Positions 1-44,435 of a stretch of DNA of 44,435 nucleotides are shown here, one piece after another. A program made the position numbers and the translations under genes. The notes under the pieces are model-generated. The model did not search any database and was not told where the DNA came from. It saw only the letters and a program-made list of their open reading frames with translations. Source of the stretch: Myxococcota bacterium (GTDB lineage Bacteria > Myxococcota_A > Polyangia > Polyangiales > Sandaracinaceae); contig JAYZQJ010000192.1 of the NCBI GenBank assembly GCA_036149055.1, positions 1 to 44,435 on the forward strand, given 5' to 3'. Numbering within the stretch: position 1 is the stretch's first letter; each line of letters starts with the position of its first letter.

Positions 1-247
1 CGCCGCGGGCGTTCGCCTTCGCGATGATCTCCCACAGCCGCGTCGACAGCCGCCGGCCGCGCAGGCTCCAGATGCCGCGCATGACCTTCGACGTGACCAG
101 CACCGGGTGCCGCGCCGCGAAGCGCTCGCGGGTGGTGTGGGGGACCCCCGCCTTCTCTCCCTTGGGCTTGCGACCGGCGCCCTTCCGCGCGCCGCCGTGT
201 CTGAACAGCAGGAGCGTGCCTTGCTTCGCCCTCCTCTTCTTGCGCAT
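1..247 (-). CDS. 5' part of a probable RAYT/IS200-like (Y1 HUH) transposase, running off the window edge
   Basis: Manual translation from ATG at 247: MRKKRRAKQGTLLLFRHGGARKGAGRKPKGEKAGVPHTTRERFAARHPVLVTSKV... The GGARKGAGRKP...GVPH...HPVxVT pattern resembles N-termini of myxobacterial RAYT-like proteins as I recall them. The catalytic HUH/Tyr motifs would lie outside the window. Confidence 0.6.
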   Translation of the reverse strand, partial: MRKKRRAKQGTLLLFRHGGARKGAGRKPKGEKAGVPHTTRERFAARHPVLVTSKVMRGIWSLRGRRLSTRLWEIIAKANARG

Positions 248-315
248 GCCCGTACGGACGCAGAGCCCTCGGCGCGACTGACGCAAATCGCAAGAAAAGA
301 TGCGTATCGCTGCGC

Positions 316-540
316 TTCTCTGCCGATTCATCGGTGCGGGCTCGATTCGGCGGAGAACGCCGGTGGGAGCTCTGCCGATTCATGTGTGTGACCTCGAGCG
401 TGCGGACCCGGCTCGAGAGCGCGACGCGGCGGCGTTCGAAGCTCTGCTGAATCGACTTCGCGGCACCGGATCTCGATTCGGCAGAGATCCGGCGCGAGCG
501 CCCCGTCGCAGAAGGCGCCGCTGCTCTCGATTCGGCAGAG
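316..540. repeat. Cluster of ~14-bp REP-like repeats (CTCTGCCGA(A/T)TC / TCGATTCGGCAGAG) in both orientations
   Basis: Copies at about 318, 342, 370, 442, 473 and 527. The pairs 316-326/347-357 and 442-455/473-486 are inverted with one mismatch each. Confidence 0.75.
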
Positions 541-599
541 TTCTCGGGCAGCCCCACGAACGCGCGGGGCGCCGGCGGTGCGAACGTGCCGCGGCGCTG

Positions 600-1100
600 C
601 TAGCGCTCGATTCGGAAGATCACCCAGACCTGGGCGTCTTCGCGGGACATGCCCCACTGCTCCGCGAGGGCGTCGACGAGCGCCTCGGCAGAGCTGCGCT
701 CGTCCAACAGCCCGTAGCGGTTGAGCTCGAGCTCGATCGACGGCAAGCCCCCGTAGTCCACCAGGAACGACTCCGCGCCGTCGACCACGTCGTAGCCGAG
801 CTGCGTCACGTGGGCAGGTGGGTCCGACGGCATGGACTCTACCGGGAACGCGAGCTGCCCGTAGACCTCCGCGCCCTCCCGGAGCGCGCCTCGACGCGCG
901 GCGCTCGCTTCCAGTCGCCGGACCTGCTCGGCGTCCGGCCAGTCACGGACGGGCGCGCCGCCGAGCGCGGTGTTGGTGATCATCGAACAGCTGTAGAGCG
1001 CGTCCCGGGTGGCGAGCAGCTCCCCTATGCGGGGCTGCATATCGAGCGGCTCGGTGCGAGCCTCGCGCAGAGTGAAGGACGCCTGAGAGAAGTCGGTCAC
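600..1100 (-). CDS. Hypothetical protein (166 aa)
   Basis: Normal amino-acid composition, GTG start preceded by AAGGGA, no recognisable motif. Confidence 0.6.
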   Translation of the reverse strand: MTDFSQASFTLREARTEPLDMQPRIGELLATRDALYSCSMITNTALGGAPVRDWPDAEQVRRLEASAARRGALREGAEVYGQLAFPVESMPSDPPAHVTQLGYDVVDGAESFLVDYGGLPSIELELNRYGLLDERSSAEALVDALAEQWGMSREDAQVWVIFRIER

Positions 1101-1236
1101 GAGTCACATCCCTTGCGGTCGGAGAAGGTATCGCAGCGCGCGCGACGGCGTGCACGTGATGCAAGCTAGCTCGGATCGCGATCGAAAGTTGTGATCACAC
1201 AGGATCTCCTGGGCTACGATCGACGCGGGAGGACGG

Positions 1237-2733
1237 ATGAAATACTGCTTTGGATTCTTCTTCGTGACGGCGCTGGTGCTCGCGGCGCCTCGCGCGGCCG
1301 ACGCGCAGAGCGTTCTGTACTGCCGCGACAGCACGCTCGCGACGGACGCGATGGAGGGTGCGCTCGCGGACTACGCGGCGGCCACACCGACGGCCACGAT
1401 CACCCAGCACCTGATGGACACGAACCTCACCACGTGCGAGGGCTCGCTGGCCTCCGGCACCTTCGACCTCGTGATCGTCGCGGTGCAGAACAACGGGCCG
1501 TACACCACGCCGAACTTCGACGCCCACGTGATGGGCGGCGGCCGCGCCATCTTCACCGACTGGACTCAGACGGCGACCGACGCCGCGATGTTCGAGGCGA
1601 GCTACGCGTCTCAGACGAACCAGACGTCGCTCACGATCCAGCCGCCCTTCGACACGGGCGTCGTGACGAACCCCATCACGCTCATGAACCCGGGCTGGGG
1701 GACGTTCTCGATGACCCTCACGCCGGACGCCGGCGCGACGTCGATCGCCTCGCTCGGCACCGGCTCGGGCGCGGTGCTCTCGTCGACCGGGCGGACGATC
1801 ATCAACGGCATGCTCTTCGACACCGGCGGGATGGACCTGCGCCGGTTCTTCCTGAACGAGGTCCGGGCCCTGCTCGGCCCCGACGCCGACGGTGATGGCG
1901 TGGACGCGCCGATGGACTGCGACGACTTCGATCCGACGGTGTTCCCCGGCGCGCCCGACGTCGCCTGTGACGGCGTTGACAACAACTGCGACGGCACGCC
2001 CGACGACGGCTTCATGTCGACGGTGACGATGTGCGGCGCGGGGGCCTGCGAGGCCACGGGCATGACGACCTGCGTGGCCGGCGTCCCCGGCGACACGTGC
2101 ATGATCGGCACCCCCTCCGTGGACGACCCCACCTGCGACGGCATCGACGACGACTGCGACGGCACGGTGGACGAGGACTACGCCTCGGTGGACACGATGT
2201 GCGGCATCGGACCGTGCGCCGCGACCGGGACCACCACCTGCGTCGAAGGAGCCGTCGTCGACTCGTGCATGCCCGGCACTCCCGCGGGCGAGGACACCAC
2301 CTGCGACGCCATGGACGACGACTGTGACGGCGCAGTCGACGAGGCCTTCGCGGGCGCGACGATGACCTGTGGCGTGGGCGCGTGCATGCAGATGGTCGCC
2401 GAGACCTGCGTCGACGGGATGATCGAGGGCGCCTGCGTCCCCGGCACCCCCGCGGCCGACGACGCGACCTGCGACGGCCTCGACGACGACTGCGACATGA
2501 GCGTCGACGAGGACGGCGCCTGCGACGAGACCGACGCGGGCACGGACCCCGGGGACGCGTCCACCGGGACGCCCGACGCCGGAGTCGGAGCTCCCGACGC
2601 GGGCACGGACCCGATGGCGAGTGGTGGCGGCTGCAGCTGCCGCGTGAGCGATCGCTCCGACTCCGGGAGCCTGCCCTGGGCGCTGGGCCTCACCGGGCTC
2701 CTCGGGCTGGCGCTCTTCCGCCGCCGACGCTGA
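1237..2733 (+). CDS. Secreted Cys/Asp-rich repeat surface protein with putative metal-binding (MopE-like) repeats and MYXO-CTERM sorting signal
   Basis: GGAGG RBS; signal peptide; four CD(G/A)xDxxCD motifs; C-terminal GGGCSC followed by a hydrophobic helix and RRRR. Confidence 0.85.
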   Translation: MKYCFGFFFVTALVLAAPRAADAQSVLYCRDSTLATDAMEGALADYAAATPTATITQHLMDTNLTTCEGSLASGTFDLVIVAVQNNGPYTTPNFDAHVMGGGRAIFTDWTQTATDAAMFEASYASQTNQTSLTIQPPFDTGVVTNPITLMNPGWGTFSMTLTPDAGATSIASLGTGSGAVLSSTGRTIINGMLFDTGGMDLRRFFLNEVRALLGPDADGDGVDAPMDCDDFDPTVFPGAPDVACDGVDNNCDGTPDDGFMSTVTMCGAGACEATGMTTCVAGVPGDTCMIGTPSVDDPTCDGIDDDCDGTVDEDYASVDTMCGIGPCAATGTTTCVEGAVVDSCMPGTPAGEDTTCDAMDDDCDGAVDEAFAGATMTCGVGACMQMVAETCVDGMIEGACVPGTPAADDATCDGLDDDCDMSVDEDGACDETDAGTDPGDASTGTPDAGVGAPDAGTDPMASGGGCSCRVSDRSDSGSLPWALGLTGLLGLALFRRRR

Positions 2734-2747
2734 TCGATCGCGCGTGG

Positions 2748-2779
2748 CGCTCACTCCCGACGCCGGTCGGGAGTGAGCG
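2748..2779. terminator. Perfect 14-bp stem-loop between co-oriented genes (terminator-like or RNA-stability hairpin)
   Basis: CGCTCACTCCCGAC-GCCG-GTCGGGAGTGAGCG; no U-tract. Confidence 0.45.
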
Positions 2780-2786
2780 AGCACCG

Positions 2787-3383
2787 ATGGCGTGGCGCAT
2801 TCACAGCTGGTCTCCGGAGCGCGGGCGCGGCGAGGTGATCTCGCCGCAGCTCGGCCCGTGGGGCTTCGGCGCCGCGGAGAACCCACGAGGGGTCGACTTC
2901 GAGGTCGGCGAGCCGGTCGTGGTCGAGCTCGAGGGGCCGACCGACGCCGGGCGGGTGCGCTCGGTCGTCCCGTGCCGGCAGCGACAGCCGGAGAGGACCG
3001 AGATCGCCGAGCTGGCCGAGCTCCACGCGCGGCGCCCGGTCGACGCACGCGTGGAGACGTGGACCGAAGAGGTCCTCCGCCTCTGGGTGGGAGACTGCTG
3101 CGAGGCGTGCAGCGAGGTCTGGTGGCGCCTCACCTTCCGCCGGCCGTGCGGCCCGGCGTTCGACGCCGACCGAGACGATCTCTCGATGCCGCTCCTCCGC
3201 TACGCGAGCGACGGCGAGATCGCCGAGCACGCCCTCGAAGTGTCCGCCGACCGTCGCGCCTACTGCGTCGTCACCGACCACGGCAGCGGCCCCGACGGCC
3301 CGCGCTTCTACCTCGTCGCCGACGTGCTGGAGGTGGAGCGAGGTGAGAGCCGGAGCTCCCTCGGCCCGCATCACTCGGGGTGA
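2787..3383 (+). CDS. Hypothetical protein, possible cold-shock/OB-fold-like N-terminus
   Basis: ATG at 2787 (MAWRIHSWSPERGRGEV...DFEVGEPVVVE); CCEAC motif mid-protein; the upstream part of the track ORF is a shadow of the previous gene. Confidence 0.6.
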   Translation: MAWRIHSWSPERGRGEVISPQLGPWGFGAAENPRGVDFEVGEPVVVELEGPTDAGRVRSVVPCRQRQPERTEIAELAELHARRPVDARVETWTEEVLRLWVGDCCEACSEVWWRLTFRRPCGPAFDADRDDLSMPLLRYASDGEIAEHALEVSADRRAYCVVTDHGSGPDGPRFYLVADVLEVERGESRSSLGPHHSG

Positions 3384-3387
3384 GGTC

Positions 3388-4203
3388 TCACCCTCCGTGC
3401 CGGGCCAGGTATCGATCCGCGCGGCGCGCGAGCCAGTCGCGACCCAGCGCCGCGTACGCCGCCCGCATGTGCCGGATGGGGGTGAGGTGATCCGGGGTGT
3501 GAACCGTCGCATGAGCCGCGTTGCGGCTGACGGCCAGCGACGAGGCCGCGAAGCCTCGCGATAGCAGACCGCTCGCGCGGTCGAGCTCGGCGCCCAGATC
3601 GAACGTGAGGCTCTCCGGGGCGAGGTCGTCGTCGAACGCGGAGAGCGGCGCGAGCACGCCGATGCCGTCATTGCAGGGCTCGAAGCGCCATCCGGGAGGC
3701 GGCTCGGGCTGGAGCGAGACATCGGAGCGGAGGCCGTCGTCGATCCGCGACACGTCCCGAGCGAGCGAGAGGCCGAGCGCGGTGGCCAGATCGCCGGCGT
3801 CCTCCCGGGCTCGACCGACGACGACGTCGCGCGGCTCTCCCGTGGCGAGATGGAGCGAGGCGTCCCGCACGGCGACCGCGAGCAGCGTCTCCAGCGCCCC
3901 TTGCGCGTCGTCGGCGAGCCAGCATGCCTCTTCGTCGCTGCCGGCCCAGGTCGCCGCGACCGGCTCCGGCCCCTCTGCATACAGCACGAGCCCGACGTAC
4001 ACCTCGCTCCGACGCGCGAGCGGCAGGAGCTCGAGCGGAGCGCCCGGCTCGTCCAGGAGGGAGTCCTCCAGCGAGCCTCCCCACAGCCAGGGCTCGAGGT
4101 CCACCGCCAACGCTCGGCTCGCGGCCGCCTCGCCTCGGGCGGCCGCGTAGTCCGCCAGTCGACGGACGATGTCGGGAACGGGGACGTCGGCGATCGAGAT
4201 CAT
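3388..4203 (-). CDS. Hypothetical protein (271 aa)
   Basis: Protein-like composition begins at MISIADVPVPDIVRRL; 4-nt overlap with the upstream gene. Confidence 0.7.
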   Translation of the reverse strand: MISIADVPVPDIVRRLADYAAARGEAAASRALAVDLEPWLWGGSLEDSLLDEPGAPLELLPLARRSEVYVGLVLYAEGPEPVAATWAGSDEEACWLADDAQGALETLLAVAVRDASLHLATGEPRDVVVGRAREDAGDLATALGLSLARDVSRIDDGLRSDVSLQPEPPPGWRFEPCNDGIGVLAPLSAFDDDLAPESLTFDLGAELDRASGLLSRGFAASSLAVSRNAAHATVHTPDHLTPIRHMRAAYAALGRDWLARRADRYLARHGG

Positions 4204-4547
4204 GACGCCATCCGCGCGCGGGCGGCGTCGAAGAGGGTCCAGCCGTCGAGCTCCTGACCGGTGACCTCGTCCCAGCCGCGGGCGAGGGCCTCGTCGAGGA
4301 GGGCGCGCGCGACGCGGGGGCGATGGAGATTCAGCGCGGCCCCGCGCAGGGCGACGTGTCCGCTGGGCCACCCGTCGCCGACCCCCCGATCGGCGCCGGC
4401 CCGAAAGACGATCCTCAGCGGCGCGGACCGCGGCAGATCGCTGCGGAAGGTCAGCACCTCGGCGCAGGGCCCGGCCTCGTGCTCGTGCCGGACGCGCGTG
4501 CGGTAGATGCGCGCGCCGACGCGGAGGGTGCGGGTCGAGGTGGACAT
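4200..4547 (-). CDS. Small hypothetical protein
   Basis: MSTSTRTLRVG...LNLHRPRVARALLDEALARGW; ATGA overlap with the downstream gene. Confidence 0.65.
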   Translation of the reverse strand: MSTSTRTLRVGARIYRTRVRHEHEAGPCAEVLTFRSDLPRSAPLRIVFRAGADRGVGDGWPSGHVALRGAALNLHRPRVARALLDEALARGWDEVTGQELDGWTLFDAARARMAS

Positions 4548-4608
4548 GGGGAGACGGGAATGGACGGCGGGGTCCGGGCTGTCGAGATACAGTCCGGCGT
4601 CCGCGCGC

Positions 4609-5892
4609 ATGCACCTCGTGTTCTACACCACGCTGTACCGGGAGGGCGGGGCGAGCTTCGAGCGCGCCGCGCGCACGCTGGCGAGCGAGCTCGAGGGCGA
4701 GGTGCGGCTGGAGCGCGTCGAGAGCAAGGCGGCGGTGCGGCGGGTGCTCGCGGAGATCGCGGCGCGCGGGCAGACGATCGACGCGCTGCACATCGTCGCC
4801 CACGCCGGCATGTACGGGCCGATGTTCGGGACCACGCGCTGGCCCGAGCAGTTCAGCCCGCACGAGTGGGAGACGCTCGAGATCCCCTTCGCGCCCGGCG
4901 CCGAGGCGTTCATCCGCACCTGCCGCTCGGCCCGCTGGTTCGCGCCCTTCTTCGCGCGCACCTTCGGCGTGCCGACCTGGGGCTTCCACTGGTACACGGC
5001 GTTCTCCGCCGCGCCGGATCGCTTCGTCTGGCCGGGGCTCCGGCCAGACGGGCCGCTCTACTGCTTCGGCTGCCCGGGCAAGAAGTCGCACGGGCTGCTC
5101 GGCTCGGCGAAGAAGTACGCCGGGCTCACGCGCGCCGAGCCGATGAAGCGCTTCGAGCCCGAGGGCGACGCGACGGTCGGCTACGACAACGTGGCCGAAG
5201 ACTACGACGCCGTCTTCGACGACATCCGGGTGCGGCGCGACGAGGTGCGCTGGATCGAGGCGCGCCTCGACGCCCTCCGCCAGCGGCCGCGGGTGCTGGA
5301 CGTGGGGTGCGGGAACGGCGCGCTGCTGGCGCTGCTCTCCGGGCGCATCGAGCGCGGCTTCGGGGTCGATCGCTCGCGCGGCATGATCGAGCGCGCCGCC
5401 GCTCGGACGGCCGGGATCGACCACGTGTCCGTGCACGCGATCGACGGCCCGTCGCTGCCCTTGCCCGACGCGAGCGTGGACGTCGCGATCTCGATGCTCT
5501 CGTTCCGCTACCTCGACTGGGACCCGATGATCGCCGAGCTCGCCCGGGTGCTGACGCCCGACGGGAGGCTCCTCGTGGTCGACATGGTGGAGAAGCCGGC
5601 CACCGTGAAGCTCCTGCCGCGCGTGCTCTTCGACCGCGCCCGGGTGTTGGCCGACGCCGCGCTCCGGCCCGACTACCGCCGGCGGCTCCGCGCGATGGTC
5701 GCGTCCGACGCGTGGGGGGACGTGCTCGAGCACAACCCGATGCGCGCGCTGCACGAGTACGACTGGTTCCTGCACAGCCGCTTCCCCGCGGGCACGATGG
5801 AGACCCTCAACGTGAGCCGCCGCGCGCGGGTCATCGCGTTCGACAGCGGCCCGATGCGGGACGCGGAGATCCGCGCGCAGGAGTACCCGTGA
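4609..5892 (+). CDS. Class I SAM-dependent methyltransferase with an extra N-terminal (DUF4347-like) domain
   Basis: Motif I VLDVGCGNG, GVDRSRGMI, LPLPDASVDVAIS, LARVLTPDGRLLV. The N-terminal ~180 aa contain IDALHIVAHAG. Confidence 0.85.
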   Translation: MHLVFYTTLYREGGASFERAARTLASELEGEVRLERVESKAAVRRVLAEIAARGQTIDALHIVAHAGMYGPMFGTTRWPEQFSPHEWETLEIPFAPGAEAFIRTCRSARWFAPFFARTFGVPTWGFHWYTAFSAAPDRFVWPGLRPDGPLYCFGCPGKKSHGLLGSAKKYAGLTRAEPMKRFEPEGDATVGYDNVAEDYDAVFDDIRVRRDEVRWIEARLDALRQRPRVLDVGCGNGALLALLSGRIERGFGVDRSRGMIERAAARTAGIDHVSVHAIDGPSLPLPDASVDVAISMLSFRYLDWDPMIAELARVLTPDGRLLVVDMVEKPATVKLLPRVLFDRARVLADAALRPDYRRRLRAMVASDAWGDVLEHNPMRALHEYDWFLHSRFPAGTMETLNVSRRARVIAFDSGPMRDAEIRAQEYP

Positions 5893-6647
5893 GGCTGGGC
5901 ACGCTCGACTGGGGCATCGGCGGGCTGTCGGTCCACCGCGCGCTCCTCGAGGCCGGGGTGGCCGAGTCGGCGGTGTACCTCTCCGACGCCGGCTTCACGC
6001 CCTACGGCAAGCTCGACGACGACGCCCTCGCGGCGCGGGTCGCCGACCGGGTCGAGTTCCTGCGCTCGCTCGGCTGCACCCACGTGGTGCTCGGCTGCAA
6101 CGCGGCGAGCACCGTCATCGACCACCCCCGCGTCCAGGCCGAGGCGGCGGAGCTGAGCGACCTGCTCGGAGTGATCGCGCCCGCGGTCGAGGCGGTGCGG
6201 GCCGCGCGCCCGGCCGACGTGGCGATCCTCGGGGGGCGCCGCACGGTCGAGTCCGACGCCTACGGCGCGCCGCTGCGCGAGGCCGGCGTCCAGGTCCGGC
6301 AGCGGGTCGCGCAGCCGCTCTCGGCGCTGATCGAGGCGGGCGTGCTGAGCGGCCCGGCGCTCGACGCGGAGCTCGAGGAGATCTGCGCCCCGGTCGCCGA
6401 CGCCCGCGCCGTCGTGCTCGCCTGCACCCACTACCCGGCGATCGCGAGCGCGATCACCGCGCGCTTCGCCCAGCTCGAGCTCACCGTCGACCCCGCGGTC
6501 GAGACGGCGCGCGTGGCGGTGGAGCGATGGGGCGCGCGTCACCCCGCGCGCGTCGTCGACGACGCGAGGACGAGCGGGGATCCGATCGCGAGCGAGCGCG
6601 CGGCCCACGCCGCGTTTGGAGCGGAGGTCCGCTTCGTCCCGAGCTAG
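5889..6647 (+). CDS. murI: Glutamate racemase family protein (Asp/Glu racemase)
   Basis: DWGIGGLSV, PYG, LGCNAAS and LACTHYP give both catalytic Cys. GTGA overlap with the methyltransferase. May be a divergent paralog. Confidence 0.8.
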   Translation: MRLGTLDWGIGGLSVHRALLEAGVAESAVYLSDAGFTPYGKLDDDALAARVADRVEFLRSLGCTHVVLGCNAASTVIDHPRVQAEAAELSDLLGVIAPAVEAVRAARPADVAILGGRRTVESDAYGAPLREAGVQVRQRVAQPLSALIEAGVLSGPALDAELEEICAPVADARAVVLACTHYPAIASAITARFAQLELTVDPAVETARVAVERWGARHPARVVDDARTSGDPIASERAAHAAFGAEVRFVPS

Positions 6648-6697
6648 CTCGATCGAGGGAAGGGCGAGGACGCGACGTCGTATACGCTCTGCGATCG

Positions 6698-9102
6698 ATG
6701 GGCAGCAACGGACACACGCTCGTCTTCGGCCACCCGGGGGGCGAGCGCAGGCACGGCGCGCTGCGCGACCTCGTCACCGACCTCGTCGAGGAGTTCTGGT
6801 CGGTCTCGGCCGGCCACTTCCACGAGGGCTACGACTACCGACTCGAGGCGGAGCCGCTGGACGACGGCTCACGCTTCACCGCGTGGTTCTCCGACGAGGC
6901 GGGGACGCGGAACATGTCGGCCGCGCTGGCACCTCACCTGCTCAGCTACTTCCTCGCCGAGCGACGCGGGCGAGTCCACGCCGTGGCCCTGGGGATCGAC
7001 GCAGAGTGGAGAGACGCGCCCAGCGCCTTCGCGGACGCGACCACCGCGGGCACGTTCGTCCGTCGGGACGCGCGCTGGTTCCGGGTCGGCGCCGACCGCC
7101 TGTACGGCGACGGGGCGGAGACCCGCGCGACGACCGACGAGCCGTACCGGTGCGAGTGCTGGGGCTGCGAGAGGGTGCGCGACATCGAGGCGGGCCGCGA
7201 CGTCGACGATCCTCGGGGGCACGCCCTGGCGGCGCTCGTACGAGACCGCCGCGACCCGCTGCGCCTGTTCGAGGCCGCCTACTTCCGCCTCGCGGTCGCG
7301 CGCCCGGAGGACCGAGGCGATGACACGTTCGGCGGCCTCCCGGAGCGCCGCGAAGAGCTCGCGGAGCGCGCCTTCGAGTGGAGCCCGGAGGGAGCGCTGG
7401 AGACGATCGTCGCGCACCTCGACGCCGAGGGGGCGAAGGTCGCCCACGCGCTCCCGGAGCTGTTCGAGGCCGCACCGGACGAGCAGCTCCGCGCGCTGCT
7501 GGACGTGTGGCTGTCGGCGGTCGAGCACCCGAGCGAGGCCACCCGCGCCGCCGCCTTCTCCGCCGCCGAGGAGCTCGTGCGGCCCGCTTCTCGCTCGAGG
7601 ACCCGCTTCGCCCAGCGCGAGCGGGGGCAGACATCCGAGACGGGTCGCCCTTCGAACGACTGCGCGCCGTGCTCGACTCCGGCGCCGCCCCCGCCACGGC
7701 CGGTCAGATCGAGGCGGCTGGCGCGCTGCTCCTCGGGTCGATCGCCGACGAGGACGAAGCGGCGGCGAAGGCCGGGGTGGAGCTGGTTCGCTGGGCCCGC
7801 GCGGCGACGACGCCGGAGGTCCGGGAGGCGGCGAGCGCGTGGGCGCAGCAGCCGTCCGTTCGGATGGCCCTCGCCCGCGGCGACGCAGCAGAGAGCCGGG
7901 CCGAAGGGGTCGCGCTCGATGGGTCGCGCTCCTCGGGGCGCGCCTCCCGGAGACCCGCGCACGCCGCGATCGACGCCCTCCTGGAGGAGCTGGAGCCGAG
8001 CCTGGGGGCCGAGACCCCGCCCCTCGACGAGTCGTCGACGTACGCGCGTCTCGTGGAGGGATCACCGTCGGAGCGCGCCGAGGTCGTGACCGCGTTGGTC
8101 GAGCGCCGACTCGACATCCAGCGTCGCCACCCCCCGCGGTCCCCCGCGACGGACACTCCAGAGAGCGCCGCGATGGAGTGGCGCAGCGAGGCGCTGTGGA
8201 GCGCCGCGAAGCAGCTGATGGCTCGACGCGTGGAACCCTCAGCATCGACGCTGCGGGACCTCCTGCGCGCGGTGGTGGAGCTGGACGAGCCCGCCTACCA
8301 CTGGAGACCGGAGTTCGTGCAGCTGCTCGAGGCCCAGGAGCGTGACAACGGGCTCGACGGCCCCAGTCGAGAGATGGTGAGAGCCGCCCTCGAAGGGCTG
8401 CGGGAGGCGTACTCCTACACCGAGGCGCACCCGTTCGTCCGACGCGTGGCGCTGCTCCTCGAGCGCCCGGACGGCGTCGACACGCGGTACTGGGTCCCCG
8501 GGCTGCGGCCCGGAGAGGCGGCCTGGTCGGACCGGTGCCTCGCCTTCCTCACCGAGCTCCCCGAGGCCGAACGCGGCCGCTGGCGGTGGTGGCTGACGCA
8601 CGCCGCCCTCCGGAAGAGCGAGGGCGTGTCGCGCGCGTGGGGTCAGGAGGAGCGCGAGCCGCGGGACGCCCTCGGCCTGGACCGGCCGCCCCATCGCGCC
8701 TGGTCCGAGGAGAGCCGTGAAGCGCGGGACGCTCTCGGGCGGCAGGAGATCATCGACCGGCTGATCGCGTGGTTCAGTCCCCGCGTCCCCATCCAGGATG
8801 CGCCCTTCGGCGTCCCCGACGACAACGCGTGTCTCGCCGCGACGCTCCTGTGGTCGCTCGAGGACGTCGAGGGCGCGGCCGCGACGCGCGCCATCGGGCT
8901 GATCACGGCGTTCCTGCTTCCGCTGGACGATGCCTTTCGACACCACCAGCTCGCCGCGCTGGAGCATCTCTTCAGGCGTGGAACCGACGAGGCGACCGCG
9001 ACCTACCGAGACCTCGCCGAGGAGGCGCGAGGGGCGTCGGGACGCATCCACCTCTGGAGCGAGCTGATGGAAGGACTGAAGACGATCGAGGCTTCGGCCT
9101 AG
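6698..9102 (+). pseudogene. Large (~800 aa) hypothetical gene split by a single frameshift near 7575-7650
   Basis: The frame from ATG 6698 is protein-like until about 7630; the -1 frame (ORF 7378-9102) is protein-like afterwards. One extra G in the G5 run at 7623-7627 would fuse them. Could be a sequencing error. Confidence 0.65.
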
Positions 9103-9263
9103 AGCGGCAATCAGTTTGAAACCACCGGCGCTGCGGGGCGGGACCGCGGCCAGGCGCGCCCGGTCGCTCCTCGACGATGCCCTAGCATCGCCTCGTCCCG
9201 CCCGAGCACGCCTGACCGCCGTCGCGCTACCGCATCCCTCGGCTCTCCAAACTGATCGCCGCT

Positions 9264-10556
9264 CTAGCGGAACCAGGCGGGCGTGCCGACGAGCACCACC
9301 GCGAACAGGCCCGCGGCGACGTAGAAGAGGTCGCCCCCGAGCGCGGGGTAGAGGAGGCCGCCGACCACGAGGCCGCCGATGCTGGCGAGGCTGCTCGCGC
9401 TGGTGACCGCGCCCTGCACCGAACCCTGGTCGTCCCCGCCGAGCTCGGCGACCCGGCTCTGGAAGGTCGGCCAGCTGAGCCCGTTGCCGACCGCGAAGCA
9501 GGCCGCGCCCACGTAGCTGATCGGGCCCGGCGGGAGCTGGTAGCTCAGCAGCGACAAGATCAGGAACACGAGCCCGGCGGCGAAGACGAGGCGGCGGTCG
9601 ACGCGCTTGGACACGAAGCCGAGCACGGGGCCCTGGGCGACGATCATCATCAGCGAGAGCACCCCGAAGAAGGCGCCCAGCTCGCCCGCGTCCCAGCCGT
9701 AGCTCTCGGCCGCGTGAATGGGGAAGCCCGCGTAGAAGAAGTTGAAGGCGAGGAAGTGCACGAAGGTGGCCCCGAGCACGAGCGCCACCGCCGGCCGACG
9801 CAGCCCGCTCCGGAGCGCCCGCTTCGGCGGCTTCTTGTCGCACGGCTTGCCCTGCTGATGCAGGCCCGCCTCGGTCGCGTCGGGCGGCGGCGGGCCCTCG
9901 GGGCAGCGACCGCTCGGCTCGTCGAGCAGGGTCACGATCGCGACGGTGGTCACCAGCGCGAAGGCAGCCGCGACCGCGATCGGGAGGCGCGGGCCCCACT
10001 CGGTGCCGCCCAGGAGCCCGGCCGCGGCGGGCCCGATCGCGAAGCCGAGGCTCGCCGCCATGCCCATGCGGCCGAAGGCCACCTGCCGGACCTCGGGCGT
10101 CTCGCGGGTCAGGTCGGCGACGTACGCGTTCGCGACCGAGATGTTGCCGCCCGTGGCTCCGTCGAGCGCGCGGGCCGCGAACACGAGCAGCAAGGGCACC
10201 GTCAGGGTCGCGCCCGCGAAGCCGCCGAGCGCGGTGAGCGGCATGGAGAGCGCGAAGAAGAAGAGCAGCCACGCCGCGAGCGTGCCCACCTGGCTGGCGA
10301 CGAGCACCGGGCGGCGGCCGGTGCGATCCGACCAGCGCCCGAGGAGCGGGGCGCCGAAGAGCTGGAAGGCCGAGTACGTCGCGCCGACGAGCCCGTAGGT
10401 CCAGCTCGCCCCGCCGAGGTCGGTGACGATGAAGACCAGGAACGGGATCGCGAGCGAGAAGCCGAGCGTGCCGAGGAAGTGCACCGCGAGGATCGGCCCG
10501 AACCGCCGCCAGGGGAGCGGCGGCGCAGGAGCGGGTGCGATCGCCGCGTCGGCCAT
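9264..10556 (-). CDS. MFS transporter (DHA1/TetA-like)
   Basis: Motif A GRWSDRTGRRPVL, ARALDG, motif C-like GFAIGPAAAG; about 12 hydrophobic segments. Confidence 0.92.
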   Translation of the reverse strand: MADAAIAPAPAPPLPWRRFGPILAVHFLGTLGFSLAIPFLVFIVTDLGGASWTYGLVGATYSAFQLFGAPLLGRWSDRTGRRPVLVASQVGTLAAWLLFFFALSMPLTALGGFAGATLTVPLLLVFAARALDGATGGNISVANAYVADLTRETPEVRQVAFGRMGMAASLGFAIGPAAAGLLGGTEWGPRLPIAVAAAFALVTTVAIVTLLDEPSGRCPEGPPPPDATEAGLHQQGKPCDKKPPKRALRSGLRRPAVALVLGATFVHFLAFNFFYAGFPIHAAESYGWDAGELGAFFGVLSLMMIVAQGPVLGFVSKRVDRRLVFAAGLVFLILSLLSYQLPPGPISYVGAACFAVGNGLSWPTFQSRVAELGGDDQGSVQGAVTSASSLASIGGLVVGGLLYPALGGDLFYVAAGLFAVVLVGTPAWFR

Positions 10557-10577
10557 GCCGCAGGGTAATGGTTATGG

Positions 10578-11456
10578 GTGGTCGATGTGGTGGCGCCCCC
10601 GACCGAGCTGGACCTCGAGCGCGTGCGCGGCTGCCTGCTCGGCGGGGCGCTCGGTGACGCGGTCGGCGCCAGACACGAAGGCGCGCCTCCAGCCGGAGGT
10701 CGAGCCCTCCGCCCCGGTCACTTCACCGACGACACGCAGCTGACCCTGGCGACCGCGGAAGCGATCGCGGACGCCGGGCGCGCGGATCCCGAGCGGATCG
10801 CGGCCGGCCTCCTCGCCTGGCATCGCCGCGACCCGATCCGCGGCGTCGGCGCGGCCACCGCGAAGGCGCTGCGCGAGCTCTCGGTGGGCGGACACTGGGC
10901 GCTGGTCGGTCGGACCGGCGAGCACGCCGCGGGCAACGGCGCCGCCATCCGGACCGCGCCCCTCGCCTTCGTCCTCGATCCGCGCGATCCGAAGGCGCGG
11001 CGCACGATCCGCGACGTCGCCCGCATCACCCACCGCTCCGACGAGGCCTACGCCGGCGCCCTCGCCGTGTGCCTCGCCGTGCACGACGCGCTGAGCGACG
11101 ACCTGGACCTCGACCTGATCGCCGCCGCCCTCCCGGACAGCGGAGTGCGAGATCGGCTGCGGGAGATCGCGCGACTCGAGCTCCGTGACGCGGCCGCGCG
11201 CGGGACCTCGGGGTGGGTCGTCGACGCCGTGCCGCTCGCCCTCCGCGCCGCCTCGATCCCGGACTTCGAGTCGATGCTCGCCGAGGTGGTGGCCCTGGGC
11301 GGAGACTGCGACTCGATCGGGTCCATGGCCGGTCAGATCTGGGGCGCCCGTCACGGCGCCGCGGCGCTCCCCACCGCGATGCTCCGCGAGCTGCCCGGCC
11401 GAGACGACGTCGAGCGCGTCGCCCACGCCTTCGCTCGAAAGCGCCCGGATCGTTGA
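10578..11456 (+). CDS. ADP-ribosylglycohydrolase family protein
   Basis: GCLLGGALGDAVG, FTDDTQLT, AGNGAAIR, ITH, GGDCDSIGSMAG. Confidence 0.93.
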   Translation: MVDVVAPPTELDLERVRGCLLGGALGDAVGARHEGAPPAGGRALRPGHFTDDTQLTLATAEAIADAGRADPERIAAGLLAWHRRDPIRGVGAATAKALRELSVGGHWALVGRTGEHAAGNGAAIRTAPLAFVLDPRDPKARRTIRDVARITHRSDEAYAGALAVCLAVHDALSDDLDLDLIAAALPDSGVRDRLREIARLELRDAAARGTSGWVVDAVPLALRAASIPDFESMLAEVVALGGDCDSIGSMAGQIWGARHGAAALPTAMLRELPGRDDVERVAHAFARKRPDR

Positions 11457-11493
11457 CACCGGCCGCCGACCGTCGCACACCGCTTCGGTGCCG

Positions 11494-11664
11494 ATGAGGT
11501 TCTTCGTCGTCCACTGCGACGCCGGGTTCAGTCGCTCGCCCGCGGTCGCCGCGGCGCTGTCCAAGGTGTTGCTCGGCGACGACCAGGAGCTCTTCCGTCG
11601 CTACCGGCCCAACATGCGCGTCTATCGAACGCTCCTCGAGCGCTCCCCGCTCCAGCTCGAGTGA
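11494..11664 (+). pseudogene. C-terminal fragment of a protein-tyrosine-phosphatase-like protein
   Basis: 56 aa carrying an intact P-loop VHCDAGFSRS and a downstream PN motif, but lacking the N-terminal half of the fold. Confidence 0.6.
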
Positions 11665-11671
11665 GCGCCGA

Positions 11672-12409
11672 TCACCGGGTCGTCGGGGCGTAGGTTCGCA
11701 TGTGGGCGCCTTCGCCGGGGCGGGTGACCTGCTGCATGAAGCAGTCGCGGGCGGAGATGCGGGAGAGGCCCAGCTCGGCCCAGCGCGGGTGCTCGACGTT
11801 CAGCTCGCTGCGGCCGCGGCGGTGGCGCTGCGACTCGTGCATCGCGCCCCACCAGCTCCACACGCCGTGGTGCAGGGCGTCGTCGGTCTGCGCGAAGTAC
11901 TGCCCGAAGAGGGAGCGCGCCTTGTAGCGGGGGCTCGCCTCCCCGCAGACGAGCGAGAACAGCGGGCCGCGCCCGTCGCTCACCGTCGTGCCGCGTCCGT
12001 CCGGCGCGGGCTCCGCGCGGAGGCTCGGATCGTGGCGCACGGGCATGCGCAGCGCGGGCACCTTGTACTCGACGAAGGCGGCGCTGTCGCTGGCCACGTC
12101 GAGCACGAAGAGGGTCTGGCGCGGCGTGGGCATCGGCACGCTCAGATCGGGCTGCGCGATGAGGGAGCAGACGATCTCGTCGAAGGGCTCCGGCTCGTCG
12201 AGGGTGCCGGGCGCGTAGCGCGCGTGGATGAGGTTGAGCAGGGCGCGGCCCGGCACCGGCTCGACGAGCTCGACCCCCGCCGGCACCACGGACGCCACGC
12301 GCTCGAGCGGCACCTCGAAGGTGAAGCTGATCTGGAAGCCGAGGTCCCACTCCAGCCCGAGCGGGCGCCCGGCGAGGGTGTCGGCGGCGGCGGGGTCGAC
12401 GTGATCCAC
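11672..12409 (-). CDS. DUF2071 / acetoacetate-decarboxylase-like fold protein
   Basis: ISFTFEVPLERVASVVPAGVELVEPVPGRALLNL resembles the N-terminus of this superfamily. The GTG start at 12409 is approximate. Divergent from the biosynthetic operon. Confidence 0.6.
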   Translation of the reverse strand: MDHVDPAAADTLAGRPLGLEWDLGFQISFTFEVPLERVASVVPAGVELVEPVPGRALLNLIHARYAPGTLDEPEPFDEIVCSLIAQPDLSVPMPTPRQTLFVLDVASDSAAFVEYKVPALRMPVRHDPSLRAEPAPDGRGTTVSDGRGPLFSLVCGEASPRYKARSLFGQYFAQTDDALHHGVWSWWGAMHESQRHRRGRSELNVEHPRWAELGLSRISARDCFMQQVTRPGEGAHMRTYAPTTR

Positions 12410-12511
12410 GCCCCGGAAGCTAGCCGAGCGGAAGGGCTCCTCGGCCGCCTGAGCACCGATTGAGCAGCGGATGGACACGAGGAGCGGCCGCGGGGGTGCT
12501 TTGATTCGGGG

Positions 12512-13420
12512 GTGACTCCGGTCCTCCTCTTCCCCGGTCAGAGCTCGCTCCAGCCCGAGATGCTGGCCGAGGCGCAGGCCGTCTGGCCGGAGGTCACCCG
12601 CGACGTGATGCGGGAGGCGCAGGCGGCGCTGTCCCGCGACCTCTCCGGGTGGTGCGTCCGCGTCGAGCCGACCTGCAATCAGGACGTGCAGCTCGCCGTG
12701 TTCCTGACGACCCACGTGCACCTCGCGGCGCTGCGGCGAGAGGGACACGACGCGCCGGTGTCGCTGGGGCTCAGTCTCGGCGAGTACAACCACCTCGTGC
12801 ACATCGGCGCGCTGCCGTTCGCGGACGCGCTGCGCCTCGTGTCGGCGCGGGGCGAGGCCTACGACGCCGGCCCGAGGGGCGCGATGGCGGCCGTCTTCCC
12901 CCTCTCGGAGGAGGAGCTCCGACCGCTGCTGGCCGGGGACGTCGAGATCGCCAACTTCAACTCGCCCACCCAGCACGTCGTCGCCGGCCGCCGGGTCGAC
13001 GTCGAGGCGACGGTCGATCGGGTCGAGGAGGAGACCTACGCGCGCGCCGTCGTGATCGAGCGACGCTGCCCGATGCACGTGCCGCGGTTCGCGCCGGCCT
13101 CCGCCGCGCTGCGCCCTTTCCTGGAGGCGGCGCCGTGGACGACCCCACGACGGCCGTACCTGCCGAACGTGGACGCGGAGCCGCTCGAGGCGCCGACCCC
13201 CGCGCAGATCGTGGAGCGCCTGACACGACACGTGCACCAGCCGGTGCGCTGGAGGGCGTCGATCGATCGTGTGGTCGCGCTCCACGGAGACGTCCTCTTC
13301 CTCGAGGTGGGGCCCGGGCGCGTGCTCACCGATCTCCTGCGGGCGCCGTGGCGCGAGGAGCCTCGCGCGCGCACCAGCGACTGGGCGGCGGCGATGGAGG
13401 CGCTCGATGGAGCTCGATGA
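12512..13420 (+). CDS. fabD: ACP S-malonyltransferase (FabD-like)
   Basis: LFPGQSS, GLSLGEY with catalytic Ser, conserved RG, ANFNSPTQHV, PMH, PVRW, EVGPGRVL. Confidence 0.93.
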   Translation: MTPVLLFPGQSSLQPEMLAEAQAVWPEVTRDVMREAQAALSRDLSGWCVRVEPTCNQDVQLAVFLTTHVHLAALRREGHDAPVSLGLSLGEYNHLVHIGALPFADALRLVSARGEAYDAGPRGAMAAVFPLSEEELRPLLAGDVEIANFNSPTQHVVAGRRVDVEATVDRVEEETYARAVVIERRCPMHVPRFAPASAALRPFLEAAPWTTPRRPYLPNVDAEPLEAPTPAQIVERLTRHVHQPVRWRASIDRVVALHGDVLFLEVGPGRVLTDLLRAPWREEPRARTSDWAAAMEALDGAR

Positions 13421-13916
13421 GCTGGCGCGCTCGCTCCGGCGCGCGCACCTCGTGAGCCCCGACGCGTCGGAGGCGCTGGAGATCGACGCCGACGGCGTCG
13501 AGCGCATGCTCCGGCATCGCCCGCCGATGCGGCTGGTCGACGCGCTCGATCGCTGGGACCGCGCGTCGCGCTCGCTGCGCGGGCGCCGCACGGTCGCGCC
13601 CGAGGACCCCGTGCTCGCCGGCCACTTCCCGGGAGAGCCCGTGTACCCCGGCGTGCTCCAGCTCGAGATGATGGGTCAGCTCGGCCTGTGTCTCGGGTGG
13701 CTGGAGGCGCGCGAGCGCGGAGACGACGCCCCGATGGACGGGCGCCTGCTCAAGATCCACCACGCCACCTTTCTCGACGCGGTGCGACCGGGGGACCGCC
13801 TCACGATCGAGGCCCGCGCGGTCGACGACAACCCGCTCACCGCGGTCGTCGCGTCGCAGGCGTGGCGTGACGAGAGCCTCTGCGCGACCTGCGTGATGGA
13901 GATCTACTTTGCCTGA
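13407..13916 (+). CDS. 3-hydroxyacyl-ACP dehydratase (FabZ/FabA family)
   Basis: HRPPMRLVD and GHFPGEPVYPGVLQLE with the catalytic His/Glu. Confidence 0.9.
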   Translation: MELDELARSLRRAHLVSPDASEALEIDADGVERMLRHRPPMRLVDALDRWDRASRSLRGRRTVAPEDPVLAGHFPGEPVYPGVLQLEMMGQLGLCLGWLEARERGDDAPMDGRLLKIHHATFLDAVRPGDRLTIEARAVDDNPLTAVVASQAWRDESLCATCVMEIYFA

Positions 13917-15192
13917 TCGACGCATCGCCCTCACCGGCATGAGCATCGCGACGCCCCTCGCGGACACGCTCGACGGCTACCTCGAGGCGCTCCTGGCCGG
14001 CCGCTCCGCGATCACCAAGTGGCGCACGATCCCGACCGAGCGCATCTACTGCAAGGTCGGGGCGGATCTGGGCGACTACGACGTCGCGGGCGCGGTGGCG
14101 GCGCTGGAGGAGCGCACCGACGCCGCGGTGTGGCGGCGGCTGGCGCGGCTTTGTCGGCGCGCGCCCTGGGCGACGGCGCTCTCGATGCTCTCGGCGGTGC
14201 GGGCGGTCGACGACGCGGCCGCGCACGGCGCGAGCGACTCGCACGAGACCGCGGTGGTCGTCGCCGGGCACAACCTCACGAGCGGCTACGTCTACCGCGA
14301 GACGATGGAGTTTCTCGAGGAGCCGGACTTCATCGACGGGCTGATGTCGCTCCACTCCCTCGACACCGACCACGCGGGGAGCGTCTCCGAGGTGCTGGGC
14401 GCGCGCGGCCCCATCTACACGGTCGGCGGCGCATGCGCGAGCGGCAACCACGCGCTCCGCCTCGCGGTGGACGAGATCCGTCACCGAGGCATGAAGGCCG
14501 CGGTCGTCGTCGGCGCGCCGACCGACTTCTCCCCCGTGGATCTGCACGCGATGGCGGTGATGGGCGCCATCAGCCACGAGAGCTTCAACGAGCGCCCGGC
14601 GGAGGCGAGCCGGCCGTTCGACACCCGACGCGAGGGCTTCGTGCCCGCGCACGGCGCCGGGGCGCTGGTGATCGAGGACTGGGAGCACGCGCGAGCCCGC
14701 GGCGCGCGGATCCACGCCGAGGTGGTCGGGGTGGAGGCGAGCGCCGACGCGAACCACGAGCCGCAGCCCTCGGGGGAGAGCCAGACGCGCTTGATGCGCC
14801 GGCTCCTCGAGCGGTGCGACCTGACGCCCGAGCGGATCGACTACGTGAACATGCACGCGACCTCCACCCACCTCGGCGACCTGACGGAGGTGCGCTCCAT
14901 CCGCGAGGTCTTCGGCGATCACACGAAGCGGCTGCGGGTGAACGCGACCAAGTCGATGCTGGGGCACACGACCTGGGCCGCGCCGATCGTGGAGCTGGTG
15001 GCGGCGGTGCTGCAGATGCAGGCGGGGCGGCTGCACCCGTCAATCAACGTGGTCGAGCGAGACCCGGAGGTGGACCTCGACATCTGCGACGACGGACCGG
15101 TCGCGTGCGCGGTGGGCTACCTGATGAAGACCGCGTTCGGCTTCGGCGGCACGAACTGCATCGCGATCCTGCGCCACCCGGAGGCGCGCTGA
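13909..15192 (+). CDS. Beta-ketoacyl-ACP synthase (FabF/PksF-like) with intact Cys-His-His triad
   Basis: TVGGACASG (Cys codon 14434-14436), MHATST, KSMLGH, SRPFD, FGFGGTN; TTG start. Confidence 0.93.
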   Translation: MPDRRIALTGMSIATPLADTLDGYLEALLAGRSAITKWRTIPTERIYCKVGADLGDYDVAGAVAALEERTDAAVWRRLARLCRRAPWATALSMLSAVRAVDDAAAHGASDSHETAVVVAGHNLTSGYVYRETMEFLEEPDFIDGLMSLHSLDTDHAGSVSEVLGARGPIYTVGGACASGNHALRLAVDEIRHRGMKAAVVVGAPTDFSPVDLHAMAVMGAISHESFNERPAEASRPFDTRREGFVPAHGAGALVIEDWEHARARGARIHAEVVGVEASADANHEPQPSGESQTRLMRRLLERCDLTPERIDYVNMHATSTHLGDLTEVRSIREVFGDHTKRLRVNATKSMLGHTTWAAPIVELVAAVLQMQAGRLHPSINVVERDPEVDLDICDDGPVACAVGYLMKTAFGFGGTNCIAILRHPEAR

Positions 15193-15932
15193 TGGCGATG
15201 TTCGTCACCGGGGGATCGCGCGGGCTCGGCCGCGGCGTGGTGGAGGCGGCGCTCCGAGCAGGCCACGACGTCGCCTTCACGTACGTGCAGAACCGCGCGG
15301 CGGCGGACGACGTGCTCGCCTGGGCCGCGGCGCACGCCCCGGACGCGCGCTGCCGCGCCTACGCGCTCGACGTCGCCGACCCGCGGGCCGTGGAGGAGGT
15401 GGGAGACGCGGTGCTCGACGACTTCGAGGCGGTGCGCGCGGTGGTCTGCAACGCCGGCGTCGTGGAGCACGCGCTCGCCGCGCAGATGTCGGACGAGACG
15501 TGGCACCGCGTGCTGACCACCAACCTCTCGGGGGCCTTCTACGTCGCGCGACACTTCCTGATGCCCTTCCTCGCCGACGGGGGCGGGCGCCTCGTGTTCG
15601 TCGGGTCGATCGCGCAGGACGGAATGAGCGGCCAGGCGAACTACAGCGCGAGCAAGGCGGGGCTCGTCGGCCTCGCGAAGGCGCTGGCCAAGGAGTACGG
15701 CCGCAAGAACATCACCGCGAACGTCGTCGTGCCCGGCTTCTTCGACACCGACATGACGCGGGACAGCATGGCGGAGAGCTACATGGCGTTCTGGCGGCAG
15801 CACTGCCCCGTGGGACGCGTCGGCGAGATCGAGGAGGTCGCGCAGGTCGTGCTCTTCCTCGCCTCGGACGCGTCGAGCTTCGTCAACGGGCAGGCGGTCC
15901 CCGTGACCGGCGGGCTGGACTGGGCGCCGTGA
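15192..15932 (+). CDS. 3-oxoacyl-ACP reductase (FabG-like SDR)
   Basis: TGGSRGLG, NAG, GQANYSASKAGL, PGFFDTDM; TGATG coupling to the ketosynthase. Confidence 0.92.
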   Translation: MAMFVTGGSRGLGRGVVEAALRAGHDVAFTYVQNRAAADDVLAWAAAHAPDARCRAYALDVADPRAVEEVGDAVLDDFEAVRAVVCNAGVVEHALAAQMSDETWHRVLTTNLSGAFYVARHFLMPFLADGGGRLVFVGSIAQDGMSGQANYSASKAGLVGLAKALAKEYGRKNITANVVVPGFFDTDMTRDSMAESYMAFWRQHCPVGRVGEIEEVAQVVLFLASDASSFVNGQAVPVTGGLDWAP

Positions 15933-17152
15933 GCGTCGGCATCGAGAAGCTGAGGGCCTACCCCTCGACCCTGTCGCTCTCGCTCGGCGCGCTCGCCGAC
16001 GCGCGGGGGCGCTCCCGCGAAGAGACCACCGAGCGGCTGCTCGTCGAGGAGCGCTCGGTGATGCCGCCCTGGGAGGATCCGGTGACGATGGCGGTGAACG
16101 CCGCCGCGCCGCTCCTCGACGACGCGGAGCGCGCCGACGTCGGCCTGCTGATCGTCGGCACCGAGACGCCGGTCGACCTCGAGAAGCCGATCAGCACCTG
16201 GGTGCACCGCTTCCTCGAGCTGCCCTCCTCCTGCCGGAACTTCGAGATCAAGCACGCCTGCTACAGCGTGACCGCGGCGACACAGATGGCGCTCGGTTGG
16301 CTGGGCACGCCGGCTGGCCGCGGGCGAAAGGCGCTGGTCGTGGGCACCGACGCGAGCCTGCTCGGGATCGGCGAGCCCTACGAGTTCGTGCTCGGCGCCG
16401 GCGCGGTCGCGGTCGTGCTCTCGCATCAGCCCTCGTTCCTCGAGCTCGAGCCCGGCCGGAGCGGGGTGTACGCCGCCGAGGTGACCGACGTCATCCGACC
16501 GTCGCGTCGCGTCGAGACCGGCAGCTCCGAGGAGTCGCTGTTCGCCTACCTCGAGGCGGTGGACGGCGCCTACGACGCCTACGAGGAGGTGGTGGGCGAG
16601 GCCGACTTCGGGGCACGCTTCGCGCACGTCGTCTACCACGCGCCCTTCGGCGGCATCACGTTCCGCGCCCACAAGGCGCTGTCCGGCCGGAACCCGGAGT
16701 CGACGAAGGCCGCGGCGTGGGCCGACTTCGAGCGGCGATCGCTGCCGGGCCTCGTGCACCACCGACGCACCGGTGGGGTCTACGGCGGGAGCACGTTCTT
16801 GAGCCTGCTCGGCATGGCGGACGCCCGCGACGACCTCTCGCCCGGCGACCGGGTCGGGATCTTCAGCTTCGGATCCGGCTCCTGCGCGGAGCTCTACGAC
16901 GGAGTCGTGGGGCCGCGCGCCAGGGAGGTGGCGGCGCGGGCCGAGACGCGCGCGCAGCTCGACGCCCGCGACCCCATCGACGTGGGCACCTACGAGCGGC
17001 TCGAGCGCTGGCGAGACGCGTCGGTCGCGAAGGCCGACCTGACGATCGATCGCGGCGCGCTGGGAGACCACTACGAGCGCCGCTGGGCCGGGCGGGGGCG
17101 ATGCGTGCTCCGCGGCGTGTCCGGGTGGGTGAGGGACTACGCGTGGTCGTGA
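15929..17152 (+). CDS. HMG-CoA-synthase-like beta-branching enzyme (PksG/CurD family)
   Basis: GTET (Glu), FEIKHACYS (Cys), YHAPFGG (His), FSFGSGSCAE; GTGA overlap. Confidence 0.92.
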   Translation: MSVGIEKLRAYPSTLSLSLGALADARGRSREETTERLLVEERSVMPPWEDPVTMAVNAAAPLLDDAERADVGLLIVGTETPVDLEKPISTWVHRFLELPSSCRNFEIKHACYSVTAATQMALGWLGTPAGRGRKALVVGTDASLLGIGEPYEFVLGAGAVAVVLSHQPSFLELEPGRSGVYAAEVTDVIRPSRRVETGSSEESLFAYLEAVDGAYDAYEEVVGEADFGARFAHVVYHAPFGGITFRAHKALSGRNPESTKAAAWADFERRSLPGLVHHRRTGGVYGGSTFLSLLGMADARDDLSPGDRVGIFSFGSGSCAELYDGVVGPRAREVAARAETRAQLDARDPIDVGTYERLERWRDASVAKADLTIDRGALGDHYERRWAGRGRCVLRGVSGWVRDYAWS

Positions 17153-17793
17153 CGCTGCCCGAGACGCTGACCGGCGAGAGCCTCGCCGCGCTGGCGGAGA
17201 CCCTCCGGTCGGACGCGCCCCATCGGGTGCTGCGCGGCGCCGATGGGGAGAGCTTCTGTCAGGGGCTCTCGCTCGAGGCGCCGCCCGACGACCAGGCCGT
17301 CGACCGCTTCGTGGCCTGCGTGCGCGCGCTCCGCTGCGGGCCGCCGGCGATCGCCGTCGTCGAGGGCGCGGCGAGGGGCGCGGGCGTGGGGCTCGCGGCC
17401 GCGTGCGACCGCGTGATCGCGACCCCGTCCGCTCGGTTCGCGCTCTCCGAGCTGCTCTTCGGCCTCGTGCCCTCGGCGATCTGGCCGCTGCTCGCGGAGC
17501 GGGTGAGCGCCGCCAAGCTGCGGTGGTGGGCCCTGACCGGGGCCACGCTCGACGCCGAGGCCGCGCGCGCGATCGGGCTCGTCGACGAGGTGACCGAGAC
17601 CCCCGTCGACCTCGAGGCCACCCTCGCGCCGCTCCGCCGGGTGAGCGCCGCCGCCGTCCAGGCGCTCAAGAGCACCACCGCCCCGATGGGCGCGGTGGCG
17701 ATCGGCGCCGAGCGCACGCGGGCGCGGCTCGAGACCACCGAGGTCCGGGAGCGCATCGCGCGCTTCCTCGACGGAGAGGCGCCGTGGGACTGA
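17149..17793 (+). CDS. Enoyl-CoA hydratase ECH1 (PksH-like dehydratase)
   Basis: GAARGAGVGLAAACD and FALSELLFGLVP; short (214 aa). Confidence 0.85.
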   Translation: MTLPETLTGESLAALAETLRSDAPHRVLRGADGESFCQGLSLEAPPDDQAVDRFVACVRALRCGPPAIAVVEGAARGAGVGLAAACDRVIATPSARFALSELLFGLVPSAIWPLLAERVSAAKLRWWALTGATLDAEAARAIGLVDEVTETPVDLEATLAPLRRVSAAAVQALKSTTAPMGAVAIGAERTRARLETTEVRERIARFLDGEAPWD

Positions 17794-18494
17794 TCGAGAC
17801 GACCGACCGAGACGGCGTGAGGATCGTCGCGCTCCGCGACGAGGCCGGCCAGAACGCCCTCGACCGACCGATGGTCGAGGCGCTGACCGACGCCCTCGCG
17901 GTGCCGGAGAGCGTGCGCGCCGTGGTGCTTCGCGGGGCCCCGGAGGTGTTCTCTCGCGGGGCCAGCCCGCGCGTGCTGGCGCAGCTCGAGGAGGGGGAGA
18001 TCGCGCCGACCGAGCTGACCCTGCCGCGGGCCGTTCTCGGGGTGGAGGTGCCGGTGGTGGCCGCCATGGAGGGGCACGCCATCGGCGGAGGGCTCGCGCT
18101 CGGGCTCTGCGCGGACGTCGTGGTCCTCGCCGAAGAGAGCCGCTACGGGGCGACCTTCGTCGACCTCGGGTTCACGCCGGGGATGGGCATGACCCGGCTC
18201 CTCGAGCGCGTCATGTCGCCGCTGATGGCCCACGAGCTGCTGCTCGGCGGCGAGCCACGGCGAGGGCGAGACCTGAGGCACGTGGGTTTCAACCACGTCG
18301 TCCCGCGGCGCGAGGTGTGGCCGCGCGCGCTCGAGATCGCCGACCGCTTCGCCGAGAAGCGGCGCAGCGTGCTGACGATGCTGAAGGCGGAGCTGGCGCG
18401 CCCCTGGAGACGCGCGTTCGAGGAGGCGCGAGAGGCGGAGGCGGAGATGCACGCGCGCTGCTTCGAGGCCCTGCGGAGGGCGAGCGATGCGTGA
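17784..18494 (+). CDS. Enoyl-CoA hydratase ECH2 (PksI/CurF-like decarboxylase)
   Basis: AAMEGHAIGGG, GFTPGMG, AEKRRSVLTMLK and C-terminal EAEMH, typical of ECH2. Confidence 0.88.
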   Translation: MGLIETTDRDGVRIVALRDEAGQNALDRPMVEALTDALAVPESVRAVVLRGAPEVFSRGASPRVLAQLEEGEIAPTELTLPRAVLGVEVPVVAAMEGHAIGGGLALGLCADVVVLAEESRYGATFVDLGFTPGMGMTRLLERVMSPLMAHELLLGGEPRRGRDLRHVGFNHVVPRREVWPRALEIADRFAEKRRSVLTMLKAELARPWRRAFEEAREAEAEMHARCFEALRRASDA

Positions 18495-19284
18495 CCTCGA
18501 GGGCGCCGCGGCGCTCGTGACCGGCGGAACCGCGGGCATCGGCCTCGCGACGGGGCTCGCGCTCGGACGCCGCGGCGCGCACGTCACGCTGACCTGTCGC
18601 TGGGGCAGCGTGGAGCCCGAGGAGGTGGAGGCGCGCTTCGAGGCTGCCGGCGCGCCCGCGCCGACGATCCTGGAGGCCGACGCCAGGAACGCCGAGGCGA
18701 CGGCGGAGGTCATGGAGTCGATCGCGAGCCGGCACGAGGCGCTGCACGTCTTCGTCTCGAACGTGGGCTTCGCGCAGCTCGTCGAGGAGCTCGACGACTA
18801 CTCCGAGAAGGGCCTGGCGCAGAGCATCGGCTACAGCGCCTGGCCGCTCGCCGGACACCTGAAGCAGGCCTCCGCGCGCTTCGGTCGCCCTCCTCGCTAC
18901 GCCGTCGCCGTCTCGTCCTGTGGCGCGGACGAGTGGCACCCCAACTACGCCTTCGCCGGCGCCGCCAAGGCGACCCTCGAGACGCTGGTCCGCTACCTCG
19001 CCCGACGCCTCGGCCCCGCCTGCCTCGTCAACGCCGTGCGCGCGCGCTGGGTGCACACCGAGTCGCTCGAGGCGACGGTCGGCGAGGACTTCGTCCCGTT
19101 CGCGCGCCGCCACGACGCGCCGGGCCTGCTCCAGACGCCCGAAGAGATCGCCGACGTGATCATGGCGATGACCAGCGGCTGGCTGGACGGGATGCGCGGA
19201 CAGGTCGTGACCGTCGACCACGGCACCGGGTTCTACGACAACGCCATGCGCCTCTACGCGGCGCGGCTTCACGAGGAGACATGA
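18487..19284 (+). CDS. SDR, FabL-like enoyl-ACP reductase (copy 1)
   Basis: TGGTAGIG; Y-x6-K motif YAFAGAAK followed by ATLETLVRYLA. Confidence 0.8.
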   Translation: MRDLEGAAALVTGGTAGIGLATGLALGRRGAHVTLTCRWGSVEPEEVEARFEAAGAPAPTILEADARNAEATAEVMESIASRHEALHVFVSNVGFAQLVEELDDYSEKGLAQSIGYSAWPLAGHLKQASARFGRPPRYAVAVSSCGADEWHPNYAFAGAAKATLETLVRYLARRLGPACLVNAVRARWVHTESLEATVGEDFVPFARRHDAPGLLQTPEEIADVIMAMTSGWLDGMRGQVVTVDHGTGFYDNAMRLYAARLHEET

Positions 19285-19287
19285 GAG

Positions 19288-19554
19288 ATGACGACGCCCG
19301 ACCGAGACCGGATCCGCGAGACCGTGCTGAAGTACCTCGCCCGCGCGGTGGACGACCTCGACCCGGCGGAGGTGGACACCTCCCTCTCGATGAAGGACCT
19401 CGGCGCGAACAGCATCGACATCGTCGAGGTGGTCTCGAGCTCCATGCGTGAGCTCCGGATCAAGGTGCCCCGGAAAGAGCTCAACGGGCTGAAGAACATC
19501 GACGAGCTCGTGCAGCTCCTGCACGACACGGCGCTGGCCAAGGCCGCGGAGTGA
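19288..19554 (+). CDS. Acyl carrier protein with GANS (AcpK/donor-type) motif
   Basis: 88 aa, SMKDLGANSIDIVEVV; attachment Ser codon at 19411. Confidence 0.92.
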   Translation: MTTPDRDRIRETVLKYLARAVDDLDPAEVDTSLSMKDLGANSIDIVEVVSSSMRELRIKVPRKELNGLKNIDELVQLLHDTALAKAAE

Positions 19555-20363
19555 GCCGGGGCGGAGGGAGTCGGGTCGCCCTCGTCACCGGGGGCACGCG
19601 GGGCATCGGGCTCGCGACCGGGCTCGCGCTCGGCGCCAGGGGGGACCGCGTGGTGCTGACCCACGCCTGGGGGAGCGCCGACGAGGACGAGGTGCGGGCG
19701 CGCTTCGACGCCGCCGCAGCCCCGGCGCCGCTCATCGTGCAGGCCGACGTCGGGCGAGCGGAGGACACCGAGGCGCTCATGGAGACGCTCGCGTCCTGGT
19801 GCGACGGGGTGGACGTCTTCGTCAGCAACGCGTCCCTCGCCGCCGTGCCCCGCTCGCTCGACGACTACGACGAGCGCGCCCTGCTCAAGAGCGTCTCGTA
19901 CGGCGCGTGGCCCCTCGTCGCCTACACCCGGGCGCTCCACGCCACCTTCGCGCGCTGGCCCCGCTACGTGGTCGCGATGTCCTCCGACGGGCCCGACCGC
20001 TTCTCGGTCGGCTACGACTTCGTCGCCGCCTCCAAGTCGGTCCTCGAGACGCTGGTGCGCTACCTGACCTGGCACCTCCGCGAGGAGGACGTGCGCGTGA
20101 ACGCGGTGCGGTCCCGCGGGGTCCGGACCGAGTCGTTCGAGCGCACCTTCGGGCCCGCGCTCCTCGATCACGTGCGACGCCTCGGGCTCGAGGATCAGCT
20201 CGTGCCGCCGGAGGAGGTGGCCGGCGCCGCCGTCGCCCTCACCAGCGGGCTCATGGACGCGGTGCGCGGCCAGGTCCTCACGGTCGATCGCGGCGGCGCC
20301 TTCGCCGACAACCTCTTGCAGATCTACGCGCGCCGCCACGCGCTCGATGGAGACCTCCGATGA
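19551..20363 (+). CDS. SDR, FabL-like enoyl-ACP reductase (copy 2)
   Basis: TGGTRGIG; YDFVAASKSVLETLVRYL; clear paralog of 18487-19284. Confidence 0.8.
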   Translation: MSRGGGSRVALVTGGTRGIGLATGLALGARGDRVVLTHAWGSADEDEVRARFDAAAAPAPLIVQADVGRAEDTEALMETLASWCDGVDVFVSNASLAAVPRSLDDYDERALLKSVSYGAWPLVAYTRALHATFARWPRYVVAMSSDGPDRFSVGYDFVAASKSVLETLVRYLTWHLREEDVRVNAVRSRGVRTESFERTFGPALLDHVRRLGLEDQLVPPEEVAGAAVALTSGLMDAVRGQVLTVDRGGAFADNLLQIYARRHALDGDLR

Positions 20364-21652
20364 GCCACCCCGACTATCTCGACGCGACCTACGACATGTT
20401 CCTCTCGAGCATCGCGGGCGAGCAGGCCGAGAGCACGCGCTTCGCCGACTGGGTGCGCGAGGTCGAGCGGGCCGGGCTCTTCGCCTTCGAGGGGCGACGC
20501 CAGGCGATGCAGGGCACGCGCGTGGAGGTGGAGCGCACGACCGGCGAGCGCCACCCGGTGCTCAACCTCTCCTCCTACAACTACCTCGGGTACTCGACTC
20601 ACCCCGAGGTCATCGAGGCGGCCAAGGCCGCGCTCGATCGCTTCGGTCTGGGCGCGGCGAGCTCCCCGGTGCACGGCGGCACCTTCTCGATCCACGCGCA
20701 GCTCGAGGCGGAGCTGGTCGACTTCTTCGGCCTCCCGGACCGAGGCGTCACGCTGTTCTCCTCGGGCTACGGGGTCAACACCGGCACCCTGTCGGCGCTG
20801 CTGCGGAAACAACACCACGTCGTGATGGACCGCGCGGCGCACATGTCGATCCTCGAGGGCGCGCAGCTCAGCCGCGCCGGGCTGCACTACTTCGAGCACA
20901 ACGACCCCGAAGATCTGGACCGCGTGCTGACCGAGGTCTGCGGCGCGAGCTCGCGCGTCCTCGTCTGCGTCGAAGGCGTCTACAGCGCGGACGGCGACTT
21001 CGGGGCCCTGCGCGCCATCCGGGACGTGGTGAAGCGTCACGGCGCGCTGCTCCTCGTCGACGAGGCGCACAGCTTCCTGGTCGCCGGCCCGCACGGGCGC
21101 GGGGTGAGCGAGGCGGCCGGCGTGCTCGAGGACGTCGACCTCTACGTGCTGACGTTCAGCAAGGCGCTCGGCGGCGTCGGCGGGGCGCTCGTCGCGAAGG
21201 CCGACATCGCGCGCTACGTCGGATGGTACGCGCGATGCCGCATGTTCTCTTGCGCCATCGATCCCGCGGTGACCGGCGGGGTGCGCAAGGCCCTGGAGCT
21301 CGGCCGCGGGCCGGACGGGCACGCGCGGCGGACGCGGATCGTGGAGAACGCGGCGCACCTCCGCGCCAGGCTCGCGGACCACGTCGACCTGGGGACCAGC
21401 GAGAGCTGGATCGTGCCGGTGATCTACGGCGACGAGGAGCGCACGCTCCCGCTGCTGGACTTCGTGCAGCGCAACGGGCTCGACGGCAGCGTCCTGCAGT
21501 TCCCGGCGGTCGGCATCGGAGAGTCGCGGCTGCGCCTCTTCGTGACCTCGGAGCACACCGCGGCGGAGCTCGACGCGGCGGCGGAGGTCGTCATCCGCGC
21601 GGCCCACCAGCTCGGGTTCGCGCGCGACGGAGCTCCTCCGCCAGCACGCTGA
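20360..21652 (+). CDS. PLP-dependent alpha-oxoamine synthase (BioF/KBL/serine palmitoyltransferase/CqsA family)
   Basis: NLSSYNYLG, FSSGYGVN, EGVYSADGD, DEAHS, TFSKALG (PLP Lys), SRLRL; ATGA coupling. Confidence 0.92.
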   Translation: MSHPDYLDATYDMFLSSIAGEQAESTRFADWVREVERAGLFAFEGRRQAMQGTRVEVERTTGERHPVLNLSSYNYLGYSTHPEVIEAAKAALDRFGLGAASSPVHGGTFSIHAQLEAELVDFFGLPDRGVTLFSSGYGVNTGTLSALLRKQHHVVMDRAAHMSILEGAQLSRAGLHYFEHNDPEDLDRVLTEVCGASSRVLVCVEGVYSADGDFGALRAIRDVVKRHGALLLVDEAHSFLVAGPHGRGVSEAAGVLEDVDLYVLTFSKALGGVGGALVAKADIARYVGWYARCRMFSCAIDPAVTGGVRKALELGRGPDGHARRTRIVENAAHLRARLADHVDLGTSESWIVPVIYGDEERTLPLLDFVQRNGLDGSVLQFPAVGIGESRLRLFVTSEHTAAELDAAAEVVIRAAHQLGFARDGAPPPAR

Positions 21653-23654
21653 TCGCGCGCTTCAGGCGGTGCCGGTACGTGCCCCAGGGCAGCCCGAGAT
21701 CGGCGGCGGCCGCGCGCTGCTTCACGGCGGGCTCGATGTACGTGGCCTCGAGCACCGCCGCGAGCTCGGCGTGCGCGGGGCTCTCGGCCATCGCCCGGAT
21801 CCCGTCCCGCAGCCAGCCTCGGCACGCCTCCACCGGGTCGGCCGTCGACGGGAGCAGCCGGGTGAGGGTCGCCGCCTCGAGCGTGTGCGCGGCGTGGAAG
21901 ACCCCGAGCGCCTCGCGGACGGCCTCGGGCGCGACCCGCGACGACGGCGGGTGGATCGACGGCGGCGCGGACGGCGGGCTCGCGTCGACCTGCGCGACCA
22001 TGCTCAGCCAGAGCGGCATCGCCGCGCGCGCGGCGTCGCGCACGTCCACGCCGGGATCACCGCCCCGGGCGTCGAGGAACCAGAGGCCGTACTCGCGTCC
22101 GTCGTACGTCGTCCGTTCGAGCAGCTGCAGCGGGCTGACGCCCGAGAGCGCCCGCCACCGCTCGACGTCGTGGGTCACGACCACCATCGCCGCGTGGGGC
22201 GGATCGCTCGACGCCGTGATGTGGGGCCCCATCGCCATGACCGCGCTCAACGCCGGCCCGAAGCGCTGATACGTGTCCCGCGCGCCCCACCAGCGGCAGA
22301 CGCTGACGTCGATCCCCTCGGCGGCGCGCTTGTCGGCGGCCAGCTCCAGCGCCCGGCGCGTCACCGGATCGACCGGGCCGTGGGACCCGTCGGGGCTGAT
22401 CAGCTGGAAGCCGACGGGCTCGGAGACCTCGTCGCGCAGCACGTAGGCCGGCGGGCCGCGACGCGCGAGCCGCTCGAAGGCCGCGGCGCACTCTTCGCCC
22501 TCCTCCTGCGCCACGAGCGCGCGGGCCCAGTCGAGCTCGGGAGGTCGCGCCCGGTCGAGCCAGGTCGAGCGGAGGACCTCCGCGCCGAACGCCGCGGCGA
22601 CGGTGGGGTCGGCCCGCAGCGCGTGGAGCCCGTCGATGAACAGGCCGCGCTGGGACGCCGGCTCGAGCGACGTCATGCGGCGGATGTACTCGCGCGCGGC
22701 GCGCCGCCCGAGCTCGCGGACACGCTCCGGGTCACGGCGCGAGAGTTCGTCGAACACCACGTCGCGCACGAGCTCGTGCGGCCTCAAGCCGCGGGCGGTC
22801 TCCTCCACGTAGGGCAGGCGCCGGAGCCAGTCGTACAGCTCCCCGACGTCGGCGGGCGCGAGGAGCTCGCGGAGCATCGGCTCGTCGCACGCGCGGGGGA
22901 CGGCGAGCGCGGCGAGGGCGGATCGGTGCGCCTCCGCCCGGGCCTCGCTCAGCACGCGTGCGGCGAGGTGCCGGACGAGATCCCGCGGCAGGACGCGCTG
23001 AGCGAGCGCCTTCGGCACCTCCTCCGGCTCCTGGAGCAGGAGCCGGATCGCCAGCGGGTTGCCTTCGGTCAACGCCCGCACCGGCCCGGCCATGACCCGG
23101 TCGAGCCCCGCCCGCTCCAGCAGCGCGGCCACCGCGCCCTCGTCGAGACCGCCCAGCCCGAGCTCCACGTGCTCGACGAGCGTGGCAAACGGGGTCATGG
23201 CGTCGACCTGGGTGGAGCGCGACGTCACCACCACCGTCAGGTTCGCCCCGGCGTGAGTGAAGAGCTCGGAGAAGAGCCAGCTGGAGATCCGCGCGACGTG
23301 CTCGAAGCCGTCGACCACCAGGACATCGCGCGCCTCGCCGCGCCCGAGCGTCGCGAAGCCCCCCTCCAGCCCGAGCTCGTCGAGCGCCTCCCGGACCCCC
23401 GCCGGGGTCGGCGCGATCTGCGCGGCGGAGAGGAACAGGGAGCGCCGGCGCGCCCGGAGGACCCCGAGGTGCGCGACCATCGCGAGGGCCGTCTTCCCCA
23501 CCCCGGGCGGCCCGTGCAGGGCCACGACGAAGGGACGCGCGCCGTCCGCCGCGCAGGCCCGCTCCACGAGCGCCCTCTCCTCGCCCCTCCCGACGAGCTG
23601 CTCCCCCGCCGACGCCCACGCCGCGTCGACGAAGCTCTGCCCCACCACCATCAC
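21591..23654 (-). CDS. AAA/STAND-like ATPase with C-terminal HTH, putative transcriptional regulator
   Basis: LVGR, Walker A GPPGVGKT, Walker B LVVDGFE, GNPLAI, HELVRD; C-terminal AAAADLGLPWGTYRHRL. Confidence 0.82.
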   Translation of the reverse strand: MMVVGQSFVDAAWASAGEQLVGRGEERALVERACAADGARPFVVALHGPPGVGKTALAMVAHLGVLRARRRSLFLSAAQIAPTPAGVREALDELGLEGGFATLGRGEARDVLVVDGFEHVARISSWLFSELFTHAGANLTVVVTSRSTQVDAMTPFATLVEHVELGLGGLDEGAVAALLERAGLDRVMAGPVRALTEGNPLAIRLLLQEPEEVPKALAQRVLPRDLVRHLAARVLSEARAEAHRSALAALAVPRACDEPMLRELLAPADVGELYDWLRRLPYVEETARGLRPHELVRDVVFDELSRRDPERVRELGRRAAREYIRRMTSLEPASQRGLFIDGLHALRADPTVAAAFGAEVLRSTWLDRARPPELDWARALVAQEEGEECAAAFERLARRGPPAYVLRDEVSEPVGFQLISPDGSHGPVDPVTRRALELAADKRAAEGIDVSVCRWWGARDTYQRFGPALSAVMAMGPHITASSDPPHAAMVVVTHDVERWRALSGVSPLQLLERTTYDGREYGLWFLDARGGDPGVDVRDAARAAMPLWLSMVAQVDASPPSAPPSIHPPSSRVAPEAVREALGVFHAAHTLEAATLTRLLPSTADPVEACRGWLRDGIRAMAESPAHAELAAVLEATYIEPAVKQRAAAADLGLPWGTYRHRLKRAISVLAEELRRARTRAGGPRG

Positions 23655-23736
23655 GCCCTAAAACCAGAGCCAGGAGACGAGGTCAAGGCTCAGGCGGCTC
23701 GCGACTGGTACCCTCCGGGCCGCCGAGGAGGACGGA

Positions 23737-24741
23737 ATGAGCGAGACACTCGGGGAGGCGATCGACGCGGGAGACCTCGCGGCGGTGGAGCGGGCGCTGG
23801 AGGCCGGCGCGTCGGCGCTCCGGGCCGAGGACGGGACGGCGCCGCTCCGCCGAGCGCACGCGGCGGGGCCGGCGATGGTGGCGCGGCTGAAGCGCGCAGC
23901 TCGGGAGGAGAGCGCAGAGACGCGGCCGGGGCTGGCGCGCGAGGCCGCGGGCGGGAGCCTCGACGCGCTCTGGGTCGAGGCCGAGGTCAAGGCGACCGCG
24001 CGCGCGCTCGGTGAGCTCGTGCAGGCGCCGCGGCGAGAGGCCGACGTCGCCGCGCGCCCGATCGAGGACGCACATCGTCTGGCGTTCGTGGTGGGACCGA
24101 AGGGCTCCCGCTGGAGCGCCGTCCCGGTGGGCGTCGACGCGCCGTGGCGGCTCGAGAGCGTGCCGGAGCTCGAGGCGCGCGGCGACGGTCTGGAGCCGCT
24201 CACCCGGGCGCTCGCGTCGCGCGTCGGCGCTCGCGCGCTGCTCGTGCGCGACGAGGCGTTCACGGTGTACGAGCCGGGCGGGGGAGTGACCCGCCGCACC
24301 TTCGACGAGCCCAGCTGGGAGGCGGAGGATCCGGGGAGCCCCGCGGCGCGCCGGGACGCGGCGCTCGCCGAGATGGGCGTCTCGCTCTTCCGCGCGAACG
24401 TGCGCAGCGATGGCCTGCGCGTGCAGCTCACGACGGACGCCGACGTCGCGCGCGTCGATCTGGTCGTGCTCCAGGAGCTGGGCGACCCCTCGGTCGATCG
24501 CCGACTCTCGGCGGTGAGCGCGCCCGCGCCGGTCGGCCCGGCGGGGCAGCCCGCGCTGGTCAACGCGCCGCCGCCGAGGGTGACGCCCGACGAGCCGGCC
24601 CCGAGCGACGAGGCGCCGATGCAGCGCGAGGCGCCGCCGATGGCGCCCCCGCTCCAGGGCCACGCCCCACCTCCGCTCGTGGACAGCCCGAGCGCGAAGC
24701 CCCCGCCGCCGATGGTGGGTGAGCGCGGAGACGAGGGATGA
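23737..24741 (+). CDS. Hypothetical protein with ankyrin-like N-terminus and Pro-rich tail
   Basis: GAGGA RBS; AIDAGDLAAVERALEAGAS...GTAPLRRA; PPP-rich C-terminus. Confidence 0.6.
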   Translation: MSETLGEAIDAGDLAAVERALEAGASALRAEDGTAPLRRAHAAGPAMVARLKRAAREESAETRPGLAREAAGGSLDALWVEAEVKATARALGELVQAPRREADVAARPIEDAHRLAFVVGPKGSRWSAVPVGVDAPWRLESVPELEARGDGLEPLTRALASRVGARALLVRDEAFTVYEPGGGVTRRTFDEPSWEAEDPGSPAARRDAALAEMGVSLFRANVRSDGLRVQLTTDADVARVDLVVLQELGDPSVDRRLSAVSAPAPVGPAGQPALVNAPPPRVTPDEPAPSDEAPMQREAPPMAPPLQGHAPPPLVDSPSAKPPPPMVGERGDEG

Positions 24742-25133
24742 CACATCGAGCCTCCTGTCTCTGCGGCGCGGTGCGCGTCGAGGTGGAGGGCGATCTGCCG
24801 CCGCCCGACGCCTGCCACTGCGTCAACTGCCGCAAGCACTCCGGGCACGTGCTCGCGGCGACCGACGTCCCGCGCGAGAACGTCACGGTGCACGGCGAGG
24901 AGCACGTCGGCTGGTACACGTCGTCCGAGAAGGTCCGCCGCGGCTTCTGCAAGACGTGCGGCTCGACGCTCTTCTTCGACCCGCTCGACCAGGTGAAGAA
25001 CCCCTGGATCGCGATCTCGATGGGCGCGTTCGACACGCCGACCCGGACGCGCCTGAAGATGCACATCTTCGTCTCGCAGAAGGGCGACTACTACGAGATC
25101 GGCGAGGACGGGCTCCCGAGAAACGAGCGGTGA
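24738..25133 (+). CDS. GFA / CENP-V family zinc-binding protein
   Basis: SCLCGAV, CHCVNCRK, RGFCKTCGS, HIFVSQKGDYY. Confidence 0.93.
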   Translation: MTHRASCLCGAVRVEVEGDLPPPDACHCVNCRKHSGHVLAATDVPRENVTVHGEEHVGWYTSSEKVRRGFCKTCGSTLFFDPLDQVKNPWIAISMGAFDTPTRTRLKMHIFVSQKGDYYEIGEDGLPRNER

Positions 25134-25212
25134 GTCACTCGCCGAGCGCGCGGCGGTCGGCCCCCTTACACGAGACCGCGCACGGCCCCGAGTGGTAAGG
25201 CTGCAAACCAGG

Positions 25213-26181
25213 ATGACCGTCGACGCCTTCCAGAGCCTGGGGACCGTGACCGCGCCGAGCGGCGCGCTGGTGCTCGTGGACTTCGGGCTCCTCGACCTGT
25301 GGAGCGGAGAAGGCGCACCACGGATGCCAGAGTGGGCGGCGCCGCCCGACGTGGTCGCGCTCGCGAACGGGGCGGTCGACTACGAGGTCGGGGGTCGGGA
25401 CGCGCTCCACGCCGTCCGTCACTTCGGGGGCGCGTCGGGCCGGCTCTACGACCGCCCGTCGGCGTTCGCGGACACCTTCGCCGAAGCTCGTCGGGCGGAG
25501 TCCTGGGACGCGTCGCTCCGCGCGCTGCCGCGCGTCTCTCACGCGGCTCGGGTCCGACACGCGCTGAGCGCGGGCGACGCCGTCACCTCGTTCCACGGCG
25601 TCGGCGTCGTCTGTCTCGGCGATCTCCCCGGCGGCGCGATGACGGTGCGGGGGACGCGCGGCCCGGAAGATCGGTGGGACATCGTGGAGCTCGTCGTGCG
25701 AGCGGGCGACGTGTCCGGGACGCGGCGGCTGGGACACGTGGCCGTGGATCGCGCGCGCCTGGCGTTCATCGATCTCGAGGCGATGGCGGCCTGGGAGCAT
25801 CACGAGTCGCTCGACGGCCTCGCCGACCTCGTGTTCTGGGGCCGAGACGCCGCCGTGGTCGCGAAGAAGACGGGAGCGGCGACCCTCACTGGCGGCAGGT
25901 ACGGGTGGCTCGACCAGCCGATCGCGCGCGCGGTCGAGCTCGAGGCGACGATCACCCGACTGCGACGGGACGTCGTCGTCGACTCCCGCCCCCACTCGGA
26001 TCATCACCGGCTGCTCGAGCCCATCCGCCACAGCCCGACCGAGTCCGCCACCGTCGAGGTGGGCGGCGCGCGGGTCTGTGGGTTCATGACCACGTGGGGC
26101 GACGGCTTCTTCCCGGCGGAGCTGGACGTCGACGCGACGGGCGCGCCGCTGATCTTGCGCCTCCGGATGGCCGAGCTGTGA
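25213..26181 (+). CDS. Hypothetical protein (C-terminal TWGDGFFP, DUF4241-like)
   Basis: Protein-like ORF with VAVD and WGDG motifs; ATG at 25213 chosen as start. Confidence 0.65.
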   Translation: MTVDAFQSLGTVTAPSGALVLVDFGLLDLWSGEGAPRMPEWAAPPDVVALANGAVDYEVGGRDALHAVRHFGGASGRLYDRPSAFADTFAEARRAESWDASLRALPRVSHAARVRHALSAGDAVTSFHGVGVVCLGDLPGGAMTVRGTRGPEDRWDIVELVVRAGDVSGTRRLGHVAVDRARLAFIDLEAMAAWEHHESLDGLADLVFWGRDAAVVAKKTGAATLTGGRYGWLDQPIARAVELEATITRLRRDVVVDSRPHSDHHRLLEPIRHSPTESATVEVGGARVCGFMTTWGDGFFPAELDVDATGAPLILRLRMAEL

Positions 26182-26184
26182 GGC

Positions 26185-27078
26185 TCACTCCGGGAGCGGG
26201 ATGATCTCGCAGCGCTCGGCGACCTCGCGGGAGCGGAGGCTGTCGCGCAGCGGGAGCACGGAGCCCTTCTCGCGGGACTCGGCGACCAGGCCGAGGTCGA
26301 GGTCACCGATGACCATGGACTCCTGGTTGGCGACGCCCTCGGCGAGGATGCCGTCGCGCGCGAAGGGGTAGTCGCACGGGGTCAGGATGGCCGCCTGGCC
26401 GTAGTTCAGCGAGATGGCCGGGATCTGCGGCAGGGAGCCGACGGTGCCGGTGTGGATGACGTAGAGCTGGTTCTCCACGCAGCGCGCGTGGGCGCAGTAG
26501 CGGACGCGAAGGAAGCCGTTGCGGTCGTCGGTGCAGCTCGGGGTGACGATGATGTAGGCGCCGCGACGGGCGGCCTCGCGGGCGAGCTCGGGGAACTCGA
26601 CGTCGTAGCAGATGAGCACCGCCACCTTGCCGAAGGCGGTGTCGAAGACCTTCAACGTGTCGTGCGGCTGGACCTTCCACTCCTCGTCCTCCCAGCGCGT
26701 CATGTGCATCTTTCCTTGCACCGCGTGCTCGCCACTGGGGCTGAAGAAGAAGGACTCGTTCGTCATCGTCTCGCCGTCGGCCGCCATCACGGGGGTGGTG
26801 CCGGCGACGATGTAGATGCCGTGCTCTTTGGCGAGCGCGCCCATCGTCTCGATGAAGCGGGGCGCCTCGCGGGCGAGGTCTCGGACCTGCTCGGGCACCG
26901 GCCGCCGCGTGTTCTTCAGCGTGAGGAGCTGCAGGGTGAAGTACTCGGGGAAGACCACCATCTTGCAGCGGTAGTCGGAGGCGGTCTCGACCAGGCCCGA
27001 GACCTGATCCTCGAAGTCTCGATAGCTCTGCACCTTGCGCAGGAAGTACTGGACGGCGGCGACGCGTACGCGGCTCAT
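26185..27078 (-). CDS. Carbon-nitrogen hydrolase (nitrilase superfamily)
   Basis: E-K-C triad motifs VFPEY, QGKMH, ICYDVEFPE; also ARCVENQ. Confidence 0.93.
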   Translation of the reverse strand: MSRVRVAAVQYFLRKVQSYRDFEDQVSGLVETASDYRCKMVVFPEYFTLQLLTLKNTRRPVPEQVRDLAREAPRFIETMGALAKEHGIYIVAGTTPVMAADGETMTNESFFFSPSGEHAVQGKMHMTRWEDEEWKVQPHDTLKVFDTAFGKVAVLICYDVEFPELAREAARRGAYIIVTPSCTDDRNGFLRVRYCAHARCVENQLYVIHTGTVGSLPQIPAISLNYGQAAILTPCDYPFARDGILAEGVANQESMVIGDLDLGLVAESREKGSVLPLRDSLRSREVAERCEIIPLPE

Positions 27079-27149
27079 GACTCTCCTTCGTTCATTCTCT
27101 CGTCAGGGTAGCGAATGCATGGGGTCGATTCCCGTGGCAGGACCAAGCC

Positions 27150-27812
27150 ATGTTCGTCGGGGTGGATGGGTACGCGCGAGGTTGGGTGGCGATCGCGCTC
27201 GACGACGCGGGCTTCGCCGGCGCGGGCGCCTTCTCGTCGTTCGACGAGGTGATGCGCGCGTACGGAGCGGCGCGCGCGATCGGCGTCGACATGCCGCTCG
27301 GGCTCACCGCGAGCGAGCCGCGCGAAGCCGACGCGGCGGCGCGGCGCTTCCTGAAGGGGCAGGCGTCTTCGGTGTTCCCCGCCCCGGTGCGCGAGGTGCT
27401 GCGCGCGAAGGACTACGCCGAGGCGCGCGCGATCTCGCTGCGGGTCCGCGGCAAGAGCCTCTCGAAGCAGGCGTTCAACCTGGTGCGCAAGATGAACGAG
27501 GTGGACGCGCACATCGCGGACGCGCGCCTCTTCGAGGTGCACCCGGAGGTCTCGTTCCGTCAGCTCGGCGGCGCGAGGCTGCCCTCGAAGAAGACCTGGG
27601 GCGGCCTCTCCCGGCGGCTCGCGCTGCTCGAGCGAGCCGGCGTCCGGATCCCGCCGGCCCTGGGCGACGCGGACGAGGCGGGCACCGACGACGTGGTCGA
27701 CGCCGCCATCGCCGCCTGGTCCGCGCGCCGCATCGCCCGCGGCGAAGCGCGCACCTTCCCGGAGACGCCGACGCAGACCGATCGCGGCCGCCTCCTCGCA
27801 ATCTGGAGTTAG
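27150..27812 (+). CDS. DUF429 family predicted nuclease (RNase H fold)
   Basis: VGVDG..GW, GVDMPLGL, SVFPAP, EVHPEVSF, DDVVDA. Confidence 0.88.
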   Translation: MFVGVDGYARGWVAIALDDAGFAGAGAFSSFDEVMRAYGAARAIGVDMPLGLTASEPREADAAARRFLKGQASSVFPAPVREVLRAKDYAEARAISLRVRGKSLSKQAFNLVRKMNEVDAHIADARLFEVHPEVSFRQLGGARLPSKKTWGGLSRRLALLERAGVRIPPALGDADEAGTDDVVDAAIAAWSARRIARGEARTFPETPTQTDRGRLLAIWS

Positions 27813-27982
27813 CAGCTGGGCGGCACGGGAGTTGATGAGGAGAAGGGCGTGCCCCAAGGGAGCGACGAAAAGCGGGCGTTCGAGGACGCGCGCGACGGGA
27901 TCGAGGAGCGGCAGACGGCCACAGGTGCCGCGCGCTGGCTCACTCCCGCGGGGAGAGATTCCCACGAAGGAGGAGCTAGAGA

Positions 27983-28435
27983 ATGAGAGCCGCTTGGATC
28001 ATCGCCATCGCCGCCCTGGGCGCCGCCGTCACCGGGTGCTCGTCCGAGGTCACGGTCGTCGACGACTCGGACTGCTTCAGTGACGCGGACTGCCCGATCG
28101 ACACGCTCTGCGAAGCGGGCTTCTGCGTCGCCGACGACACCTACGAGGCCTGCAGCACGAGCGGCGACTGCCTGGACACCGCCGACGACTGCTTCGACGT
28201 CGAGATCGTCGCGGCCGGGACCAAGGGTCGCTTCTGCACGAACACCTGCAGCGACGACGCGCAGTGCCAGCCGGCGAACGGCTTCGGCGGCGTCTGCTAC
28301 GCGCTCGAGGCCGACCCGACCTTCCTCTGCTACCAGCAGTGCGACTTCGACGAGGACTGCTACCTCGGCAGCGTCTGCACGGAGGTCGGGCTCGGCGGCG
28401 GAGTCGTCGACTTCATCTGCACGCCGAATAACTGA
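27983..28435 (+). CDS. Cys-rich lipoprotein
   Basis: AGGAGG RBS, lipobox VTGC, repeated CxxDxDC motifs. Confidence 0.85.
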   Translation: MRAAWIIAIAALGAAVTGCSSEVTVVDDSDCFSDADCPIDTLCEAGFCVADDTYEACSTSGDCLDTADDCFDVEIVAAGTKGRFCTNTCSDDAQCQPANGFGGVCYALEADPTFLCYQQCDFDEDCYLGSVCTEVGLGGGVVDFICTPNN

Positions 28436-28571
28436 GGTTCTTGGTGGGTTTGGTGAAAACCCTCCCCCCATTGGGCAACGCGCCAATGGGGCCCCCCCCC
28501 CGACTCCGTCGGGGCCTCGCGCTTTTCGCGCGCTGGCCCCGCGACCCCAGCGACGGGGCGCTGGGGCCCCT

Positions 28572-28735
28572 GCGGCTCGCGCTCGCGCTGCGCGCTCGCT
28601 GGCCGCCCGCTGCCGCGGAATCGGACGACTCGAGTGGCGCGTGCGGCGACCTTGCTGCACTCGTCGCCTGCCGTTGCCTCGGTCAGCGTCGTGGAAGGGG
28701 GCGGGGGTGCCCCGGCGCCATTGTTTGCCACCTCT
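28572..28735. repeat. Dispersed 164-bp intergenic repeat, copy 1
   Basis: Aligns by eye with 44211-44374 at roughly 85% identity, same orientation, identical 3' end GGGCGGGGGTGCCCCGGCGCCATTGTTTGCCACCTCT. Confidence 0.9.
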
Positions 28736-28744
28736 TCAGCTCGG

Positions 28745-29362
28745 TCAGCGCCGCTCGCTGCGGTGCACGAGGCGCGGGGCGTCGAGCGCGGGCGGCTCGG
28801 GGCGCGGATCGTGATCGACGATGAAGCCCAGGTTGGCGGCGTTGATCCACACGTGCGCGAGGATCGGTCCCAGGAGTGATCCCGTCGCGCCGTGAAGCGC
28901 GCCGAGCGCGAAGCCCATCGCCATCGCCCAGACCGTCCAGGGCCAGAGATCGCGCCGCGGCGCCACGTGCACGAGCCCGAAGAGGATCGAGGTGGCGACG
29001 AACCCGAGGGAGGGCTGCAGCGCGCCGCGGAAGAAGATCTCCTCGCCGATCCCGCTGGCGAGCGCGATCGCGATCACGGTCCGGCGGTCCAGCCCGCCGA
29101 GCAGCTCGCGGAACGAGACGTGGAGGCGCTCCGCCCAGGCGAAGCGCTTCACCCACCAGCGCGTGAGGCCGATCGTCGACAGCGCGAGGGCGGCCCCGCC
29201 GGCCAGCGAGGCGCCGTGATGCCAGAGCGGATCGAGGCCGAGCCACGGCTCCGGGTGGACCAGGACGAGCGGCCGCCCGACGAACGCAGCCCACCCGACG
29301 CCGATCGCGGTCAGGGTGACGTAAACCGCCACCGTGTTGAGAAGGATACGTCGTCGACTCAC
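28745..29362 (-). CDS. CPBP (CAAX/Abi) family intramembrane metalloprotease
   Basis: GEEIFFRG, FGLVH and HVWIN motifs within hydrophobic segments. Confidence 0.92.
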   Translation of the reverse strand: MSRRRILLNTVAVYVTLTAIGVGWAAFVGRPLVLVHPEPWLGLDPLWHHGASLAGGAALALSTIGLTRWWVKRFAWAERLHVSFRELLGGLDRRTVIAIALASGIGEEIFFRGALQPSLGFVATSILFGLVHVAPRRDLWPWTVWAMAMGFALGALHGATGSLLGPILAHVWINAANLGFIVDHDPRPEPPALDAPRLVHRSERR

Positions 29363-29434
29363 GGAGATTTGATGTTACAAACGCGCTGTGAAAGCGGCGG
29401 CCCCGTCCGACTGGCCGCCGCCCATCCCCCGCCG

Positions 29435-30928
<1,494 letters not shown>

Positions 30929-30938
30929 GCGCGCCCGG

Positions 30939-31874
30939 TCACGACTCGATGCGGATCCGGATCCGGTAGGGCGCGCACGAGGCGCCCCAGGTCGACGACG
31001 TGACGCGGATGTAGAGGTCGCCGCTGTCGTTCGAGCTGAACGCCCGGTCGCAGTCCGCGTCGATGCGGACCGTCTCGCTGGTGGTGCCGCTGCTCGCCGA
31101 CGCGCAGCCGTTGCCGAGCATGTTGTCGGGCATGCCCGCGCCGCAGCTCGAGTTCTCCCCGCCGCTGTCGCAGACGTAGTAGGCCGCGAGGTCGTAGTTC
31201 GAGCCCGTCGGGATCTGGTCCAGGGTGACGGTGATGCTCGGGTTGTCGAGGCCGGTGTCCTCGACGGAGAAGCGCACCCAGTCCTCGTCGTCCGCCTCGT
31301 CGAGGTTCCACGCGTCGTAGGTGCGCTCCCAGGTGTTCGTGTCGGGGGCGCTGTCGATCATCGGGGCGCCGCTCGGGCCGTCGTTCGGCTCCTCGGCGTC
31401 GGGGCTGCACGCGCAGACGCCGTCGATGCAGTCGCCGTCGCCCATGCAGGTGCCGCAGTCGAGCGTCATGCCGCACCCGTCGTCGGGCGCGCCGCACATG
31501 AAGCCCATGTCCTCGCAGGTCCGCGCCTCACACACGCACTCACCGTCGACGAGCCGGAACGGGAGCTCGCACCCGATCGTGCAGGTCCCGTCGTCGGCGC
31601 ACGCGGCCACCCCATCGGGCGGCATGGGGCAGGGCTCGCCGCACCCCAGCCGGCAGCCGTTCATCGGCTCGTTGGCGAGGTCGTCGATGCACCCCCCGCC
31701 GCACTCGTGCTGCCCGCTCGGGCACCCGGCCACGCCGCTGTCCCGGACCACCCCGCTGTCGCTCGGAGGCGCCGTCCCGGAGTCGGCCCCGGCGTCGACC
31801 TGGTCACCGCCCTCGGCGCAGCCGATCAAGAGAGCGAAGGAGAGCAGCGGAGCGACGAAGCGAAGCATGTCCAT
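30939..31874 (-). CDS. Cys-rich lipoprotein with C-terminal PPC-like beta domain
   Basis: MDMLRFVAPLLSFALLIGC lipobox; DAG/DSG linker; CGGxC and DGCG repeats; EPND...DEDWVRF...YDL. Confidence 0.82.
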   Translation of the reverse strand: MDMLRFVAPLLSFALLIGCAEGGDQVDAGADSGTAPPSDSGVVRDSGVAGCPSGQHECGGGCIDDLANEPMNGCRLGCGEPCPMPPDGVAACADDGTCTIGCELPFRLVDGECVCEARTCEDMGFMCGAPDDGCGMTLDCGTCMGDGDCIDGVCACSPDAEEPNDGPSGAPMIDSAPDTNTWERTYDAWNLDEADDEDWVRFSVEDTGLDNPSITVTLDQIPTGSNYDLAAYYVCDSGGENSSCGAGMPDNMLGNGCASASSGTTSETVRIDADCDRAFSSNDSGDLYIRVTSSTWGASCAPYRIRIRIES

Positions 31875-31904
31875 CGAGTTTCGCCGCGCCCACCGGCCGG
31901 AGCA

Positions 31905-31978
31905 AGGCCCTCCGCGTGAAGGGCGCGCACACCAGGCCCTCCCGGTGAAGGGCGGGCAGGCCCTCCGCGTGAGGGGCG
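31905..31978. repeat. Three near-identical 21-bp palindromic repeats
   Basis: AGGCCCTCCGCGTGAAGGGCG-like copies at 31905, 31934 and 31958. Confidence 0.85.
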
Positions 31979-32091
31979 GGCAGGCCAGGGAGAGGGGAGG
32001 GGGGAGGCGAGGAGGAAGCGTCGCTTCGCGCCGCGATGCTCGCCGGCCACGGGATGGCGCCCCGCCACCGCCGTCACGAGGTGGCCCGCCG

Positions 32092-32350
32092 CCATCCCGC
32101 CGCCCGCCCCTCGCCTTTGCGTCTTTGCGTCTTTGCGTAAAAGAAAAGACTGACGCCGAGCCGGCAGCCGCCGTCCGAGCCCCGGCGTGCCGCCATCCCG
32201 CCGCCATCTCTGCGCCTCTGCGCCTCTGCGAGAGGCAAAAAGACTCGCGCCGAACCCGCGGCCGTCTCCGAGCCCCGGCGCGTCTCCATCCCGCCGCCCG
32301 CTTCTCTCTTTGCGGCTTCGCGGCTTTGCGAGAGCAAAAAAGACCGACGC
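32092..32350. repeat. Three tandem ~95-100-bp units, each with a triplicated octamer
   Basis: CCATCCCGCCGCC at 32092, 32193 and 32286; (CTTTGCGT)3, (CTCTGCGC)3 and (CTTYGCGG)3; each followed by an A-rich tract and GAC. Confidence 0.88.
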
Positions 32351-32375
32351 TGCGCGACCGCACGAGAGACGACGC

Positions 32376-32403
32376 GGGCACGGGCAGGGGCACGGGCACG
32401 GGC
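32376..32403. repeat. Hexamer microsatellite (GGGCAC) x ~5
   Basis: gggcac gggcag gggcac gggcac gggc just past the acyl-CoA dehydrogenase stop codon. Confidence 0.75.
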
Positions 32404-32420
32404 GTGTCGCCGCGGTGCGG

Positions 32421-34145
32421 CTACACGATGTCGAAGGGATAGCCGCCGTCTTCGTACGTCTGGGCGGCGATGGCCTTCAGCAGCTCGTCGCTGTCGCGCT
32501 CCATGTGTCCCAGACGATCCTCGAGGCGGCCCTTCGCCAGGGTCGCGAAGGCGTTCGTCAGGTTCAGCTCGCGGGCCGCGCCGGACTCGCCCTTCTGCTC
32601 GATCGCGCGGGTCGTGCGGCTCAGCACCGAGGCGAGGGCGTAGAGATCGATGGCCGCGTCGGCGATGCGCTTCTGCACGAACTGCATCTCCGCGATGTCG
32701 CGCCCGTGCTTGCGGAGGACCTGCTCCGAGCGCTGGGCGAGCTCCGCGGACGCCTCCTCGAAGATGACCGCCTCGGCCCGGAGCGCCGGGTGGACGCGCT
32801 CGAGGCGCTCGCGCCGGACCAGGCTGCGGGCCTTGTGGATCGCGAAGTCCTGCAGGATGCCGAAGCCCTTGATCGGCTCGCGCATCGCCTTGGCGACCTC
32901 GGCGAGCTGCTTGCCCGGGCTCTGCATCCCGCTCAGCGCGATGAAGGCGCGGAGGATCTCGTTGGTGCCCTCGAAGATCAGGTTGATGCGCGCGTCGCGC
33001 AGCATCCGCTCGTACGGGTACTCGGCCATGTAGCCGATGCCCGCCGCGATCTGCAGCGTCTCGTTGACCACGTACCAGAGCGTCTCGGAGCCGTAGACCT
33101 TGCAGATGGCGCTCTCGAGCGAGTAGTCGTGCACGCCCTCGTCGATGAGCCCGGTGGTCAGGTACGTCATCGACTCGAGCGCGTAGGTCTCGGCCGTCAT
33201 CCGGGCGATCTTCTCCTTGATCATCCCGAACTCGCCGATCGGCCGCCCGAACGCCTTCCGCTCCTGCACGCGCTCGGTGCTCATCTGGATGAGCTTCTTG
33301 GACGAGCCGAGGCAGCCCGACGCGAGACCGAGCCGGCCGCTGTTGAGCACCTGCATCGCGACCTTGAAGCCGCGCCCCGGCTCCCCGAGCACGTTCTCGA
33401 CGGGGACCTTCACGTTGTCGAAGAAGATCTCGGTGGTGCTCGAGCCGCGGATGCCGAGCTTGTCCTCGGCCGGGCCGTGGGTGAGCCCCTCGGTGCGATC
33501 GACGATGAGCGCGGTGATGCGCGGCTTCACCCCGGGATCGGGGGCGCTGGTGCGCGCGAACACCGTGAACACGTCGGCGTATGCGCCGTTGGTGATCCAG
33601 ATCTTCGAGCCGTTGAGCAGGTAGTGGCTGCCGTCGTCGGACAGCTCGGCGCGGGTCGTGATGGAGGCGGCGTCGCTGCCCGCGCCCGGCTCGGTGAGCG
33701 CGAAGGCCGCGACCTTCTCGCCGGTCGCGAGGGTGGGGAGGTACTTGGCCTTCTGCTCCTCGGTGCCGAAGAGCAGGATGCCCTTGAGCCCGATCGACTG
33801 GTGCGCGCCGATGGTCACCGCGAGCGACGCGTCGATGGCGCCCATCTCCTGCATGACCCGGGCGTACGCGGTGGCGCTGAGCCCGAAGCCGCCGTGCTCC
33901 TCTTCGATGGAGAGCCCGAAGAGGCCCAGCTCCTTCATCTTCTCGAGGAGCGCGTCGGGGATGACGTGCTCGCGGTCGATCTTCGCGGCGTCCACCTCGG
34001 CGTCGGCGAACTTCCGGATGTTGTCGAGGACGAGGGCGACGTTCTCCTTCTCCTCGGGCTTCATCTCCGGGTAGGGGAACACCAGGTTCTCTTCGATGAG
34101 CCCGTGGAACAGGGACTTCATGAAGCTGCGGTCTTCGGCGCTCAT
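32421..34145 (-). CDS. Acyl-CoA dehydrogenase (ACAD9/VLCAD-like)
   Basis: AHQSIG, FALTEPGAGSDA, LNGSKIWITNG, KLGIRGS, RDARINLIFEGTNEILR, plus a C-terminal extension. Confidence 0.96.
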   Translation of the reverse strand: MSAEDRSFMKSLFHGLIEENLVFPYPEMKPEEKENVALVLDNIRKFADAEVDAAKIDREHVIPDALLEKMKELGLFGLSIEEEHGGFGLSATAYARVMQEMGAIDASLAVTIGAHQSIGLKGILLFGTEEQKAKYLPTLATGEKVAAFALTEPGAGSDAASITTRAELSDDGSHYLLNGSKIWITNGAYADVFTVFARTSAPDPGVKPRITALIVDRTEGLTHGPAEDKLGIRGSSTTEIFFDNVKVPVENVLGEPGRGFKVAMQVLNSGRLGLASGCLGSSKKLIQMSTERVQERKAFGRPIGEFGMIKEKIARMTAETYALESMTYLTTGLIDEGVHDYSLESAICKVYGSETLWYVVNETLQIAAGIGYMAEYPYERMLRDARINLIFEGTNEILRAFIALSGMQSPGKQLAEVAKAMREPIKGFGILQDFAIHKARSLVRRERLERVHPALRAEAVIFEEASAELAQRSEQVLRKHGRDIAEMQFVQKRIADAAIDLYALASVLSRTTRAIEQKGESGAARELNLTNAFATLAKGRLEDRLGHMERDSDELLKAIAAQTYEDGGYPFDIV

Positions 34146-35914
34146 GGGGCCTCCGGTCGGGGTTCGGGGGGCTGACTGCCGGGCGACAGCTCCGGCTCGT
34201 CCGCGCTCTCGTCACGGCTCTCGGCTTCCCGGGCGTCGGCCTCGGCGCGGGCCTTGGCCACCTCCTCCTCGGTCGCGGAGCCGGGGAGGGGCAAGCCGCC
34301 TTCGGTGCCGTCGTTCTTCTTCTCTTGCCAGGGGTACTTGATGCGGCTGTGGTAGATGCTGCACAGCGAATCGACCACCTGGTTGGCGATCGTGCGGAGC
34401 TCCTGGAGGGTGAGCCCGGACTCGTCGAGCTGGCCCTGGCGGAGCTTCACGAAGATGATGCGCTGCACCATCTCCTCGAACTTGTCCCGCTCCGGCGGGT
34501 CGATGGTGCGCGAGGCCGCCTCGATGGAGTCGACCAGCATGAGGATGGCCGTCTCCTTGGTGCGCGGGCGCATGCCCGGGTAGCGGAAGAAGCTCTCGTC
34601 GCGCTCCCGCGGGTTCCCCTGCTCCAGGGTCTTGTGCCAGAAGTACTCGATGACGCTGGTGCCGTGATGGGTGTAGGCGAACTCCACGACCGGCTCGGGG
34701 ATGCCGCCCCGGCGAAGGATGTTCACCCCCTCCACCACGTGCGCCATGATCGCGTCGGCGCTGAGGTCCGGCGGGATCTCCCGGTGGGGCGTCGGCTCCC
34801 CGGGCTGCAGGTTCTCGACGAAGTACTTCGCCTGACAGCTCTTGCCGAGGTCGTGATAGTAGGCGCCGACCCGGGTGAGCAGCGCGTCGGCGCCGATCGC
34901 GTTGGCCGCCGCCTCCGCGAGGTTCGCCATCGCGCGCGAGTGCTCCCACGAGCCCGGCGCCTCCTTCGCGATCTTCTTGAGGAGCGGCTGATCCAGATCC
35001 GACAGCTCGACCAGCTTGGCCCGGCTCACCGCGCCGAGGACCATCACCGCGAGCCCGGAGGCCGCCCACGCGACCACGCCGGAGAGCAGCCCGCCCACGA
35101 TCGAGGCGAGGAGCGCGGACTCGGCCGGCGCGCGGAGCTCGGCGCCGAGGTCGAAGCCCCCGTCGAAGATGACCCGCGCGGCCACGTAGACCCCGGCGCC
35201 GGCCACGGCGGCCGCGACCCCGGATTGCACGATGCGCGCGTTGTTCTTCTTGTCCCCGAGCACCAGGACCGCGGTGATGCTGGTGGCCAGGTAGACGGCC
35301 GCGACCGCGAGCCGGAAGGCCACCAGCGAGGCGGCCAGGAACGCCATCGCGAGGCCGACCATCAGCGCCGTGCGCCGATCGAGGAACAGCGCCGCCCACA
35401 GGCTCATCGCCGCCACGGGCACGACGTGGGCCGGGAACGGCGTGAGCAGGAGGAAGACCTTGGCCGCCAGCAAGAGCGCCAGCGCGAGCGCCATCAACCC
35501 GAGCTGGGTGCGGAGGAGCGCGCCGCGGCCGGGGCTGAGCCCGCGCAGGTACGCGGTCAGCATCATCGCGATGAGGAAGTAGACGAACCACAGCCCGAGC
35601 AGGTCCGCGCCGTCCGGCGGGCGCCGGCCGTCCTCGTAGGCCCGCACCAGGCTGGCCAGCTCCGGCTCGCTCACCGTCTCGCCCCGGGCGACGATGGGCG
35701 CGCGCGCCTCGAGGTGGATCGAGGACGAGTCGTCGCCGGTGCGCATCAACCGGGTCCACGGGATCCGGAGGGTCACCGGCGCGGGATCCCCCGGCTGCAC
35801 GCGCGAGGGCTCCACGAAGGTCTCCGCGCGGTTCACGAAGACCATCAGGGTGGCGAAGGCGGCGCTCACGACCAGAACGGTCGCCATCGTCGCGATGATC
35901 CGGGTGCGAAGCAT
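34142..35914 (-). CDS. 7TM-HD (HDIG) membrane phosphohydrolase, PgpH-like
   Basis: Multi-TM region followed by APGSWEHS, YYHDLGK, HHGTS, FRYPG.RP, MLVDSIEAASR. Confidence 0.92.
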   Translation of the reverse strand: MLRTRIIATMATVLVVSAAFATLMVFVNRAETFVEPSRVQPGDPAPVTLRIPWTRLMRTGDDSSSIHLEARAPIVARGETVSEPELASLVRAYEDGRRPPDGADLLGLWFVYFLIAMMLTAYLRGLSPGRGALLRTQLGLMALALALLLAAKVFLLLTPFPAHVVPVAAMSLWAALFLDRRTALMVGLAMAFLAASLVAFRLAVAAVYLATSITAVLVLGDKKNNARIVQSGVAAAVAGAGVYVAARVIFDGGFDLGAELRAPAESALLASIVGGLLSGVVAWAASGLAVMVLGAVSRAKLVELSDLDQPLLKKIAKEAPGSWEHSRAMANLAEAAANAIGADALLTRVGAYYHDLGKSCQAKYFVENLQPGEPTPHREIPPDLSADAIMAHVVEGVNILRRGGIPEPVVEFAYTHHGTSVIEYFWHKTLEQGNPRERDESFFRYPGMRPRTKETAILMLVDSIEAASRTIDPPERDKFEEMVQRIIFVKLRQGQLDESGLTLQELRTIANQVVDSLCSIYHSRIKYPWQEKKNDGTEGGLPLPGSATEEEVAKARAEADAREAESRDESADEPELSPGSQPPEPRPEAP

Positions 35915-35991
35915 GGGCGCGCCAGCGGGCGGGGTCCCCGCCGAGCCCCGGGTGTAGCTCGCGGGAGCCGTTCAATTCAAGGACAGCCGCG

Positions 35992-37539
35992 GTGACGACT
36001 CCCCGAACGAGGACGCTCGCGGCCCCCGCCATCGCCGCCTCCGCGGTGCTCGCGATCGGCCTCGCCGCCTGGCCGTACACGGTGGACGACGCCTTCGTGC
36101 TCGCCCGCTACGCCGCGCGGCTGGCCGCTGGCGACGGCTGGACGATGAACGACGGCCCCCCGACCGACGGCGTGACCGGTCCCCTCGGCCTGGTCCCCGG
36201 CGTCGTCGCCGCGCTCCTCGGCCGCGATCCGGTGTTCGCCTCGAAGCTCACCGGCCTCCTCTGCGCCGCCCTCGCCGCGGCCCTCGTCGCCCGCCGCGCC
36301 GCGCCCTTCACTCCGATCGGCGCCCTGCTCCCCCTCCTTCTCGCGTCGCCCCTGCTCGCGGTGTGGTCGGTCGCCGGCCTCGAGACCGGGGTCGCCGTGC
36401 TCGCCGCTTCGATCGGCGCCGTGGCTGCCCTCGGCTCGGTCGCTCCCGACTCGCGGGAAGGGAGGAAGGGTGGAAACGAGGAGGAAGAGGAAGGAGAGGA
36501 AGAAGAGGAGGGGAGGGGGGCGGGCCCGGCAACGGACCCAGCAACGGACCCGGACGCGGATTCGGTCTCGGCGAGCAAGGGAGCTCGGGGGCGGGCGGTG
36601 GCGCTGGGGGTGAGCGTGGGCTGCCTCGCCTGGCTGCGCCCCGAGCTCGCCCCGTTCTGCCTCGTGCTCCTCCTGTCTCTCCGCAGCCACCGCCGCTGGG
36701 CCTGGGGGCTCGCGCTCGCTGGGGCCGCCTCGGTGGTGTTCTTCCGGCTGAGCCTCTTCGGGCACGTGCTGCCGCTCGCGGCGGCGGCGAAGCCCGCCGA
36801 TCTGGGGAACGGGTTCGGCTACGTGGCCCGGGCGCTGGTGGTGGTGTTCGGGCTCGGCGGAGCGGCGCCGGTGGTCCTCGCGGCGAGGGAGGATCCCGCG
36901 CGGCGACCGCTCGCCCTCGCGCTCGGCGCGCACCTGGTCGCGGTCGCGCTCGCCGGCGGGGACTGGATGCCGGGCTTCCGCCTGTTCGCGCCCGTGCTCC
37001 CGGCGTACGCGCTCGTCGCGTCGGGGGCGGTCGCGCGCCGGCTGCCCGGCTGGAGGGGCTGGGCGCTGCTCGCCGGGGCGACCGCGATCCCCCTGGCCAG
37101 CCACGCCTTCGTGCTGCCGCTGGCGCGCGACGCCGGCGAGGCCCGGGAGGAGGCGGGGGCGGAGCTCGCGGACTGGCTCGCCGCGCACGGGACACGCGTC
37201 GCCCTCGTCGACATCGGCTACCTCGGCTGGCGCTCGGGGCTGGAGGTGGTCGACCTCGGCGGCATCACCGATCCGGAGGTCGCGCGCGCGCCGGGAGGCC
37301 ACGTCGCCAAGGCGCTCGACGTCGGCTGGTTGGCCGCCCGCGACCCGGATCTCTTCGTGCTCAGCAGCCGGATCGCCCCGCGGGTCTCCGAGGACGGGCA
37401 GCTCGTGTCGTTCCTCGGCCACCCGGTCGAGCACCGCGTCGCCCGGACCGCGTGGTTCCGTGCGCGCTACAGGGTGGCGCGGGTGGTGCGCTACTCGCCC
37501 AGCACCACGTACGTCGTCCTCGCGCGCCGCGGCCGTTGA
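35992..37539 (+). CDS. Polytopic membrane protein, GT-C-type glycosyltransferase-like
   Basis: TVDDAFVLARYA, GLET, RPE, GGDWMPGFR, DIGYLG, VVDLGGITD. Confidence 0.75.
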   Translation: MTTPRTRTLAAPAIAASAVLAIGLAAWPYTVDDAFVLARYAARLAAGDGWTMNDGPPTDGVTGPLGLVPGVVAALLGRDPVFASKLTGLLCAALAAALVARRAAPFTPIGALLPLLLASPLLAVWSVAGLETGVAVLAASIGAVAALGSVAPDSREGRKGGNEEEEEGEEEEEGRGAGPATDPATDPDADSVSASKGARGRAVALGVSVGCLAWLRPELAPFCLVLLLSLRSHRRWAWGLALAGAASVVFFRLSLFGHVLPLAAAAKPADLGNGFGYVARALVVVFGLGGAAPVVLAAREDPARRPLALALGAHLVAVALAGGDWMPGFRLFAPVLPAYALVASGAVARRLPGWRGWALLAGATAIPLASHAFVLPLARDAGEAREEAGAELADWLAAHGTRVALVDIGYLGWRSGLEVVDLGGITDPEVARAPGGHVAKALDVGWLAARDPDLFVLSSRIAPRVSEDGQLVSFLGHPVEHRVARTAWFRARYRVARVVRYSPSTTYVVLARRGR

Positions 37540-37555
37540 TGGCACTCTCCGGTGC

Positions 37556-38128
37556 GTGGCGGACACCATCGCGCCCGGCTTCCTCGTCGCCTCCCCCGCG
37601 CTGCGCGACCCCAACTTCGTGCGCTCGGTGGTGGTCGTGGTGGAGCACGGCGACGACGGCTCCCTCGGCTTCGTGGTCAACCGCCCGGCGCCCGTCTCGT
37701 TCGAGCAGGTGAGCGAGCTGCTCGGGCTCGACCTGGCCGAGGAGCGCTCCCTGCCGACGCCCGTCTACACCGGGGGGCCGGTGGCGCCGCAGTCCGGGTG
37801 GATCCTCTTCGACCCGGCGGGCGTGGACCCCGACCTGCTCGAGGACGCGGTGCAGATCAGCGACCGCGTGGCGGTCAGCGCGTCGAGGCACCTGCTCGAC
37901 ACCATCGCGGGCGGCGACGGCCCGGACCGGAGGTTGCTCGCGCTCGGCTACGCGGGCTGGGCCGCGGGGCAGCTCGACGGCGAGTTCAGCCGTGGCGTCT
38001 GGATCCCGGTCGACCTGGACGACGAGATCATCTTCGAGACGCCGGCAGAAGATCGATGGCACGCCGCGTTGACCAGCGCGGGCATCGACCCGGCGCGCAT
38101 GAGCGGCGGCGGCGGCTTCAGCGCCTGA
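37556..38128 (+). CDS. YqgE/AlgH family protein
   Basis: LVASPALRDPNFVRSV, GFVVNRP, GGPV, LGYAGWAAGQLDGE. Confidence 0.93.
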   Translation: MADTIAPGFLVASPALRDPNFVRSVVVVVEHGDDGSLGFVVNRPAPVSFEQVSELLGLDLAEERSLPTPVYTGGPVAPQSGWILFDPAGVDPDLLEDAVQISDRVAVSASRHLLDTIAGGDGPDRRLLALGYAGWAAGQLDGEFSRGVWIPVDLDDEIIFETPAEDRWHAALTSAGIDPARMSGGGGFSA

Positions 38129-38134
38129 GGGGGC

Positions 38135-39553
38135 TCAGCGGTTCTCGGCCTGCGCGCGCTGGATGCGGCGCTGGCGGGCGAGCGGATCGTGGGGGCGCTG
38201 GAGACGGTCGCGGAGCGCACGGACCGCGTTCTGATCGAGCTGGATGCCCGGGCGCGGGATCTCGGCCGCCGACGGCGCCTGGGCCTGCTGCTCGGGGGCG
38301 GCCTCGGCCGGGGCGACGAAGCTGACGCGGCCGAAGCGGTCGGGGACGTGGAAGTCGCGGGCGTAGGTCGCCGACCAGCCGGCGCTGCGCTGGCCGCCGT
38401 CTCCGGGGCGGGTGTCCATCACGTAGAGGGCCACGCGCCAGTTGCTGTTGGGGGCGGGGCGGGTCGCCGGCGGCTCGCCGACCGCGAAGGACTCCCACGG
38501 GATGGCGATCTCGGCGGTGTAGCCCTCGTCGGCGCCGTCGTCGTTGGCGGTGCCCTGGACCTGCACCCGGGCGCGCACGTCGGCGTTCCAGTCCATGTGC
38601 CCGAAGGGCTGCGGCTGGCGGCGGCTGTCGTAGCGGGTGTCGAAGACCTCGCCGGTGGGCGAGACCTGGAGCTCGAAGTAGTTCCGGCCGTCCCCGTCGG
38701 GGTCGACCATGATCTCGACCGCGTCCTGCTCCCAGAGGTGCGCGTCGCGACCCTCGAGCGTGTTCTGGACGAAGTCGTCCCGCACGTCGAAGGCGACGTA
38801 GAGGTTGTCGTCGTCCCAGCCGAGGCGGGCGGTCGCGCGGAGCTCGGCGTTGGAGCCGTCCACCGTGTTGACGAACGCGTTGGTCGGGCGGACCTGCTGC
38901 CATTCGCCGAGCTCGCCGTCGATGGTGACGCCCTCGAGGCGCTCCGCCCGGGCGCCCGGGAGGGGGCGGCGCGGGGCGTCGCCAGCCGCCGGCGCCACCG
39001 GGTTCGCCTGGGCGGCCGGGCCGCCGGTCACGGGGAGGGCGAGCGCGCGGGCGCGATTCTCGCCGTCGTTCGGGCCGGTGCGCACGCCGAGGCGGTTCGG
39101 GCCGTTCCAGAGGCCGAGGTAGAAGATCGCCCGGCTCGAGGCCCAGTCCTCCGGCAGGGTCACCGGCTGGACGTCGCGGATGTACTTGCCCGCCTCCCAG
39201 CGGTTCGGCTGGTAGAGCTCGCGCACGACGCCGACGCCGTCCTGGTTGAGCACGTTCTCACCCTCGGCGTTGGCCACGTGGGTGAAGAGGTTCCAGCCCT
39301 CACCGAGGTCCTGGCCGACGTGCCAGTACCAGGTGACCTCGGCCGGACGGCCGGGCGTGAGGCTCTCGGGCGCGTCGTAGCCGATCAGCCGCACGCCGCG
39401 GTCGAAGACCACGTTCAGGCGGTGATCCGGCGTCGGGCGCTCGGTGGTCACGTGCTCGGAGAGCCGCTCGCGGTCGGCGGGCGACAGCTCCGGCGCCCGC
39501 TCGACGCAGCCGGCGAGCGCAAGGGTGGACATCAAGACAATCGCAATCCGCAT
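38135..39553 (-). CDS. Lipoprotein with carbohydrate-binding family 9-like (DOMON-like) domain
   Basis: Lipobox LAGC; IDGELGEW, WDDDNLYVAF, LWEQDAVEI, YTAEIAIPW. Confidence 0.85.
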   Translation of the reverse strand: MRIAIVLMSTLALAGCVERAPELSPADRERLSEHVTTERPTPDHRLNVVFDRGVRLIGYDAPESLTPGRPAEVTWYWHVGQDLGEGWNLFTHVANAEGENVLNQDGVGVVRELYQPNRWEAGKYIRDVQPVTLPEDWASSRAIFYLGLWNGPNRLGVRTGPNDGENRARALALPVTGGPAAQANPVAPAAGDAPRRPLPGARAERLEGVTIDGELGEWQQVRPTNAFVNTVDGSNAELRATARLGWDDDNLYVAFDVRDDFVQNTLEGRDAHLWEQDAVEIMVDPDGDGRNYFELQVSPTGEVFDTRYDSRRQPQPFGHMDWNADVRARVQVQGTANDDGADEGYTAEIAIPWESFAVGEPPATRPAPNSNWRVALYVMDTRPGDGGQRSAGWSATYARDFHVPDRFGRVSFVAPAEAAPEQQAQAPSAAEIPRPGIQLDQNAVRALRDRLQRPHDPLARQRRIQRAQAENR

Positions 39554-39566
39554 CGTTCTCTCCAGC

Positions 39567-41147
39567 CTATTTACGGCCCTTCTTCCGCGCCCGGCGCTGC
39601 TGCTTGCGCTTGCGCTTGCGCTTGGCCTTGCTCGCAGGTTTGCGGCCCGAGCTCGAGGGCCCCATGCCCGCCTGCCCCTCGCCCGCCACCGCCGCCTCGA
39701 GCAGCTGGTCGGCGAGCCCGGCCATCATCGGGTTGCCCTCGAGGCCCCCCGTCTTGACCATCTCGTTCATCCGGCGGGCCATCGCCATCTGCTTCATGCC
39801 CGGGATCTTCTGCAGCATCCCGGCCTGCTGGCCGATGTCGCCCATCATCTTGCGCATGAAGGAGAAGCGGTTGAGGAGGTCGACGACCTCCTTCTCCTCG
39901 CGTCCGGAGCCCTTGGCGACGCGCTGGATGCGGCCCTTCTGCTTGCCGAACAGGTCGGGGTCGAGGCGCTCCCGCTTGGTCATCGAGCTGACGATGGCCT
40001 CGGCCCGCTTGAGCTCGCCCTCGTCGACCTCGAAGCCCTCGGGCACGCTGTCGGCGAAGAAGGGCAGCTTCTCGAAGAGGTCCTGCAGCGGGCCCATCTG
40101 CTGCAGCGTCCGGATCTGCTCGAGGAAGTCGTGGAGCGTGAAGCGCCCCTGGAGCATCCGCTTGGCGTCTTCCTCCGCCTTCTGCTCGTCGACGACCTCC
40201 TCGAAGTCCTTCATCAGGCCGACGATGTCGCCCATCCCGAGGATGCGGCTCGCCATGCCCTCCGGGCGGAACTCCTCGAGCTTGTCGAGCGTCTCGCCCA
40301 TGCCGACGAAGCGGACGGGGGCGCCGGTGACCTCCTTGACGCTCAGCGCCGCGCCGCCGCGGGCGTCGCCGTCGAGCTTGGTCAGCACGACGCCGCTGAG
40401 ATCGAGCCGGTCGTTGAAGGACTTGGCGGTCTTGACCGCGTCCTGACCGATCATCGCGTCGATGACGAGGAAGATGTTGTCCGCCTTGGTCTCGCCCTTG
40501 ATCTGGGCGAGCTCGGCCATCAGCGGCTCGTCCACCGCGAGCCGGCCGGCGGTGTCGTAGATGATCGTGTCGCGCTTGAGCTTGCGCGCCTCGCCCATCG
40601 CCTTGGCGCAGATGTCGACCGGGCGGCCGCCCGGGATGGCGAAGACCGGCACGTCGATCTGCTCGCCGAGCACCTGGAGCTGCTCGATGGCGCCCGGGCG
40701 CTGCACGTCGGCGGCGACCAGCAGCGGCTTGCGGTCCTGCCGCTTGAGCAGGTTGGCGAGCTTCGCGCTGGAGGTCGTCTTACCCGAGCCCTGCAGACCG
40801 ACCATCATGATGCCGGTGATGGCGGGGCTCTTCTTGAAGACGAGGGGCTCGCCCTCCGCCTCCATCATCGCCTTCAGCTCGTCCTGGCAGATTTTGACGA
40901 AGGCCTCGGCGGGGCCGATCTTGACCTTCTTGCCGCCGATGGAGGCCTTGGTCTGGATCTCCTTGCCGAGCGCCTGCTCCTTGACGGTGGCCAGGAAACG
41001 CTTGACCACGCCGAGCTCGACGTCGGCCTCGAGGAGCGACAGGCGCACGTCGCGGAGCGCCTGGTCGATGTTGTCCTCGCTCAGCTCCGCGACGCCGGCG
41101 AGCCGGTTGCGCGCAGCGCGGAAGCCCTTGGTGAGGGTCTCGAACAT
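39567..41147 (-). CDS. ffh: Signal recognition particle protein Ffh
   Basis: LLEADV, GLQGSGKTT, DTAGR, TKLDGDARGGAALS, RILGMGD, M domain SMTKRER. Confidence 0.98.
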   Translation of the reverse strand: MFETLTKGFRAARNRLAGVAELSEDNIDQALRDVRLSLLEADVELGVVKRFLATVKEQALGKEIQTKASIGGKKVKIGPAEAFVKICQDELKAMMEAEGEPLVFKKSPAITGIMMVGLQGSGKTTSSAKLANLLKRQDRKPLLVAADVQRPGAIEQLQVLGEQIDVPVFAIPGGRPVDICAKAMGEARKLKRDTIIYDTAGRLAVDEPLMAELAQIKGETKADNIFLVIDAMIGQDAVKTAKSFNDRLDLSGVVLTKLDGDARGGAALSVKEVTGAPVRFVGMGETLDKLEEFRPEGMASRILGMGDIVGLMKDFEEVVDEQKAEEDAKRMLQGRFTLHDFLEQIRTLQQMGPLQDLFEKLPFFADSVPEGFEVDEGELKRAEAIVSSMTKRERLDPDLFGKQKGRIQRVAKGSGREEKEVVDLLNRFSFMRKMMGDIGQQAGMLQKIPGMKQMAMARRMNEMVKTGGLEGNPMMAGLADQLLEAAVAGEGQAGMGPSSSGRKPASKAKRKRKRKQQRRARKKGRK

Positions 41148-41358
41148 GGGGTGAGGCAGCCTTCCGAAGAGGGGCCCCCGCCCGGCGCGCGCCGAGCGAA
41201 GGCGCCCGAATTCCCGCTCGCGCGCACCCGGCCTTCGGGGCAGCGTCGAGCACCGCGCCTTAGCATGCGGGGGCGACGCCGTGCAACGCGGGCGAGGCGG
41301 CAGAAGGGCCCTGATTCCGGGTGTGAGCGCGCGGCGCCGGCCCTATGCTCGGGCCCCC

Positions 41359-44043
41359 ATGGCCACCTCGCTCCCCGCGCCCGGCGATCCCGACGTCCTC
41401 TGGGTCGTCGACCTCACCGGCTACGTCTTCCGCGCCTACCACGCGCTGCCCCCCATGAGCACGTCGACCGGGGAGCCCACCCACGCGGTCTACGGGGTCA
41501 CCCAGATGCTGCTCGCCCTGGTCAACGAGCAGCAGCCGGCCCGGCTGGCGGTCGCCCTCGACTCGGCGGGGCCCTCGTTCCGGAAGGAGATCTACCCGGA
41601 CTACAAGGCCACCCGGCCCCCGGCGCCCGAGGACCTGCGCGAGCAGATCGACCGGCTCGAGGACGTGATCGAGGCCTACGCGATTCCCTGTCTCATCAAC
41701 GACACGTACGAGGCCGACGATCTGATCGCGACCATGGTGCGGCGGGCCCGAGAGGCGGGGCTCCGGGTGGTGGTGGTCAGCGCCGACAAGGACCTGCTCC
41801 AGCTCGTGCAGGACGGCGTGGTCATGTTCGATACCATGCGGGACAAGGTCTTCGGGCGGGAGGAGACCGAGGAGAAGATGGGCGTGCCGCCCGAGAAGCT
41901 CCGCGACTACCTCGCGCTCGTCGGGGACAGCTCCGACAACGTGCCGGGGGTGAAGTCGGTCGGGCCCAAGACCGCGTCGAAGCTGCTCGCCGACTACGCG
42001 GACCTCGACGACATCTACGCCCACCTCGAGGACATCACGAAGAAGGCGCTCAAGCGGAACCTGACCGAGCGCAAGGACGAGGCCTACCTCTCGCGCGAGC
42101 TGGTCACGCTCGCCGACGACGTGCCGATCGCCTTCGATCTCGAGCAGCTGCGCTACGGCGGCGCCGACGAGGACCGGCTGCGGCAGCTCTTCACCAAGCT
42201 GGAGTTCCACAAGCTCCTGAGCCGCATCGCGCCCCGCCCGAAGAAGCCGGCGACCTTCGAGACGCTGGCGCCGGGCGGCCTCGAGGACGCGGCGGCGAAG
42301 ATCCGCGCCGCCGGAAAGCTGGCGATGTTCACCCTCGCCGAGGGCGACGACGCCCTGAACGCGCCGATCGTCGGGGTGGGGCTCAGCTGGGAGAAGGGCC
42401 AGGCGGTGTACGCCCCGATCGGGCACCTGCGCCTCGGCGCCGACCCGCAGCTCCCGATGGACGCGGTGATCGCCGCCCTGAAGCCGCTCCTCGAGGACCC
42501 GGCGCTCCCCAAGAGCCTGGGCGACAGCAAGCGCGAGCGGCTGCTCTGGCAGCGCCACGGCGTCGACCTCGCCGGCGTCGTGTTCGACGTGATGCTCGCC
42601 AGCTACGTGGTGGACCCCGAGCGCCACACCCACGCGCTCGAGGACGTCGCCCGGACGGAGCTCGACGCGACCTTCACCACCTACGAGGAGCTCACGGACA
42701 AGCGGCGCGGCTTCCAGCGGGCGCTGAGCGACGTCGACGTCGAGCCGGCCCGGGACTACGCCGGGCAGCGCGCCGACCTGGTGCGGAGCGTCGAGCGCAT
42801 CCTCGCGCCTCGCCTCGAGGGGCAGGAGCTCCGGCCGCTGCTCGACGACGTGGAGCTGCCGCTCGCCCGGGTGCTCGCGCGCATGGAGCGGGTCGGGGTG
42901 CGGGTGGACGCGGCCTACCTGAAGCGGCTCTCGGACGAGGCCAGCGCGCGGATCGCGGCGCTCGAGGCCGAGGCCGAGACCCACGCGGGGAGGGCGTTCA
43001 AGATCACCTCGCCGCGCGAGCTGGAGACGATCTTGTTCGACGAGATCGGGCTCGAGCCGATCAAGCGCACCAAGACCGCGCGAAGCACCGACCACGAGGT
43101 GCTCGAGACCCTGTCGGCGCAGCACCCGCTGCCGAAGGTCATCCTCGAGCACCGCCTGCTGACGAAGCTGCAGGGGACCTACCTCGACGCGCTGCCGCGG
43201 CAGATCCACCCGGAGACCGGCCGGGTCCACACCCGCTTCAACCAGGCGGTGGCGGCCACCGGGCGCATGAGCTCGAGCGACCCGAACCTGCAGAACATCC
43301 CGATCCGCACCGAGGAGGGCCGCAAGATCCGCGACGCCTTCGTCGCGCGCGAGGGCTGGCAGCTGCTGAGCGCGGACTACTCGCAGATCGAGCTCCGGGT
43401 GCTGGCCCACCTCAGCGAGGACGCGGAGCTGATCGCGGCCTTCACCGACGACGTCGACGTGCACGTGCGGACCGCGAGCGCGATCTTCGGCGTGTCCGAG
43501 GCCGAGATCGAGCGCGCCCAGCGCGAGGCGGCCAAGACGGTGAACTACGCGGTCATCTACGGGCAGTCCGCCTGGGCGCTCGCGCGGAACCTCGGCATCG
43601 AGCAGGAGGAAGCCAAGCGCTACATCGAGGCCTTCTACGCGCGCTACGAGGGCGTCGCGACCTTCATGGACGACGTGGTCGAGAAGGCGAAGCGCACCGG
43701 CGGCGTGCGCACCCTGCTCGGGCGCTGGCGCACCCTCGCGGACATCCGCTCCCGCAACTTCCGCCTCCGCTCCGCCGCCGAGCGCATGGCCCGCAACACG
43801 CCCATCCAGGGCACCGCCGCCGACCTCATCAAGGTGGCGATGGTCGAGATCGACCGCGCGATCGCGCCGATGGAGAGCCGCATGCTCCTCACGGTGCACG
43901 ACGAGCTCGTGTTCGAGGTCGCGCCGGGGGAGGAGGACGCGCTGATGCAGCTGGTGAAGGATCGCATGGAGCACGTGCTCGAGCTCCGCGTGCCGCTCGT
44001 CGCCACCGCCGGGCTCGGGCGGACTTGGAACGAGGCGCATTGA
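41359..44043 (+). CDS. polA: DNA polymerase I
   Basis: 5'-3' exonuclease motifs (FRAYHA, YEADD, GDSSDNVPGV); polymerase motifs DYSQIELR, KTVNYAVIYG, RNTPIQGTAAD, VHDEL. Confidence 0.98.
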   Translation: MATSLPAPGDPDVLWVVDLTGYVFRAYHALPPMSTSTGEPTHAVYGVTQMLLALVNEQQPARLAVALDSAGPSFRKEIYPDYKATRPPAPEDLREQIDRLEDVIEAYAIPCLINDTYEADDLIATMVRRAREAGLRVVVVSADKDLLQLVQDGVVMFDTMRDKVFGREETEEKMGVPPEKLRDYLALVGDSSDNVPGVKSVGPKTASKLLADYADLDDIYAHLEDITKKALKRNLTERKDEAYLSRELVTLADDVPIAFDLEQLRYGGADEDRLRQLFTKLEFHKLLSRIAPRPKKPATFETLAPGGLEDAAAKIRAAGKLAMFTLAEGDDALNAPIVGVGLSWEKGQAVYAPIGHLRLGADPQLPMDAVIAALKPLLEDPALPKSLGDSKRERLLWQRHGVDLAGVVFDVMLASYVVDPERHTHALEDVARTELDATFTTYEELTDKRRGFQRALSDVDVEPARDYAGQRADLVRSVERILAPRLEGQELRPLLDDVELPLARVLARMERVGVRVDAAYLKRLSDEASARIAALEAEAETHAGRAFKITSPRELETILFDEIGLEPIKRTKTARSTDHEVLETLSAQHPLPKVILEHRLLTKLQGTYLDALPRQIHPETGRVHTRFNQAVAATGRMSSSDPNLQNIPIRTEEGRKIRDAFVAREGWQLLSADYSQIELRVLAHLSEDAELIAAFTDDVDVHVRTASAIFGVSEAEIERAQREAAKTVNYAVIYGQSAWALARNLGIEQEEAKRYIEAFYARYEGVATFMDDVVEKAKRTGGVRTLLGRWRTLADIRSRNFRLRSAAERMARNTPIQGTAADLIKVAMVEIDRAIAPMESRMLLTVHDELVFEVAPGEEDALMQLVKDRMEHVLELRVPLVATAGLGRTWNEAH

Positions 44044-44049
44044 GCTTTC

Positions 44050-44072
44050 GGGAGGGGCTTTCAGCCCCTCCC
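44050..44072 (+). terminator. 10-bp GC stem-loop just after the polA stop
   Basis: GGGAGGGGCT-TTC-AGCCCCTCCC; no U-tract. Confidence 0.5.
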
Positions 44073-44210
44073 CCGCTGCGCCGTCAGACCTGTCTCCGCT
44101 CCGGGTGCTGCCGCACCCTCCGCAGAGACAGGTCAGCCGGCTCCGCGGGGCCCCCCCACCCACGCCGGGCGCCGCCGGCGCGCGTGTCCCGCGCTCCGCG
44201 CGTGAGCCAC

Positions 44211-44374
44211 GCGGCTCGCGCTCGCGCTTCGCGCGAGCTGGCCGCCCGCTGCCGCGGGATCGAACCTTGGGATGGCACGTGCGGCGACCTCGCTGCGCTC
44301 GTCGCCTGCCGTCGTCTCGGGTCAGTGTCGTGGAGGCGGGCGGGGGTGCCCCGGCGCCATTGTTTGCCACCTCT
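44211..44374. repeat. Dispersed 164-bp intergenic repeat, copy 2
   Basis: Matches 28572-28735. Confidence 0.9.
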
Positions 44375-44435
44375 CGACTTTTCGGGCAGGGGCGGGTCCG
44401 CCCCCGCCCCCCCGCTGCGCCGGCGCAACGGCGCG

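Follow-up and report, generated by a model that had tools for sequence, protein, structure and literature searches.

The window analysed here is a stretch of 44,435 nt from a Myxococcota bacterium of the Sandaracinaceae (assembly GCA_036149055.1, contig JAYZQJ010000192.1, positions 1-44,435 of the forward strand). The source bacterium is marine. The window contains an operon of 11 genes, all on the + strand at 12512-21652, in the order AT-DH-KS-KR-HMGS-ECH1-ECH2-ER1-ACP-ER2-AOS. Junction lengths, re-derived from the ORF coordinates with the start codon nearest the preceding stop, show nine overlaps (AT/DH 14 bp, DH/KS 8, KS/KR 1, KR/HMGS 4, HMGS/ECH1 10 or 4, ECH1/ECH2 10, ECH2/ER1 8, ACP/ER2 4, ER2/AOS 4); the ER1/ACP junction, a 3-bp gap, is the only one of the ten without overlap. 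The gene order and junctions agree with a preliminary description of the locus, as does the absence of a modular PKS or NRPS, no domain of either kind being detected among the 47 window ORFs scanned. The extent given there holds for the 11 co-oriented genes but leaves out a divergent twelfth gene, X (11672-12409, - strand), which encodes a protein of 245 aa and is separated from the operon by 102 bp between starts. A convergent gene for a STAND-type ATPase (21591-23654, - strand) overlaps the AOS stop and occupies the matching position in three close relatives (L002, L004, L166); it is probably a regulator, and its membership in the operon is uncertain.

An assembly artefact is ruled out, because a single contig from another run spans 9263-24500 unbroken with 145 differences, and because a near-identical metagenome copy (L077) shows 64 synonymous and 24 non-synonymous codon differences across the 12 genes. 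A search of 11400-12700 found neither a sigma-70-type promoter nor a terminator. The single RNA library yields only short, low-depth contigs over the whole stretch including the flanks, which do not demonstrate expression. A recent foreign origin of the operon is unsupported by its GC content (0.731, as in the genome) and by its tetranucleotide distance, at the 76th percentile of 300 random windows.

Fatty-acid-type and branching enzymes

The operon contains the discrete enzymes of a type II fatty-acid synthase with their catalytic motifs. AT (12512-13420) is a FabD-like acyltransferase (PF00698) with a putative malonyl-CoA:ACP transacylase role, whose Ser88 lies in GLSLG rather than GHSxG, as in 22 of 27 family ATs. 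DH (13407-13916) is a FabZ-like 3-hydroxyacyl-ACP dehydratase (PF07977) and KR (15192-15932) a FabG-like ketoreductase of the SDR family with YxxxK at 151. The two enoyl-ACP reductases, ER1 (18487-19284; FabL/FabI-type) and ER2 (19551-20363), are SDR paralogues with 51% identity and a Y-x6-K motif at 154 and 155, respectively; FabL is the best NCBIfam model for both. All fatty-acid-type enzymes score under the housekeeping equivalog cut-offs, which points to a paralogous line.

HMGS (15929-17152; PF01154/PF08540) is an HMG-ACP synthase of the CurD/PksG type with the catalytic residues Glu79, Cys111 and His237, as in PKS cassettes. Its best solved structures are CurD (E 4e-74) and PksG, ahead of HMG-CoA synthases. 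The two ECH proteins (both PF00378) correspond to the dehydrating ECH1 and the optional decarboxylating ECH2 of a PKS cassette: ECH1 (17143-17793, start possibly 17149) is PksH-like, with the cassette model PRK07112 scoring best (95 bits, cut-off 250), while ECH2 (17784-18494) is PksI/CurF-like, matches the structures of PksI and CurF best and exceeds the cut-off of its cassette model PRK07110 (224.6 against 215 bits).

In the passages of PMC7618002 that deal with HMGS cassettes of modular PKSs, the KS0 is non-elongating and lacks the catalytic Cys, and the arrangement described differs from one in which a single ACP is both donor and acceptor. The operon KS (13909-15192; PF00109/PF02801) is PksF-related and is matched best by the cassette model PRK07103 (335 bits, cut-off 445), but its catalytic triad Cys176-His316-His353 is intact, suggesting an elongating rather than a KS0-type role. 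The Cys is retained in 24/24 operon KSs and in none of nine PKS-cassette KSs, all of which have Ser or Met. The clade of operon KSs is the sister of these KS0s, which makes the operon relevant to how the PKS cassette arose. The operon's only ACP (19288-19554; PF00550) has an AcpK-related GANS site with Ser42, and its best NCBIfam model is likewise from the PKS cassette (PRK07117, 53 bits, cut-off 79). Arg at Ser+3, which presumably takes part in HMGS binding by AcpK-type donor ACPs, is present in 6/6 PKS donor ACPs and in 0/18 operon-type ACPs.

No acceptor PKS for the cassette was found in the organism's own genome (289 contigs, 96% complete). We take the W-flag motif to be the mark of an acceptor ACP in modular PKSs; it occurs in 0/21 carrier-domain matches from the 289 contigs, a search that misses four Pfam carrier domains on contig C8, and was found twice in the control locus L065. 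The type I KS genes found in this genome resemble PUFA-type or cis-AT single modules. Elsewhere, a long type I KS ORF is absent from view in 28 of 29 operon loci, and three related HMGSs adjoin type I PKS genes (L013, L016, L021). A KS-ACP-AOS-like gene on contig C271 is cut by the contig end.

Like the HMGS cassettes of bacillaene (AcpK/PksF/PksG/PksH/PksI) and curacin (CurB/C/D/E/F), the operon has an HMGS with Glu/Cys/His, ECH1, ECH2, a GANS-type ACP and a PksF-related KS. It falls outside the PKS beta-branching cassette in that its KS bears the Cys; its ACP lacks the donor Arg at Ser+3, no modular acceptor PKS was found in the 289 contigs, and it contains its own AT, KR, DH, two ERs and AOS. 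The same likenesses and differences apply to the cassettes on plasmids of Pseudoalteromonas SANK 73390 and Burkholderia FERM BP-3421, which we take to be producers of thiomarinol and spliceostatin. Compared with type II fatty-acid synthases (FabD/F/G/Z/L/ACP) and highly reducing type II PKSs, the operon shares the discrete AT, Cys-His-His KS, KR, DH, ER and ACP. It differs in having neither FabH nor a chain-length factor, in the PksF lineage of its KS, in the inserted HMGS and ECH genes and in the GLSLG of AT. The fogacin pathway, in which an aromatic type II PKS works with KS-CLF pairs, separate ACPs and beta-alkylation, likewise combines HMGS chemistry with discrete type II enzymes, whereas the line encoded here would be fully reducing and end in an AOS instead of an aromatic polyketide.

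Alpha-oxoamine synthase and gene X

AOS (20360-21652; PF00155) belongs to an uncharacterised clade of alpha-oxoamine synthases, clade A, that comprises 901 of 8000 scored candidates at E up to 1e-80. Alignment with SPT identifies the catalytic residues His161, Asp234, Lys268 (the PLP Lys) and Arg392 (carboxylate-binding), which are invariant in 121/121 clade rows. The N-terminal stretch is matched best by Sphingomonas SPT, with Tyr73 and Ser102 aligned; Ser at the equivalent of position 102 is the SPT/AONS state in the part of PMC11906848 that treats this residue. AOS nevertheless lies outside the known Spt family: it scores under all three NCBIfam SPT cut-offs (267 of 500, 237 of 640 and 223 of 670 bits), clades A and B do not group with the canonical-cluster Spt of L169, and an invariant Pro (121/121) replaces Arg103 of SPT. 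Pro103, Cys293, Arg294 and Cys298 are specific to the clade. By family profile AOS is not a CqsA/LqsA autoinducer synthase either; the CqsA model NF005526 gives 184 bits against a cut-off of 428 and CqsA structures rank near the bottom. We find no specific evidence for a CAI-1-like signal, one of two products suggested in the preliminary description.

Sequence searches of Pfam and the PDB did not place X, which was placed only by fold and embedding searches. Its predicted structure (AF2 pLDDT 90.9) matches 3bh2 with a VIA Z of 19.2 and an rmsd of 3.0 over 202 aligned residues, and ADC-like superfamily folds in general with Z 16.6-19.2 and rmsd 3.0-3.3 over ~200 residues, the next match having Z 5.4; the embedding lies at Atlas 0.96 to ADC clusters. 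X is thus predicted to share the fold of this superfamily (acetoacetate decarboxylase, MppR, Sbi00515, Swit_4259), but it is only 10-15% identical to its members, has no conserved Lys and is linked to an AOS clade. In no column does Lys reach 60% of the 100 family rows. We take the Schiff-base Lys of ADC to follow a conserved Pro; the column after Pro122 of X holds Val/Thr/Ile/Ala, and the most Lys-rich column nearby has Lys in 35/100 rows. X accompanies AOS clade A in 19/33 loci, against 0/46, and is part of a single-protein ACP-AOS-X fusion (P0133); other domains of the X family occur in fusion with a class III aminotransferase (P0213) or with an FAD/NAD-binding domain (P0158). From this co-occurrence and the predicted fold, X is a dedicated ADC-fold partner of AOS clade A, with a putative role in handling its product.

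Distribution and genomic context

Of 26 genome loci anchored on HMGS, 17 contain the operon core, and an AOS is in view in 13 of these; this recurrence identifies the core as a conserved unit. AOS is an exchangeable module, as three AOS clades occur on one core and some core copies have none; no AOS is in view beside it in L015, L018, L023 and L024 or on a Serratia plasmid. Clade A AOS and X are also found with no cassette in view (L097, L099, L100, L107). Branched chain and AOS are therefore not obligately coupled. Among 401 genomes of the phylum, 12 contain the operon KS type and five AOS clade A; in 5/5 of the latter the KS is on the same contig, and in 10/12 of the former the cassette and an AOS occur together. 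The label of L003 did not enter the tally of phyla, since L165, a locus that appears to be identical, falls in the phylum of the window. The operon was not found in the one congener searched. Its HMGS is the sole strong HMG-synthase match in its own genome. Among 32 genomes of family members, 4 and 9 have operon-type and other HMG synthases, respectively; mutual exclusion of the two is within chance (~0.25, calculated by hand).

Ceramide-synthase-family genes adjoin clade A AOS in 5/33 loci and adjoin the operon core in L053 and L056; clade A AOSs lacking X lie directly beside such genes in L086, L091, L093 and L103. Genes for a fatty-acid hydroxylase, a desaturase or an extra SDR flank AOS in L011, L012, L022, L084, L085, L099 and L103, the hydroxylase genes of L084 and L085 coming after AOS-X. 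Together with Tyr73 and Ser102, such ceramide-synthase-family, hydroxylase and reductase genes beside relatives strengthen the case for a sphingoid-like product, the other option of the preliminary description. The window's operon contains no reductase, ceramide synthase or hydroxylase gene of this kind. X was never found in one locus with a ceramide-synthase-family gene (0/5 clade A loci with the synthase), so that X-bearing operons, including the one in the window, may send their product elsewhere.

The organism's own genome has one ceramide-synthase-family gene (contig C283, E 1e-69), unlinked to the operon, and its best CerR-like match reaches only E 1e-27. We presume the former to be of the bCerS family, from the context of a Klebsiella plasmid locus. 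No solved bCerS structure matching it was found, and a text search gave no literature link between the annotation 'dATP pyrophosphohydrolase' and bCerS. The sphingolipid pathway of Caulobacter comprises Spt, AcpR, AasR, bCerS and CerR in the sections of PMC11324152 and PMC11087976 that outline it. The likeness to this pathway lies in an AOS with SPT-like Tyr73 and Ser102 adjoining a dedicated ACP, in the genes beside some relatives and in the single synthase gene of the genome. In contrast, the chain would here be built de novo with branching enzymes and not loaded by an acyl-ACP synthetase, AOS scores too low for the SPT cut-offs and does not group with the canonical Spt clade, and the operon lacks CerR and bCerS and has an additional ADC-fold partner.

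Proposed pathway and alternatives

The reading we favour, and consider somewhat better than evenly supported, is that a private fatty-acid line makes a methyl-branched acyl-ACP, which AOS joins to a small amino acid, serine or one like it, to give a branched sphingoid-type base. It builds on the observed gene content, catalytic residues, conservation and AOS-X link, and from these proposes each reaction, the amino acid, the chain length, the number of branches and the role of X. AT would load malonyl onto the operon's own ACP, and the Cys-active KS would form acetyl-ACP by decarboxylation as well as extend the chain. At a beta-keto stage, acetyl addition by HMGS, dehydration by ECH1, decarboxylation by ECH2 and reduction by one ER would yield a methyl branch, while KR, DH and the other ER would serve the ordinary cycles; one ACP species would be both donor and acceptor. 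Once the acyl-ACP is complete, AOS would condense it with a small neutral amino acid, serine being the likeliest, to release a methyl-branched 3-keto sphingoid-type base. The unlinked ceramide-synthase-family enzyme may N-acylate this base, and X may act on or hold the amino-ketone, without Schiff-base chemistry. The preliminary description had likewise proposed that the operon works on its own and not in the service of a modular PKS; the Cys-His-His KS, the complete reductive set, the 28/29 loci and the W-flag count support this, the reactions being predicted.

Within the favoured reading, a single iso-type branch or a few branches seem the likelier pattern, repeated branches somewhat less so. 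A more specific and rather unlikely scheme has an iterative line that alternates branching and ordinary cycles, one ER for each, to build an isoprenoid-patterned (phytanoyl-like) chain from acetate without isopentenyl diphosphate, the AOS-X pair adding serine. On this scheme, the KS clade that keeps its Cys would represent a free-standing form that has survived, and the PKS beta-branching cassette would have arisen from it when the KS Cys was lost. The bases would be akin to aplidiasphingosine, a 5,9,13,17-tetramethyl base from a marine tunicate in the entry of PMC2444003 that covers it.

No description of this architecture was found in the literature searched, most subscription journals lying outside its scope, and the preliminary description too had recognised no characterised cluster. 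If the favoured reading is true, acetate is the sole source of methyl-branched long-chain bases made in several bacterial phyla, and the enzymes that make them are ones described until now as accessory to giant polyketide lines. The operon would also provide a small, fully discrete system to study HMGS donor/acceptor discrimination on one ACP, define a large uncharacterised AOS clade with an ADC-fold partner, and possibly account for orphan branched sphingoid bases and for lipid markers in marine samples.

The same acyl-ACP line could instead end in an amino-ketone of short or medium length, from which X would form a diffusible signal or antibiotic by cyclisation, dehydration or isomerisation, rather than a membrane lipid. 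We regard this as possible, though not probable. It would suit the distinct AOS clade with its invariant Pro103, Cys293 and Arg294, the tie of X to AOS and the X-family fusions, the ADC-fold relatives MppR and Sbi00515, which work in small-molecule pathways, the patchy distribution (5/401 genomes, absent from the congener) and the separation of X from ceramide-synthase-family genes. However, clade A AOSs without X do sit beside such genes, hydroxylase genes follow AOS-X, the CqsA score is low, and neither a dedicated exporter nor a sensor kinase is conserved next to the operon.

Myxobacteria have an HMG-CoA route to isovaleryl-CoA, and it is conceivable, if doubtful, that the operon is its ACP-bound counterpart, with a branched acyl-ACP or isovaleryl-type primer for general lipid synthesis as main output and AOS as an add-on user of the pool. 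Core copies with no AOS in view, the three AOS clades and the lone HMGS fit this idea. Against it, AOS is present in 13/17 core loci and 10/12 phylum genomes with the KS and is translationally coupled here, DH, KR and a second ER would be needless for a primer route, and the apparent exclusion of other HMG synthases is within chance.

That the cassette acts in trans, like PksF/AcpK/PksG/H/I, on a modular PKS encoded at another place in the genome is very improbable: the cassette models scoring best for HMGS, ECH1, ECH2, KS and ACP, the fragmented assembly, the three HMGSs beside type I PKS genes and the truncated C271 gene leave it some room, but the retained KS Cys, the W-flag counts, the kinds of type I KS genes found and the 28/29 loci argue against it. 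Equally improbable is cysteate or another anionic amino acid as AOS substrate, giving a branched sulfonolipid-type base: clade-invariant Arg294 falls in the loop (Met277, Phe278, Lys280) that lines the amino-acid pocket of CapB (in the structural part of PMC13692747), but Lys281 of the second protomer in SulA/CapB, 30 residues past the PLP Lys (in the SulA passages of PMC9304779), corresponds to Cys298 here (120/121), judged by the distance from the PLP Lys and by the F-S-x motif, and SulA and CapB structures score 131 bits, far under the 207 of SPT. Krasilnikovia, a named actinobacterial isolate (L001), carries the operon, so the product is open to direct search there.

The operon and its divergent neighbour

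The operon is real and intact. The eleven genes reported in the preliminary description (AT, DH, KS, KR, HMGS, ECH1, ECH2, ER1, ACP, ER2 and AOS) were all located, at 12512-21652 on the + strand, and the close packing claimed for them was borne out, with overlaps at nine of the ten junctions and a 3-bp gap at the remaining one. The genome (9.9 Mb, 73% GC, 96% complete) comprises 289 contigs, of which the window is one (C192). The closest named proteins carry Myxococcota labels. The window DNA is present in sequencing runs from 12 studies, mostly marine and possibly including the source run, and 9263-24500 is spanned by one contig from a separate run. A near-identical copy differs mostly by synonymous codons (64 vs 24).

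The preliminary description missed a divergent gene, here termed X, at 11672-12409 on the minus strand. Its confidently predicted structure (pLDDT 90.9) matches the acetoacetate decarboxylase (ADC) fold (Z 19.2, rmsd 3.0, 202 residues). The fold search gave five ADC-like chains at Z of at least 16.6, the following match scoring 5.4, and comparison with ADC clusters gave Atlas 0.96. Across 100 rows of the X family there is no conserved Lys; the polar residues that are conserved are Glu31, Glu49, Glu77, Asp144, Gln169, Gln193, His206 and Gln225.

Metagenome loci were anchored on the AOS instead of HMGS; those with AOS identity of at least 50% were taken as loci of AOS clade A, to which the window enzyme belongs, after removal of the self-match L077. 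X is present in 19 of these 33 loci vs 0 of 46 other AOS loci, and at HMGS-anchored loci in 4/5 having a clade A AOS and 0/21 others. One protein (P0133) combines ACP, AOS and X, and four low-GC loci carry a clade A AOS and X with the cassette not in view. Since X is tied to this AOS clade, occurs fused in P0133 and is present without the cassette, it is predicted to partner the AOS rather than the HMGS/ECH cassette.

Elsewhere, X-family domains are fused to a class III aminotransferase (P0213) and to a FAD/NAD-binding protein (P0158). Upstream of X, at 9264-11664, lie an MFS transporter (minus strand), an ADP-ribosylglycohydrolase and a small phosphatase-like ORF, which are unconserved beside related operons. 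Housekeeping genes for an SRP54-type GTPase and DNA polymerase I occupy the contig end (39567-44043).

Distribution and proposed pathway

The HMGS query yielded 26 genome loci. A stand-alone core (KS of operon type, KR, HMGS, ECH, ER and ACP) is found at 17 of them, three adjoin type I PKS genes and six are partial or cut short; these and the other distribution figures are counts and not tests, because the kin compared are not independent. Record titles include Krasilnikovia (an actinobacterial isolate), Acidobacteriota, Nitrospinae, Aminicenantes, Litorilinea, Rhodobacteraceae and Gammaproteobacteria, although those of metagenome bins may be erroneous. Under a strict rule, 18/33 clade A metagenome loci show cassette genes vs 0/46 more distant AOS loci, many of the contigs being short. 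Within the phylum, 401 genomes contain the KS type in 12 and the AOS clade in five, all five sharing a contig with the KS. Cassette and AOS occur together in 10 of the 12; the other two (L174 in G439, L175 in G237) have tandem Cys-active KSs, with no HMGS/cassette or AOS within 18-20 kb. Operon-type HMGS is absent from the one congener searched. Two Cys-active KSs of the operon lineage also occur at L058 (G013), and a GMC oxidoreductase adjoins the cassette at L007, L010, L014 and L026, accompanied in three by a class III aminotransferase.

On balance, if narrowly, we consider it probable that the operon builds a branched acyl chain on the ACP, that the AOS releases it with an amino acid and that X attends to the amino-ketone. 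Malonyl would be loaded first, the KS priming and then extending. HMGS, ECH1, ECH2 and ER would add the branch at one or more keto stages, the unbranched stages undergoing ordinary reduction; the AOS would then free the chain by using serine or an amino acid like it, and X would act on, or hold, the amino-ketone. Most copies have two ER paralogues (26 of the 36 loci that gave ER hits, a figure that counts duplicates and truncated contigs), which would suit one acting on 3-methyl-enoyl and the other on plain enoyl chains; several operon copies manage with one. A locus with ER, DH, KS, KR, ACP and AOS (L090), in which HMGS/ECH were not found in 16 kb, fits a KS that extends chains by itself. Phosphopantetheinyl transferases lie beside many operon copies, and our genome holds two candidates, on C260 and C147.

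Genes neighbouring related operons point to sphingolipid-type chemistry. GNATs assigned here, tentatively, to the ceramide synthase family adjoin clade A AOSs in L086, L087, L091, L093 and L103 and the core in L053 and L056. Fatty-acid hydroxylases occur in L012, L084, L085 and L103, a desaturase in L022, and in L011 an SDR matching 3-ketosphinganine reductase below the cut-off. The GNAT family was placed via a locus on a Klebsiella plasmid, where the same GNAT accompanies acyl-AMP ligase, epimerase, ACP and AOS genes, the set named for Caulobacter in PMC11324152. Our genome has one such GNAT gene, on C283 and unlinked to the operon, as is common in sphingolipid producers according to PMC11334938. 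None of the loci having a ceramide-synthase-family gene contains X, so X-bearing operons may end differently. A diffusible metabolite tailored by X would be one such ending; beside the sphingolipid-type neighbours it appears doubtful, yet it is the foremost alternative.

The operon might instead merely supply a branched acyl chain or primer. AOS-free cores do exist: Serratia fonticola plasmid pSF001 (CP013914.1; L060/L061) carries AT, ACP, DH, KS, KR, HMGS, ECH1, ECH2 and a single ER, with no AOS. An AOS is nevertheless in view at 13 of the 17 core loci, and we regard acyl supply as improbable. In this cultured strain a small unknown gene comes after the cluster; the record shows a portion of the cluster twice, across its ends, and contains frameshifts resembling sequencing errors.

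Relation to polyketide beta-branching cassettes

The nearest known precedent is the fogacin pathway, an aromatic type II PKS that includes beta-alkylation. A minimal HMGS cassette combines HMGS and ECH1 with a donor ACP and a KS0 devoid of the catalytic Cys, and it targets a modular acceptor ACP (PMC7618002). The operon resembles it in HMGS and ECH2, whose best solved matches are CurD, PksG, PksI and CurF. Unlike KS0, the operon KS has Cys176-His316-His353. In a FastTree analysis of 44 KSs, which omits short or frameshifted rows, the 24 operon KSs (Cys in 24/24) form a single clade (support 1.0), sister (0.974) to nine PKS-cassette KSs bearing Ser or Met, and both groups are separate from FabF-like and type I KSs. 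The HMGS tree (49 rows, including as an outgroup-side row one locus of the unpublished genome G023, on which none of the conclusions depends) agrees in shape but for the three PKS-adjacent HMGSs of L013, L016 and L021, which group with those of the operons. By parsimony, Cys would be the older state, a direction of descent that we infer from a small sample. The operon ACP keeps the GANS site but lacks the Ser+3 Arg, which is present in 6/6 PKS donor ACPs vs 0/18 ACPs of the operon type.

That the cassette genes serve a hidden PKS is a possibility suggested by kinship, and a very remote one. A scan of our genome for trans-AT modules recognised none among KS-bearing ORFs, in keeping with the self-contained pathway first supposed. 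The W-flag appears in 0/21 carrier-domain hits of the genome, whereas the control locus has two (four carrier domains on C8 were missed by the search), and a long type I KS ORF occurs in 1/29 operon loci vs 3/3 controls. At C8:18984-32164 and C191:1-8193 are large KS genes that also encode FabA-like domains and several carrier domains and resemble a PUFA-type synthase.

The AOS and its relatives

The window AOS (20360-21652) retains the PLP machinery. The N-terminal stretch best matches Sphingomonas SPT, with Tyr73 and Ser102 aligned; Ser at the latter position is the SPT/AONS state, whereas KBL has Val there and ALAS has Thr (PMC11906848). Unlike SPT, the AOS clade has an invariant Pro in place of Arg103, as well as invariant Cys293 and Arg294. 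The enzyme scores under every SPT cut-off, and the sister clades A and B lie outside the clade of canonical-cluster Spt. A sulfonolipid-type base, the product that an AOS related to SulA would suggest, is hardly credible, as the SulA-defining Lys (PMC9304779, PMC13692747) is Cys here.

Each part of the operon comes from a known family, and the combination belongs neither with the PKS cassette nor with the canonical Spt pathway. No description of this architecture was found in the papers searched, which include few subscription journals and not the main review.

Clade A is large (of the 8000 candidates scored, 901 reach E of 1e-80 or lower). One core type carries three AOS clades, and A and B co-occur in L001, L003 and L164, which suggests that the pathway ends in an exchangeable module, the AOS. 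In these two-AOS loci a second, divergent ACP lies directly 5' of the clade A AOS (L001:1027-1260, L003:11380-11625, L164:6735-6833).

Our genome contains further AOS loci. At a second type II locus with an AOS, C55:16137-23090, the genes for a thioesterase, two ACPs and an acyl-AMP ligase diverge from those for a KS, its KS-like partner, an unknown protein and the AOS; this AOS groups with the clade C AOSs that L020 and L053 carry on the branching core. Where contig C271 ends (9507-13103), a KS-ACP-AOS-like fusion has an AOS domain devoid of the PLP-lysine motif and may be an inactive subunit. At C123:14542-17091, an AOS bears a fused C-terminal GNAT domain, with an AMP-binding enzyme, a hydrolase and a FabH-like gene nearby.
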